Shown one piece after another: positions 1 to 50,585 of a stretch of 50,585 bases of DNA. The translations under genes and the position numbers were made by a program. Origin of the DNA: Gammaproteobacteria bacterium (GTDB taxonomy: Bacteria; Pseudomonadota; Gammaproteobacteria; Steroidobacterales; Steroidobacteraceae); contig PMMB01000273.1 of the NCBI GenBank assembly GCA_003165495.1, positions 1 through 50,585 on the forward strand, read 5' to 3'. Within the stretch, counting starts at the first letter, position 1. Every line of letters starts with the position of its first letter. The notes beneath the pieces are model-generated. The model saw only the letters and a list, made by a program, of their open reading frames with translations. It had not been told where the DNA came from and made no database searches.

Positions 1-629
1 ATCATGGTCAGTTCAAGATGTGTCGCGGGGTTGTCAACCGGGATACGCGCATTCTCCGCCAGCAACACCATCGTGAACGCCACGGCGGTAAAGGCGAGAC
101 TTGGATTGAGCGCGAAGGCCTGTGCAGACAGGCGTTCCGCGATCATCGGCAGCGCTGTGGTTGCGCACTGCAGCGAAAAGACAAAGATCACCACCAACAG
201 TGCGGGCTCGGCGAGAAAGCCGATCATCATCTCGCGGCGTGCGCCGAGCGTGCCGAAGGGCGTACCTATATCCATCGCAGCCAGGGACACAAACACGCGC
301 GCAGTCGCGAGCAGGCCGATCAGCGCGATCGCATCCGCGGCTCGCGTGAATGGCAAACGTGTTGCAATCGAGGGAATCATGGCGGCGGCAGTCACCATGG
401 CGCCGAATACCACGTACGGGGCAAGACGGAATAGTCGCGAAGCGTTCTCCGCTATCACCGCGTCTTTATGAAAAAGTTTCCGGATTCCGCGGTACGGCTG
501 CAAAATACTGGGGGCGGATTTGTTCTGTAACCACGCTCGGCATTGATTCACCCAGCCGATGAACACGGGCGCCGCGGCCACCGCCAATGCGATTCCCATC
601 AATTGCACAATCCAGTCGAATACGTTCAT
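1..629 (-). CDS. hyfC: Hydrogenase-4/formate hydrogenlyase membrane subunit (HyfC/HycD, NuoH-like); N-terminal part only, gene runs off the window edge
   Basis: Absent from the ORF track because it has no stop in the window. My minus-strand translation from ATG 629-627 reads MNVFDWIVQLMGIALAVAAAPVFIGWVNQCRAWLQNKSAPSILQPYRGIRKLFHKD. This matches the HyfC/HycD N-terminus, including the Q-x-YRDI-x-KLF-x-K region. The ATG overlaps the hyfB stop in an ATGA junction. Confidence 0.65.
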   Translation of the reverse strand, partial: MNVFDWIVQLMGIALAVAAAPVFIGWVNQCRAWLQNKSAPSILQPYRGIRKLFHKDAVIAENASRLFRLAPYVVFGAMVTAAAMIPSIATRLPFTRAADAIALIGLLATARVFVSLAAMDIGTPFGTLGARREMMIGFLAEPALLVVIFVFSLQCATTALPMIAERLSAQAFALNPSLAFTAVAFTMVLLAENARIPVDNPATHLELTM

Positions 630-2632
630 AGCATGAGCGCCAGCAAGACGACCAGCGTGACGAAGCTATAAAGTAAATAAGTCGAAATGCGACCTTGCTG
701 CAGCCAAGCCACCTTATCTGCAACTTTATGAACGAGCGCACCCAGAGGCTGATACAGAGCGCGCCAGATGCGATCGCCAATTTCCAAACGATACTTGGGT
801 TTACTGTCGAAGGGGCTGGGCAGTTCCCGAACGATGGCGAAGAGGGGTTGAAACAGGTGTCGAATCGGTTGACCGAATCCTTCCGCCGTGTCTTGCATAC
901 GGCTATTGAGGCCGCCAAAACCGCAATCCCAAGCTGCGCCCTTACGGATGCGCTGGTGATAAAAGAATCGCACATTAATGATGGCCAACATCACGACAAC
1001 TACGATGACTGCAAAGAACACCAGCGGTGCGTAGGACGACTGTCGCTCCGGGATAGGCACGAGTAGCCACCATGGCGCATCGCTTGCCGGCAGTCCACCC
1101 AACCCTAGCTGCCGGGTGACGACGCTGAACAATGCAATCACATTGGTTGGAAGGAAGCCTAAGAGGACGCAGCCGAGCGCAAGCCAGCTGAGTCCGATGC
1201 GTTCCGCAAATCCGGCATCGTGCGCACGTTGAAGGGCGGGCTCCCTCGGCTGCCCTAGAAAAATGACGCCGAAGAATTTGACCATGACATAGCCGGCAAG
1301 TGCAGCGGCAAGCGCGATCAATGCAGCACCCAGCGGCAGCAGCATATTGATAAACGGGTGCGGCACCTTGTACGCGAATAGGAAGGACTGGAGTAATAAC
1401 CATTCCGACACGAATCCATTTAAAGGCGGCAGTCCAGCAATGGCCAGCACACCGACGAGCGTCAGCCACGCAACCCAGGGCATTCGATGAATGAGGCCCC
1501 CCAGGTGCCCAAGGTTGCGCTCCCCGGTTGCGTGCAATACCGCGCCTGTGCCCAAGAACAACAGGCTTTTCATGAACGCATGATTCATTGCGTGATACAT
1601 GACGGCAATCAACGTAAGTGCCGCCGCGGCGCGCATGTTCACGCCCGCGAATACGATCGCCAATCCGAGGCCGGTAAATAGGATCCCGATGTTTTCGATG
1701 GAGGAATAGGCAAGCAGACGTTTCATATCCGTCTGTGCAGCCGCGAAGACGACCCCGTACAGCGCGCTGAAGAGCCCGAGAGAGAGCGGCACCAGCCCCC
1801 ACCACCATATCGGTTGACCCAGTAGATCGAAACTTACGCGAATCATTCCATACAACGCCGTCTTGAGCATGACGCCGCTCATCAGCGCAGAAACAGGAGA
1901 AGGCGCGGCGGGATGCGCTTCCGGCAGCCACACATGCAGCGGTACCAGGCCCGCCTTGCCGCCAAAGCCAATCAGCGCGAGACAGAACGCGATTGTGGCC
2001 CAATGGGGAGCGAGATGCGCGGCACGCATGGCGTCGAACGTGAAATGCCAGCTACCGCCCTGAAGAATGCCAAAGCTCAGCAGGATGGCGATCGCGCCGA
2101 GGTGGGCGATCAACAGGTAAAGAAATCCGGCCTGACGAATTTCAGGAATGCGATGTTGCGTGGTGACCAGAAAGTAAGACGACAGAGCCATGGTCTCCCA
2201 CGCCAACATGAATGCATATGCGTCATCGGCGAGCAGAACGAAACCCATGCTGGCGAGAAACAAATGGTATTGCAGACATAGGAGCCCGGGCGCCGTGCCT
2301 TCACCCTGCCGGAAGTAGCCTGCCGCAAAAATCGAAATACCAGCGGATGCGGCTCCGAGCAAAAACAAAAATACGCTTGATAATGCGTCGAGACGCAGAT
2401 GAACAGGTAAATCCGGCAGCCCGATCGGCAGTACGATCTGTTCGGTGGGGTGACCAAGATTTGTCAACGCGACAACTGCCAACGCGACGCTCAAAAGCGC
2501 ACTCAACGGAAACAGCGTCCGCCCCACGAAAGCGATACTCAGCGGTCGCACCAGCCCTACAAGGCCAACCGTGCACCAGGCAGTCAGCAGCAGCAAAGAT
2601 AGCGTCAAGGGCGAATTGAAACCATAGCTCAC
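626..2632 (-). CDS. hyfB: Hydrogenase-4 component B-like proton-translocating membrane subunit (NuoL/Mrp antiporter-like)
   Basis: 668-aa polytopic protein with an antiporter-like core (WLPEAHPAAPSPVSALMSGVMLK, LLAYSSIENIG). It also carries the HyfB-type C-terminal extension (AAWDCGFGG..QPIRHLF..LQQGRISTYLLYSF). Its length is close to E. coli HyfB (672 aa). Confidence 0.85.
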   Translation of the reverse strand: MSYGFNSPLTLSLLLLTAWCTVGLVGLVRPLSIAFVGRTLFPLSALLSVALAVVALTNLGHPTEQIVLPIGLPDLPVHLRLDALSSVFLFLLGAASAGISIFAAGYFRQGEGTAPGLLCLQYHLFLASMGFVLLADDAYAFMLAWETMALSSYFLVTTQHRIPEIRQAGFLYLLIAHLGAIAILLSFGILQGGSWHFTFDAMRAAHLAPHWATIAFCLALIGFGGKAGLVPLHVWLPEAHPAAPSPVSALMSGVMLKTALYGMIRVSFDLLGQPIWWWGLVPLSLGLFSALYGVVFAAAQTDMKRLLAYSSIENIGILFTGLGLAIVFAGVNMRAAAALTLIAVMYHAMNHAFMKSLLFLGTGAVLHATGERNLGHLGGLIHRMPWVAWLTLVGVLAIAGLPPLNGFVSEWLLLQSFLFAYKVPHPFINMLLPLGAALIALAAALAGYVMVKFFGVIFLGQPREPALQRAHDAGFAERIGLSWLALGCVLLGFLPTNVIALFSVVTRQLGLGGLPASDAPWWLLVPIPERQSSYAPLVFFAVIVVVVMLAIINVRFFYHQRIRKGAAWDCGFGGLNSRMQDTAEGFGQPIRHLFQPLFAIVRELPSPFDSKPKYRLEIGDRIWRALYQPLGALVHKVADKVAWLQQGRISTYLLYSFVTLVVLLALML

Positions 2633-2761
2633 AAGGCATCGACCCCCAAAAGCCGGGAACAGTCGTTGACTGCGTAGAGCAGCCGAACACAGCCATTTGC
2701 GGCTATGGGTGTTTTATTATAATGTCCTGCACATTCACCTGTCACCTGATGTGAGTCCTAC

Positions 2762-2980
2762 TTGGCCATCGAAGATCGCACCGCCCGACTTACCATTTTG
2801 ATTGACCCGCGCAAGAAGGAACTGTTTGAGCAGCTGTGTGCGGAGGAGGACGCGACGCCTTCACAGGTGGTGCGTCGCTTAATCAGACGTTACATCGAAG
2901 AACGCATTGGTAAGCCATGGGTACCAACAGAAGACCGCCCCGACGCTGCGCGTCGTCGCATTACCGCTCGCCGAGCCTAG
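2762..2980 (+). CDS. Ribbon-helix-helix (CopG/Arc-type) DNA-binding protein, orphan
   Basis: 72 aa with a TTG start. It has the N-terminal beta-strand plus helix pattern (ARLTILIDPRKKELFEQLCAEEDATPSQVVRRLIRRYI) typical of RHH proteins. No toxin-like partner is adjacent. Confidence 0.55.
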   Translation: MAIEDRTARLTILIDPRKKELFEQLCAEEDATPSQVVRRLIRRYIEERIGKPWVPTEDRPDAARRRITARRA

Positions 2981-3323
2981 GCTCGAACGCGCTGTCGGCA
3001 ATCACGGGTAGGCCCGCTGCTTTCCAGGCTGCTATGCCGCCCCCCATGTGAGCGGCATTAACCTGGCCTGCAGCGAGACGCCGCTCCGCTGCCACAAGCG
3101 ATCGCTTTCCGCTCCCGCAGTGAAAGACGATTCGCCGCGATCCATCGTCAGGCAGAGCGGTGGCGTCGAATGTCGAGAGCGGATAGAGAAGCGCCCCAGG
3201 AATGCGCTCTGACGCATACTCTGAGGGCTCGCGAACATCGATGAGGAGTAATTTACCGGCATTTAGAAGGCGTGCAACCTCAGCGGCATCCAGGGTTTCT
3301 ATCGGTGTCACATGCGTGGTCAT
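2961..3323 (-). CDS. Single-domain rhodanese-like sulfurtransferase
   Basis: Motifs LLIDVREPSEYASERIPGA and the active-site loop HCGSGKRS. I place the start at the internal ATG 3323, which is preceded by GGAGG. The longer ORF reaching 3398 overlaps a USP gene remnant. Confidence 0.8.
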   Translation of the reverse strand: MTTHVTPIETLDAAEVARLLNAGKLLLIDVREPSEYASERIPGALLYPLSTFDATALPDDGSRRIVFHCGSGKRSLVAAERRLAAGQVNAAHMGGGIAAWKAAGLPVIADSAFEPRLGER

Positions 3324-3402
3324 TTGGGGCCTCCTTTTTCTCAACGCGACGACAACATCGATGTAACAGCACTCGTCATCAGCGGCGATCCGCTGCATGA
3401 GT

Positions 3403-3456
3403 TGCGACTCGCTCGTGGTTAAATCGCCGGACTTCGCGCAGAATCTTACATTCTAG
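3403..3456 (+). pseudogene. Remnant of the last 17 codons of a tandem-USP gene (paralog of 42446-43381)
   Basis: Translates to CDSLVVKSPDFAQNLTF-stop, against PCDALVVKSPDFSQNLLF-stop at the end of the USP at 42446-43381. Nucleotide identity across the USP-end/ADH-start junction is about 79%. Confidence 0.6.
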
Positions 3457-3483
3457 GGGGTTTTGTTCAAAGGGTGTCGTTCG

Positions 3484-4470
3484 ATGCATGCGATGGTATT
3501 ACGTGCTCGAGGAGCACCGTTAATTCTGGAGGAGAGGCCAGATCCTGTACCCGGGGCTGGCGAGATTCGGATTCGTGTCGAGGCCTGCGCCGTCTGCCGG
3601 ACGGATTTGCACGTCATTGACGGCGAATTACCCAATATCCACTATCCCATCGTTCCCGGGCACGAAATCGTAGGCGTTGTGGAGGCTCTCGGCCCCGGCT
3701 CCCGCATCTTGTCGATTGGGCAGCGCGTGGGGATACCTTGGTTGGGAAAGACCTGCGGGCATTGCGAATACTGCATTTCTAATCGCGAGAATCTCTGCGA
3801 TGTGCCGATCTTTACCGGATATAACCGGGACGGCGGCTTTGCCACGCATGTCGTTGCGGACGCCGCCTTTGCAATTCCGATGGATGCATTTGCTGATCCG
3901 GTTGCGGCGGCACCGCTGCTCTGCGCCGGTTTGATCGGCTGGCGCTCGCTGGTTGCCGCGGGAGAAGGCAAAACGATCGGTTTGTATGGTTTTGGCGCCG
4001 CCGCACATATCATTACGCAAGTGTGCCGGTGGCAGGGACGCGAGGTTTTTGCATTCACGCGCGCGGGTGATCTGGCAGCACAGGCCTTTGCGCGTTCTCT
4101 CGGGGCTATGTGGGCGAGCGCCTCCGAGGACACGCCACCCAAACTTTTGGATGCTGCCATTATCTTTGCGCCCGTGGGCGAGTTGATCCCGGCGGCACTC
4201 AAAGCCGTGAAGAAAGGCGGAAGAGTTGTGTGCGGTGGCATTTACATGAGCGATATTCCGTCATTCCCTTACAATATCTTGTGGGAAGAACGTCAGCTCG
4301 TCTCGGTGGCCAACCTTACTCGGCACGACGCGGCTACGTTCTTGCCGCTGGCGCAAAAGGCCAAGATACAGACATCGACGACACGATATCCGCTGCAATC
4401 CGCGAATAATGCGGTGAGCGACCTGCGCAACGGTCGTATTCAAGGGGCGGCCGTTCTCATAGCAACGTGA
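3484..4470 (+). CDS. Zinc-dependent alcohol dehydrogenase (MDR superfamily)
   Basis: MHAMVL start, catalytic and structural Zn motifs (CAVCRTDLH, GHEIVG, CGHCEYCISNRENLC), and a Rossmann GLYGFGAAAH motif. Confidence 0.9.
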   Translation: MHAMVLRARGAPLILEERPDPVPGAGEIRIRVEACAVCRTDLHVIDGELPNIHYPIVPGHEIVGVVEALGPGSRILSIGQRVGIPWLGKTCGHCEYCISNRENLCDVPIFTGYNRDGGFATHVVADAAFAIPMDAFADPVAAAPLLCAGLIGWRSLVAAGEGKTIGLYGFGAAAHIITQVCRWQGREVFAFTRAGDLAAQAFARSLGAMWASASEDTPPKLLDAAIIFAPVGELIPAALKAVKKGGRVVCGGIYMSDIPSFPYNILWEERQLVSVANLTRHDAATFLPLAQKAKIQTSTTRYPLQSANNAVSDLRNGRIQGAAVLIAT

Positions 4471-4529
4471 AGCAAGTAAAGCGTAGGCATCTCTCCCAAA
4501 GCAGCGTCAATGGACCGCGACGTAAGACC

Positions 4530-5801
4530 ATGCTCTGGAATTTTTGGACCCGCTTGAAAGAGCATCCCTTGGCGCGGGTGGGACCCGGTCTCATCACCGG
4601 TGTCGCAGACGACGATCCGAGCGGCATCGCCACTTACTCCCAGGCGGGCGCACAATTCGGGCTCAACATGTTGTGGACGATGCCGCTGGCTCTGCCCCTG
4701 ATGGTCGCGCTCCAGTACATGTGTGCATCGATCGGTCGGGTCACCGGGAAAGGGCTTGCCGCCAACATAAAGGACGCGTTCCCGCCCATTGTCATCAAGG
4801 CGGTCGTGTTATTGCTGCTGATCGCCAACACGCTGAACATTGCCGCGGACGTCGCCGCGATGGGAGAGGTCGCAGAACTGGTCACTGGGTTCAAGCGCCA
4901 TCTCATGACGGCGTTTTTCGTGATCGGAACGCTGCTGTTGCAGCTATTCATCCCGTATCATCGTTACGTACGTATTTTGAAGTGGCTGACCCTCAGCTTG
5001 CTGGCCTACGGCGCCGTATTGTTCACGGTTCACGTCCCCTGGGGCCAGGTGGCGCTGCGTACGATCTGGCCCGACTTCACGCCCAATGCGACTGCCGCTG
5101 CGGTCGTGGTCGGCGTCTTCGGCACCACTATCAGTCCCTACTTATTTTTCTGGCAGGCGTCCGAAGAGGTTGAGGACATGCAGGCAGGACAAGGAACTGC
5201 GCCGCTCGCGAGCGATCCGCGTGCGGCAGGAACAGAACTGCGCCGCATTCGATGGGATACTTGGAGCGGCATGTTTTACTCCAACCTCACGGCGTACTTC
5301 ATTATCCTGGCGACGGCGGTCACACTCCACACTGCGGGAATTACCGACATCAATACGGCGGCGCAGGCGGCCAGTGCACTTCGTCCACTGGCGGGCGACT
5401 TTGCGTTCATCCTCTTCGCTTTAGGGATTCTTGGCGTAGGCCTGATCGGCGTGCCGGTTCTCGCGGGCTCGGGCGCTTACGCGTTTGCCGAAGCCATGGG
5501 TTGGAGCTCGGGTCTCGAACGCAAGGTGACCGACGCTCGAGGCTTCTACGGCGTCATTGCGGTCAGTGTGCTTGCCGGGCTCGCCATCCAGTACTTGCCG
5601 ATCAGTCCTATGAAGGCCTTATTCTGGAGCGCGGTCATCAATGGGATCGTCGCGGTGCCCCTCATGGTGGTGATCATCCTGCTGGTCTCGAAGAAGTCGG
5701 TCATGGGCGCTTTCACCGCGAGCCGGCCGTTCATCATTCTCGGGTGGATCGCAACCGCGGTCATGGGTGCGGCGGCGGTGTGGATGTTCATTCCCGGCTA
5801 G
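4530..5801 (+). CDS. Nramp/SLC11-family cation transporter with non-canonical metal-site motifs
   Basis: Nramp-like TM1 (GPGLITGVADDDPSGIATYSQAG) and TM6 (GVFGTTISPYLFFWQAS). The canonical DPGN and MPH motifs are replaced by DPSG and SPY. I chose the start at MLWNFW. Confidence 0.8.
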   Translation: MLWNFWTRLKEHPLARVGPGLITGVADDDPSGIATYSQAGAQFGLNMLWTMPLALPLMVALQYMCASIGRVTGKGLAANIKDAFPPIVIKAVVLLLLIANTLNIAADVAAMGEVAELVTGFKRHLMTAFFVIGTLLLQLFIPYHRYVRILKWLTLSLLAYGAVLFTVHVPWGQVALRTIWPDFTPNATAAAVVVGVFGTTISPYLFFWQASEEVEDMQAGQGTAPLASDPRAAGTELRRIRWDTWSGMFYSNLTAYFIILATAVTLHTAGITDINTAAQAASALRPLAGDFAFILFALGILGVGLIGVPVLAGSGAYAFAEAMGWSSGLERKVTDARGFYGVIAVSVLAGLAIQYLPISPMKALFWSAVINGIVAVPLMVVIILLVSKKSVMGAFTASRPFIILGWIATAVMGAAAVWMFIPG

Positions 5802-6479
5802 GCTCTGAGGCGCGGCGTGCGCGCTCGGCAGGGCCGCGTTTGCTCCCAGGTCGAGCTCGGTCAGCAACACGTCCTCTCCAGAGTGCAACCCAGCCGCATT
5901 GCCTTCGTCGGCGTCGAGATGCAACTCAAGTCGATATTCGGGCGAGACTCGCACGACGACGTCGCCGAATACCACCCTGCGATGGTTGGTAACAACGGCG
6001 ACGGCTACCGAATCCTGGTCCTTTAGTCCAAGCACGTCAGCGTCGGCGGGGGTCATGTGGATGTGGCGCAACGCGCAGATCACGCCGCACGCGAGCGTCA
6101 CGCAGCCCGCAGGGCCTTCGATGGCAATACCCGGCGTATCGGCAAGATCCCCCGATTCACGTACTGGTGCATCGATTCCCAGCATTATTTCATCCGTGCG
6201 CGATAGCTCTACCTGATCTTCCAATCGGGGCGGACCGACGATACGAACATGGCTTAGATGACCTCGCGGCCCAACCAGTGTCACGGTTTCCTCCGCGGCG
6301 TATTGTCCAGGTTGCATCAGCGACGAATGAACACGTAGAGAGTAGCCAGGCCCGAAAAGTCGGTCGATCGACCCTTGCGTCAAGTGCACGTGCCGGGCGG
6401 AAATGGCCACGGGAATCTGCGCCAGCCCAGGATGCAGGCGATTCGCTGCGCGTGATGCGTACTTGTTTTCGGATGTCAC
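5619..6479 (-). CDS. pduL: Phosphate propanoyl/acetyl-transferase PduL family, with an unusual ~60-75 aa C-terminal extension
   Basis: Two PduL repeats (ISARHVHLTQGSIDRLFG and ALRHIHMTPADADVLG) and RVSPEYRLELHLDADEGNAAG, aligning to S. enterica PduL. The ORF continues past the normal end and overlaps the convergent Nramp gene by 183 nt. Confidence 0.8.
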   Translation of the reverse strand: MTSENKYASRAANRLHPGLAQIPVAISARHVHLTQGSIDRLFGPGYSLRVHSSLMQPGQYAAEETVTLVGPRGHLSHVRIVGPPRLEDQVELSRTDEIMLGIDAPVRESGDLADTPGIAIEGPAGCVTLACGVICALRHIHMTPADADVLGLKDQDSVAVAVVTNHRRVVFGDVVVRVSPEYRLELHLDADEGNAAGLHSGEDVLLTELDLGANAALPSAHAAPQSLAGNEHPHRRRTHDRGCDPPENDERPARGESAHDRLLRDQQDDHHHEGHRDDPIDDRAPE

Positions 6480-6576
6480 AATGTTACGTTACGCGACGCC
6501 GACAGGCTGGCTCGCGCTGCTCGAACTCTCTCGCGACTCGTGAAGCAATTATCCAGATGGCGGTTTGTATGACCCA

Positions 6577-8130
6577 TTATTGTTCTTTCGGCGCACCGGC
6601 ACCAAGGTCGCCTCGCTCGACGTTCCACCACCCGCCGCCGAGGGCCGCAAATAGAGCAACCGTATCCTGATAGCGGACGGCGATCGCTTGAATGTCGGCG
6701 ATGGTCGCTAGGTGGTATTGCGTATCGGCGTTCAAGACGTCGAGATAAGTCGCAAGCCCTGCCTGGTAGTTGGCCTGAATCAGGTGTAGCGCTTGATCTG
6801 CGGCTGCGAGCGATTCATCCTCGGCGAGCAGTGATCGGGCGTCGTGATCGAGCGCACGAAGGGAGTCAGCGACTTGTTCAAAGGCGCCCAGCACGGTCTG
6901 ACGATATAACGCCATCGCCTGCCGATAATTCTCGAGCGCTGCTTTGCGCCTGAACCAGAGTGTTCCGCCTTCGAACAGCGGCGCCGTGGCGTCGGCGCCG
7001 ATGCTCCACGCTTTGCCATTGGCCGGAAACAGCATACTGGTCGAATTGCTCGCGGCCTGAAGGCCACCATTCAGCGTCACGCTGGGTAGCAGCGCGGCGG
7101 TGGCCACACCAATGTTGGCGCTGGCCGCATGAGCCGCCGCCTCCGCGGCAAGGATGTCCGGCCGTTGGCGAACGAGTGCAGACGGCAAACTGACCGGTAG
7201 GTCGTTTGGCAACGTGAGATCTCTCAAACTCACGTCGGGCGCCCTCCATTCGGCCGGCACATGGCCCGTCAGAGCTGTTAGCAAATGACCGCTTTGCGTG
7301 GACTTCTGTTCGAGTTGCGGAATCGTCGCTTCGTAGGAGGCAAGCTGGCTGCGCAAACTCAAGACGGTCGAATACGGCACCGTCCCGGCTTGCGCCTGGA
7401 TTTCAGCGAGCTGAACTTGCTCTTTTTGGAGTTCGATGAGCTGTTTGGTGGCATCGACTTCGGCGCGATAAGCGGCCCGGGCGATGACCGTGTTGACGAT
7501 ATTGCCTGTGAGCGCGAGATAAGCCGCCAGTTCGTTGGCGTGGGCCACATCCACCTCAGCGTGTAACCCTTCGACGAGGCGCCGCTGACCGCCAAAGACG
7601 TCCAAGGCGTAGCTGACACTCGTCGATAAGGTGAACAGATTGAATACGGTCCCTGGCACTTTCTCCCCAATGTTGGCAGAGGTGTACCGCTCGCGCGCGA
7701 CTCCGATATCGGCGTCGACTGCCGGATCGAAAATGCCATATCCGCTGCGCAAGTTATCTTGGCTCGCTTTAAGGGTCGCTTGCACCGCGTCGAGACCGGG
7801 GTTATTGGCGATCGCCTCGGTAATGATTGCGTCGAGCTTCGATGACTGGAACAGGTGCCACCATTCGGCCGTGACCGCCTTTCCCAATTCGAATCGCTGC
7901 ACGCTGCCCTCAACGGAAACGGTCTCGGTGGATTCCGTGCCGTGCGAATACTGCGTCACGTGCGGCGCATCAGGGCGATGAAAATTCGGGCCCACTGCAC
8001 AGCCGCACACGAGAAGTAGCACGGCGATGCCGCCGACAAACGTGCGCCAAGACCCCTGCAGCGCGTGTACTCGCGCCGCCATTCGCCGCCGTGCGGCTTT
8101 GAGCTGCCTACTTAGCGCTAACATAGACAT
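6577..8130 (-). CDS. Efflux outer-membrane factor lipoprotein, NodT family (TolC-like)
   Basis: Lipobox LLVCGC followed by AVGPNFHRP, the NodT signature. Two TolC-like repeats, 517 aa. Confidence 0.9.
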   Translation of the reverse strand: MSMLALSRQLKAARRRMAARVHALQGSWRTFVGGIAVLLLVCGCAVGPNFHRPDAPHVTQYSHGTESTETVSVEGSVQRFELGKAVTAEWWHLFQSSKLDAIITEAIANNPGLDAVQATLKASQDNLRSGYGIFDPAVDADIGVARERYTSANIGEKVPGTVFNLFTLSTSVSYALDVFGGQRRLVEGLHAEVDVAHANELAAYLALTGNIVNTVIARAAYRAEVDATKQLIELQKEQVQLAEIQAQAGTVPYSTVLSLRSQLASYEATIPQLEQKSTQSGHLLTALTGHVPAEWRAPDVSLRDLTLPNDLPVSLPSALVRQRPDILAAEAAAHAASANIGVATAALLPSVTLNGGLQAASNSTSMLFPANGKAWSIGADATAPLFEGGTLWFRRKAALENYRQAMALYRQTVLGAFEQVADSLRALDHDARSLLAEDESLAAADQALHLIQANYQAGLATYLDVLNADTQYHLATIADIQAIAVRYQDTVALFAALGGGWWNVERGDLGAGAPKEQ

Positions 8131-9193
8131 CCACCAGTTGCCCCGGGTAGAGGTTAAGATTTTTCGTGCTTGCGAAGCGGAAGATCAATGGCAGCACCCG
8201 CAGATCCACCCGCTCTTGGCGTGCATCGGAGAGTTCGATCTTTGGCGAGACATAGGGCTGAATGCGCGTAAAAGTCAGGGGCACATGCGTGTCGGTTCCG
8301 CGGATGAACATCTCGGCGCTCATCTTGGCCGGATCGGCCAAGCGGTGAATCAATATCTCATCAACGTACACCCGCACTTGGAGATTATCGTCCGGTGTGC
8401 TCATGACGATGAGCGGGTTCATGCCCCCGGTATAGGAATCGTAGGCGCCCTGCGCTGACGCATAGCTGCCCACTGCGGCCTGAATCGAGCGAATCACACC
8501 GTCGGTAGGCGCCCTTATCGCATATTTACCGAGCAGCGCCGCTGAAGCTGCGTACGCTTTCGATAGGGCGGCAACTTGCTTTTCCTGATTGCGAATGTCG
8601 AATACCCAGGCACCCGCCTTGGTGAGGCTGTATTGCTTCTGGATGACTTCGAGGTTCGTTGCCGCTATCTTTTCGGCGTTCCTGGCGTTGTCCAGGGTAT
8701 CGCGGCTCACCGATTTCGCTTCAATGGCGTAGGACTGTTCCTGCTTGGCTAGCTGGTCTTGCGCGTTCTTGAGGGTCGCCAGCGCGTTATCGACTTGGGC
8801 GGCGGCGACGGCTAGAGTTTCCCGCCGGGGCTCCGCTTGGAGTTCCTCCAGCAGGGCCCGCGCCGCGTCCGCCTGCGATTGCTGCTGTTCGGTCGTCGCC
8901 CGCTGCACCGAGTCGTCGATGGTTAGCAGAAGATCACCTTTGTGGACCTTCGCGCCTTCATCAACCAAAACCCGCGTGATCGGTCCGGCGACTTCCGGGT
9001 AGATGTTGATATTCTCACCCTGCGCCTGAACGCTCTCGATGATGCCATTGGCATAAATCCCTTTTGTGTATGGGTTGGCCGCTGGATTGAACGCCGGCGG
9101 CAGCGCTTTTGGTTGCTGGCCGGCAATGAAGGCGCTGATGAGCGCAAACGTCAAGCCGATGCCTGAGACGATAAAGATGGCTTTACTGCGCAT
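8108..9193 (-). CDS. HlyD/DevB-type periplasmic adaptor (membrane fusion protein)
   Basis: N-terminal TM helix, lipoyl-like motif (GPITRVLVDEGAKVHKGDLLLTIDD), a long coiled-coil and a beta-barrel C-terminus. It overlaps both neighbours in the operon. Confidence 0.85.
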   Translation of the reverse strand: MRSKAIFIVSGIGLTFALISAFIAGQQPKALPPAFNPAANPYTKGIYANGIIESVQAQGENINIYPEVAGPITRVLVDEGAKVHKGDLLLTIDDSVQRATTEQQQSQADAARALLEELQAEPRRETLAVAAAQVDNALATLKNAQDQLAKQEQSYAIEAKSVSRDTLDNARNAEKIAATNLEVIQKQYSLTKAGAWVFDIRNQEKQVAALSKAYAASAALLGKYAIRAPTDGVIRSIQAAVGSYASAQGAYDSYTGGMNPLIVMSTPDDNLQVRVYVDEILIHRLADPAKMSAEMFIRGTDTHVPLTFTRIQPYVSPKIELSDARQERVDLRVLPLIFRFASTKNLNLYPGQLVDVYVSAK

Positions 9194-9887
9194 TCAAATT
9201 CTCCCGTTCGATTCCCATCATCTTGCCGTCCTCCATCTTCACGATGCGGTCTGCAAATTCGTAGATTCGGCTGTCATGGGTCACAATAACGATGCAGCGC
9301 TGGTCGGAAAGAATATGTTCGCGGACAAATTTGACGATGTTTCGCCCTGAGTCGCCGTCGAGCGATGCGGTCGGTTCGTCGAGAATCAAAATATCGGGGC
9401 GACTGACGATGGCTCTGGCAATGGCGACGCGTTGCTGTTCGCCGCCGCTCAGTTTCACCGGCGGCAATTGGGCTCGGTCCTTCAAACCGACGACCTCGAG
9501 ATCCACTTCCGCCTCTTTGAGCGCCTCATCCCAGGCACGCTTTTGGAGTATGAGCGGGATCGCCACATTCTCGGCGGTCGTCAGGCGCGGGAAGAGGTGG
9601 AAATCCTGAAAAACAAAACCGATCTTGTGTAGTCGGAAGTCGGCGAGCGCATCGTTGGTAAGACTCCAAATCTCAGAGCCCTCGATCTTCACGGTGCCGC
9701 TATTCGGGCGTAGGATTCCTGAGATCATGCTGAGCATGGTCGTCTTACCGCTTCCCGACGGCCCGACGACGTAGAGAATCTCGCCGAGGTAGGCTTCGAA
9801 ACTCACGTCCTTTACGGCATGGGTCTTGACTTCGCCGTCCCCGAACCATTTGTTGAGCCCCACTGCCTCAATTGCGGTTCTCGCCAT
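9183..9887 (-). CDS. ABC transporter ATP-binding protein (DevA/MacB-NBD/LolD-like)
   Basis: Walker A GPSGSGKTT, signature LSGGEQQRVAIARA, Walker B ILILDEP, H-loop VTHD. Confidence 0.95.
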   Translation of the reverse strand: MARTAIEAVGLNKWFGDGEVKTHAVKDVSFEAYLGEILYVVGPSGSGKTTMLSMISGILRPNSGTVKIEGSEIWSLTNDALADFRLHKIGFVFQDFHLFPRLTTAENVAIPLILQKRAWDEALKEAEVDLEVVGLKDRAQLPPVKLSGGEQQRVAIARAIVSRPDILILDEPTASLDGDSGRNIVKFVREHILSDQRCIVIVTHDSRIYEFADRIVKMEDGKMMGIERENLNAQ

Positions 9888-9890
9888 GAT

Positions 9891-11027
9891 CTATCCTCGG
9901 AAGATATCGAACGGTTCGATTCTCAAAACCTTGCGCACGCCCACGTAACTGGAGATCGCGGCGATGACGATCACCATCAAGAAAGCCAACACAAGGTTCG
10001 AGAACGTAATAATCGCTGCATAGTCGGGGAGATAGAGGCGAGCCGTCCAGATAATGAGCGCGCAGAGTCCGACCCCGATGCCGTATCCCGTTAAGGACAC
10101 AAAGGCGGCCTGAAACAGGATCATGACAATGAGTTCGCGTCCCTTGGCCCCGATCGCCTTCAGGGCGCCAAATTTCTCGAGGTTCTCGATCACGAATGTG
10201 TAAAAGGTTTGTCCCGAGATCGACAATCCGATGATGAAGCTGATCACCGTCATGATCAGCATGTTGGTACCGACCCCGGTCTGATACTTGTAGAAGCTGG
10301 AGATCTTTTGAATGAACTCGTCCTTCGTGAGCGCCAGGTATCCCGCCGCCTTGACTTGCTGCTTGATCAACGCCACATCGGCCAAGGTCTTCGGCTCGAC
10401 GAGCAAGTAGGAGATTGTGAAGCGGGTACTGGGTATGTACTGAAGCGCGCGGTTGTAAGTCGTATAGAGCGTCGGCACACCGAATAATCCGCTCGATGCG
10501 ACATGCGCAATTCCGACGATCACGCCGCGATGGTCGTTCAGCTCGAACTCGGCACCGACTTTCGGATTCTCGAGTTTGTAAAATTCAGAGTCTTTGACCG
10601 CGATAAAAGCGTTTTCGGCGAAGATGTCCTCGATGTTCCCGTTCTCCAGCGTGGGCCTGCCGAACAAGCTGGTGTCATCCAGCCCGATGATGTTGGCGGA
10701 TTGGTAGACACCGTCGGGAAGCTTCAGTAGCGCGGCGCCGGAATATAGGGGCACCGCGTATTTGACGCCCGGTATGCTTCGGACTTCATCAAGCACGTAG
10801 TCGGGCAGCGGAATAGTATTGGCAACCGTCTGGATTGCGGGGTCCATCACCCAGATCGAGGCACCGATGTTGATGACGGTGGCTGACGAGCGGGTCAGAA
10901 TCCCGGCAAAGAGAGAGGTCATTTCTATCATCAAGAACACCGCGAAGGTGATCCCTAGCAGAAGCGCTGCGTACTTCGCCCGATCGTTGACCAGCAGCTT
11001 ATAGGCAATGTGTAATATTCCGCCCAT
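9891..11027 (-). CDS. ABC exporter permease, DevC/FtsX-like family
   Basis: 378 aa. One N-terminal TM helix, a large periplasmic domain and three C-terminal TM helices (FtsX fold). The N-terminus KLLVNDRAKYAALLLGITFAVFLM is typical of DevC. Confidence 0.85.
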   Translation of the reverse strand: MGGILHIAYKLLVNDRAKYAALLLGITFAVFLMIEMTSLFAGILTRSSATVINIGASIWVMDPAIQTVANTIPLPDYVLDEVRSIPGVKYAVPLYSGAALLKLPDGVYQSANIIGLDDTSLFGRPTLENGNIEDIFAENAFIAVKDSEFYKLENPKVGAEFELNDHRGVIVGIAHVASSGLFGVPTLYTTYNRALQYIPSTRFTISYLLVEPKTLADVALIKQQVKAAGYLALTKDEFIQKISSFYKYQTGVGTNMLIMTVISFIIGLSISGQTFYTFVIENLEKFGALKAIGAKGRELIVMILFQAAFVSLTGYGIGVGLCALIIWTARLYLPDYAAIITFSNLVLAFLMVIVIAAISSYVGVRKVLRIEPFDIFRG

Positions 11028-11293
11028 CGGGTCTCAGCTTTGAATCATTGAACAGATGAAGAATGCACAGCGGCCGACGCTCATTCAATGAGGAAAACCC
11101 GAATCACAGAAGTGCTTTCCCGTAACAGCTGCCACACCTTGGGATGTACGCAAAAGCCGAAGCAACCGGTGGAAACTCCGAACTGCTTGAGCAGTGACGC
11201 AAATGGTAGAAATACGTCCGATAAATGCGATTTCTCGCCGGTTGCGTCGGATACAAAGGCAGCGACGTGGTCAAAATTAAAGAGGAGGCAGTT

Positions 11294-11791
11294 ATGTACA
11301 GAAAAATCTTAGTTCCAGTCGACGGCAGCGAAACGTCCACATTGGGGCTCAACGAGGCGATCAAGATCGCCAAGACCCAAGGCAGCCAACTGCGGTTGGT
11401 TCACATCGTCAATGAATTCATCCTGGACTACACGTATAGTCCGGGCATCTACGCGACCAACTTAATCGAGTCGCTGCAAAAGGCGGGTCGCACGGTCCTC
11501 GATGTGGCCGAAACGGTCGCCCAACGCCAGGGCGTCAAACCGGAGTGTGTGTTGCTCGAATCCTTCGGTGGTCGGGCGGCCGATTTGATACTCGCACAAG
11601 CCAAAGAGTGGCAGCCCGATCTCATTGTCATGGGAACGCACGGCCGTCGCGGCTTACTACGAGTCGCTCTGGGCAGCGACGCCGAGCAAGTTGTACACGA
11701 TGCCGGTGTGCCGGTTTTGTTGGTTCGCGGTAACCGGAAGGCGAAGAACGAGTCTCCTGAGTGCACGTTGGTCGAAGCATCGGCAGCTTAA
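11294..11791 (+). CDS. Universal stress protein, single USP domain
   Basis: MYRKILVPVDGSETS start preceded by AGAGGAGG. ATP-binding motif GTHGRRGLLRVALGSDAEQVV. Confidence 0.9.
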   Translation: MYRKILVPVDGSETSTLGLNEAIKIAKTQGSQLRLVHIVNEFILDYTYSPGIYATNLIESLQKAGRTVLDVAETVAQRQGVKPECVLLESFGGRAADLILAQAKEWQPDLIVMGTHGRRGLLRVALGSDAEQVVHDAGVPVLLVRGNRKAKNESPECTLVEASAA

Positions 11792-11833
11792 AATAGACGC
11801 CCGTTCCTGCATCGACGCTGCTGTGCGTAGGGA

Positions 11834-13129
11834 ATGCGGGGTAGGCTGCATCAGTTTGATCACGTCGTGGTGACATTCTGGGATTCGCGCGCGACCAGCC
11901 TCACCGTCGCGTTGGCGGTGGGGCTGTTGATTGGCCTCGACCGCGAGAAGCACAAAAGTGCTGGCTCCTCGTCGAGCGCGGCTGGCGTGCGGACGTTTAC
12001 GGTGGTCGCGCTGCTGGGGGCGATGGTTGCGTTGCTCCATTCCGACGTCATGATCGCCGTCGCGGGTGGCGGCTTAGTCTTTTTGACGGCACTTTCCTAT
12101 CGCGCCAACCAAGCTCAATACCCCGGCCTGACGACGGAATTCGCGCTACTGGCCACTTTCGCCATTGGGTTCATGGCGGTGGGGCAGGTCGAGCTGGCCG
12201 CCGCGCTCGGTGTGCTCATCACATTGCTGATTAGCTCGAAGTCGAGATTACACACATTTGCTGTTTCGCAGTTATCTGAACAAGAACTGCACGATGCGAC
12301 GCTATTGGCAGGCGCGGCGCTGATCGTCTTGCCCTTGTTGCCGAATCAACCCATTGATCCGCTCGGTGTCGTCAACCTGCGATTGGCGTGGAGTCTTACG
12401 GTGTTGATGTTGGGCATCAACGCGTTGGGGTATGTGGCGCGGCGCACGTTGGGGCCCGAGGTGGGCTTGGCTGTCGCCGGGTTTTGCGGGGGATTCGTCT
12501 CGAGCATCCTTACCATTGCGGCAATCGGCAGGCAAGCGCATGCACAGCCCTCGCTTCTGCGCAGTGCGGTGGCGGGCGCCGCATTTTCGTCCATCGCAAC
12601 GGTGATCGAACTGTTGGTCATAATTGTGATCACCAACGCACGGCTGCTTCCGTATCTTGGGCCAGGTGTCGCGGCCATGGGAATGGTCGCGGCCGTTTAT
12701 GGATTGGTGTTCGAAATCGCGGCGAAGGGCCCTCGCAGCCCCGCAGAGCCGGTCTCAGGACGCGCCTTTGAACCGAAATTTGCGATCCTTTTCGCGTGCG
12801 CGTTCGCCTTCATGTTGCTAATTGCCGCGCTGTTGCAAAGGCTGTTGGGCCCCTCGGGTGCGCAGGCCACGATTGCACTCGGTGGCTTGATCGATACGCA
12901 TGCAGCGACGGCGTCGGCCGCGCGATTAGCGTCTTCGGGCACACTCGGGGTGATCCCGGCGGCGTTTGCCGCGACGCTCGCGATAACCGCAAACACCATC
13001 GTCAAAGCGATAGCCGCGGTCGTCGCGGGCGGCCGCGCCTTCGCCCTCCGACTCTGTCCAAGTCATCTTGGAATGATTATCGCGCTTTGGTTAGCGTGGT
13101 TCTTGGTACGTAACATTCCAACTCCGTGA
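11834..13129 (+). CDS. MgtC/SapB-family membrane protein with DUF4010 domain
   Basis: Polytopic 431-aa protein with LAVGLLIGLDREKHK near the N-terminus, the signature of MgtC/DUF4010 fusions. The exact start is uncertain. Confidence 0.7.
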   Translation: MRGRLHQFDHVVVTFWDSRATSLTVALAVGLLIGLDREKHKSAGSSSSAAGVRTFTVVALLGAMVALLHSDVMIAVAGGGLVFLTALSYRANQAQYPGLTTEFALLATFAIGFMAVGQVELAAALGVLITLLISSKSRLHTFAVSQLSEQELHDATLLAGAALIVLPLLPNQPIDPLGVVNLRLAWSLTVLMLGINALGYVARRTLGPEVGLAVAGFCGGFVSSILTIAAIGRQAHAQPSLLRSAVAGAAFSSIATVIELLVIIVITNARLLPYLGPGVAAMGMVAAVYGLVFEIAAKGPRSPAEPVSGRAFEPKFAILFACAFAFMLLIAALLQRLLGPSGAQATIALGGLIDTHAATASAARLASSGTLGVIPAAFAATLAITANTIVKAIAAVVAGGRAFALRLCPSHLGMIIALWLAWFLVRNIPTP

Positions 13130-14785
13130 CGGATCAGGCCGCTGCTTCGCCGCCGGGTGACTCACGCCCGGAATGATCTCACGTGTTAGGCATGTCAAAC
13201 GGTCCTGTATCGCGGCGAGTACATTTTCGTATGCGCGTGCCTGGCTTGTGTCGAGCGCTACGACCTGCATGCGCTCGGCCGCACCCAGAGGCTCCATGCT
13301 CTGAAGTTGCTGCTCAAGCACGGCAACATCCGCGTCCGATGGATCAGTGTGCAATTGCTGCCGCATTTCGAGACGCTGCGTCAAGACCACGCGATCGGCG
13401 GCGCACGATACAATGACGTATCGAATGCCCTGTTGCGCGGCCAAGTCACAAAATCGACGGCGGTCCTCGCTCTGAAGGAACGCGGCATCGACGATGACGT
13501 TAACGCCACCGGTCAAACAGCTCTCTGCGCATTCAAGTAAGCGCGCATAAGTACGCTGACTGACCTCTGGCGTGTAAATGCCTTTCTCGAAACGGCCATC
13601 GGGCTCCACGCCCGGTTGAATTCCCGCGAGGCGCTTGCGCTCCACATCGGATCGTAGTCGAATGGCCCCCAATGCCAGGGCGAGGCGTGCACTGAGCGAT
13701 GACTTACCCGAGCCCGATGGCCCGTGCATGATAAAGAGAGTTGGCGCGGCGCCGTTGATGAAAGCGGCAGCAGTCTTGACTCTCAACCGTAGGCGCCGAC
13801 GGAACTCTTCTCGATGACTTGAGTCTTGTTCGGCACCGAGACTGTCGACCATGGCCCGCACCAGAGCGCGGTAAACGGCGTAGAAGGGTAGGAGTCTAAC
13901 GCCGTCATAGTCTCCGGTATGTTCCAGATAGGCGTTTAAGAATGAGAAGGCGAGGTCCTTGCGACCGTGTGCCACCAGGTCCATCACCATGAACGCGACA
14001 TCGTTCATCACGTCGATCCAGCGAAGCTTTGGGTCGAATTCTAGGCAATCGAAGGCGAGCAGTCGGTCGCGCCAGCGCACGACATTGCGCGCATGCAGGT
14101 CACCGTGGCACTCGCGAATGAAGCCGGAGTGCTCGCGCATGCGCAGTTGCGCCAGCGAGTCGTGCAAAAAGTCGTGCGTCCAATCGATGAGAATTCCCAT
14201 TTCCGGAAGCGCCGTATCGCCATCAAGGTGCGACAAGAGGAGGGCCAAGTTGCCGAGGACTGCGTCGTGCAATTGACCCGTGTACAGAAAGTCGCTGCCG
14301 CACGGCGCTTGTGGTGCGCGGGCGTGGAATTCGGCCAATTGTTCGGCAAAAGTAGCAAGCTCTTGCGAGCTGACGGTCCCGCGTTCGAGCAGCGCCGATA
14401 ACTCCTCAGAGGCCTCGAATTGCTTCATCCGAACGGCGTATTCGATGATTTGTCCGTGTCCGCCGACGCGCACGGCCTCGGGATCCCGCGTGACGGCAAT
14501 CACGCTCATATAAAGATCGGGCGCTAGGCGCTGGTTTAGCCTCAACTCCTCTTCGCACAGGTGTTTTCGATTTGCCAGAGTCGATGCATCGATGAAGTCC
14601 AATTTAACGCTTTTCTTTATTTTGTAGGCGTATGCACCGGTCAGAATCACCCAGGAGAGATTGGTCTCACGAACTTCCAGCCGGCCGACGGGATGCGGAA
14701 ATGCCGACGGCGTCAGGATATCGGTCGGGATAAACCCAGGGGACCCGGCGTTTTGTGCGGAATCGGCCGCGCTGACAGTGACCAT
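13091..14785 (-). CDS. Bifunctional aminoglycoside-phosphotransferase-like / AAA (P-loop kinase) protein
   Basis: N-terminal APH/choline-kinase-like fold (HGDLHARNVV..DCLEFD) and a C-terminal P-loop (MHGPSGSGKSSLS). The start at ATG 14785 has GGAG upstream. This is the same architecture as I recall for M. tuberculosis Rv2004c. Confidence 0.8.
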   Translation of the reverse strand: MVTVSAADSAQNAGSPGFIPTDILTPSAFPHPVGRLEVRETNLSWVILTGAYAYKIKKSVKLDFIDASTLANRKHLCEEELRLNQRLAPDLYMSVIAVTRDPEAVRVGGHGQIIEYAVRMKQFEASEELSALLERGTVSSQELATFAEQLAEFHARAPQAPCGSDFLYTGQLHDAVLGNLALLLSHLDGDTALPEMGILIDWTHDFLHDSLAQLRMREHSGFIRECHGDLHARNVVRWRDRLLAFDCLEFDPKLRWIDVMNDVAFMVMDLVAHGRKDLAFSFLNAYLEHTGDYDGVRLLPFYAVYRALVRAMVDSLGAEQDSSHREEFRRRLRLRVKTAAAFINGAAPTLFIMHGPSGSGKSSLSARLALALGAIRLRSDVERKRLAGIQPGVEPDGRFEKGIYTPEVSQRTYARLLECAESCLTGGVNVIVDAAFLQSEDRRRFCDLAAQQGIRYVIVSCAADRVVLTQRLEMRQQLHTDPSDADVAVLEQQLQSMEPLGAAERMQVVALDTSQARAYENVLAAIQDRLTCLTREIIPGVSHPAAKQRPDPSRSWNVTYQEPR

Positions 14786-15204
14786 CTCGTGAACTCCGCC
14801 CTTACCCAGTGAGTATGCGCCGACGGTACTTGAGCCTGGCAACGTTCGCTATTCGAGAATCTCCTAGTCCGATAGGGGATATCCGCGGCGGCTACTTCGT
14901 GTCCTAGTGTTCGGGGTAATTCCACCGCTCTTACGTGAATCTACTAATACGCTAACGCGCGGTGGTGCGCGAATCTACTCTTGGGCCAGGATTCAATCTC
15001 AGTAAGGAAAGAATGATGGCCCATGCATATACAAGAAGTAGTTGCCGGACGTCGCGCGATGTGTGAATACACCCAGCCATTCAGGTCCCACAAAGCTCTT
15101 GGGGCGACGAATGGGAACGCTGGTGCGACAGCTGTGTTTGTCTGTCCCTGATAAGTACTTACGGCAGCGATACTTTCACGCATACCGTCGCGCACCCTGG
15201 ACAT

Positions 15205-15470
15205 TTACATTGTCCGCGTTGCCTGCCGTACCGTGACGATCTCTTGGGGTTTCTGCGCGATCAGAAGCGCCATGGGCGTTCTCTGATTCTCGCCACCGCA
15301 GCTGATGAGAAAGTAGCACGAGCAATCAATCAGGAAGTCGGTCTCTTCCAAGAGATCTTCGCAAGCGACGGTGGTACTCGCGGGCGGCCACGCCGGATCG
15401 CACCCCTGTCGTCGTTGATCTCGACGGCATTCTTTTGCGCACAACTTCCTTAATCGAATCCCGAAAGATC
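15205..15470 (+). pseudogene. Two out-of-order, out-of-frame fragments of a HAD-domain (UbiA-prenyltransferase-associated HAD) gene
   Basis: Frame 1 reads LPYRDDLLGFLRDQKRHGRSLILATAADEKVARAINQEVGLFQEIFASDGGT, the HAD motif II region. Downstream in another frame comes PVVVDLDGILLRTTSLIES, which is HAD motif I and normally lies at the N-terminus. The order is therefore permuted. Confidence 0.5.
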
Positions 15471-15605
15471 GACCATCGACACACTACTTCTGCATACTAA
15501 AGTATTGGCGCGACCACACATCCATCGCTCTTAAGTCCGCTGACCAATCGCGCGCCTACGGATCGCAAGTCTCCGTGCAGGCTTTACGGACGATCGCAGC
15601 GCTGG

Positions 15606-18194
15606 TTATTGGAGCGACGCGCTATGTCTGGACTCCAAGCGACGATTGAGCATTTGCTTAACTATCTGTACGAGGATCAAATAGGCGAGCACAATCATAG
15701 ACAAGACGCCAAGAAAGGCCATCGGCAGCGGGACAAATCCCAGAAGCCGGGCAATAGGGCTAAATGGGACGGCCACGGCGAGCAGTACGACACCCAATGA
15801 GCTGACGGCAAGCCACGGACTGCACTTGCTCTTGAAGGGATTGGCACGGGTTCGAATCACGAAGACGACGAGCACTTGGGTGGCGATGGACTCGATAAAC
15901 CAGCCAGTGTGAAATGCCGCCTCGCCAGCGTGAAACGGCCCTATCATGAGATAAAAAGTCAAAAAATCAAAGATCGAGCTGACCGGCCCAATCACCCACA
16001 TGAATCTGCGAATGTACGACATGTCCCATGTTTGCGGATAGCGTAAGGCATCTTCATCGACCGTGTCGAACGGCAACGCCATTTCAGACACGTCATAGAG
16101 CAGATTGTTGAGAAGGATTTGCATGGGCAGCATCGGGAGAAACGGCAACAGCAGGGCGGCGCCCGCCATGCTGAACATGTTGCCGAAATTGGAGCTGGTG
16201 GCCATTAGAATGTATTTCATGACATTACTGAACGTGCGTCGACCTTCGATGACCCCGTCGTGAAGCACCCCCAAATCGCGCTTGAGTAGGACCATCTGGG
16301 CGGCCCCTTTCGCAACGTCCACCGCACTATCCACAGAGATGCCGACATCCGCCGAGTGCAGCGCTGGCGCATCATTGATGCCATCTCCCAGATACCCCAC
16401 CGTGTGACCCCGCAGCTTCAAGGCGCAAATGATTCGGTTTTTCTGCTGGGGCGTGACACGGCAAAAGACGTTAGCGGATTCCGCGCGCGCCCCCAACGCT
16501 AGGTCATCGAGCTCGGCCACCTCTTTGCCGTTCAGGACACCGAGCACCGGTAAACCCACGGCCTCGCAGACGTGACGGGTGACGAGCTCATTGTCGCCTG
16601 TCACAATCTTGACCGTGACACCGTTTTGCATCAGCGCCTGCAAAGAACGCCCGGCGTCGGCCTTCGGCGGATCAAGGAATGCCGCAAATCCTGCAAATAT
16701 CAGCAGCGATTCGTCATTGAGACCCGCGTGTTCCTGTGTTCTAGGCACTTCCCGGTAGCCGACACCGAGCAACCGCAGCCCCTGTATCGCCAACCCATCG
16801 TGAACCTTTTGCAATTGGGCTCTCGCTGCGGCATCCAAGCCCTGAACCGTTCCGCACTCGCTTGAAAGCCAACGGGCGGAGACAGCCAGCACATCTTCCG
16901 GGGCGCCTTTGACGACCAATAGTCGTGTGCTTCCATTGTCAAGCAAGACGGAGACTCGACGTCGCTCGAAATCGAAAGGTACCTCATCGACTTTACGCCA
17001 CGTCGAAACGTCGACCCCCATCTGTGCAAGGATCGCCTCATCGAGCGGACTCTTGAGTCCCGTTTCGAAATAGCTATTGAGGTAGGCGAGATTAAAAACG
17101 CGAGCACTGTCGAGACCTAGGCAACCCACGTGACTCGCAAGCTGGATGGTCGCTTCCGTCAAAGTGCCCGTTTTGTCGGTGCAAAGCACGTCCATGCTAC
17201 CGAGGTTGTGAATGGCCTCGAGCTGTTTGACGATGACCTGCTTTTTAGCCATACGCATCGCGCCGCGCGAAAGCGTGACCGTGACGATCATGGGCAACAG
17301 TTCAGGCGTGAGTCCGACCGCAAGTGCAATGCTAAACAGCAATGATTCAAGTATCGATCGGTGCAGGGACCAGTTGATGACCAAGACGGTGAGCACAAGG
17401 AGTGCGGTCAAGCGCATGATGAGCAGACCGAAATGCCGGATCCCAAGGTCAAAAGCGGTCGGTGGACGCCTCTCTGCAAGGGCGGAAGCGATTTGACCAA
17501 ATTCCGTGATGCTGCCGGTCTGATAGATGAGCACCCGGGCCATGCCGCTGATGACAGAACCGCCGGCGAACACCGAATTGGTCGCTTCATTGAGGTCTGA
17601 TACGATATGAGTCAAATCGCCGGCACGCTTCTCCACGGGGTAGGGCTCCCCCGTGAGCGCCGCCTGGTTAACGAAGAAGTCCTTCGCCTCGAGGATCCGG
17701 CCATCGGCAGGAATGAGGTCTCCGGCGGATAGCTGGATCAGATCACCCGGAACGAGTTCACCGACCGCTATTTCGACGGGCTTGCCACCACGTGTTGCTT
17801 GGACATGGACGGCAATCGATATTCGCAATGCATCGACGACTTTGCCGGCCTGACGCTCCTGCACGAAGTCTAAGCCGACGCTGAGAACGACGATCACGCC
17901 GATAATGAGACAACCTGTCAAATCCCCAGTGATCCCCATCACCGTACTCGCTCCCAACAGGAGCAGCACCAGGGGACTTCTAAAACGCGATAGGAACTGG
18001 ACAATCAGGGGCCGGACGGGCCGGGCGTTGAGCTGATTTGACCCGAACTTGAGGAGCCGCCGCTGGGCCTCATCAGGGGTCAAGCCATCGTGAGCAACAC
18101 CCAGGTCGCTGTCGAGATCCGTTAGCGTTCGGTTCCAAAAGGGTGTTTCGTTTGGCATAGATATCGGGCGCCGGTTGATCGCATTTTCTCGCAT
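15606..18194 (-). CDS. mgtA: Magnesium-translocating P-type ATPase
   Basis: 862 aa with CTDKTGTLT, TGDN and GDGINDAPAL motifs and an MgtA-type N-terminus (GLTPDEAQRRLLKFGSNQL). The real start may be ATG 18158 (MPNETPFWN). Confidence 0.9.
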   Translation of the reverse strand: MRENAINRRPISMPNETPFWNRTLTDLDSDLGVAHDGLTPDEAQRRLLKFGSNQLNARPVRPLIVQFLSRFRSPLVLLLLGASTVMGITGDLTGCLIIGVIVVLSVGLDFVQERQAGKVVDALRISIAVHVQATRGGKPVEIAVGELVPGDLIQLSAGDLIPADGRILEAKDFFVNQAALTGEPYPVEKRAGDLTHIVSDLNEATNSVFAGGSVISGMARVLIYQTGSITEFGQIASALAERRPPTAFDLGIRHFGLLIMRLTALLVLTVLVINWSLHRSILESLLFSIALAVGLTPELLPMIVTVTLSRGAMRMAKKQVIVKQLEAIHNLGSMDVLCTDKTGTLTEATIQLASHVGCLGLDSARVFNLAYLNSYFETGLKSPLDEAILAQMGVDVSTWRKVDEVPFDFERRRVSVLLDNGSTRLLVVKGAPEDVLAVSARWLSSECGTVQGLDAAARAQLQKVHDGLAIQGLRLLGVGYREVPRTQEHAGLNDESLLIFAGFAAFLDPPKADAGRSLQALMQNGVTVKIVTGDNELVTRHVCEAVGLPVLGVLNGKEVAELDDLALGARAESANVFCRVTPQQKNRIICALKLRGHTVGYLGDGINDAPALHSADVGISVDSAVDVAKGAAQMVLLKRDLGVLHDGVIEGRRTFSNVMKYILMATSSNFGNMFSMAGAALLLPFLPMLPMQILLNNLLYDVSEMALPFDTVDEDALRYPQTWDMSYIRRFMWVIGPVSSIFDFLTFYLMIGPFHAGEAAFHTGWFIESIATQVLVVFVIRTRANPFKSKCSPWLAVSSLGVVLLAVAVPFSPIARLLGFVPLPMAFLGVLSMIVLAYLILVQIVKQMLNRRLESRHSASLQ

Positions 18195-18374
18195 AGATGT
18201 TTACACACCAGGGAGCGAGTGGCCCATGCGAAGAATTGCGGAAAGGGCGGCATTGCCGCGAGGCGCGAGCTCTGGCGCCGGCCTGAAGGCCACGAAGGGT
18301 CGCAATATGCCACCGAACACGATTTCTGAGTCGAACACTCCGCTCTCGTCAAAAATCGCGTTCGGCGCTGGGTA

Positions 18375-19034
18375 CTAGAACTGCAGATACAGCTGATTTT
18401 CGACGTTGCCGACACCCGGCGCTGCCCACGCGGCGAGCGCGGCGTCTTCCCGCTCCTTCCAGGTTCGGACATGTCCCTTCAAAGTCACCGTTGACTCGCT
18501 CACATTGATTTTGATGTCCTTGGTGTCAAAGATCGCTTGGCGCTTGAAGGCATCCTCGATCTTCTGTTTCACGTCGGCTGGCTTGATCGCCGTCGTCACC
18601 CGAATATCGTTGATGATGGCCTTGACGCCCATTAAATTACGGACCGCAGTCTCGGCTGCGGTTTTTTGGAATCCCCACCTCACATCGCCACTGAGCGTCA
18701 CATACGCGTCCTTGACAATGGCTTGTAGCTGCGCGGTGCAGGTCGTCACATCCCATCGCAACGCGTTGGCTGCCGCTTCTGCGATCTCAGTGTCGCTTCG
18801 CGTGCCGGCCCTGTGGATCTTGATCTGGATTTCATTGGCAATCGCTCTCACGCCTTTAACCCGCTTAGTGATGTCCTCCGCCGTCCATTTGCCGCCGTAG
18901 TGTCCCACCTCTCCGGTGAGCGTCACCACGCCTTGGTGAACGACTACGCCTATGGTGCTGTCGTCGATGCTCGGATCCCATTGCAACTCGGATTCCACGT
19001 CTCGACGAATATCTGTATCAGTTTTCATTTCCAT
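18375..19034 (-). CDS. Triple BON-domain protein (OsmY-like), copy 1
   Basis: Three BON repeats (VVTLTGEV.., YVTLSGDV.., TVTLKGHV..). About 75% identical to the product of 43767-44429. The start is 19034 or 19028. Confidence 0.9.
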   Translation of the reverse strand: MEMKTDTDIRRDVESELQWDPSIDDSTIGVVVHQGVVTLTGEVGHYGGKWTAEDITKRVKGVRAIANEIQIKIHRAGTRSDTEIAEAAANALRWDVTTCTAQLQAIVKDAYVTLSGDVRWGFQKTAAETAVRNLMGVKAIINDIRVTTAIKPADVKQKIEDAFKRQAIFDTKDIKINVSESTVTLKGHVRTWKEREDAALAAWAAPGVGNVENQLYLQF

Positions 19035-19402
19035 TTCCTTCGGTTAAATAAGTTCTATTTTCTTCGCAATGTCCATCACAGGTGGTTAGGCGATTCCCGA
19101 GACGCAGCCCAGAGTCGCGAAACATTCGATGAATCTCCCAATGGTCCGTGCGGATTGCGACATTGACTGTAGCGCGCGGTCGCCACCCTCACTATTCGCG
19201 AATACCCTTATCGAATGAGTTGATTCCCTCATGCTTGGGTCGCCCTCGAGTCGTTTTCGACTGGAATCCGTGCGCGCACGCGGACCCACCTCCAGCGCCC
19301 GATGAGGCACGAATATCAGCAGGCCCACCGCAGCAAGTCTTACAAGTCCGCAGCCGGCAGGCTGCGCGAAGCTACAAAACCAACAGCGGGTACGCGGTCG
19401 CT

Positions 19403-19987
19403 TTAACGAGCTTTTCTCGCGTATTGGCCGATGCGCTCCAACCACCGAATGTGATGTTCGGTTGACGCGACGCCGACCATGCCGATGACAGAGCTGCGTA
19501 TCGGACCCATACCGCAAAATGAAAGCACATTGCGCTTCAGGCACTTAAGACTATGCGCACGGTAATACCAACGATAGGCGAGAGCGGGCATCCCCATAGT
19601 CACGATAACGCGTACCGACTTGCTGCGAAGCCGCTTCTTAGTTACACCGTGATCCGGCATTTCAAGCACAAAGCGGGGCCGAAGGACCTGCTCTAACAGA
19701 CCTTTTAATAGGGCGGGCATGGACCCCAACCACAATGGAAAGACGACAACTAGATGGTCGCACCAAGCTAAATCGTCTTGAATCCTCGCAACCGTCTCGC
19801 AGGTGGCAATTGATTCGTATTCGGATTTCGTGCGTAACGCGGGAAACGTAAGATTTGCCAGGATAACGGTGCGAACCTCATGGCCGACGCTCATCGCCTC
19901 CTTGGCGTAAGCAGCGGCAAGGGCGTGAACGTACCGCTGCGGCGCTGGGTCTGGATGTCCATCGATAATCAGTACGCGTCTGTTCAT
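19403..19987 (-). CDS. NAD(P)H dehydrogenase (quinone)-like flavodoxin-fold protein (Flavodoxin_2/KefG-like)
   Basis: MNRRVLIIDGHPDP start and FPLWLGSMPALLKGLLEQV motif. Confidence 0.75.
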   Translation of the reverse strand: MNRRVLIIDGHPDPAPQRYVHALAAAYAKEAMSVGHEVRTVILANLTFPALRTKSEYESIATCETVARIQDDLAWCDHLVVVFPLWLGSMPALLKGLLEQVLRPRFVLEMPDHGVTKKRLRSKSVRVIVTMGMPALAYRWYYRAHSLKCLKRNVLSFCGMGPIRSSVIGMVGVASTEHHIRWLERIGQYARKAR

Positions 19988-20521
19988 GGAAGCCCATCAT
20001 CGTGGACCTATTGTCGCGGCACATCGGGGGATTCCCAATTGATTTAGGGGATATTCACGAGGTGCTAGAACTGCAAATGGTCTCCTATTGAAGTACCATC
20101 AACGTGGTCGTCTTAACGACTTACTGTCGGGTGCGTCCCTGCGAAGCGACGCAAATAACTAGAGTTCGAGATACAGCTCTACGGGTGGCTGCTTGCGCTC
20201 CCAATACCAGGTTGGTGGCTCGCCTCCGAGGAGCGCATGCCAGCACATCTGTTTGGAATCCCCACACTGCCGCCGTGGTATTACCAAGAGTCGGCATAAC
20301 AATCGACCGCCATTTAAATGAGCGGAGCGCGTTTTATTACGGAGCAAGCTGGTGATCTCGGTCCATAGACACCTTGACAGCCTCGACAACACCAGTTCTG
20401 TGGTCCGCAATCCGCCCTTCGTCGACTACAAGTACATAGGGGATTTGCACGCAACGTTTCGGTATCACCGTATTGGCAGTTGAGCACGGCTTGCGTCCAA
20501 TGTGAGTGAGGGTCCTTGAAA

Positions 20522-21280
20522 ATGACAAAGATCGACTTTGAGAATGGCCGTGCAGAAATGGTTGACCGTTATATCGCGCATCGCGGCGTACGGTCGGCGC
20601 TGGTTCTTGCAGCCATGCGCAGCGTGCCTCGCGAAAGGTTTCTGCCGGAGGATCTGAGGGAATTTGCCTACGAGGATGCACCCCTTCCCATTGCCGAAGG
20701 GCAGACGATTTCCCAGCCGTATATCGTCGCCATGATGACCGAAGCGTTGGAACTTGCGGGCGGCGAGAAGGTGTTGGAGATCGGCACAGGGTCTGGTTAT
20801 GCCGCGGCGGTACTATCAGGAATTGCGAAGGATGTTTACACGGTCGAGCGCATTGGTCAGCTAGCAGAGAAATCGGCCGCGACACTGGCAAGGCTGGGCT
20901 ATGGGAACGTCCACGTGCTGCACGGCGACGGAACGCGCGGCTGGCCCGATCATGCTCCCTACGATGCCATCATCGTCGCGGCCGGCGGACCTCAAGTCCC
21001 TGAATCCCTGAAGGCGCAACTCAAAATCGGCGGTCGTCTGGTGATCCCGGTCGGAGCGGATCGGAGCTTGCAGGAGTTAGTGCGCGTAACGCGTGTAGCG
21101 GAGGACGAATACGCCACGACGGAGCTCGCGGATGTGCGATTCGTTCCTTTGGTGGGTGCGGAAGGCTGGATCGCGCACGAGCGAAGAATCAGCGACACAC
21201 CAGCGCCCGCTCCACCGTGCAAGAGTGCGCGCGCCTGGCGCGCGACGCAGGTGTCACCTGGCCGCTGTCGCCGGCAATAG
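20522..21280 (+). CDS. pcm: Protein-L-isoaspartate O-methyltransferase
   Basis: VPRERFLPE, GQTISQPYIVAMMTE, VLEIGTGSGYAAAVL and VRFVPLV motifs. It carries a C-terminal extension of about 35 aa. Confidence 0.9.
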   Translation: MTKIDFENGRAEMVDRYIAHRGVRSALVLAAMRSVPRERFLPEDLREFAYEDAPLPIAEGQTISQPYIVAMMTEALELAGGEKVLEIGTGSGYAAAVLSGIAKDVYTVERIGQLAEKSAATLARLGYGNVHVLHGDGTRGWPDHAPYDAIIVAAGGPQVPESLKAQLKIGGRLVIPVGADRSLQELVRVTRVAEDEYATTELADVRFVPLVGAEGWIAHERRISDTPAPAPPCKSARAWRATQVSPGRCRRQ

Positions 21281-21662
21281 ACGAAGCGGCGCCGCACCGG
21301 AGGCTGTACAAGCGTGTAGTGCCCCTGTCGCGAGCACCGCGACCGGATTTCGCCTGTCGTCACGCGGAGCCTCGTTCATTACCGCGTCACCACCGGCCCG
21401 GCACCATCCGGAACGATGGCCCCTCATGACCGGAATACGCAGGCCAGGCTTGGTGTGCGAGGAGGCAATCTCTTCACGCATATCACGAATCCGGTTTTTG
21501 CAGGTCAGCCATTTACCATGGCTGCAATGCCGGACCCTGCACCCAAATTCGCATTGCGAGAGATCAGAGGGCACTGCCGCGATAAAGGGCCCCGTCCATA
21601 CGCTTTTGAACCATCTGAATCGCATTCCTATCGGGCAATGGGGTGCTTGCGAAATCTCGGTC

Positions 21663-22400
21663 TCAGGTATGTGGCAGACCAAGATAGCCCGTGGGAAAAG
21701 GCATCAGGCGATCGGTTTCCTTCCTTACCACGGTGTAACACTCGCAGCAGAGCTTCTCCAGGGTGGGCCGGTCCAGCACCGTGATCTGGCCGCGGACATA
21801 TTCGATCGCACCCTGCTTCTGCAACTTGCCGGCGGCCTCGGTGATGCCTTCGCGGCGCACACCGAGCATGTTAGCCATCAGTTCCTGAGTCATCGTCAGT
21901 CGGTTGCTCGGCAGGCGGTCCAGACAAAGCAGGAGCCAGCGACACAGCTGTTGGTCAATCGAGTGGTGCCGGTTGCAGACCGCCGTCTGTGTCATCTGAG
22001 TGATCAAGACTTGCGTGTAGCGCAGCAACAGGATTTGCATTTCGCCGTGGCGATGGAGCTCATCCTTGAACTGCTGGCCCAGCAGCCGGTAGGCGCAGCC
22101 GGCGCTCTGCACAACCGCCTCACTCGAAGTGCTTTCGCCGCCCATGAACAATGCGACTCCGATAAAGCCCTCGTTGCCCACCACTGAGACTTCCGCCGAT
22201 GCGCCATTTTCCATCCGATACAGCAGCGAGACGATGGAGTCGATAGGAAAATAAACGTAACGTAGAATATCTCCGGATTCATACAAGACCTTGCCGAACG
22301 GCAACTCCACCAACTCGAGATGTGGGACTAGACGGTTCTGCACGTCGGCTGGCAACGCAGCCAGAAGATGGTTTTGCTGCGGCTTATGTTCCTCGGTCAT
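21663..22400 (-). CDS. Crp/Fnr-family transcriptional regulator (paralog 1)
   Basis: cNMP-binding-like beta-barrel followed by an HTH (LTMTQELMANMLGVRREGITEAAGKLQKQGAIEY). C-terminal CCECY motif. Confidence 0.9.
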   Translation of the reverse strand: MTEEHKPQQNHLLAALPADVQNRLVPHLELVELPFGKVLYESGDILRYVYFPIDSIVSLLYRMENGASAEVSVVGNEGFIGVALFMGGESTSSEAVVQSAGCAYRLLGQQFKDELHRHGEMQILLLRYTQVLITQMTQTAVCNRHHSIDQQLCRWLLLCLDRLPSNRLTMTQELMANMLGVRREGITEAAGKLQKQGAIEYVRGQITVLDRPTLEKLCCECYTVVRKETDRLMPFPTGYLGLPHT

Positions 22401-22579
22401 AGGTGATCTGCACTCAAACCGTAAAGGGGTCCGTCGGATATTTATGCCAAGACTTCGTCATCTGTCGCCTCGTCCACGTTTCTCTAGTACCGCGCGCGCT
22501 TAATCTTCGTGCGACTTCAATCGATTCCGACGCGAGATCAGCCGACGGCAGACCGACCCACATCTCTGATGCCCAGCTG

Positions 22580-23242
22580 TTATTTCCCCGCTCCATCGAG
22601 ACGGTTGGTATCGAGCAACGCTTCTGAATTGCCGAGACGCGAGATGTAATCAGCGAGTGCGTCTTTTTCCTGAGGCCGCATACCCCGAAGTGCACTCGTC
22701 ATTTCGGGCGGTGCGAGGTCCTTATGCAGACCCGCCGCCGCCTCGATCTGTCGTCTCAAATAGGGATAATGTTGTCCGGCTATGCGTGGTGCTCGGTTGC
22801 CATGCTCACCTCGGCCATCGATACCGTGACAAGCGGCGCAGATGTGCGCGTACAGCTCTTGTCCTATACGGAGGTGCTCGCCCGAGCCACTCACAGGATT
22901 AGGGTTCGCATCCAGACCCGCAAGATAGTTAGCCAGCGCGACGATGTTATCTTGATTGCTGAACGTCGAATGCGCCGCCACGACTTGCATTGCCGTATCT
23001 ACACGCGCTCCCGATCGGAACACCGCCAGCTGTTTTTCCAAATAACGCTCTTGCTGGCCGGCAAGGCTCGGGATGTCACCATCCGGCGAGCCCCAGGCGT
23101 TGGGTTGATGGCAGACCACGCAAGGAGCATAGAGCCGGTATCCGTTCGAAGGCGCGGGTGCCGCGTGCGCTACACCCCAGACTGCTAAAGTCAGCGCAGC
23201 CTGAAATAACCGAGCCCGAACTTGTGGATATAGGCTTTGCAC
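22580..23242 (-). CDS. Diheme c-type cytochrome (c4-like), copy 1
   Basis: Signal peptide and two CXXCH motifs (CVVCH, CAACH). Paralog of 41687-42415. Confidence 0.85.
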   Translation of the reverse strand: MQSLYPQVRARLFQAALTLAVWGVAHAAPAPSNGYRLYAPCVVCHQPNAWGSPDGDIPSLAGQQERYLEKQLAVFRSGARVDTAMQVVAAHSTFSNQDNIVALANYLAGLDANPNPVSGSGEHLRIGQELYAHICAACHGIDGRGEHGNRAPRIAGQHYPYLRRQIEAAAGLHKDLAPPEMTSALRGMRPQEKDALADYISRLGNSEALLDTNRLDGAGK

Positions 23243-23465
23243 AGAAACAGCTTAACCGTACCACTAGTTACTGCACTCAGGGGAACTACCTATCGAGTCG
23301 TCCGAAATTTCGGACATCCTGCGGAACCAGCGTATCGACAGGTCGCCGCTTGAGCGAATGTTGTCGGGGTATTTGGACAGTTGATTGGGGCCAGCCCGCA
23401 CCTTCTAGGCAGTGCGACCGATCAGAAATAAGCCGACTGAGTCGAAGTCGAATCCGCGCTATCAA

Positions 23466-23489
23466 CCTATGTACGGTATAGTACATAGG
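23466..23489. promoter_or_regulatory. Perfect 9-6-9 inverted repeat CCTATGTAC-GGTATA-GTACATAGG (core TGTAC-N6-GTACA), candidate Crp-family operator
   Basis: Read directly from the sequence. It lies in the divergent intergenic region between cytochrome c (start 23242, minus) and Crp paralog 2 (start about 23568, plus). The geometry matches the CRP site TGTGA-N6-TCACA. Confidence 0.5.
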
Positions 23490-23567
23490 AGTTACGCATG
23501 TTCACGTATCCAAGCAGACCCAACACTCGACTATTGTGGGAGCCACTTCGCTGTAAGAGAAAATTCG

Positions 23568-24419
23568 GTGTCCGCAAACTTCACCTCCACGCCTCAAAAC
23601 ACGCTGCTAGCGACGCTTCCAGCGACGGAATGGGGCCGGGCGGGGCAGCATTTCAAACCGATTTTCATGCCGCTCGGCGCCGTGCTCTATGAGCCCGCGA
23701 CGGCCGTTAATCATATATATTTTCCGACGACATCGGTCACTTCTATCTCGTGCGTGATGAACGACGGTCGGGCGGACGCACTTACCCTCATAGGCCGGGA
23801 AGGCTTCGTGGGTGTCGAGCTCTTGCTGGGCAGCGGCTCGGCGCCGTGCCGTGCCGTGGTACTGAGCGAGGGCTGGGCGTATCGAATCAAGCGCGAATTT
23901 CTCAACGAGGAGTGCGAGCGGGGCGGCTCGATGCGCAGTGTATTGCTGCGATATGCGCAGTCTTACATCACGCAAGTGACGCAAACAACCGTGTGCAATC
24001 AGCACCACTCCATCGATCAACAATTGTGTCGTTGGCTGCTCATGTTTTTAGATTGCCAGGCATCGAACGAATTGCCCTTGACCCACGAACACATCGCCGA
24101 GCTAATGGGTGTCCGCCGCGCAAGCGTGACGGAGGCGGCCCGCAGGCTTAAGATCGCCAGATACATCCGCTACCACCGCGGCCACTTTTTCGTGGTCGAT
24201 CGCACGGGTCTGGAAGCCCGGTCATGCGAATGCTATGGGATTGCCAAGCGGGAAACGGAGCGTCTCCTGCAGATGTCTCAACAAACTGTCAAGGAGCGGC
24301 AACTCCGCCAGCTGTCGACCGAGTCAACACCGGGCGTTCAGGGCCCTCCGGGGCGCACGCGTCGCCAAATTTTGCCTAAAGGAGAGGTACCATGCTGTGA
24401 CTCGCCCGTTGGTTGCTGA
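23568..24419 (+). CDS. Crp/Fnr-family transcriptional regulator (paralog 2)
   Basis: Aligns to paralog 1 from QNTLLATLPA. HTH is LTHEHIAELMGVRRASVTEAARRLKIARYI, with a C-terminal CECY motif. I picked a GTG start by alignment, and it is uncertain. There is a tail of about 50 aa beyond the family end. Confidence 0.8.
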   Translation: MSANFTSTPQNTLLATLPATEWGRAGQHFKPIFMPLGAVLYEPATAVNHIYFPTTSVTSISCVMNDGRADALTLIGREGFVGVELLLGSGSAPCRAVVLSEGWAYRIKREFLNEECERGGSMRSVLLRYAQSYITQVTQTTVCNQHHSIDQQLCRWLLMFLDCQASNELPLTHEHIAELMGVRRASVTEAARRLKIARYIRYHRGHFFVVDRTGLEARSCECYGIAKRETERLLQMSQQTVKERQLRQLSTESTPGVQGPPGRTRRQILPKGEVPCCDSPVGC

Positions 24420-24652
24420 TGACGCGCGACCGCGTCGGATCGGACGAGTTCTCTTTAACCCATGTATTCTTGGCGCACATGCTGGGGTTGCGGCGGGTGC
24501 GCGCCACTCAGGCGGCCAGCGCCCTAAAGCAACGCAACCTCATTAACTATCACCGCAGAAAAATCCAGATCCTAGATGTAAAACGACTCGAAGCGGCTTC
24601 TTGCTCGTGCTACCAGATTATAAAATCGGTGTTCGAGCGCGCGCAGAGCTAA
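24401..24652 (+). pseudogene. C-terminal (winged-HTH) fragment of a fourth Crp/Fnr-family gene; possibly still expressed as a 77-aa stand-alone domain
   Basis: LARWLLMTRDRVGSDEFSLTHVFLAHMLGLRRVRATQAASALKQRNLINY..CSCY aligns to LCRWLLMFLDCQASNELPLTHEHIAELMG of paralog 2. No cNMP-binding domain lies upstream. It is preceded by GGAGAGG, then ATG-CTG-TGA. Confidence 0.6.
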
Positions 24653-25104
24653 CCGAATTCGGGCGATTCGTAGAAGGTGACCCGAGGGTCGCATCGTACG
24701 TCAATCCAGGCCGATCGAGGCGCCGATTGAGTGGCAAAAGCAGAGACACTTCCATCCGCTTGCGCTTTTTGGCTATTCGAGGCGGCCCGTAATTTGGTGT
24801 TTGATGATGTTCATTACTTTGTCCTAAGTGACAGAGACCGGCAGCCGGCGCGCTCAATGCAATGACGGCGACCGATTTTGATGAGCACTGTGATGAGATG
24901 CGATTGCATGTCCATCTTCTATAAGAGGGGCGCTGTGTTGATCCACTCTCTAACGCGACTTTAACCTAGGTCCGCTTTACACAGAGAACGGCTTCGACGC
25001 GAGCGCGGATACGCGAGGATTGATCGCATACCTATGGAACAGGCGGTAGCGTTGTCACCACGCTCCAATCACTTATTAATCTAAGTAGATTCCACCACGT
25101 GGTA

Positions 25105-25120
25105 TGTGCGGTATCGTACA
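25105..25120. promoter_or_regulatory. TGTGC-GGTATC-GTACA, second copy of the TGTAC-N6-GTACA-type motif
   Basis: Read from the sequence, about 70 bp upstream of the small ORF/SYLF operon. It shares the GGTAT spacer with the 23466-23489 site. Confidence 0.4.
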
Positions 25121-25182
25121 AACGGCGATTTGTCTTCATGATCCAATGTCCACGTCGGAATCATCAATAAAGAGAGAATCCC

Positions 25183-25257
25183 ATGTATATCGGTGGCGGC
25201 TTACTCGGACTAATCCTGATCATTGCCTTGATCTTCTTCTTGGTGCGTAGAGCCTGA
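25183..25257 (+). CDS. Candidate 24-aa single-pass membrane peptide (MYIGGGLLGLILIIALIFFLVRRA)
   Basis: Below the ORF-track size cut-off. ATG preceded by AAAGAGAGAA. It has a hydrophobic helix and a basic C-terminus, and lies 38 nt upstream of the SYLF gene on the same strand. Confidence 0.35.
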   Translation: MYIGGGLLGLILIIALIFFLVRRA

Positions 25258-25301
25258 GTTCTCTCCGCACCGAGTTCAAACAATTTCTCTGGAGATTGAT
25301 T

Positions 25302-25856
25302 ATGCACATGAAATCACTAACGGCCGCCGCTGTACTGGCGGTTGTCGGTCTACTCGCAGGCGCGGCCACTTGGGCTCATACTAAGGCCGAGATCGATCGG
25401 AGCGCGGACCGAGCGCTGAAGCACTTCTATACGCTCAACCCCAGCCACCGGCAGCTGGTCGGCAAAGCGGCCGGCGTATTGATCTTTGGGCACGTGACGA
25501 AGGGCGGCGTTGGCGTCGGCGGCGAGTACGGTGAAGGGGTCCTTCGCGTCCGGGGCCGGCCGGTCGATTACTACAGCGTCGCGTCCGCCTCCGTTGGGCT
25601 CACGCTCGGCGTAGCATCGCATCGAGAAATCATCCTGTTTATGACAGAAGGCGCGCTCGATCACTTCGCCAAGAGCGATGGATGGTCTGCAGGCGGGGAT
25701 TCCGCCATCGCCGTTGTGTCACAGGGTGCGGGTAGTCAATACGACACCACCACTCTGGGAAAGCCCATCCTCGGATTCGTCTTCAGTGAAAAAGGTCTGA
25801 TCGGCGATTTATCGCTCGAAGGAACTAAAGTCACGAAGATCAAGACCACGGATTGA
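25302..25856 (+). CDS. Secreted SYLF (Ysc84/DUF500) lipid-binding domain protein
   Basis: Signal peptide (MKSLTAAAVLAVVGLLAGAATWA) and the SYLF core GGVGVGGEYGEGVL..SASVGLTLG..GGDSAIAV. Confidence 0.75.
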   Translation: MHMKSLTAAAVLAVVGLLAGAATWAHTKAEIDRSADRALKHFYTLNPSHRQLVGKAAGVLIFGHVTKGGVGVGGEYGEGVLRVRGRPVDYYSVASASVGLTLGVASHREIILFMTEGALDHFAKSDGWSAGGDSAIAVVSQGAGSQYDTTTLGKPILGFVFSEKGLIGDLSLEGTKVTKIKTTD

Positions 25857-25924
25857 CATTTGTCCATCGGGGCGCGGCGTGGCGCCCCGCCGGAGTGGGA
25901 TCTTGCATATTAGGGGACGGGAAC

Positions 25925-26269
25925 ATGCTGATTGATCAAATTGATGAACGATGGCAGCGACATCTTATCGCCAGACTTCATTTGGAGCCGCTATTCAAAT
26001 CGGAGCACTTGGATGGCGTGGACGGACGTGACGTGGCGCACGGGCATCCGCTCATGCATCGCCCAAGCCAGAGCGAAGTTGATAACAGCGCTCAACTTAT
26101 AGCTCTTCTAAAAGGATTGGGCGTCGGCGCTGACGTGGTCGAGGCGTCTATCAAGCGCAATGATGCCTCTATCACGCGCGCCACAGCAATCATCGCCGAG
26201 TGGATGACCTATTTGCCTGAGGACTGTGTCAAGGCGATGGCCAACGACGGTTGGCATTGGACGACTTAG
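25925..26269 (+). CDS. Conserved 114-aa hypothetical protein, paralog A (C-terminal WMTYLPEDCVKAMANDGWHWTT)
   Basis: Exactly the same length as the product of 32191-32535. It shares the N-terminal LHL-x-PLFKS motif and a near-identical C-terminal 25 residues. I recognise no family. Confidence 0.7.
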   Translation: MLIDQIDERWQRHLIARLHLEPLFKSEHLDGVDGRDVAHGHPLMHRPSQSEVDNSAQLIALLKGLGVGADVVEASIKRNDASITRATAIIAEWMTYLPEDCVKAMANDGWHWTT

Positions 26270-26286
26270 TTGCACGGTCTGAAACG

Positions 26287-28551
26287 ATGAATCCGAGAGC
26301 ATTCGACGAGATACACAATATCCTGCTGATCCAAGGGGACGGTCAGGATGCCCAAAGCGTTCGCGATGCACTCGCCAACAGTTCCGACCGGGCTTTTCGA
26401 GTTGAGTGGGTGAAGTCGTGCGCTCTGGGTCTCGAGCGACTGGCCGCCCAGCCTCTCCACGATCGGGACGGTCCAAATGCGATTTCGGCAATCCTGGTGG
26501 ATTTGATGTTACCGGACCTTGCCGGCTTGGGAAGCGTCGATCGTCTGGTCACCGCCGCGCCGCAGATCCCCATCATCGTACTCTGTTCGATGCAAGATGA
26601 ATTGGTCGCAAAAGAGGCGATCCAGCGCGGCGCGCAGGATTATCTCCTGAAGGAGCATCTCAACAATTACCTCTTGCCGAAGACACTGGCGGGGGTGATC
26701 GAGCGCGCGTCGATTACCGAAGCGTTGTTTGACGAGAGGGAGCGGGCGCAGGTCACGCTCAATTCCATCGGTGATGCCGTTATAAGTACGGACGTCGAGG
26801 GTCGGATTTCTTATATGAACTCCGTCGCCGAGCGCTTGACCGGATGGCCGTTGAAGGAGGCTTCGGGTCGCCCCCTGGAGGAGGTATTCAAGATCATCGA
26901 TGCCGAGATGCGCACGACAATTGCCAATCCCACGGCAAAGGCAACCGAGGAGAATGCCACCGTGGGGCTGCCGCCAACCTGTATCTTGATCCGGCGCGAT
27001 GGAGAGGAGTCGGCCATCGAAGACTCGTTCGCGCCCATTCACAACCGCCGCGGCCACATCACGGGTGCCGTCATGGTGTTCCATGATGTGAGCACGGCCC
27101 GAGCATTGACGCTCAAATTGGCCTATATGGCCCAGCACGATACTCTGACGGATCTGCCCAACAGAAGTCTGTTGAACGATCGCCTTGGCCAGGCGATCGG
27201 AGAGGCGCAGCGGCACCATAGCGCGCTGGCACTTCTCTATCTCGATCTCGATCGCTTCAAGCTCATCAACGACTCGCTCGGTCACTTGGTTGGCGACCAT
27301 CTGCTGCAATCAGTTGCGCTGCGTCTGCGCGAGTGCGTCCGAACGACCGACACCGTGAGCCGCCTCGGCGGCGATGAGTTCGTGATTCTGTTGTCGGAAG
27401 TTGCGCACGAACAAGACGCAGCCCATTGCGCGGATAAATTACTCGAAGCCTTCCGGAATCCTTTCGCGCTGGGCGACCACGAGCTGCATGTCACGGCCAG
27501 CATCGGTATCGTCGTCCATCCGGGCGACGGTACCGCGGTCGAAACATTGCTGCAAAATGCGGATTCCGCTATGTATGAGGCGAAGAAACATGGGCGCAAT
27601 AACTATCAATTCTATCGAGCAGACCTGAACTGGACCGCCGGCGAGCAGCAAGCACTCGAAAACGGCTTGCGACATGCAATCGCTCGACAGGAACTGGAGT
27701 TGTATTATCAACCCATCATGAGCTTGAGCACCGGCGCGATCGACGGCGTCGAGGCATTAGTACGGTGGCAGCATCCCACCTTGGGACTTGTGCTTCCGGA
27801 CCAGTTCATTTCGATTGCCGAGGAATCCGGGTTGATTGTCCCGATTGGCCAATGGGTGCTGCGCGAGGCCTGCCGGCAGGCCAAGGCATGGCATGACGCC
27901 GGCCTTCCGAGACTGCGGCTTGCCGTGAATGTGTCGGCAGTGGAACTGCGCTCGAAGGAGTACGTGGCCGGCGTCGCTGGTATGTTGGCGCAAACCGGCT
28001 TTGATCCGCGGTGTCTCGAATTGGAACTCACAGAGACGTTCCTCATGCAGGACTCCAAGTCCACCGCTGTCGTCTTTGGAGCCATCAAGGAACTCGGCGT
28101 TCAACTGACGCTGGATGATTTCGGAACGGGCTATTCCAGCCTGAGTTACATGAGACGCTTCCCCATCGACACGCTGAAAGTGGATCGGTCGTTCGTGCGC
28201 GATCTCACCATGGATGCGAGTGACGCCAGCGTGGTGAGTGCCGTCATTAATATGGGCAGGAGTCTCAATATGCGAGTCGTTGCGGAAGGCGTCGAGGCGC
28301 TCGACCAACTGGTATTCCTGAAAGAGCATGGCTGCTCCGAGGCGCAAGGTTATTATTTCAGCCGGCCCTTGAAGGCGCCCGATTTTGCCGTCTGGATGAG
28401 CCAAAACAACGTAACCAACGACAGTCGCGCGGTGAATAGAGCGGGAAGAAATTGTAGCGGTACGCGCTCTGTCCGTGCACCTTCTGGTATTCATCCCAGA
28501 GCAGCGTTTCTACCGCCAGTTATTGCACCAAAAATGAGGGGATCCCAGTGA
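26287..28551 (+). CDS. Response-regulator receiver-PAS-GGDEF-EAL protein (c-di-GMP synthesis/degradation)
   Basis: REC domain (ILVDLMLPD, IIVLCS, DYLLK). PAS domain (LNSIGDAVISTDVEGRISYMN). GGDEF domain with an intact RLGGDEF and an RTTD I-site five residues upstream. EAL domain (EALVRW, DDFGTGYSSL, VAEGVE). Confidence 0.9.
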   Translation: MNPRAFDEIHNILLIQGDGQDAQSVRDALANSSDRAFRVEWVKSCALGLERLAAQPLHDRDGPNAISAILVDLMLPDLAGLGSVDRLVTAAPQIPIIVLCSMQDELVAKEAIQRGAQDYLLKEHLNNYLLPKTLAGVIERASITEALFDERERAQVTLNSIGDAVISTDVEGRISYMNSVAERLTGWPLKEASGRPLEEVFKIIDAEMRTTIANPTAKATEENATVGLPPTCILIRRDGEESAIEDSFAPIHNRRGHITGAVMVFHDVSTARALTLKLAYMAQHDTLTDLPNRSLLNDRLGQAIGEAQRHHSALALLYLDLDRFKLINDSLGHLVGDHLLQSVALRLRECVRTTDTVSRLGGDEFVILLSEVAHEQDAAHCADKLLEAFRNPFALGDHELHVTASIGIVVHPGDGTAVETLLQNADSAMYEAKKHGRNNYQFYRADLNWTAGEQQALENGLRHAIARQELELYYQPIMSLSTGAIDGVEALVRWQHPTLGLVLPDQFISIAEESGLIVPIGQWVLREACRQAKAWHDAGLPRLRLAVNVSAVELRSKEYVAGVAGMLAQTGFDPRCLELELTETFLMQDSKSTAVVFGAIKELGVQLTLDDFGTGYSSLSYMRRFPIDTLKVDRSFVRDLTMDASDASVVSAVINMGRSLNMRVVAEGVEALDQLVFLKEHGCSEAQGYYFSRPLKAPDFAVWMSQNNVTNDSRAVNRAGRNCSGTRSVRAPSGIHPRAAFLPPVIAPKMRGSQ

Positions 28552-28633
28552 GGCCGTGATACCGCTCCAACCAGGAGCGCTCAAATATTATCGTTCGACT
28601 TCGTCCCTTGGTTATAGTTACACACGACGATGG

Positions 28634-28658
28634 TCCCCCGTCGGTCGCAGTCGGGGGT
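28634..28658. terminator. GC-rich hairpin between convergent genes (CCCCCG-11 nt loop-CGGGGG followed by TCTTGTT)
   Basis: Read from the sequence, between the stop at 28551 (plus strand) and the stop at 28691 (minus strand). Confidence 0.4.
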
Positions 28659-28690
28659 CTTGTTGGCTCAAAGGCGATGCGCCGGTACGC

Positions 28691-29203
28691 CTACACTGCT
28701 AGGGAGTAGATAACCTGGTGCGTATCATCCGGATCGCATGCCGTGGACATTCCGAGTTCGTGGGCGAGGTCGCGCATCGCGGCATTGTCCGTGAGTTCCA
28801 CTGAGTAGAGTTGCTTCACGCCGTAATCTCTGGCGGACGCGATTAATTGCTTCACGAGTAACTTACCCAAGCCCTTGTGCTGCCATCCGTCGGCAATCGT
28901 CACCGCCATCTCCCGAATATCTGCCTTTGAGTTCGGTGCGTATCGGCCAACGCCAATCTCGGTTTCGCACCCATTCTTCTGCACGGTGGCAACAAATGCC
29001 ATGGAGTGGGGGCCATCAACTTCACAAAAGAGCTTTAGCTGCCCGGGCGACAGTTCCCTCACGCCGCCGAAGAACCGATAGTGCTTAGTCTGAGGCGACA
29101 GCTTACGGACGAAATCCGCCTCCATGGCTGCGTCCGCCACACGAATGGGCCTTATCGTCACCAGTTCACCGGCGAGTGTTAAATTTAGATTCGTTGTGAC
29201 CAT
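28691..29203 (-). CDS. GNAT-family N-acetyltransferase
   Basis: Acetyl-CoA binding motif region WQHKGLGKLLVKQLIASARDYGVKQLY. 170 aa. Confidence 0.8.
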   Translation of the reverse strand: MVTTNLNLTLAGELVTIRPIRVADAAMEADFVRKLSPQTKHYRFFGGVRELSPGQLKLFCEVDGPHSMAFVATVQKNGCETEIGVGRYAPNSKADIREMAVTIADGWQHKGLGKLLVKQLIASARDYGVKQLYSVELTDNAAMRDLAHELGMSTACDPDDTHQVIYSLAV

Positions 29204-29347
29204 GGCGGTGCCTCCGATTGAAAGAAAGGTAGCAGTATGATTACGACATGTTCCAACTGAACACTGTGGATTTCCCTAGCCTCAAGCCGACAAATACGTA
29301 TACAGGTCGCGACGATATTTAATAGTCACCGCGGCGGATAAGAAAAC

Positions 29348-30907
29348 TCAGGCAGCGAGCAACGCTCGGAGCAACGTCAACAACTCCTCTGACTTGATGG
29401 GCTTGCTCGTGATCCGCAGGTAGGGATCGCGCGGCAGTTGCTTAACGACGGCGGAGGTATCGCCTGTCGTAAGGACCGCCTTTAATGAAATACCCAGTAT
29501 CTCGCGCAACGTCGCGATGACTTGAATACCGGTTTCGCCGTCGTTCAGATGATAGTCGCTGATCAGCAGATCGACTTTATGCCCCTGTTGCACGTGTTGT
29601 AACGCTCCCGCCAGCGACGCGACCGGCGTGACATGGTAACCCTCCAACTCGAGCAACAGGCACGTTGCGCGTCGCACCGACTCATTATCTTCCACCAAAA
29701 GAACACGCGCTTCCCCGATCTGCGAGCCATAGACGGACAATCCCACGGACGTGGGCGGCATCGTCACTTCTTGTACGCCGCTCGCTGGGAGGGCGAGCGA
29801 GAACGCCGAGCCTTTGCCCACCTCGGAGCGCACATCAAGTTTGAGCGTGAGGAGCTTCACCAGGCGCTGCACGATAGAAAGGCCCAGGCCATACCCATCG
29901 CGCGAGGCGTTGGTCGGAACGCCTACTTGATAGAACTCATCGTAGATATACGGCAGCTGATCCGCCGGAATACCGACGCCCGTATCGAGCACCTCGATGC
30001 GAACCAGCGGTGCCTCGTGCAGGCAGCGCAAGCGTACCCCGCCTTCACGAGTGTACTTCAGAGCATTCGAGACCAAATTCCTTAAAATCTGCTCAACCAA
30101 CGTTGGATCACTGTGCGCCGCGTCTTCGCATGATTCGATTTCGAGCTTGAGCCCCTTGTTCGCCGCAATACTTGCGAATTCCAGGCGCAGCTCTTCGAAA
30201 ATCGCGGCTACCTTGAAATCAGTCGGCTCGGGTCGGATCGCCCCGGATTCCAGCTTGCTGATGTCGAGCAAGGCGTTGAGCAGTCTCGACATCGCGGCAA
30301 TCGCTTGCTCTGACTGAGAGAGGGCTTCGAGGGCGCCGCGATCAGTCACCCGCCGGCGCATTGCGCCGTTGAGCAATTCGAGGGTTTGCAGCGGCTGACG
30401 CAGATCATGGCTGGCGGTTGCGAGGAAGCGGCTCTTGCCCTGGTTGGCCCGATCAGCGATCTCGCGCGCCTGGTCCGCGAGTTCCCGCGCAGCGTCGGCG
30501 GCCTCGCGCGCTACAATTAGTTCGGCTTCGACACGCTTGTGGTCGCTCACATCGCGAATCGCGGCTGCAACGAGTGTCCGGCCAACGTCGTCGATTGGGC
30601 TTAAACTGATCTCGACGGGAAACTCAGTGCCGTTTTTCCGTCGTCCAAACAAATCAAGTCCCGCCCCCATGGGGCGTACCCGCAGGGTGTTGATATAGTG
30701 CTCGCGGTGTGCAACATGGCGAGTACGAAAACGCTCCGGCATCAGCGTCTCGATATTCTGGCCTATGATCTCGTCATGCAAATAGCCGAACAAAGCCGAG
30801 ACTTGCTGATTGGTAAATCGAATGATACCGGAGGCATCAATGATGAGCATCGCATCCGGGGCGGCATCGAGGGCGCTGCGGGCGAGATCGGGCGGGGTCG
30901 TACGCAC
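29348..30907 (-). CDS. Hybrid sensor histidine kinase (PAS-HisKA-HATPase-REC)
   Basis: PAS domain (DAMLIIDASGIIRFTNQQVSALFGY..LMPERFRTRHVAHREHY..RKNGTEFPVEISLSPI). H-box SHDLRQPL. N/G boxes (LVSNALKYT, DTGVGIP, GYGLGLSIV). C-terminal REC (LLISDYHLNDG). GTG start. Confidence 0.9.
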   Translation of the reverse strand: MRTTPPDLARSALDAAPDAMLIIDASGIIRFTNQQVSALFGYLHDEIIGQNIETLMPERFRTRHVAHREHYINTLRVRPMGAGLDLFGRRKNGTEFPVEISLSPIDDVGRTLVAAAIRDVSDHKRVEAELIVAREAADAARELADQAREIADRANQGKSRFLATASHDLRQPLQTLELLNGAMRRRVTDRGALEALSQSEQAIAAMSRLLNALLDISKLESGAIRPEPTDFKVAAIFEELRLEFASIAANKGLKLEIESCEDAAHSDPTLVEQILRNLVSNALKYTREGGVRLRCLHEAPLVRIEVLDTGVGIPADQLPYIYDEFYQVGVPTNASRDGYGLGLSIVQRLVKLLTLKLDVRSEVGKGSAFSLALPASGVQEVTMPPTSVGLSVYGSQIGEARVLLVEDNESVRRATCLLLELEGYHVTPVASLAGALQHVQQGHKVDLLISDYHLNDGETGIQVIATLREILGISLKAVLTTGDTSAVVKQLPRDPYLRITSKPIKSEELLTLLRALLAA

Positions 30908-31076
30908 TGAACAGATCCCTTGGTTGCTGCTCTTTCCGAGTCGGAAAGAAATGATCCCTATAGGTATTGTTTAACTTTGATCTAATGTTCTTATATTTGC
31001 CTACGTCTCTGCGCGTCTGTATGAATTCGAACACAAGAAGCGCATCTCGCCGAGTAGCACCGTCGGAACTGTCGAC

Positions 31077-31778
31077 TTACCGCCGTTTCGTTGTACCAAA
31101 GAGTCTCTTCAGTTCAGTCCGCATAGTACCGTAGCATTCGCAGGCCGCATCTTGGAGCCCCGATTGGTCCATGATAGTTACGCGACCACGCGTGTACTGA
31201 ATCAAGCCGGCCTTCTGCAGGAAACGCGCGGCAATCGTTACGCCGGAGCGCTGAACGCCGAGCATCATCGCCAGGAATTCATGGGTCAGCGGAAACGACT
31301 TTGCTAGCGCGTTGTCATGGGCGATCAACAACCAGCGACAACAGCGCTCCTCCAGAGTATGCAGCCGGTTGCAGGCGGCAGTCTGCACGAGTTGGCAAAT
31401 GGCGAAACGGGCGCACTTGTGCATCACATCGAGAAGAGTGCTGTCCTTTTCCATCTCGCGCTTCAGTATATCGCGCCGGATCCGCACGGCTATTCCTGGA
31501 ATTTGCACAATGGACCCAACAATTGCCTTGTCGATACTGAAGAGAGCGTTGGGGTCAGTTATGCCTTCAATGCCGACGGCTCCGACCTCGACCGTTCGGC
31601 CGTCTTGCATAGTCTTAACAAATGAAACCAAGCCGCGATTGACGAAATATATATATTCAATTGATCGATCTACTTGATTGATGATCTGACCCCGCACCAT
31701 ATTCACGGGCTCTAAATTAGGTAGGATTCGCTTCAGCGTGGCGTCGGACAGCGAACCAAGGATGCGGTTTTGGTTCAT
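31077..31778 (-). CDS. Crp/Fnr-family transcriptional regulator (paralog 3)
   Basis: Start at MNQNRILGSLSD by alignment with paralog 1. HTH is LTHEFLAMMLGVQRSGVTIAARFLQKAGLIQY, with a C-terminal ACECY motif. Confidence 0.85.
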   Translation of the reverse strand: MNQNRILGSLSDATLKRILPNLEPVNMVRGQIINQVDRSIEYIYFVNRGLVSFVKTMQDGRTVEVGAVGIEGITDPNALFSIDKAIVGSIVQIPGIAVRIRRDILKREMEKDSTLLDVMHKCARFAICQLVQTAACNRLHTLEERCCRWLLIAHDNALAKSFPLTHEFLAMMLGVQRSGVTIAARFLQKAGLIQYTRGRVTIMDQSGLQDAACECYGTMRTELKRLFGTTKRR

Positions 31779-32190
31779 GATGTCACGATTTTCGCCAAAT
31801 CTATTTAACCAGACGAAGTCAGTCTCTGGGCCTGGGCGGTCTCGGCGCTTCTGCAACATATGATATGTTCTCTTGCTTGCATCCCTCCGTCAACGACTTG
31901 TTTGCAGTTGAGCGGTACAAAAGCCAATCGACCGCAGGTTAACGAGACTCTTTCTCGCTACCCTCCAACCACCCCGGTAGCGACCGACCTTCGCGCGGAT
32001 ATCTCACATCGCAGCAGCTTGCAGGCGTTTACGAAAGGGACTGAGGTGAGCATTCGGATCCGGTCGGACGCTGTATTTGGAATCGCGGCAGGATGCGTTG
32101 TGCTAGCAGCTCTCATCTGCATCGCTCAGGGCAGCATGCAAAATCTGAGAGCGCCATAAACACAGGTCTGCCCAAGCATTGCTCGATTGG

Positions 32191-32535
32191 CTACGTCGAC
32201 CAATGCCAACCGTTGTTAACCATGGCTTTGACGCAGTCCTTTGGTAAGTATGTCATCCAATCGGCAATTTTCGCAGTTGCGCGCGCCGTCGCGATGGCGT
32301 TTTGGTTGATACTCCCCGTCGGTGCCGCGCTGGTGTCGACGCCCAATTCTTGTAAAAGCACTGAGAAGTTTCGGAATTGTCCAGTCTCGCGCTTTTGCGA
32401 TTGATCATTCGCGGGAGCGGCGTGCGCCGTACTTTGACTCTTTGCGCCATTGCACTCCAACGGCGCGGACTTGAACAAAGGCTGCAAGTGCAACGCCGTG
32501 ATAAGGTTGTCTTTCCCCCGTGCATTAGTCATCAT
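32191..32535 (-). CDS. Conserved 114-aa hypothetical protein, paralog B (C-terminal WMTYLPKDCVKAMVNNGWHWST)
   Basis: GGAGA RBS 6 nt upstream of the ATG. Paralog of 25925-26269. Confidence 0.7.
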   Translation of the reverse strand: MMTNARGKDNLITALHLQPLFKSAPLECNGAKSQSTAHAAPANDQSQKRETGQFRNFSVLLQELGVDTSAAPTGSINQNAIATARATAKIADWMTYLPKDCVKAMVNNGWHWST

Positions 32536-32606
32536 GGCTGTCTCCAGATATGAAACGGCAACATATCGCGCCGGCGGTCGAACGGCAGCGTGCGTAGTAG
32601 CGACCG

Positions 32607-32765
32607 CTAAATGCGCCCCGTGAGAACCAAAATCAATACGCCAACGAGTACGAGCCGTAGTGTGCCGCTCGGGTAGTACCCCCAGGACCTGCTATGAGGC
32701 CACGTTGGAAAAGCGCCAACCAGCATTAGCAAGAGAATAATCAAGAGTACCGTGCCCAATGACAT
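32607..32765 (-). CDS. DUF3309-family small membrane protein (52 aa)
   Basis: MSLGTVLLIILLLMLVGAFPTWPHSRSWGYYPSGTLRLVLVGVLILVLTGRI. A strong RBS (TAAGGAGA) precedes ATG 32765. The ORF-track version is extended at the N-terminus. Confidence 0.75.
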   Translation of the reverse strand: MSLGTVLLIILLLMLVGAFPTWPHSRSWGYYPSGTLRLVLVGVLILVLTGRI

Positions 32766-33268
32766 TTCGGTCTCCTTAGCGCTTCGAAAATCCCAGTCAA
32801 ACGGATTATCCAGCGCGTCGAAACTTTGATTCGAGTCCAATCGCCTGTCGAGCTAATTATCTACGACGGATCTGCTTCGTCGATAAGTGGATTCACTTAC
32901 CCGCACGGGTATTGGTGCAGTTGCAAGCGAGCAGCAATATCGGCAGCAAATGCATAGACGGTTTCTACCCCCAAACGCGCGCGTTGAAGGCACGCATCGA
33001 CCCTGGCCAATCTGCGGCAAATACATACGGAGTGTCGGACAGCCCAGAGCGCATCGCAGTGCTCGATCGGGCAAAATAAATTCGTCATTAGTAGGACGCA
33101 ACAAATGACCACCACAGGCACGCGTACCCCCGATCGATCGAGTCCTTCGGTCGGCAGTTGGCAGCGGAATTGGCGAGTCTCGCTTCGCAGACGAAGATTG
33201 GCTCCAAGCGTCGAATTCTCCTGCCCGGTGACGGAGCCAGCGTCGTGTCTGAAATCGAGGACACTTAT

Positions 33269-33799
33269 ATGTTGATCAAAGAAATGACTAGGGAAGCGAG
33301 CATTGATCTACTGGCGCGTACACACTTGTGCAGGTTGGCATGCGCCCACGAAGGGCAGCCCTATATCACCCCGATACACTGCGTCTATGACGACAACTAC
33401 CTATATGGTTTCTCGACGTTGGGACAAAAAATTACCTGGATGCGGACGAATCCCCTTGTATGCGCCCTCGCCGAGGAATTGATCAGTCCGCAAGATTGGG
33501 CCTCTGTGATTGTTTTTGGCAAATATGAAGAGTTGCCCGACATGGGGCCGTACGCAATGCATCGGCAACACGCCTATGACCTACTTCAAAGGCGCGCCAT
33601 GTGGTGGGAACCGGGTTATGCGGAGACGGTGCTCCGCGGAAAAGCACGTCCATTGCAATTCCTCTATTTTCGGATTCACATCGAACAAATCAGCGGTCAC
33701 CGCGGCGTCCCGGATTCGATTGCTGAACCAGAGCATTCTGTTGCGCAGCAGAAAAGGCGTGGTTGGATCCACAAAGTGTTCGGACGCCCAGAACAGTAA
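33269..33799 (+). CDS. Pyridoxamine 5'-phosphate oxidase-family (split-barrel flavin-binding) protein
   Basis: MLIKEMTREASIDLLARTHLCRLACAHEGQPYITPIHCVYDDNYLYGFS..ASVIVFGKYEELPD is typical of the COG3467/PNPOx-like family. Confidence 0.75.
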   Translation: MLIKEMTREASIDLLARTHLCRLACAHEGQPYITPIHCVYDDNYLYGFSTLGQKITWMRTNPLVCALAEELISPQDWASVIVFGKYEELPDMGPYAMHRQHAYDLLQRRAMWWEPGYAETVLRGKARPLQFLYFRIHIEQISGHRGVPDSIAEPEHSVAQQKRRGWIHKVFGRPEQ

Positions 33800-33906
33800 A
33801 GCGGCGCATATGCGTTGCTCGGTAGCGGGCGCGCGAATGGCTCCAGGACCCCCTAATTGCGTTAGATTTTCGGTGAGTATCGGGCGAGAACCATTGACGA
33901 GGCGAT

Positions 33907-34482
33907 CTACCAATATCGGACCCGACCGGTGTCGACGTGCACGAAATCGGAACCGGCGTAAAAGCCCACGCCGCCGCGAGACAATGAGCGAGCGTACTCG
34001 CTCAACTTACGCGTCGAATAACCGCTCAGTCGGACATCGATTGCCCTCCCGAGTATGTGTTGACTGTGCTCGGCCACACCGCTGGAATTGTGATGCAGCA
34101 TCGCATTGGTCTGCGGCGAACGGTACCCTGAGATGACTTCGAAGGGTGCGTCATGATCTGCGAGAGACTGCAGGTCAAATAGGATGTCCAACAGAGGAGG
34201 GTCGATCTGATGGCTCTCGCCCGTGCGAAAGTCTCGCAGCAAAAAATTGACGTTGCGCAAACACGCGTCGCTGTAAACGCCGCCAACAAAATACGGAGCC
34301 GTGAGCGTCTCACCTGTGTGCGTGTGCACAAACCGTAAAGTACGCGGCCGATCTGAAGCTGTGGCAAAGACGGGTAAGGCGGTCATGGAGCCTAAAACAC
34401 CGCACAGGGCACCGGCCCCAGCCAAGAACCCGCGTCGACCCAGACGGAGGGCGGCTTCTGGTCGGTCTTTGTGTTTAGACAT
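33907..34482 (-). CDS. mepK: Tat-exported DUF882/peptidase M15A family murein endopeptidase (YcbK/MepK-like)
   Basis: Twin-arginine signal (LGRRGFLAGAGAL). Motifs SGYRSPQTNAML, HSQHILGRAIDV, GGVGFY..FVHVDTG. Confidence 0.8.
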   Translation of the reverse strand: MSKHKDRPEAALRLGRRGFLAGAGALCGVLGSMTALPVFATASDRPRTLRFVHTHTGETLTAPYFVGGVYSDACLRNVNFLLRDFRTGESHQIDPPLLDILFDLQSLADHDAPFEVISGYRSPQTNAMLHHNSSGVAEHSQHILGRAIDVRLSGYSTRKLSEYARSLSRGGVGFYAGSDFVHVDTGRVRYW

Positions 34483-34516
34483 CGTGGCACTCTCCAGCTT
34501 GGGTGACGATCATAGC

Positions 34517-36250
34517 CTAGCGTGCTGCTGCGGCGCTGTTAACTGGTCGAAGGCTCAGCAATGCCTCGAGTTTGCGGTCATGGCCGTAGATATCGTCGAA
34601 GAATTGCACCGGGCCGGCTTCGGTCGCCATGGCCGTTCCATACAAAATCATTACACGAATAGGTTCGCGCAACTCAACTCGCAGGGATTTAGTATCATGC
34701 ATCGCAGCATCGATTTGCGTGCGGTCCCAAGGCGCGCCGGCATTGCGCAAGACATAGGCCGCCAGCGCTGTGGGATCGCTGACACGGATGCAGCCGTGAC
34801 TGAACGCGCGTCGCGACGCCAAGAACAGCTGATGAGCGGGAGTGGAATGCATGTAAACATTGTGCGTGTTGGGAAATAAGAACTTGATCAATCCCAACGC
34901 GTTATCATCGCCCGGTCTCTGACGTAGCCGCAGCTGGCCGGCCGCCAACGCCGCGATTGTCTCCGGCGTAGGTTGCATGACCGCTGCATCATCGCTCTCA
35001 CCTTGAACGATTTCCAAGTGATTCCGTTGCAGATAGTCCGAGTGAGCACGGATCGCCGGCAGCATTTCATGTACGGTGATGCTGCGCGGTATATCCCAGT
35101 ACGGCCTAAAAATCACGTACTTCAAGTCGCCGACGAAAATTGGGGTACGCTTGCTCGGGTAGGTTTGTCCCACGATCACCGGCATTTGTAGAATACTTGC
35201 GACCCGATCGGCAGTCGTGTCGAATGCAAACAACCGGAACTCCGGAATATTGACGATAATCGGTGGAGCGTCGAAGGCGGGCAGCCATCGCCAGCGCTCG
35301 AGCGTCAACTCGATTTGGCGCACGCGCTGGGCCATGGGTGTGGTAAGCGCGGCAAAGGTGCTGGCACCTAGGGTCCCGTCGGCAGTCAGGCCATGCCGAT
35401 CCTGAAAGTGCTTGAGCGCTTCAACCACCGCAGCATCCAGGGTCTGACTCGCATCGGCCACATCGCCGCCAGGCTCCGACAGGTCACCTTCCGCCACTAG
35501 CAATTTGCGCAGGGCCGGCGCCCCCACATAGGCATCTCCCACGTGAAGCGTGCGCTTTCCAAAGCTCGGCACTTGCGTTAACTCGGGATCTGCGGCTAGG
35601 ACGCGATAGTGGAAAAGCGCGGCCTTGAGCAAAGAGTAGTGGTAGAAACGTGGCTCCGTACGGGTGACAGCGTCGCCCACACTAACGGCGGCGGCGAGTG
35701 CCGCAACTGTCGCCGCAATGTCCAGATCGTTACGTGATTCGGTGAGTTCGAAGCCGGCCGCCCGCGGATCGATGCGACCATAATGCAAATGGCTGATAAG
35801 ACGGACGGCAGCTCGGGTGAGCAAAACATCGAATTGGGCGCTGTCTGTATCCGAAGACATACTGCCCAACTGACCGGCAGCGGCGGTGAGGCGATCCGCA
35901 GCATAGTCGCTCGGCGCGAGTCCAAACGCATCAGCGGCGTGCAAGATTTTGACGAGATCACGCGCTTGTTCCGAGATCTGACCATGTGTGCTCCACAGTA
36001 GCGTCGCCCCGACGCGATCATAGACGGAGCGAACCAGCGCCACTTCGCCCCGCACGGCAATGCTAGGCGAAACGTTCGTATTCAGCTCCTGTAACGCAGC
36101 GCCGAGCGGCGCAGACGGTACATCGCCGCCACCCACAGTCGCAGCGTGTAATGGCGGGACGTTGTTAAGCAGGAGTATGGCCAAGCCCATCATCCTAACG
36201 ATGGCTCGCAAACCCCTAAAACGCAGTGCGCAAACCGTCGTGCCGGTCAT
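34517..36250 (-). CDS. ldtD: L,D-transpeptidase, YcbB/LdtD family
   Basis: Peptidoglycan-binding domain (VVEALKHFQDRHGLTADGTLG). YkuD catalytic domain with HSTPAHQLF..SHGCIRVSDP. It sits next to mepK, as in E. coli ycbB-ycbK. Confidence 0.85.
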   Translation of the reverse strand: MTGTTVCALRFRGLRAIVRMMGLAILLLNNVPPLHAATVGGGDVPSAPLGAALQELNTNVSPSIAVRGEVALVRSVYDRVGATLLWSTHGQISEQARDLVKILHAADAFGLAPSDYAADRLTAAAGQLGSMSSDTDSAQFDVLLTRAAVRLISHLHYGRIDPRAAGFELTESRNDLDIAATVAALAAAVSVGDAVTRTEPRFYHYSLLKAALFHYRVLAADPELTQVPSFGKRTLHVGDAYVGAPALRKLLVAEGDLSEPGGDVADASQTLDAAVVEALKHFQDRHGLTADGTLGASTFAALTTPMAQRVRQIELTLERWRWLPAFDAPPIIVNIPEFRLFAFDTTADRVASILQMPVIVGQTYPSKRTPIFVGDLKYVIFRPYWDIPRSITVHEMLPAIRAHSDYLQRNHLEIVQGESDDAAVMQPTPETIAALAAGQLRLRQRPGDDNALGLIKFLFPNTHNVYMHSTPAHQLFLASRRAFSHGCIRVSDPTALAAYVLRNAGAPWDRTQIDAAMHDTKSLRVELREPIRVMILYGTAMATEAGPVQFFDDIYGHDRKLEALLSLRPVNSAAAAR

Positions 36251-36819
36251 GCCACTGGCAACGGTCGTAATTTCTCGAACTCACTACACTGCATTACCGT
36301 GTGACTCCAGATCTGCCTGATCGGCAGGCGATGAACGCGTGCCGTGGGCAGGGCACGCACTGACCTGCTGAATAGCTCATCGAATGTGGCAAGCGCGCCC
36401 TTGCGGGACGATCAACCGCGGAATCTAGTAGTGCCAGATTCATGACCGATCCCACTAGAATTGATTGCGAAGTGTCATCCATAGTAAGCACGTGGCGGGC
36501 GGGTCGATATAAGGGACGAACCCGCCAGATCGTACGGGGCCATGCCGGGCCCAGTGCTTGAGCGCTTCAACCACCGCGGCATGCGGATGAGTGGCAATCT
36601 CGGTCGTCGCTTTAGCATGATCGCTGTCACAGACGTAGACGAGTCGCGGCGTTGGGGTTAGTCCCGCTACCCGTCGGCTGCAGCGCACGCTAGACTGGTC
36701 TCGCCAATAGAGGCGCGAAACCATGCCATAACAGCGCGTCGATGGATGGGCGCGACGACTGTGCGCCGGCGAGATCGGGCGACCGGACAATCGAGATAGC
36801 ACCATCAATCGGGGGACGG

Positions 36820-37755
36820 TCAGAACGGAATGGCTTGTGCATCATCGGAAGGCCTTACGATAAGAATGTCGCATGGCAACGATTCGAGGATGGTTGCCGC
36901 GGTACTCCCGACAATCATCCGGTGCCACCTGCCGTGCGACGACGCACCCATCACCATCACGTCGGTGCGATATTTCGTCACCGTGTCCATCAAGCAATCC
37001 TCGGGTGTGCCCATTTCCACGTGAAGATGTGCTTGGGTCACACCGTGTGCGCTTACCAGGCCCTCGATCTGGTGATATCTGAACGAATTCTCAACTTCTA
37101 CTGCCTCCGAATATTCACGTGTCATGATTTGACCGCCCGCCGCAACGACCGCGGCAAACGCGACCGGAATGAAGGTGTGAATAACATGCAAATCGGCGTT
37201 TAGGGGACCCGCTAGCGACGCGGCACTGGACAAAATATCACGATCCAATGCCGCGGCCCTTTCATTCGTTTGATTGGGGTCGACTGCAGCCATGATGACA
37301 GGTGGCCGCTGCCACGCTTTCTTCTTCGTCAACAACAGAGGCACAGGGCACCCTCGCGTCAAATGCCAATCGGTGTTCCTTAGAAGGGTTCGCTTGGCAA
37401 GCGAGTGATGATGGGTGTCCTTGACAACCAGGTCGGCATTCGAGCCGCGAAGATAGTCCAATAGCGAGTCGTGCAAAGACTTGCCATAGATAGTTCGCAC
37501 AGTGACCTCAGTCTTTAGTGCGCGTATAGGGGCCGCCAAGGCTTCGAGCAGATCCAGAAGTTGAGTGTTTGAAGGTGGCGTTTTGTGAGCGCGCAGAGTG
37601 ACAACGTCGTCATCGACAGCCGATTCAATATCACAGATCAGCAATTCAATTGAGGCACCGAGGCGCTGGGCCAACAATCCGGCTTTGTCGACGGCAGATT
37701 GCGGGGCGCTCGCCGTTGGATCCACGACAACCAAGATGTGGTTGATTCGATTCAT
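36820..37755 (-). CDS. Universal stress protein, tandem USP domains (UspE-like), paralog 1
   Basis: 311 aa with two USP domains. Highly similar to 42446-43381 (VVKDTHHHSLAKRTLLRNTDWHLTRGCPVPLLLTKK). Confidence 0.9.
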   Translation of the reverse strand: MNRINHILVVVDPTASAPQSAVDKAGLLAQRLGASIELLICDIESAVDDDVVTLRAHKTPPSNTQLLDLLEALAAPIRALKTEVTVRTIYGKSLHDSLLDYLRGSNADLVVKDTHHHSLAKRTLLRNTDWHLTRGCPVPLLLTKKKAWQRPPVIMAAVDPNQTNERAAALDRDILSSAASLAGPLNADLHVIHTFIPVAFAAVVAAGGQIMTREYSEAVEVENSFRYHQIEGLVSAHGVTQAHLHVEMGTPEDCLMDTVTKYRTDVMVMGASSHGRWHRMIVGSTAATILESLPCDILIVRPSDDAQAIPF

Positions 37756-38092
37756 ACAGTGTCCTTCGCCGGTAGATTCAATTTAATTGGCGATGACGCA
37801 GCCGTGCCGTATTGTCTTCACCTAGCTCGGGACCCTCAAGCCGTGACCAATGATCTGCCACGCGCGTGTCCACGAGTGTTATCGGACGAATGTAATCATC
37901 GTACAAACCTGCTATTTCGCCCATAAGGGCTTGCGCGTAGTGGGGCTCGGCCACTACGCAGGTTGGGCTAACGAGTTCAACGTCACGTGACGCGAATCCG
38001 CTCTGGGGGAGCAAGCGCGAGAGAAAACGCACCAACGCACGTTACAAAGTTAACCCTAGAGACACGGCACCGAATCTCCGTATCATCGGCCA

Positions 38093-38317
38093 ATGGAGGC
38101 TGCGAACACGGGACGGTCGGATCTGCGCAACAACATTGCGCGCCGCGCGATGCTGGAGCGCGGATTGTTGCCGGAGTTCTCCGCTGCGGCCTTGCGTCAG
38201 GCAGACTCCATTAGCGTGCCTGCCGCGACAACGGACCTTGATACTCGCGATCTGCGAGCAAGTTCCTCCCCCGCTAGGGTGTTAAGGATGCGGATCTCGC
38301 ACCCGCACCGGGACTGA
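38093..38317 (+). pseudogene. Probable N-terminal fragment of an RNB-family (RNase II-like) ribonuclease gene
   Basis: DLRNNIARRAMLERGLLPEFSAAALRQADSISVPA..TRDLR resembles, from memory, the N-terminus of ~430-aa proteobacterial RNB-domain ribonucleases. No RNB catalytic domain follows. Confidence 0.35.
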
Positions 38318-38436
38318 CCGCATCGAGCTACGCGAAATTCCCAATACAAGCCGGCGTCTCTTGACGTTCACAATCGCTGAATCACCGCGTCGATAGGGTG
38401 TCTGCCGAAGCGGAACGATCTCGAGAAGGACAAGCA

Positions 38437-39351
38437 ATGGCGGGCCATACATTTGAGCGGATTCTCATTGCCGTCGCCGACCCGTCGGTGGGCATGACCA
38501 AAGCGATACGCCGCGCGAGCGACTTGGCGCGCAAGACGGGTGCCAGCATTGAATTGTTCAATGCGATGCCATCGGCCATTTCTGAGGGAACAATGCACGC
38601 CGAAGCGGAACGGTTCACTCGTATTGCGGCGGAACAAAACCACCGTCGGCTCGAACGGACCGCGAACCGGCTGCGGCGCGAAGAGCTTATCGTCACTACG
38701 AACGTGCGGACGGGCTCTCCGATCCTTGAGGCGATTCTGCGTCAAGTTCGGCAGACTAAGGCGGACCTCCTGGTCATCGAGGCGCGCAAGCACAATGTCT
38801 TCGCCCGCTTGCTGCTCACTCAGACTGATTTTGAGCTCATCCGACGTTGTCCGGTTCCCCTATTGATTGTGAAGGGACGAGCGGCGTGGCGCAGCCCCCG
38901 TATCTTGGCGGCTCTGGATCCGTTTCATACCAACGACAAGCCGAGCGAACTAGACGGTGAAATCGTCAATGCGGCACGAGCCGTCGCGGCGGTAGTTCGC
39001 GGCTCCGTGCATGCCGCGCATATTTACCGCTCGCTCGTGACGTATTTTCCCGGCGTGCCGATCGGTGCAACGGTGCGCGCAGCGATTCCTGCGCAGGAAA
39101 ACACCTATAAGGTCGGGGTCCGACGACGATTTTACGAAGCCCTCAGCCGATATGGAATTGCCAAAAACAAGTCGCGCCTGATTTGTGGCGATCCTGCGAT
39201 CGAACTGCCGGCTCTCGCGCGCTCCATGAGGGCTGGACTCGTTGTCATGGGGGCGATATCCCGCTCCCGGTTGAAGCGGATTTTTATCGGCAGCACCGCC
39301 GAGCATGTGCTCGATAGCCTACACTGCGACCTTCTAGTGGTGAAAGGGTAG
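38437..39351 (+). CDS. Universal stress protein, tandem USP domains, paralog 2 (more divergent)
   Basis: MAGHTFERILIAVADPS start preceded by GAAGGA. Two USP domains with a C-terminal GAISRSRLKRIFIGSTAEHVL. Confidence 0.9.
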   Translation: MAGHTFERILIAVADPSVGMTKAIRRASDLARKTGASIELFNAMPSAISEGTMHAEAERFTRIAAEQNHRRLERTANRLRREELIVTTNVRTGSPILEAILRQVRQTKADLLVIEARKHNVFARLLLTQTDFELIRRCPVPLLIVKGRAAWRSPRILAALDPFHTNDKPSELDGEIVNAARAVAAVVRGSVHAAHIYRSLVTYFPGVPIGATVRAAIPAQENTYKVGVRRRFYEALSRYGIAKNKSRLICGDPAIELPALARSMRAGLVVMGAISRSRLKRIFIGSTAEHVLDSLHCDLLVVKG

Positions 39352-39354
39352 CGC

Positions 39355-39605
39355 CAAAGTCCGTCCGTAATATCGAGCGACTCGTAGAACCAATGATTGG
39401 AACTCGTGGCACCGCGGCTGCGGATGTCACCGGCGAATCCCAAGTACATGCCGATGTGGCAGGCGGATGGCTGAAGTCCAGTAATCGCTCGCGCCCACTC
39501 GGTTTCGCGCGCCGACGCGGGTAGTAGTTGCGTGATCGTATTGCGAGCTCCCACATCAGAGAACACGAGCGGACAGTGTTCCTCCGTGCCGTTCTTCCAG
39601 CATGT
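39355..39605 (-). pseudogene. Internal fragment of a phytoene-desaturase-like NAD(P)/FAD-dependent oxidoreductase (COG1233-type)
   Basis: WKNGTEEHCPLVFSDVGARNTITQLLP..PSACHIGMYLGFAGD..NHWFY matches the central region of that family. A stop codon bounds it immediately upstream, and it lacks both the N-terminal FAD motif and the C-terminus. Confidence 0.4.
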
Positions 39606-39896
39606 TCATGCCGCGCGTGCGAAGCGACCGACCCCTTCCCGTGCCGAGCGGATGCGCCAAACTCGGTTTAATCAGCCAGTTCGTTGAAATTCCGGATGAT
39701 TTGGTGTTTACCGTCGAGTATTCGGTTCGACCGGCACAAACGGCCGTTTATCAGTTACTGAATATCTCGCGTGAGATTCCGACGATTACGCCACACGACA
39801 AATCATGGGTCACTCAATTGGATGCGGTGCTCAAGGCGTTTGCGTAGAATCGCAGTTGCACGATCAATCCTCCCGCCGAACTGCTTAAAGAGGTGC

Positions 39897-40328
39897 CTAT
39901 GTCGCCGGCTGAGCACGCGGGACACTGACTCCGAAATGCGCACGTACTTTGGCGATGATCTGTGGATCTGTCATTTTATCCTCGGTCTCCACGGCCGCGA
40001 CTCTTGGTCCACGCTTCCCCCTCAGCAACCGCTTATGCAGTTCGCCTTTGGCCTCGCCGGGGCCAAAGAGCAGCACGCTCTGGCAGTCGCAAAGCGCGGC
40101 GATCACGGCGTCGTAGTAGATATTGAGTTCCCCCGTCAGCCCTCGTTGGCGTCTGTCGTCAGCTGGCACTTGACCCGATTCATAGGGGCCTCTTAACGGA
40201 GAGTCACCACCCCGTTCTAAGTGCTTCTCAGCGTTTGAGAGGATATGTGCGATGTGTTCACCGTCGGCGGTGAGCGTCACGATCACAGAGTGGCGGTGAT
40301 CGATCCAGATGCCGGCTTTACTACTCAT
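39897..40328 (-). CDS. Stand-alone eRF1 middle-domain-like (baeRF/host-attachment-like) protein with an RGGD loop
   Basis: 143 aa, with GGAG 9 nt upstream of the ATG. By eye it aligns to the eRF1 M domain: KAGIWIDHRHSVIVTL / KHLERGGDSPLRG / SVLLFGPGEAKGELHKRL against human KFGFIVIDGSGALFGTL / KKHGRGGQSALRF / GLVLAGSADFKTELSQ. Confidence 0.5.
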   Translation of the reverse strand: MSSKAGIWIDHRHSVIVTLTADGEHIAHILSNAEKHLERGGDSPLRGPYESGQVPADDRRQRGLTGELNIYYDAVIAALCDCQSVLLFGPGEAKGELHKRLLRGKRGPRVAAVETEDKMTDPQIIAKVRAHFGVSVPRAQPAT

Positions 40329-40790
40329 CTGATTTTCTCCGTGCTGGGTGAAGGGTTGCCACAGAACATCCGGGGCCTCTAGCGGAACCTAGACGCCAGG
40401 GTAGGCTGGCGCGACGCGGCATGCGAATCTCAAGCCTGAGCCACTCGCCGTCCGCCTTCCGCAAGGGCCTGATCGGTAGCTGGCCCGGGTCATTGTAGGG
40501 CAACAGTGCCTGTTGTGCGCCGTCCTGGCCAATCACCTGACGAAAGTAACCTTGGCAGTACAGCAGCCCGATGCCCACGACCGGCACCCCGAGATCGCTC
40601 GCCGCCTTGAGCTGATCCCCCGCGACATTGCCGAGGCCACCGGCGTAGATCGGCAATGCCTCGCTCAACGTTCAAGTATGCTCCACAGCTGATCGGTAGC
40701 GTGGTTCCAGGACCAGCGCAGATCCAAAGCCAGCTCGCGTAAGAGCGCGACTCCCGAGTCGGTGTTCGATACGGTGGCGCTCGCAGTCAT
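40321..40790 (-). pseudogene. glgP: Alpha-glucan (glycogen) phosphorylase gene remnant with an internal deletion, a frameshift and 3' truncation
   Basis: From ATG 40790 (GGAG RBS) it reads MTASATVSNTDSGVALLRELALDLRWSWNHATDQLWSILER-stop, the DUF3417-type N-terminus. In the next frame comes LSEALPIYAGGLGNVAGDQLKAASDLGVPVVGIGLLYCQGYFRQ. About 700 aa of the normal protein are missing. Confidence 0.7.
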
Positions 40791-40853
40791 GATAGTGGCT
40801 CCGTGGCGTCGTTGATCGTGGTCGACGAAGCGGGATCTACCGACGGGTAAGTG

Positions 40854-41207
40854 TCATGATTGGAGCCGTACCATGCGCGCCGCTCCGGACCGATCGTGCT
40901 GAAGCTCTTGCAACTGCCGCTTGGCATTATTGAAGGCGTCTCGCAAGGCAAGGTATATATCCTTGTGTCCTGCACCATCGACATGGAGACTGTCGGCATG
41001 GATCTGCGCACCGGGGACGATTAGGTCAATCTTGACTAGATAGGGCGCTCGAGTGTCGCTGCGGGTATCCGGGCCTTCGAGCGTTATATGACAGTGCGTG
41101 ATCCGCTCGTTATAGCACTCCAACCTAGACCCCAATTTCCGCGCTCGATCCTCGAGGGCGCCCGAGCGATCAAAGTGGCGGAATGATAACGTGATGGGCG
41201 GTCGCAT
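40854..41207 (-). CDS. hpf: HPF/RaiA-family ribosome hibernation/translation-inhibition factor
   Basis: MRPPITLSFRHFDRSGALEDRARKLGSRLECYNERITHCHITLEGP..YLVKIDLIVPGAQIHA..KDIYLALRDAFNNAKRQL follows the S30AE/HPF pattern. I placed the start at internal ATG 41207. Confidence 0.75.
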   Translation of the reverse strand: MRPPITLSFRHFDRSGALEDRARKLGSRLECYNERITHCHITLEGPDTRSDTRAPYLVKIDLIVPGAQIHADSLHVDGAGHKDIYLALRDAFNNAKRQLQELQHDRSGAARMVRLQS

Positions 41208-41363
41208 GGTCGGGTACCGATAAATGTCCTGTATGGCAATTATCGGCAATCACCGTCTCAGGTTACATCAGGGATTCCCGACCGGCGATGCGTAGAGCCC
41301 GCTGGCGCTCGACGGTATGCACGTACCGGCCAAGCCGACAGCTAAACTCAAGCAATCGGGCGC

Positions 41364-41579
41364 CTAAGCTTTATCGGTCAGCGTCAGGTGCAACTTCACC
41401 AGATGAGCCACCGAACGCGCGCCCATCTTTTCCATGACCTTGGCTCGATGGATTTCGACGGTGCGTTCGATCAAGTTCAAATCGATCGAGATTACTTTAT
41501 TCGCGGCACCATCGACGACCATATCCATGACCCGTCGTTCGCGAGGCGTCAGAGAACTGGAACGGGTGCATTCGTCCAA
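41364..41579 (-). pseudogene. FixJ/NarL-type LuxR HTH domain without a receiver domain (truncated response regulator, or a stand-alone HTH)
   Basis: LTPRERRVMDMVVDGAANKVISIDLNLIERTVEIHRAKVMEKMGARSVAHLVKL resembles the FixJ C-terminal domain. No REC-coding sequence lies upstream. Confidence 0.55.
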
Positions 41580-41686
41580 TTACTGGACAAGCTCAGTAGT
41601 ATCGCTAATTGGATAAGCATAACCCCGGATAACTCTCGGCGGCTTATTGCACGACACTTAAGCCCGAGTATCGAACAATCGCCTAG

Positions 41687-42415
41687 GTGATCATTGTGAT
41701 GGCAGGCATCAGCGCGCCGTGTACCGGAGTTCTCGTCGCGATCGCCGCCGTATTCGCGATGATGAGTGGTGAGGCGCGCGCGTCAGAAGAGGCCGTCGAT
41801 CGAGCGACGCAAACGGCGCTGTCGCTCGATGCGCATCCAGATCGCGGCGCCTCGCAATTCAACCACTATTGCGCACGATGTCACGGTTCCCACGCCGAAG
41901 GCAATGCGAACCGTTCAATTCCGGCATTGGCGCGCCAGCGCTTTGCTTATCTCGTCCGGCAACTAGCTAATTTTTCGGGCTTCGAGCGCGACAGCAATAG
42001 CATGCACGGCGTTCTATCGCAGATCGAGTTGCGAGGACCGCAAACGTGGGTCGACATCGCTGCCTTTTTGAACAGAGTATCCTTCGTCAATCGCGCGCAG
42101 ACCGGTGACGGCACGCATGTGGCGCTTGGCCGGGGCATTTTCCACGAGCAGTGCGCGAGCTGTCATCGCATCGACGCACACGGCGATGGGGACGGTTTTG
42201 TGCCATCACTCCGAAATCAACACTACAGCTACTTGGTCAACCAAATGCATAAGCTGGGCGAGGGTCGTCGGCACAACGTCGATGAGGATCTCGTGCGCTT
42301 TTTACATAGCTTTGACGAGCAGGACATGAATGCGACCGCAGACTACCTATCGCGCCTGCGCGGTCCGGGCGCGGTGCACAAAGTGATGCGCAACGATGGC
42401 GTCGTGGTTGACTAA
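41687..42415 (+). CDS. Diheme c-type cytochrome (c4-like), copy 2
   Basis: Signal peptide and two heme motifs (CARCH, CASCH). Shares the QHYSYLVNQM / ADYLSRL motifs with copy 1. A USP gene follows 30 nt downstream with an AAGGAG RBS. Confidence 0.85.
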   Translation: MIIVMAGISAPCTGVLVAIAAVFAMMSGEARASEEAVDRATQTALSLDAHPDRGASQFNHYCARCHGSHAEGNANRSIPALARQRFAYLVRQLANFSGFERDSNSMHGVLSQIELRGPQTWVDIAAFLNRVSFVNRAQTGDGTHVALGRGIFHEQCASCHRIDAHGDGDGFVPSLRNQHYSYLVNQMHKLGEGRRHNVDEDLVRFLHSFDEQDMNATADYLSRLRGPGAVHKVMRNDGVVVD

Positions 42416-42445
42416 ATCATCCGAGCGACCAAGGAGAACATAGCT

Positions 42446-43381
42446 ATGGATCGAATTACAGATATCCTGGTGATCGTGAACCCCTTGGTCAGAGATCAGT
42501 CAGCCATTGCAAAAGCAGCGACACTGGCCAGGTGGCTTGGCGCAGGCATCGAACTCCTCATTTGTGACACTCAGTCCTCACGGGAAGCGCACACGGAGGG
42601 GGGGTTGCCGGAGCTCAGCAATGCGTTGCTCAGCGACAATTTGGATTCCCTGCTGGAGCAACTGGCCGAGCCGCTGCGCGATGACGGTATCGATGTCACA
42701 ACGCAGATTATCAGCGGCGATCCGCTGCATGAAACCGTCATTTCCTGGATGCGCAACTCGCCCGCGGATCTGGTCATCAAGGATACGCATCACCACTCGC
42801 TCGCCAAACGCACATTCGCGACCAATACCGATTGGCACTTGATACGAGCCTGTCCGGTACCTCTGTTGCTGACCAAACCGCGACTCTGGGGGACGCCGCC
42901 GGTGCTGATGGCGGCCGTGGACCCCGGCCATGTGAATGATCCGTCGGCGGCACTGGACCACCGCATTTTGGATGTGACAGTCTCGCTCGCGAATCGATTC
43001 GATGCGCAGGTATACGCGGTTCACTCGTATCTACCCTCGACGATAGCCACAGCGGCAGTCGGGGGTATGCCTCCCATGATTGGCGTGTCTGCAGAGGCAC
43101 TCGCAGCGGAGAGAGAATTTAGACGCTTACAGATCAAGCAATTAACTGATGAATACGGAGTCGCCGATGCAAACCTTCACGTCGACGCGGGTAGCGCCGC
43201 GGAGTACCTGCCGTGGATGGCTGCGGAATGGCGTGTGGACATTCTCGCCATGGGCGCCATCGCACGCAGCGGTTTGAAACGCGTGTTGATCGGCAGCACG
43301 GCGGAGCGCGTCTTGGAAACGCTCCCCTGCGATGCGCTCGTGGTTAAGTCGCCGGATTTCTCGCAGAATCTTCTCTTCTGA
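42446..43381 (+). CDS. Universal stress protein, tandem USP domains, paralog 3
   Basis: 311 aa, MDRITDILVIVNP start, VIKDTHHHSLAKRTFATNTDWHLIRACPVPLLLTKP. Close paralog of 36820-37755. Confidence 0.9.
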   Translation: MDRITDILVIVNPLVRDQSAIAKAATLARWLGAGIELLICDTQSSREAHTEGGLPELSNALLSDNLDSLLEQLAEPLRDDGIDVTTQIISGDPLHETVISWMRNSPADLVIKDTHHHSLAKRTFATNTDWHLIRACPVPLLLTKPRLWGTPPVLMAAVDPGHVNDPSAALDHRILDVTVSLANRFDAQVYAVHSYLPSTIATAAVGGMPPMIGVSAEALAAEREFRRLQIKQLTDEYGVADANLHVDAGSAAEYLPWMAAEWRVDILAMGAIARSGLKRVLIGSTAERVLETLPCDALVVKSPDFSQNLLF

Positions 43382-43394
43382 CGGGTTTTCTGGC

Positions 43395-43667
43395 GAGCTG
43401 CCCCACATCCACTATCCCATCGTTCCAGGGCACGAAATTGTTGGCATTGTGGAGGCGTTGGGTCCCAGTCCCGGCACGTTGACCATTGGGCAGCGGGTGG
43501 GGATACCTTGGCTGGGGAGAACCTGCGGGCATTGCGAGTACTGCATGTCGGATCGCGAGAATCTCTGCGACGCACCGACATTTACCGGAGATGACCGGGA
43601 TGGAGGGTTTGTGGATGACCTGCGTACTGGTTGCATTCAGGGGGCGGACGTTCTGGTGATGCGGTGA
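43395..43667 (+). pseudogene. Zn-alcohol dehydrogenase remnant (paralog of 3484-4470) lacking the first ~47 codons and the whole Rossmann domain
   Basis: GELPHIHYPIVPGHEIVGIVEALGP..GQRVGIPWLGRTCGHCEYCMSDRENLCDAPTFTGDDRDGGF is joined directly to DLRTGCIQGADVLVMR. That equals residues ~47-120 plus the last 16 of the intact ADH. Nucleotide identity to 3618-3840 is about 85%. Confidence 0.8.
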
Positions 43668-43675
43668 CGATGAAG

Positions 43676-43748
43676 CGCCGGGCATGATTTCCGTGGCAGC
43701 CGTCCAGTTCATTGTGTTGTGGCGGCTTGCGGAGAAACATGCCCGGCG
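43676..43748. terminator. Long stem-loop: perfect 11-bp inverted repeat CGCCGGGCATG / CATGCCCGGCG with a 51-nt loop, between convergent genes
   Basis: Read from the sequence. It fills most of the 99-nt gap between the ADH remnant stop and the BON copy 2 stop. There is no U-tract, so terminator function is uncertain. Confidence 0.3.
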
Positions 43749-43766
43749 AGACCATCAACCGTATTG

Positions 43767-44429
43767 TTATTGAATCACCAGACGATTTTCGACCTTGGCG
43801 ACACCCGGTGCGGCCCACGCAGCGTAAGCGGCATCCGCATGCTCCTGCCATGTGTGGACATGTCCTTTCAGGGTGACAGTAGAGCTATCTACCCTCACCT
43901 CAATGTCCTTGGCGTCAAGGAGCGCGTGTCGCTTAAAGGCCTCTTCGATCTTTTGCTTCACATCCGCTACCTTGACCGTGGAAGCGACCACGATGTCGTT
44001 GATGACCCCTTTCACGCCCATCAGATTGCGCATCGTATTTTCCGCAGCATTCCTCTGAAACCCCCACTGCACCTTCCCACTGAGCGTTACCCAGCCGTCG
44101 ACGACGACCGGTTTGATCTGTGCGGCGCCCGTTACCACATGCCATCGCAGTGCATTGGCCGCGGCCTCCGCAATCTCCGTGTCGCCGCGCGCGCCTGAGA
44201 GAGGAATCTTGACTTGAATCTCGTTCGCGATCGCCCTCACGCCGCTCACTCGCTTGGCGATATCCTCGGCCGCCCATTTACCTCCGAAATGGCAAACCTC
44301 TCCCGTCAGCGTCACGACTCCATCGTTGACGATGACACCAATCTTCTTGTCATCTACGCTGGGATCCCACTGCAACTCGGATTCCACATCACGCCGAATC
44401 TCGGTATCAGTTTTCATACTCGTCTCCAT
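43767..44429 (-). CDS. Triple BON-domain protein (OsmY-like), copy 2
   Basis: METSMKTDTEIRRDVESELQWDPSVDD.. is collinear with copy 1. The start is ATG 44429 or, more likely, 44417, which has GGAG 8 nt upstream. The ORF-track N-terminal extension is not conserved. Confidence 0.9.
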   Translation of the reverse strand: METSMKTDTEIRRDVESELQWDPSVDDKKIGVIVNDGVVTLTGEVCHFGGKWAAEDIAKRVSGVRAIANEIQVKIPLSGARGDTEIAEAAANALRWHVVTGAAQIKPVVVDGWVTLSGKVQWGFQRNAAENTMRNLMGVKGVINDIVVASTVKVADVKQKIEEAFKRHALLDAKDIEVRVDSSTVTLKGHVHTWQEHADAAYAAWAAPGVAKVENRLVIQ

Positions 44430-44991
44430 GGATGGTTCACACTCTCGTTCCTCGCAATATCCATCACTCGTTTTCTGTCGGCCACCACCCCACCATTCAT
44501 GATCTCGGTTTGTGCTCATCGTTGGGGTCCGCCCAGATTTCGCGTATTTCATATGCGCCTATGCCTTCACACAGCGAATACTGAGACGAGTAGAGCACAC
44601 GAACCATTCGTGATTTCCGCTATGGAATTGCTTATTTCACCTAGACCGCCACGGCGCGCTTCTAAGTTCTTCTATGCGGGTAACAACATCGCTACTGTCC
44701 GGGGATCTCTCATGGCATAGGCTGCGGAGTGTCAAGGATAATTACGCAATTGAGTTGAACTCGGATTGCGGGTTCCCACCTAGTTTACGTATCACTCGCG
44801 CTGCACCTTCCAAACCCCGGAGGTAAACTCGTTCAAAGACAGGGTAGAATCCCGTCGAAGCGCATTACGTTCTCGCCTGATGGATGGTGCTTGATCTTTT
44901 CGTCAAGATTAGTCATCGAATCAATCGAATTCTCACTTGAGCGCCTCCGACATCTATCGGCTCGCGTACGATCCCGCTGATAGGACGAGTG

Positions 44992-45912
44992 ATGCAAAAT
45001 AGAAAGTCGACTCGCGTAGTACGCACGACGTCTCACCGACAATCGTCGGGTGGGGGAGCTGCCCCTGAAGTAACAGTCACCATTGCTTTGCGTCAGTACA
45101 TCCAGCGCCTGCAGCGATCGCTAGATCGGACGCTAGTAGAACTGTCGCGAGCGGTCACGCCGGATACGGTGCATAGAACGCGCACTGCTGCGCGTCGATT
45201 GCGGGCGGTTCTATGCGCCTTCAGACGAGGATTGAATCCTGCCGCGCTCCATCGCTACGCTGCCGCGTTGCAGAAGTTGGCACATGACCTCGATGCGATG
45301 AGGGAGGCGGACGTCGCGCAAGAAGCCATCTCAATCCTGTCGCAAGAGCATGCCGGACAGGGCCGCGATCGAATGAATGGATTGAAATCTGCGGTTGTGC
45401 GAAACAGATCTCAGGCGGTTTGCGCTTTGCAATCGGCGATAGGGGCCGACCCATGGACCGCGCGCCTCGTGAAGTTGCGATATGTCGCGTCAGACCCTAG
45501 TTTGATCGTTGAATCACAAGAGCCGATGAGTTCGATGACGCAGCGTGTCTTGAAGCGTCGTCGCCGACGCCTCCGTGCGGCACTTCGTTATCGTGGTCAC
45601 GCATCGCGACGGTTGCATAAGCTTAGGCTGAAAATCAAGACGCTGCGGTACTTGTTGGAGCAGTGCGAATCGACCTATTCCGGCGCGGTGTGCGCGGAGG
45701 TCAAGCAATTACGCGAGCTGCAGGACTGCCTGGGAGATCTTCACGACGCATGGTGCTTGAGACGCGTGCTCAAGCGCCACTGGCGTTATCCCCGCGCGAC
45801 GACTGAACTGTCATCGGACATCGAAACTCGCCAAACGGAGCTCTTTCACAACTTCCGGAAGCACCGCAAGGAACTGCGGCGACTATGGCGCGCCGCGAGG
45901 AATACGGAATAG
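44992..45912 (+). CDS. CHAD domain protein (polyphosphate-granule associated family)
   Basis: Helical, basic protein with CHAD-type repeats (VHRTRTAARRLRAVL..., LHKLRLKIKTLRYLLE). Confidence 0.7.
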   Translation: MQNRKSTRVVRTTSHRQSSGGGAAPEVTVTIALRQYIQRLQRSLDRTLVELSRAVTPDTVHRTRTAARRLRAVLCAFRRGLNPAALHRYAAALQKLAHDLDAMREADVAQEAISILSQEHAGQGRDRMNGLKSAVVRNRSQAVCALQSAIGADPWTARLVKLRYVASDPSLIVESQEPMSSMTQRVLKRRRRRLRAALRYRGHASRRLHKLRLKIKTLRYLLEQCESTYSGAVCAEVKQLRELQDCLGDLHDAWCLRRVLKRHWRYPRATTELSSDIETRQTELFHNFRKHRKELRRLWRAARNTE

Positions 45913-45957
45913 ATGCCTTACGGGAAGACTGTGAGGCGCGTCGCAAGCGAGCTTCGC

Positions 45958-46713
45958 CTATTTCACCCTGAAGATCCCCGTGATCTTCAAGGTCGCCGGG
46001 TCGAACACCGCCAGCAAAGGGTACCCTCGTCCAGTCAGTGGCATCGAATTGGGCTGGTCCGTGACCACTCCCGCCGCACGCATGCGTTCCTTAAGTATCC
46101 TTTTGTCGGCGACCGAGAAGTACCCCACATCGTCTACCTTCTTCAGTTGCATTCGAAGCGCCGGCAAGCCCTGCTCCCAGCGCTTGAAATATCGCGGCAT
46201 CGATATGACATCGTCGCCTCCGCTCACGGCCGACGCCATGATCTTCCGGCGTTCGCGTGAGTCCAGCGGCAGCGGCGCCCAAATCCACCGCGGCAAGCTG
46301 TACCAATGCGGCACGAATTCTGCGTTCTGCCGGCGGGCGAGAGCCAACTCATCTGCGTCGATATCGTAAGCCTGAACAAGCTGTAGCACACTCTCGGAAA
46401 ACGCGTAATAGAGCGGCCGTCCATGCCAGATGGATACCGAGCCGTAGATCAGCGCAAAGAGTTGGACAGTAACGATCATCGCGATATCGCGCGCGAGTTC
46501 ACGCCGCGGTTTGCTCGAACGCGCGATAATGAAAGTGAGCAGGGGGCCGACAACGACATCAACTCCGGCCATCACGAAGACCACTTGCGAGACATCGGCC
46601 AGGTGCCAGCCCGGCCAGCGATACCATCCAAGATAGAGACTGCCGAATATGAGCGTGAGCGCGGCGGCGCTCGCGAGCAGATGCAGTCCGAATGCCTTCA
46701 GTCTAAATTTCAT
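45958..46713 (-). CDS. Membrane protein resembling TfpX/TfpZ-type type IV pilin accessory proteins (no pilin gene nearby)
   Basis: N-terminal TM helices (LKAFGLHLLASAAALTLIFGSLYLGWY, VDVVVGPLLTFII, IVTVQLFALIYG) and a soluble C-terminal domain. The resemblance to TfpZ is from memory only. Confidence 0.4.
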   Translation of the reverse strand: MKFRLKAFGLHLLASAAALTLIFGSLYLGWYRWPGWHLADVSQVVFVMAGVDVVVGPLLTFIIARSSKPRRELARDIAMIVTVQLFALIYGSVSIWHGRPLYYAFSESVLQLVQAYDIDADELALARRQNAEFVPHWYSLPRWIWAPLPLDSRERRKIMASAVSGGDDVISMPRYFKRWEQGLPALRMQLKKVDDVGYFSVADKRILKERMRAAGVVTDQPNSMPLTGRGYPLLAVFDPATLKITGIFRVK

Positions 46714-46869
46714 ATCTATATTGTCCACAAACTTACGGGCAATTATAGTTCGCGGAGCGGCCGGGTAGAAAATTTGCAAAGTCCGTCACAATGCCCGATG
46801 GGTTTCATCGTGAACCTCAATAATTCACGGAAGTTTCGGCGGCCGAGGTGCGTGGCGACCGGCATTCGG

Positions 46870-47592
46870 TCACGGTACGGAGATGCTGCGCCGGTAGCCC
46901 TTTGCTGCTGCCGGGGGCGCGGCCGCGTGATGCCACACGCGAAATCCGCCAAGGAACGCGAAGTCATTATTGCCGAGGCGCGCGTTTTTCGGCATTCGCT
47001 TCAACTTGCGCGCATTGCCGCCGCCAATGACGACATAGTCGGCTTCCAGCACGGTGCTCAGCTGCGCCACGACTTCGTTGACAGTCCGACACCATTTCTT
47101 GCCGCCCAGCCGTTTGAGACCGCGCTCGCCGACGTACTCCTCGTAGGTGCGTCCCTTTTTATACGGCAGATGCGCAAGCTCCATCGGCGCAACGACGCCA
47201 TCAACGATCATTGCGGAGCCAAGTCCCGTTCCAAGGCCGAGAAACAGCATTCGACCGCCTTCGTAACTGCCGACCGCTTGCATCGCCGCGTCGTTCATGA
47301 CGTGGGTCGGTCGGCCAAAGGCTTTGCGAAAGTCAAATCCAACCCAACCGGGCCCAAGATTGTGTGGCTCGGTAACCACTTTGCCGTGCAGCACTACTCC
47401 TGGATATCCGATGGAAACCGCGTCGTAGGTCCAGTCCCCGGTAAGTTCATGCACATGCGCGACCATTTGACGGGGCGTAAGATCCGGCCCCGATTCAAAT
47501 TGCCGCATCTCTTGACGGCCGAAAACGCGCGTCTTCACATGGCTTCCGCCGACGTCGATGGCGAGAACTCGCCTGTAGCGCTTTGGTTTCAT
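46870..47592 (-). CDS. ppgK: ROK-family kinase, polyphosphate/ATP glucokinase-like
   Basis: RVLAIDVGGSHVK, NDAAMQAVG and LGLGTGLGSAMIVDG motifs with PpgK-like size (240 aa). The start is ATG 47592. Confidence 0.7.
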   Translation of the reverse strand: MKPKRYRRVLAIDVGGSHVKTRVFGRQEMRQFESGPDLTPRQMVAHVHELTGDWTYDAVSIGYPGVVLHGKVVTEPHNLGPGWVGFDFRKAFGRPTHVMNDAAMQAVGSYEGGRMLFLGLGTGLGSAMIVDGVVAPMELAHLPYKKGRTYEEYVGERGLKRLGGKKWCRTVNEVVAQLSTVLEADYVVIGGGNARKLKRMPKNARLGNNDFAFLGGFRVWHHAAAPPAAAKGYRRSISVP

Positions 47593-47754
47593 ATTCCCGA
47601 AACAATACCTCAATCCCACCCCGCACGCTGCGAACTCCGGAATCCTTAGATTACTGCCTGTGTGAAACTCATACCGATGTCAAATATACTCGGCCTTTCC
47701 TGACGACGTTACCTGACTAAGCTCATGCAGAATGGTTGTGGCGGCCAAGCGACT

Positions 47755-48405
47755 ATGAAACGATTTGCCTTGGTGATTTTTGATTGTGACGGTGTTCTGG
47801 TTGATAGCGAGGTGATTACCAGCCGAGTCTTCGCGAAGATGCTCAACGAGCTGGGAATCGCGGTCTCGATGGAGGAGGTGTTTGAGAAATTCGTCGGAAG
47901 ATCAATGGCACAATGTCTCGAGATGATCGCGGGCTTGTTGGGTCGAGAGGTCCCGGAGGACTTCGTTCATCAATGTCACCTCCGGACCACGGCGGCGCTG
48001 CAGTCGGAACTCACTGCGGTCCCAGGTATCGAGGCGGCGTTGGAGACCATCCGAATGCCGTACTGCGTCGCGTCCAATGGCAGTCACGAAAAGATGCAGA
48101 CCACGTTGGGAGTTACCGGTTTGCTCCCCAAATTTAAGGGCAAGCTGTTCAGCGTCGCTGAAGTCGCCAGGGGCAAGCCGTTTCCCGACGTGTTCCTGTA
48201 CGCTGCAAAAAAATCCGGTGTCGCACCTTCTGCCTGCGTGGTCATCGAAGACACGCCTACCGGCGTGGCGGCAGGGGTCGCTGCCGGAATGACTGTCTAC
48301 GGCTATTGCGCGCACACGCCGGCGCACCGGCTGATCGAGGCGGGCGCTCATTGCACCTTCGATTGCATGAGCGACCTACCTGAACTGCTACGCGATGCCC
48401 GATAA
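47755..48405 (+). CDS. HAD-superfamily hydrolase, subfamily IA (phosphatase/beta-phosphoglucomutase-like)
   Basis: Motif I IFDCDGVLVDSE, motif II VASNG, and KPFPDVF...IEDTPTGVAAGVAAGM. Confidence 0.85.
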   Translation: MKRFALVIFDCDGVLVDSEVITSRVFAKMLNELGIAVSMEEVFEKFVGRSMAQCLEMIAGLLGREVPEDFVHQCHLRTTAALQSELTAVPGIEAALETIRMPYCVASNGSHEKMQTTLGVTGLLPKFKGKLFSVAEVARGKPFPDVFLYAAKKSGVAPSACVVIEDTPTGVAAGVAAGMTVYGYCAHTPAHRLIEAGAHCTFDCMSDLPELLRDAR

Positions 48406-48443
48406 TGGAATCATGCGGACGCCCATCGCGGCATAGGTGATTT

Positions 48444-49427
48444 ATGTTCAAAGCCATCCTGATCGAGCGCGACGAACGCCCCTATCGCGCGACCTTTGCG
48501 TCTCTCAACGAAGGCCAATTGCCTGCGGGTGACGTGACCGTGCGCGTCGACTATTCAACGCTCAACTACAAAGACGCGCTCGCCATTACCGGCAAAGCGC
48601 CGGTGGTGCGGCACTTTCCAATGGTGCCGGGAATCGATTTCGCCGGTTCGGTCCATGAATCTGAAAATGCCTCCTTTCGGGTCGGAGACCGGGTTTTGCT
48701 CAATGGCTGGGGTGTCGGAGAACATCATTGGGGTGGGCTCGCGCAGCTGGCGCGAGTGAAGGGGGAGTGGCTCATCCCGCTGCCCGCAGCATTTACGGCA
48801 CGCCAGTCCATGGCCATCGGCACTGCCGGATATACGGCGATGTTGTGCGTCATGGCGCTCGAACGGCATGGAGTGACGCCCGAGAGTGGAGAGATTCTGG
48901 TGACAGGGGCGGCGGGCGGCGTGGGTAGCGTTGCGGTTGCCGTGCTGGCCAAGCTGGGATTTCGGGTGGCGGCCGCGACTGGTCGTCAGGCGGAGGCCGA
49001 TTATCTGAAGCGGCTGGGCGCCGCAGAAGTCTTGGACCGAGCGCTGTTCGCAAGCCCGGGTAAACCCCTGGGCAAGGAGCGTTGGGCGGGGGCGATCGAT
49101 GTGGTCGGCAGCCACACCCTGGTCAACGTCTGCGCCTCCATGCGCTATCGGGGCGTCGTCGCGGCGTGCGGTCTCGCCGGAGGTCTCGATTTTCCCGCGA
49201 CGGTGGCTCCGTTCATTTTGCGCGGCGTCACGCTTGCGGGGGTGGATAGCGTGATGTGCCCGCGGGTGGATCGCCTGGACGCGTGGCGCCGGCTGAGCCA
49301 AGATCTCGACCTCGATAAGCTCGAGTTCCTCACCGAGGAAATCGGGCTGTCGCAAGTCATTGACCGCGCCGCCGGATTTCTCGATGGCCGAATTCGCGGT
49401 CGCGTCGTGGTGGATGCCCGTCGTTAA
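48444..49427 (+). CDS. acuI: YhdH/YhfP-family NADPH:quinone/acrylyl-CoA reductase (MDR superfamily)
   Basis: [47 protein letters not shown] and [10 protein letters not shown]. Confidence 0.85.
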
Positions 49428-50464
49428 CGGGCACCGCCAACCAGCGTGATCCAGCTCAACACCAGCAGAGCCAAAAAGATCGTCTCCGCCGCTATGAGAG
49501 CAATCGCAGTAGTGCCGACGGCCATCATTTCGCGCAAGCTCGTCTTCATTCCCAGAGCGGCCACCGAAATGACCAACAGCCACTTCGACGCCTCGCTGAG
49601 TACCGACGCGATGGGCTTTGCGACAAGAGCAAATCCGTTCAGTGCGGCCAACACGACGAAGGCAATGAGAAAACCCGGCAGCAGCGCAACTTTGTTCTGG
49701 GTGGGTTCGCTCTTGTCGATACCTCGCGCGGCGACCAGCGTGATGATCAAGACCACCGGCAAGAGCATGGCGACTCGCATGAGTTTGACAATGGTGGCCG
49801 AGTCGCCGGCCTGCGGCGAGGAGGCGTAGCCGGCCGCCACCACCTGCGCGACATCGTGGATCGACCCGCCGAGAAACCGTCCGGTTTGCAATGGATCCAA
49901 ATGCAGATGCGCGAGAAGGGCCGGATACAGGACCATGGCGATGGTGCTGTAAGTCGTAATGCACGCGATCACCACCACGGTGTCGCGCTCGGAGTCCTTG
50001 CGGGGCCATGCAACGGCGATGGCCATTGCCGCGGAAGCCCCGCAAATACCGACAGCACCGCCGGAGAGGACACCATATCGGCCGTCGAGCTTCATGGTCC
50101 TGGCGAGAGCCCAACCAAACCCGATGGTCAGTGGAACGGTCACCATCACCATGGCCGCAGTCGACCAACCCAGTTCGCCGATTTGACCGAAGGTAATGCG
50201 CAATCCGAGCAATGCCACGCTGATTCGCAGGAGCGTGCGCGCGGAAACGTTGATGCCGGGTGCATAGCGCGCCTCGGCCGACAATTGATTCAAGGCCATG
50301 CCCAGCAATAGCGCGAAAATGACAGGCGGTGCGTGGTAGTGATCCGAGAGGTAGGTTGCAGCCAACGCCACGATCAGGGTGGACGCGAGTCCCGGGCCGA
50401 TGGTGCTGGCGGTTGTGCGAAGGGCGCTGGGACGCCAGCGGTCGATGAACGCGGAAAGCTCCAT
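49424..50464 (-). CDS. yeiH: YeiH/UPF0324-family membrane protein (putative sulfate exporter family)
   Basis: 346-aa polytopic protein with the YeiH family pattern ([32 protein letters not shown]). Confidence 0.8.
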
Positions 50465-50585
50465 TAGGTAGATCTTACCCGCCGCAGCGCATTGCGCCAG
50501 CCGGCGATTTGGGTCTCCCGCTCAGGCGCTCCCAATGCCGGCTCGAAACGAGTTTCGGACCTACTCAACGCGGCGATGTCTTGAA

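Follow-up and report, generated by a model that had tools for sequence, protein, structure and literature searches.

The locus described here raises the question of what a stand-alone protein of 143 amino acids, which looks like the middle domain (M domain) of a release factor, does beside a ribosome hibernation factor, and whether its target is the ribosome. Ribosome hibernation is an active research field. The window, i.e., the whole stretch of DNA that was analyzed, has a length of 50,585 nt.

The 143-aa gene and its surroundings

The gene is located at positions 39897-40328 on the reverse strand. As a first-pass annotation of the window had claimed, its reading frame is intact and is preceded by a good ribosome-binding site: it starts with ATG, and a Shine-Dalgarno sequence, GGAGAA, was read at positions 40335-40340 of the same strand, with 8 nt between the end of GGAG and the start codon. 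An AGGAG-type site is present at the same position upstream of most homologous genes. Comparison with relatives yielded dN/dS values of 0.09-0.2, and the gene is thus under strong purifying selection. Because of these values, and because five independent metagenome contigs carry the identical 143-aa protein in the same gene arrangement, the reading frame is taken to be a real gene.

Signals that could govern its expression were also searched for. Neither a sigma-70 consensus promoter nor a convincing terminator was found between hpf and the 143-aa gene, the window contained no Fnr/Crp box, and the promoters of the island had no 9-mer operator in common. Genes for sigma-54 activators are the most frequent neighbors of the family genes, which prompted a search for sigma-54 promoters; there were four matches upstream of 82 family genes versus 2.35 expected, and thus no enrichment. 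An RNA element in the 5'-UTR was ruled out, as synonymous sites are equally conserved over the whole gene and Rfam gave no match. A PADLOC search for defense systems was also without a match.

The next intact gene upstream on the same strand (40854-41207, reverse) encodes an HPF/RaiA-family ribosome hibernation factor paralogue of 117 aa. It matched Pfam Ribosomal_S30AE above the gathering score (3.6e-10) and a solved ribosome-bound HPF over the full length (9t0z, 2.4e-12), and it scored below the NCBIfam cut-offs. The frame is also open in a longer form from a TTG at position 41249; on the sister contigs the product is called as 117 aa. The two genes are separated by the decayed N-terminal remnant of a glgP-type alpha-glucan phosphorylase gene (40321-40790, reverse; TIGR02094, 1.4e-29), which covers only positions 11-95 of the 600 profile positions, is broken by a frameshift or stop and ends just upstream of the ribosome-binding site of the 143-aa gene. 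This remnant is supported by an alignment with a related locus (L004), and on the sister contigs it is called as two fragments of 41 aa and 111 aa.

Three genes for tandem universal stress proteins (USPs) of about 310 aa surround the 143-aa gene. Two of them are found at 36820-37755 (reverse, 311 aa; Pfam Usp 2.5e-28, two stretches) and at 38398-39351 (forward, 317 aa; 4.3e-34, two stretches). The third (42446-43381; Usp 6.3e-29) follows a dihaem cytochrome c gene (41687-42415; Cytochrom_C 1.7e-13), both on the forward strand, and this pair was seen again in gammaproteobacterial relatives. A triple BON-domain (OsmY-like) protein is encoded at 43767-44552 (reverse; Pfam BON 1.1e-43, three stretches). 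Taken together, the 143-aa gene sits in a stress-gene island beside an HPF paralogue; Pfam and TIGR02094 bear out the arrangement that had been read from the sequence at first pass, i.e., a same-strand upstream HPF gene, a decayed glgP in between and tandem USPs around.

Relationship to release-factor middle domains

The predicted topology of the protein consists of the strands beta1-3 (residues 3-30), a flexible loop (31-56), helix a1 (57-78), beta4 (82-89), a2 (93-103), beta5 (110-115) and a3 (121-132). Two independent AlphaFold models had average pLDDT values of 77.8 and 84.0, with 93-96 in the core, about 50-60 in the loop and less than 50 at residues 39-44. The loop codons (40161-40238, reverse) include R39-G40-G41-D42 (40203-40214) and Q53; residues 35-47 read KHLERGGDSPLRG. 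In Foldseek searches of the PDB, the top 16 matches of the first model were all aRF1, eRF1, Pelota or Dom34, and the top 27 of the second model were all aRF1, eRF1, Pelota, Dom34 or Balon, with E values down to 5e-6 and TM(query) of 0.5-0.6. The matches also included the human M domain in isolation (2hst) and the ribosome-bound structures of the Balon group (Rv2629, 8v9k, 1.3e-4; 8v9l and 8v9j, 2-3e-3). The best matches in BFVD were giant-virus eRF1 proteins. RuvC and other RNase-H-fold proteins formed a second tier in the Foldseek searches.

Profile comparison pointed in the same direction. A profile of 102 family sequences was compared by hhalign with 81 eRF1/aRF1 M domains; eRF1 sequences were harvested from viral contigs with a degenerate DNA pattern. 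The local P value was 1.7e-5 (89 columns) and the global one 1.6e-5 (136 colinear columns), at a moderate probability of 79%. The controls gave P values of 0.12 (reversed profile), 0.007 (best of 20 column shuffles) and 0.06 (the unrelated HPF family). Smaller eRF1 targets were weaker: six sequences gave P=0.021, and one sequence gave the expected register at an E value of 0.39, which is not significant. The match spans the whole length of the 143-aa protein, and the N and C domains are absent. The features in common with eRF1, aRF1 and Pelota are colinear: a hairpin of the form hhhhD-xxx-A, the motif [DE]-x-K-K/H ahead of the loop, R-G-G-x-S, and, following beta4, G-x-x-[DE]-[AF]-K-x-E-L. In contrast to eRF1/aRF1 and Pelota/Dom34, the family is stand-alone, bacterial and devoid of GGQ.

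Curated family models were much less sensitive. The Pfam and NCBIfam scans of the window protein gave no match (Pfam E<=1), and a single-sequence search of the PDB was also empty. When 102 members were scanned, the Pfam families matched most often were baeRF_family10 (9 members), eRF1_2 (8) and baeRF_family5 (4), with weaker matches to baeRF_family2, 11 and 12. None of the 102 members reached the gathering threshold of eRF1_2 (PF03464) or baeRF_family2/5/10/11/12: the best E value was 5.8e-4 for eRF1_2, baeRF families 5 and 10 came to 0.0017-0.0018 at best, and the scores were about 14-19 bits versus cut-offs of about 27. In one member, P0156, the baeRF and eRF1_2 matches were colinear. The protein is not a member of the Host_attach family (PF10116), which had been named at first pass for comparison: this model gave no match to it at E<=1, nor was it among the 25 Pfam families with the most matches in the set of 102 members (E<=5). 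A profile search of the PDB had Pelota 2qi2 as its best release-factor match (E=0.05). The top matches of this search, FSP1/AIFM2 (E=1.4e-3), place a Rossmann GxGxxG beta-alpha-beta unit on FGPGEAK; they were judged to be a local, convergent resemblance, since folds of this kind never come out near the top in Foldseek.

The homology to the eRF1 M domain that had been proposed by eye is thus borne out by Foldseek and hhalign, and the models and profiles support the view that the 143-aa protein is homologous to the eRF1/aRF1/Pelota middle domain and stands alone. The by-eye alignment itself was recovered in part. The pairs IWIDH/IVIDG and RGGDS/RGGQS as well as LLFGPGEAKGEL over VLAGSADFKTEL were reproduced by hhalign, whereas the register NIYYDAVIA/HNYVRKVAE was not found versus eRF1; a similar register does appear versus Pelota 2qi2.

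The family, its loop and alternative functions

At 50% identity the family falls into about 2,700 clusters, and its members come from at least 590 species genomes of at least 14 phyla. Nearly all members have 125-150 aa and a single domain, and no three-domain relative was found in the fetched loci. The family has neither a Pfam nor an NCBIfam model nor a name in any annotation source checked, and the literature search found no paper on the single-domain form and no experimental study of the family. A subgroup of 134 aa has kept 77% identity over at least eight phyla at a dS of only 0.46, which shows, as judged from sequence divergence, a recent inter-phylum transfer. Its status as an integron cassette was not confirmed. 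A single gene that can be transferred and serves hosts so unlike each other would fit a universally conserved target.

The association with HPF is much narrower. An HPF gene is present within 10 kb of the family gene in five of 80 other genomes, all of them Gammaproteobacteria or Steroidobacteraceae-like. It lies directly upstream in the window and in L004, and nearby in L046, L066, L034 and L045; the remaining 75 genome loci and two cyanobacterial plasmids (L002, L003) had none at this distance. The genomic association with hpf, which had been suggested at first pass as a check, is thus lineage-restricted in these loci. Genes for HSP20, BON and SPFH proteins are spread more widely than HPF and were found next to family genes in several phyla.

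The loop is variable, too. In close relatives (at least 66% identity) GD is present in 111 of 120 sequences and GGD in 84 of 120. In diverse members the values drop to 23% for GD and 21% for GG. GGQ was found in none of the 123 aligned sequences, i.e., the window protein, which has GGD, and 122 diverse members. Hence, the first-pass annotation was correct in that the catalytic GGQ is missing, but the GGD loop it had expected to be conserved is a feature of the immediate subfamily; beyond it the loop is not conserved, which that annotation itself had listed as counting against its hypothesis. The loop, which takes the place of the GGQ loop of eRF1, is 8 to 27 residues long. Although hhalign aligned RGGDS with RGGQS of eRF1, the column confidence was low, and the equivalence of Q and D rests on these columns. 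In an alternative reading anchored on the following helix, Q185 of eRF1 would be near residues 53-55, close to the conserved Q53. At the start of the post-loop helix, 72 of the 123 sequences have R60 and 102 have R62. Helix a1 is net acidic (-1.25), in contrast to the basic post-GGQ helix of eRF1, while the protein is near-neutral and the median pI of the family is about 8. As a clue to function, charge was uninformative.

These features bear on the question whether the protein could have a job other than silent occupation of the ribosome. One alternative is an eRF1-M/RNase-H-fold protein with a non-ribosomal job, be it as a nucleic acid-binding protein or nuclease or as a binding protein in stress or carbon storage. 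As placed by topology, the acidic or polar residues D10/H11, E34, E92/E96 and D117 lie at the C-terminal ends of beta1, beta3, beta4 and beta5, where RNase-H-fold enzymes hold their catalytic residues, and RuvC-like proteins do form the second Foldseek tier. Among these acidic positions only D10 is invariant; E34, E92 and D117 (77-87%) and E96 (89%) are less conserved than the structural motif G89-P-G-x-A-K. Furthermore, eRF1/aRF1 has equivalent, non-catalytic residues (IVIDG, ADFKTEL; by hhalign and by eye) and, therefore, these positions look inherited rather than like a new active site. The lineage restriction of the HPF linkage would suit a non-ribosomal job, and so would the recurrent neighbors from sugar metabolism, i.e., the glgP remnant, phosphoketolase (seven loci), PFK and PPDK (L001) and the sucrose synthase of a Pseudanabaena plasmid. 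An AMPK-beta/CBM48 module that binds glycogen is fused to the N terminus of one member and a DUF2934 to the C terminus of two, but such fusions are rare (three clusters among 150 listed). In addition, aRF1, eRF1, Pelota, Dom34 and Balon outrank every nuclease in both PDB searches, and a giant-virus eRF1 leads the viral search. A non-ribosomal job is, on balance, unlikely.

A stand-alone factor that actively releases peptidyl-tRNA from stalled ribosomes or obstructed 50S subunits, similar to Vms1/ANKZF1 or ArfB and with Q53 as the loop glutamine, appears quite improbable. A glutamine is located at most seven residues from the helix start in 57% of the diverse members and in most close relatives, the helix-anchored reasoning would agree with its use, the length of 24-25 residues in 71% of the loops indicates that length is not unconstrained, and release domains of the VLRF-1/Vms1 type function without a classic GGQ (PMC6514570). 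Nevertheless, no glutamine position is conserved throughout the family, some loops of 8-15 residues contain neither Q nor GG, a GG-Q arrangement occurs nowhere in the family, and the best profile alignment sets D42, not a glutamine, on the glutamine of GGQ. None of the 83 loci had a linked rescue gene of the type of rtcB, rqcH or ssrA. Still less probable is a decoy or regulator that would bind a translational GTPase such as EF-Tu off the ribosome, via the M-domain surface that eRF1 and Pelota use for EF1-alpha/eRF3. The most conserved part of the protein, FGPGEAKxEL, aligns with GPGFAK of Pelota and GSADFK of eRF1, and EF-Tu(GTP)-type factors bind Pelota and aeRF1 stably only if they contact the middle domain (PMC10901736). 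Yet FGPGEAKxEL is a putative contact surface, no GTPase gene was linked to the family at any locus examined, and the C domain, which is the main GTPase interface of the known factors (PMC10901736), is missing here.

Possible role and comparison with known systems

The reading favored here is that the 143-aa protein is a minimal, non-catalytic aeRF1 M-domain A-site blocker of about 15 kDa and thus a candidate hibernation factor, which is plausible, if just short of probable. The gene would be expressed together with the stress island, and the protein would dock in the A site on its large-subunit side, as eRF1, Pelota and Balon do with their middle domains. The loop, together with the sheet edge that carries the conserved motifs GxWIDH, SxVEK, FGPGEAKxEL and ExxDKMT, would be turned toward the peptidyl-transferase center; as the loop is poorly conserved family-wide, this contact cannot hinge on one fixed motif. 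The accommodation of tRNA would be sterically blocked and peptidyl-tRNA would not be hydrolyzed, while HPF would occupy the 30S decoding channel. As a protein with no N or C domain, it would not read the decoding center and would do without delivery by EF-Tu. Against an A-site blocker speak the lack of these two domains, which give much of the anchoring in eRF1, Pelota and Balon, the confinement of the HPF link to one gammaproteobacterial lineage (5/80 other loci) and the moderate profile-profile probability, with every Pfam model below its threshold; the near-neutral charge and acidic helix a1, unlike eRF1, may also argue against it.

Rather more doubtful is the broader proposal that the whole family represents a new minimal class of hibernation or silencing factors, in which a lone M domain acts unaided, with neither an anchor at the decoding center nor delivery by EF-Tu, at the large-subunit A site or peptidyl-transferase center. 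A domain that is self-sufficient in this way would be expected to move from phylum to phylum as a compact single gene of about 0.5 kb. If this were true, the middle domain alone would suffice for ribosome silencing, and a widespread hibernation factor missed by current annotation would be added. If the protein binds ribosomes, it would be the smallest silencing module derived from a release factor; it would also help to account for the dormancy of many bacteria of soils and sediments and would merit a family model for annotation. If the protein does not bind ribosomes, a release-factor middle domain would have been reused for another purpose.

The hypothesis of a stand-alone, HPF-linked, non-catalytic A-site blocker is not new. 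In 2019, Burroughs and Aravind predicted bacterial aeRF1 families that consist of the core domain only, together with their linkage to HPF and non-catalytic A-site blocking (PMC6514570). Their paper numbers twelve families and has three core-only ones. The inactive baeRF-1 families described there lack a catalytic glutamine, have a loop variable in length and sequence, and carry a conserved arginine in the downstream helix (PMC6514570). The present family is alike in all these respects and also in that it is bacterial, consists of the RNase-H-fold release-factor domain only, underwent lateral transfer and is linked to HPF in some genomes. It differs from the modeled baeRF families in that none of 102 members scores up to the Pfam baeRF/eRF1_2 thresholds (best E 6e-4) and, therefore, it is either one of the 2019 families that lacks a usable model or a family beyond these.

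The view of the first-pass annotation that bacterial eRF1-like proteins had not been characterized biochemically is outdated, because Balon, Rv2629 and Msmeg1130, each of three domains, were shown by cryo-EM to act as hibernation factors in the A site, where they are bound at the same time as RaiA is on the ribosome (PMC10901736). Balon (2024) revealed that bacteria reuse the archaeal/eukaryotic release-factor scaffold for ribosome silencing (PMC10901736). Its N domain places an HP motif at the decoding center, its M domain contributes a lasso loop and a bL27 trap, and its C domain an EF-Tu-binding hairpin; Balon genes are reported beside RaiA, Hsp20 and OsmY (PMC10901736). The present family resembles Balon as a bacterial member of the aeRF1 superfamily without GGQ in stress loci beside Hsp20 and OsmY/BON genes and, in a few gammaproteobacterial loci, RaiA/HPF. 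In contrast, Balon has three domains and about 360-375 aa, whereas the protein described here has 143 aa and the M domain only, and ribosome binding of Balon is experimental, whereas that of the present family is predicted. The family is best read as a bacterial aeRF1-like one of the baeRF-1/Balon type, a kind that had already been predicted.

The gene and its surroundings in the window

The gene under study is an intact ORF of 143 aa (39897-40328, minus strand). It starts with ATG and is preceded by a GGAGAA ribosome-binding site (40335-40340, minus strand), the GGAG end lying 8 nt from the start codon. Upstream of it, the nearest intact gene of this strand (40854-41207, minus strand) encodes an HPF-family protein, which matched Pfam Ribosomal_S30AE above the threshold (3.6e-10), stayed below the NCBIfam equivalog cut-offs, and had a full-length match (2.4e-12) to 9t0z, a solved ribosome-bound HPF. 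The two genes are separated by a frameshifted N-terminal remnant of the alpha-glucan phosphorylase gene glgP (about 40321-40790, minus strand; TIGR02094, 1.4e-29), which spans only positions 11-95 of the 600 profile positions. The gene is surrounded by three tandem-USP genes, by genes for a dihaem cytochrome c, a CHAD protein and a triple-BON protein, and by GerE-type and Crp-type regulator genes. An identical protein in the same gene arrangement was present on five independent metagenome contigs, and the gene is under purifying selection (dN/dS of 0.09-0.2 against its relatives). The first-pass annotation had described the intact ORF with its good ribosome-binding site, the HPF gene, the decayed glgP and the USPs, and these results confirmed it on all four points.

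Further truncated genes were an MCRA/oleate-hydratase fragment of 81 aa (39602-39847, plus strand), a GerE-only ORF of 54-71 aa without receiver domain (41364-41579, minus strand) and an ADH_N fragment of 111 aa (43332-43667, plus strand). Together with the glgP remnant they suggest gene decay or rearrangement around intact stress genes. An alignment with L004, the closest related locus, revealed that the HPF DNA is about 90% identical and that the interval between HPF and the gene is dissimilar. The C-terminal tail of HPF (window about 40854-40890, minus strand, versus L004:2060-2156) is shifted in frame by a 1-nt indel; the window HPF terminates with ...AARMVRLQS, and the L004 HPF is about 30 residues longer. 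The L004-type tail remains readable in the window in a different frame (ORF 40787-41011), and the S30AE domain is untouched by the indel. Past the CHAD gene, the ORFs 45913-46260 (plus strand, 115 aa) and 46423-47649 (plus strand, 408 aa) had no Pfam match. On a sister contig genes were called on the opposite strand across the 408-aa stretch, one of them with a weak ROK match.

Homology to the eRF1 middle domain and the candidate loop

The window protein alone had no Pfam or NCBIfam match at E<=1, and its single sequence retrieved nothing from the PDB. AlphaFold models had a pLDDT of 77.8 when based on a 48-sequence alignment and of 84.0 (core 93-96) when based on a 102-sequence alignment. In both, three antiparallel strands are followed by a loop of low confidence (residues 31-56), a helix of 22 residues, and then beta-alpha-beta-alpha. 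In Foldseek searches of the PDB the top 16 matches of the first model were all aRF1, eRF1, Pelota or Dom34, with Balon lower down, and the top 27 of the second were all aRF1, eRF1, Pelota, Dom34 or Balon (E down to 5e-6, TM(query) 0.5-0.6). They included the isolated human middle domain (2hst) and ribosome-bound Balon Rv2629 (1.3e-4). Among viral structures, giant-virus eRF1 proteins ranked top, followed by generic RNase-H-fold proteins, e.g., RuvC. When 102 diverse members were compared with Pfam individually, the most-matched models were baeRF_family10 (nine members), eRF1_2 (eight) and baeRF_family5 (four), with weaker matches to baeRF_family2, 12 and 11. All these matches were sub-threshold (best E = 5.8e-4), and those of one member, P0156, were colinear across about 100 residues.

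A middle-domain profile was built from 81 eRF1/aRF1 segments, which were pulled from viral and metagenome contigs by the motif GGQSAxRFAR after the human eRF1 segment had been validated against the PDB. The family profile matched it with hhalign both locally (P=1.7e-5, probability 79%, 89 columns) and globally (P=1.6e-5, 136 colinear columns). The controls were clearly weaker, i.e., 0.12 for the reversed profile, 0.007 for the best of 20 column shuffles and 0.06 for the unrelated HPF family. Because models, Foldseek, the Pfam comparison of the members and the profile-profile alignment agreed, we conclude from predicted structures and profiles that the protein is homologous to the middle domain of release factors and has no N or C domain, as had been proposed by eye.

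It had also been proposed that an RGGD loop takes the place of GGQ. The RGGD residues lie in the stretch KHLERGGDSPLRG (residues 35-47), and hhalign reproduced the register (R39-G40-G41-D42-S43 over R-G-G-Q-S of eRF1), but at low column confidence, and RGGD is conserved in close relatives only. Among relatives of at least 66% identity, G41 and D42 were invariant in the 48-sequence alignment, while G40 was variable (S, E, A or T); GD was present in 111 and GGD in 84 of 120. In 123 aligned sequences, comprising the window protein and 122 diverse representatives with E<1e-30 to the profile, GD occurred in 23% and GG in 21%, and GGQ was absent. Between S31 and the helix, the loop had a modal length of 24-25 residues (71%; range 8-27); with a pLDDT <50 at residues 39-44, it is predicted to lack order in the isolated protein. 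The family-wide conserved part is the loop flanks, with the motifs GxWIDH (beta1), SxVEK (end of beta3), (P)ADDxRxR (helix start), YYDxV, FGPGEAKxEL after beta4 and ExxDKMT...Q after beta5.

Spread of the family and its genomic context

A word-indexed search revealed 2,683 clusters at 90% identity, none of which had a Pfam domain; wherever a source gave a name, it was 'hypothetical protein'. When 1.84 billion representatives were searched exhaustively with the profile, 2,736 clusters at 50% identity were recovered (E<=1e-3), 1,371 of them with E<=1e-10. Nearly all of the clusters listed consist of stand-alone proteins with a length of 125-150 aa. A family gene is present in at least 590 species-representative genomes, the best 80 of which represent at least 14 phyla, among them Pseudomonadota, Desulfobacterota, Acidobacteriota, NC10, Gemmatimonadota, Planctomycetota, Lentisphaerota, Ignavibacteria, Bipolaricaulota, Actinomycetota, Cyanobacteriota and Bacteroidota. 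The gene is also present on three cyanobacterial plasmids. Rare domain fusions were seen in the family proteins P0139, P0148 and P0179, namely a C-terminal DUF2934 behind a low-complexity linker (two clusters) and an N-terminal AMPK-beta/CBM48 glycogen-binding module (one cluster). In L015, L045 and L076, DUF2934 and CBM48 are encoded by separate genes close to the family gene. Fusions and nearby genes may tie the family to carbon-storage or energy status; archaeal HPF is fused to CBS/AMPK-gamma modules, according to the titles of recent papers.

A 134-aa subgroup was present in 28 of the loci examined (L002, L015, L020, L022-L024, L026, L027, L030, L031, L037, L038, L041, L044, L047-L049, L051, L053, L054, L057, L061, L063, L065, L067 and L073-L075; gene at about 10001-10405 in most). 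Its mean protein identity was 77% over at least eight phyla, codon identity at same-residue positions was 0.6-0.8 over the whole gene, and the median dS was 0.46. DNA similarity set in about 45 nt ahead of the start codon, at GTTAGGTGG, and ended about 35 nt past the stop codon, at CCACCTAAC; these two ends are mutually inverted repeats and resemble integron cassette boundaries (consensus G|TTRRRY / RYYYAAC). In L057 (6990-7076 and 7507-7593) and L038 a direct repeat of about 87 nt flanks the gene on both sides. Neither a canonical attC site nor a hairpin or a nearby integrase could be demonstrated at the subgroup loci, recombinase genes were rarely close, and the window gene does not have the inverted-repeat flanks. 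Judged from these sequences, the comparison shows that the subgroup was recently transferred between phyla. Since a single gene was kept in such different hosts, it probably acts on a universally conserved target, whatever the vehicle.

ORFs were called in 83 loci (80 genome loci and L001, L002 and L003) and the window, neighbours were clustered by all-against-all BLAST, and recurrent clusters were named with Pfam; the counts take in the window where it is a cluster member. Co-occurrence with hpf and tandem-USP genes was found at 6 and 14 loci, respectively, and an HMM from the neighbouring HPFs and E. coli HPF and RaiA detected no extra HPF genes at the loci. Other neighbours were HSP20 (14 loci), dihaem cytochrome c (12), triple BON and Crp/Fnr regulators (11 each), SPFH/band-7 (8), phosphoketolase (7), and CHAD, PRC-barrel and single BON (6 each). 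Neighbours of the HPF, USP, cytochrome c, triple-BON or CHAD type belonged almost all to Gammaproteobacteria and to genomes resembling Steroidobacteraceae, which have a syntenic island in common, whereas HSP20, single-BON and SPFH neighbours were seen in several phyla. Thus, the stress-gene context is moderately general, but the position next to hpf is the property of one lineage. The commonest neighbour, counted at 27 loci in the set of 83 plus the window (e.g., L075:1539-2318), was an activator of the sigma-54-dependent type (Sigma54_activat), which in many cases also had PAS. In 11 cases it was encoded on the same strand as the family gene, no more than 3 kb upstream. Matches to a -24/-12 promoter were not enriched upstream of the gene (4/82 versus 2.35 expected), and promoter and operator searches revealed no regulatory logic.

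Proposed role and comparison with known systems

We tentatively favour the reading that the window protein is a minimal, non-catalytic ribosome-binding stress factor. Its homology, single-domain architecture, lack of GGQ, purifying selection and stress-island setting are established, and we infer that it would dock at the site where eRF1, Pelota and Balon place their middle domains, its flexible loop and the conserved face at the strand ends being directed towards the peptidyl-transferase centre. Missing N and C anchoring domains, a near-neutral charge with a net-acidic helix a1 and the lineage-confined HPF linkage count against ribosome binding. A release-factor fold put to a non-ribosomal role is suggested by acidic residues at RNase-H-type positions, the rare CBM48 and DUF2934 fusions and sugar-metabolism neighbours, but is rather unlikely. 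A catalytic Vms1/ArfB-like release factor would use a loop Gln. Such a residue lies at most seven residues from the helix in 57% of the members, it is Q53 in the window protein, with a conservation of at least 90% within the close subfamily, and in a helix-anchored alignment Q185 of eRF1 would fall near residues 53-55, away from D42. Under neither the D42 nor the Q53 register is a family-wide catalytic motif apparent in the alignments, and catalysis is regarded as quite improbable. That the protein serves as a translational-GTPase decoy is more improbable still.

The favoured role as a ribosome-binding stress factor, close to what the first-pass annotation had hypothesized, is in part supported by the homology, the absence of GGQ and the stress island. 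The idea is not new, however, but restates a published prediction. Burroughs & Aravind 2019 (PMC6514570) defined a bacterial aeRF-1 clade in which operon linkage with HPF recurs, the catalytic Gln is lost, loops vary and an Arg is conserved, included three core-only families, and proposed A-site insertion as non-catalytic negative regulators, possibly with HPF. The lack of a family-wide catalytic motif agrees with their account of the inactive baeRF-1 families, for which they describe poorly conserved loops, unconstrained loop length and an Arg conserved in the downstream helix. None of the Pfam baeRF models captured it among the 102 members, and no paper on a single-domain form was found in the literature searched. 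The protein belongs to a known and computationally predicted kind, and the family itself, which is large, strongly conserved and unannotated, is possibly new.

The gene sets near the family protein P0012 (L001) and in the window (29348-45912), among which are USPs, HSP20, a CBS-domain protein, PFK, PPDK, an HPF paralogue, a PAS hybrid kinase and GerE-/Crp-type regulators, are similar in content to the DosR dormancy regulon of mycobacteria; no shared operator was found. Among the members of the DosR regulon are Rv0079, which is HPF-like, and Rv2629, a homologue of Balon. The statement that bacterial eRF1-like families are uncharacterized is out of date for the three-domain relatives. Balon, Rv2629 and Msmeg1130, which are devoid of NIKS and GGQ, were seen by cryo-EM in the A site with co-bound RaiA and an interaction with EF-Tu (Helena-Bueno et al. 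2024, PMC10901736). Balon genes have been reported beside neighbours of the kinds seen here, namely RaiA, Hsp20 and OsmY. The predicted flexible loop of the window protein can be compared with the lasso loop of Balon, which is poorly ordered without P-site tRNA (PMC10901736), and with Balon as structural precedent the family is now directly testable.
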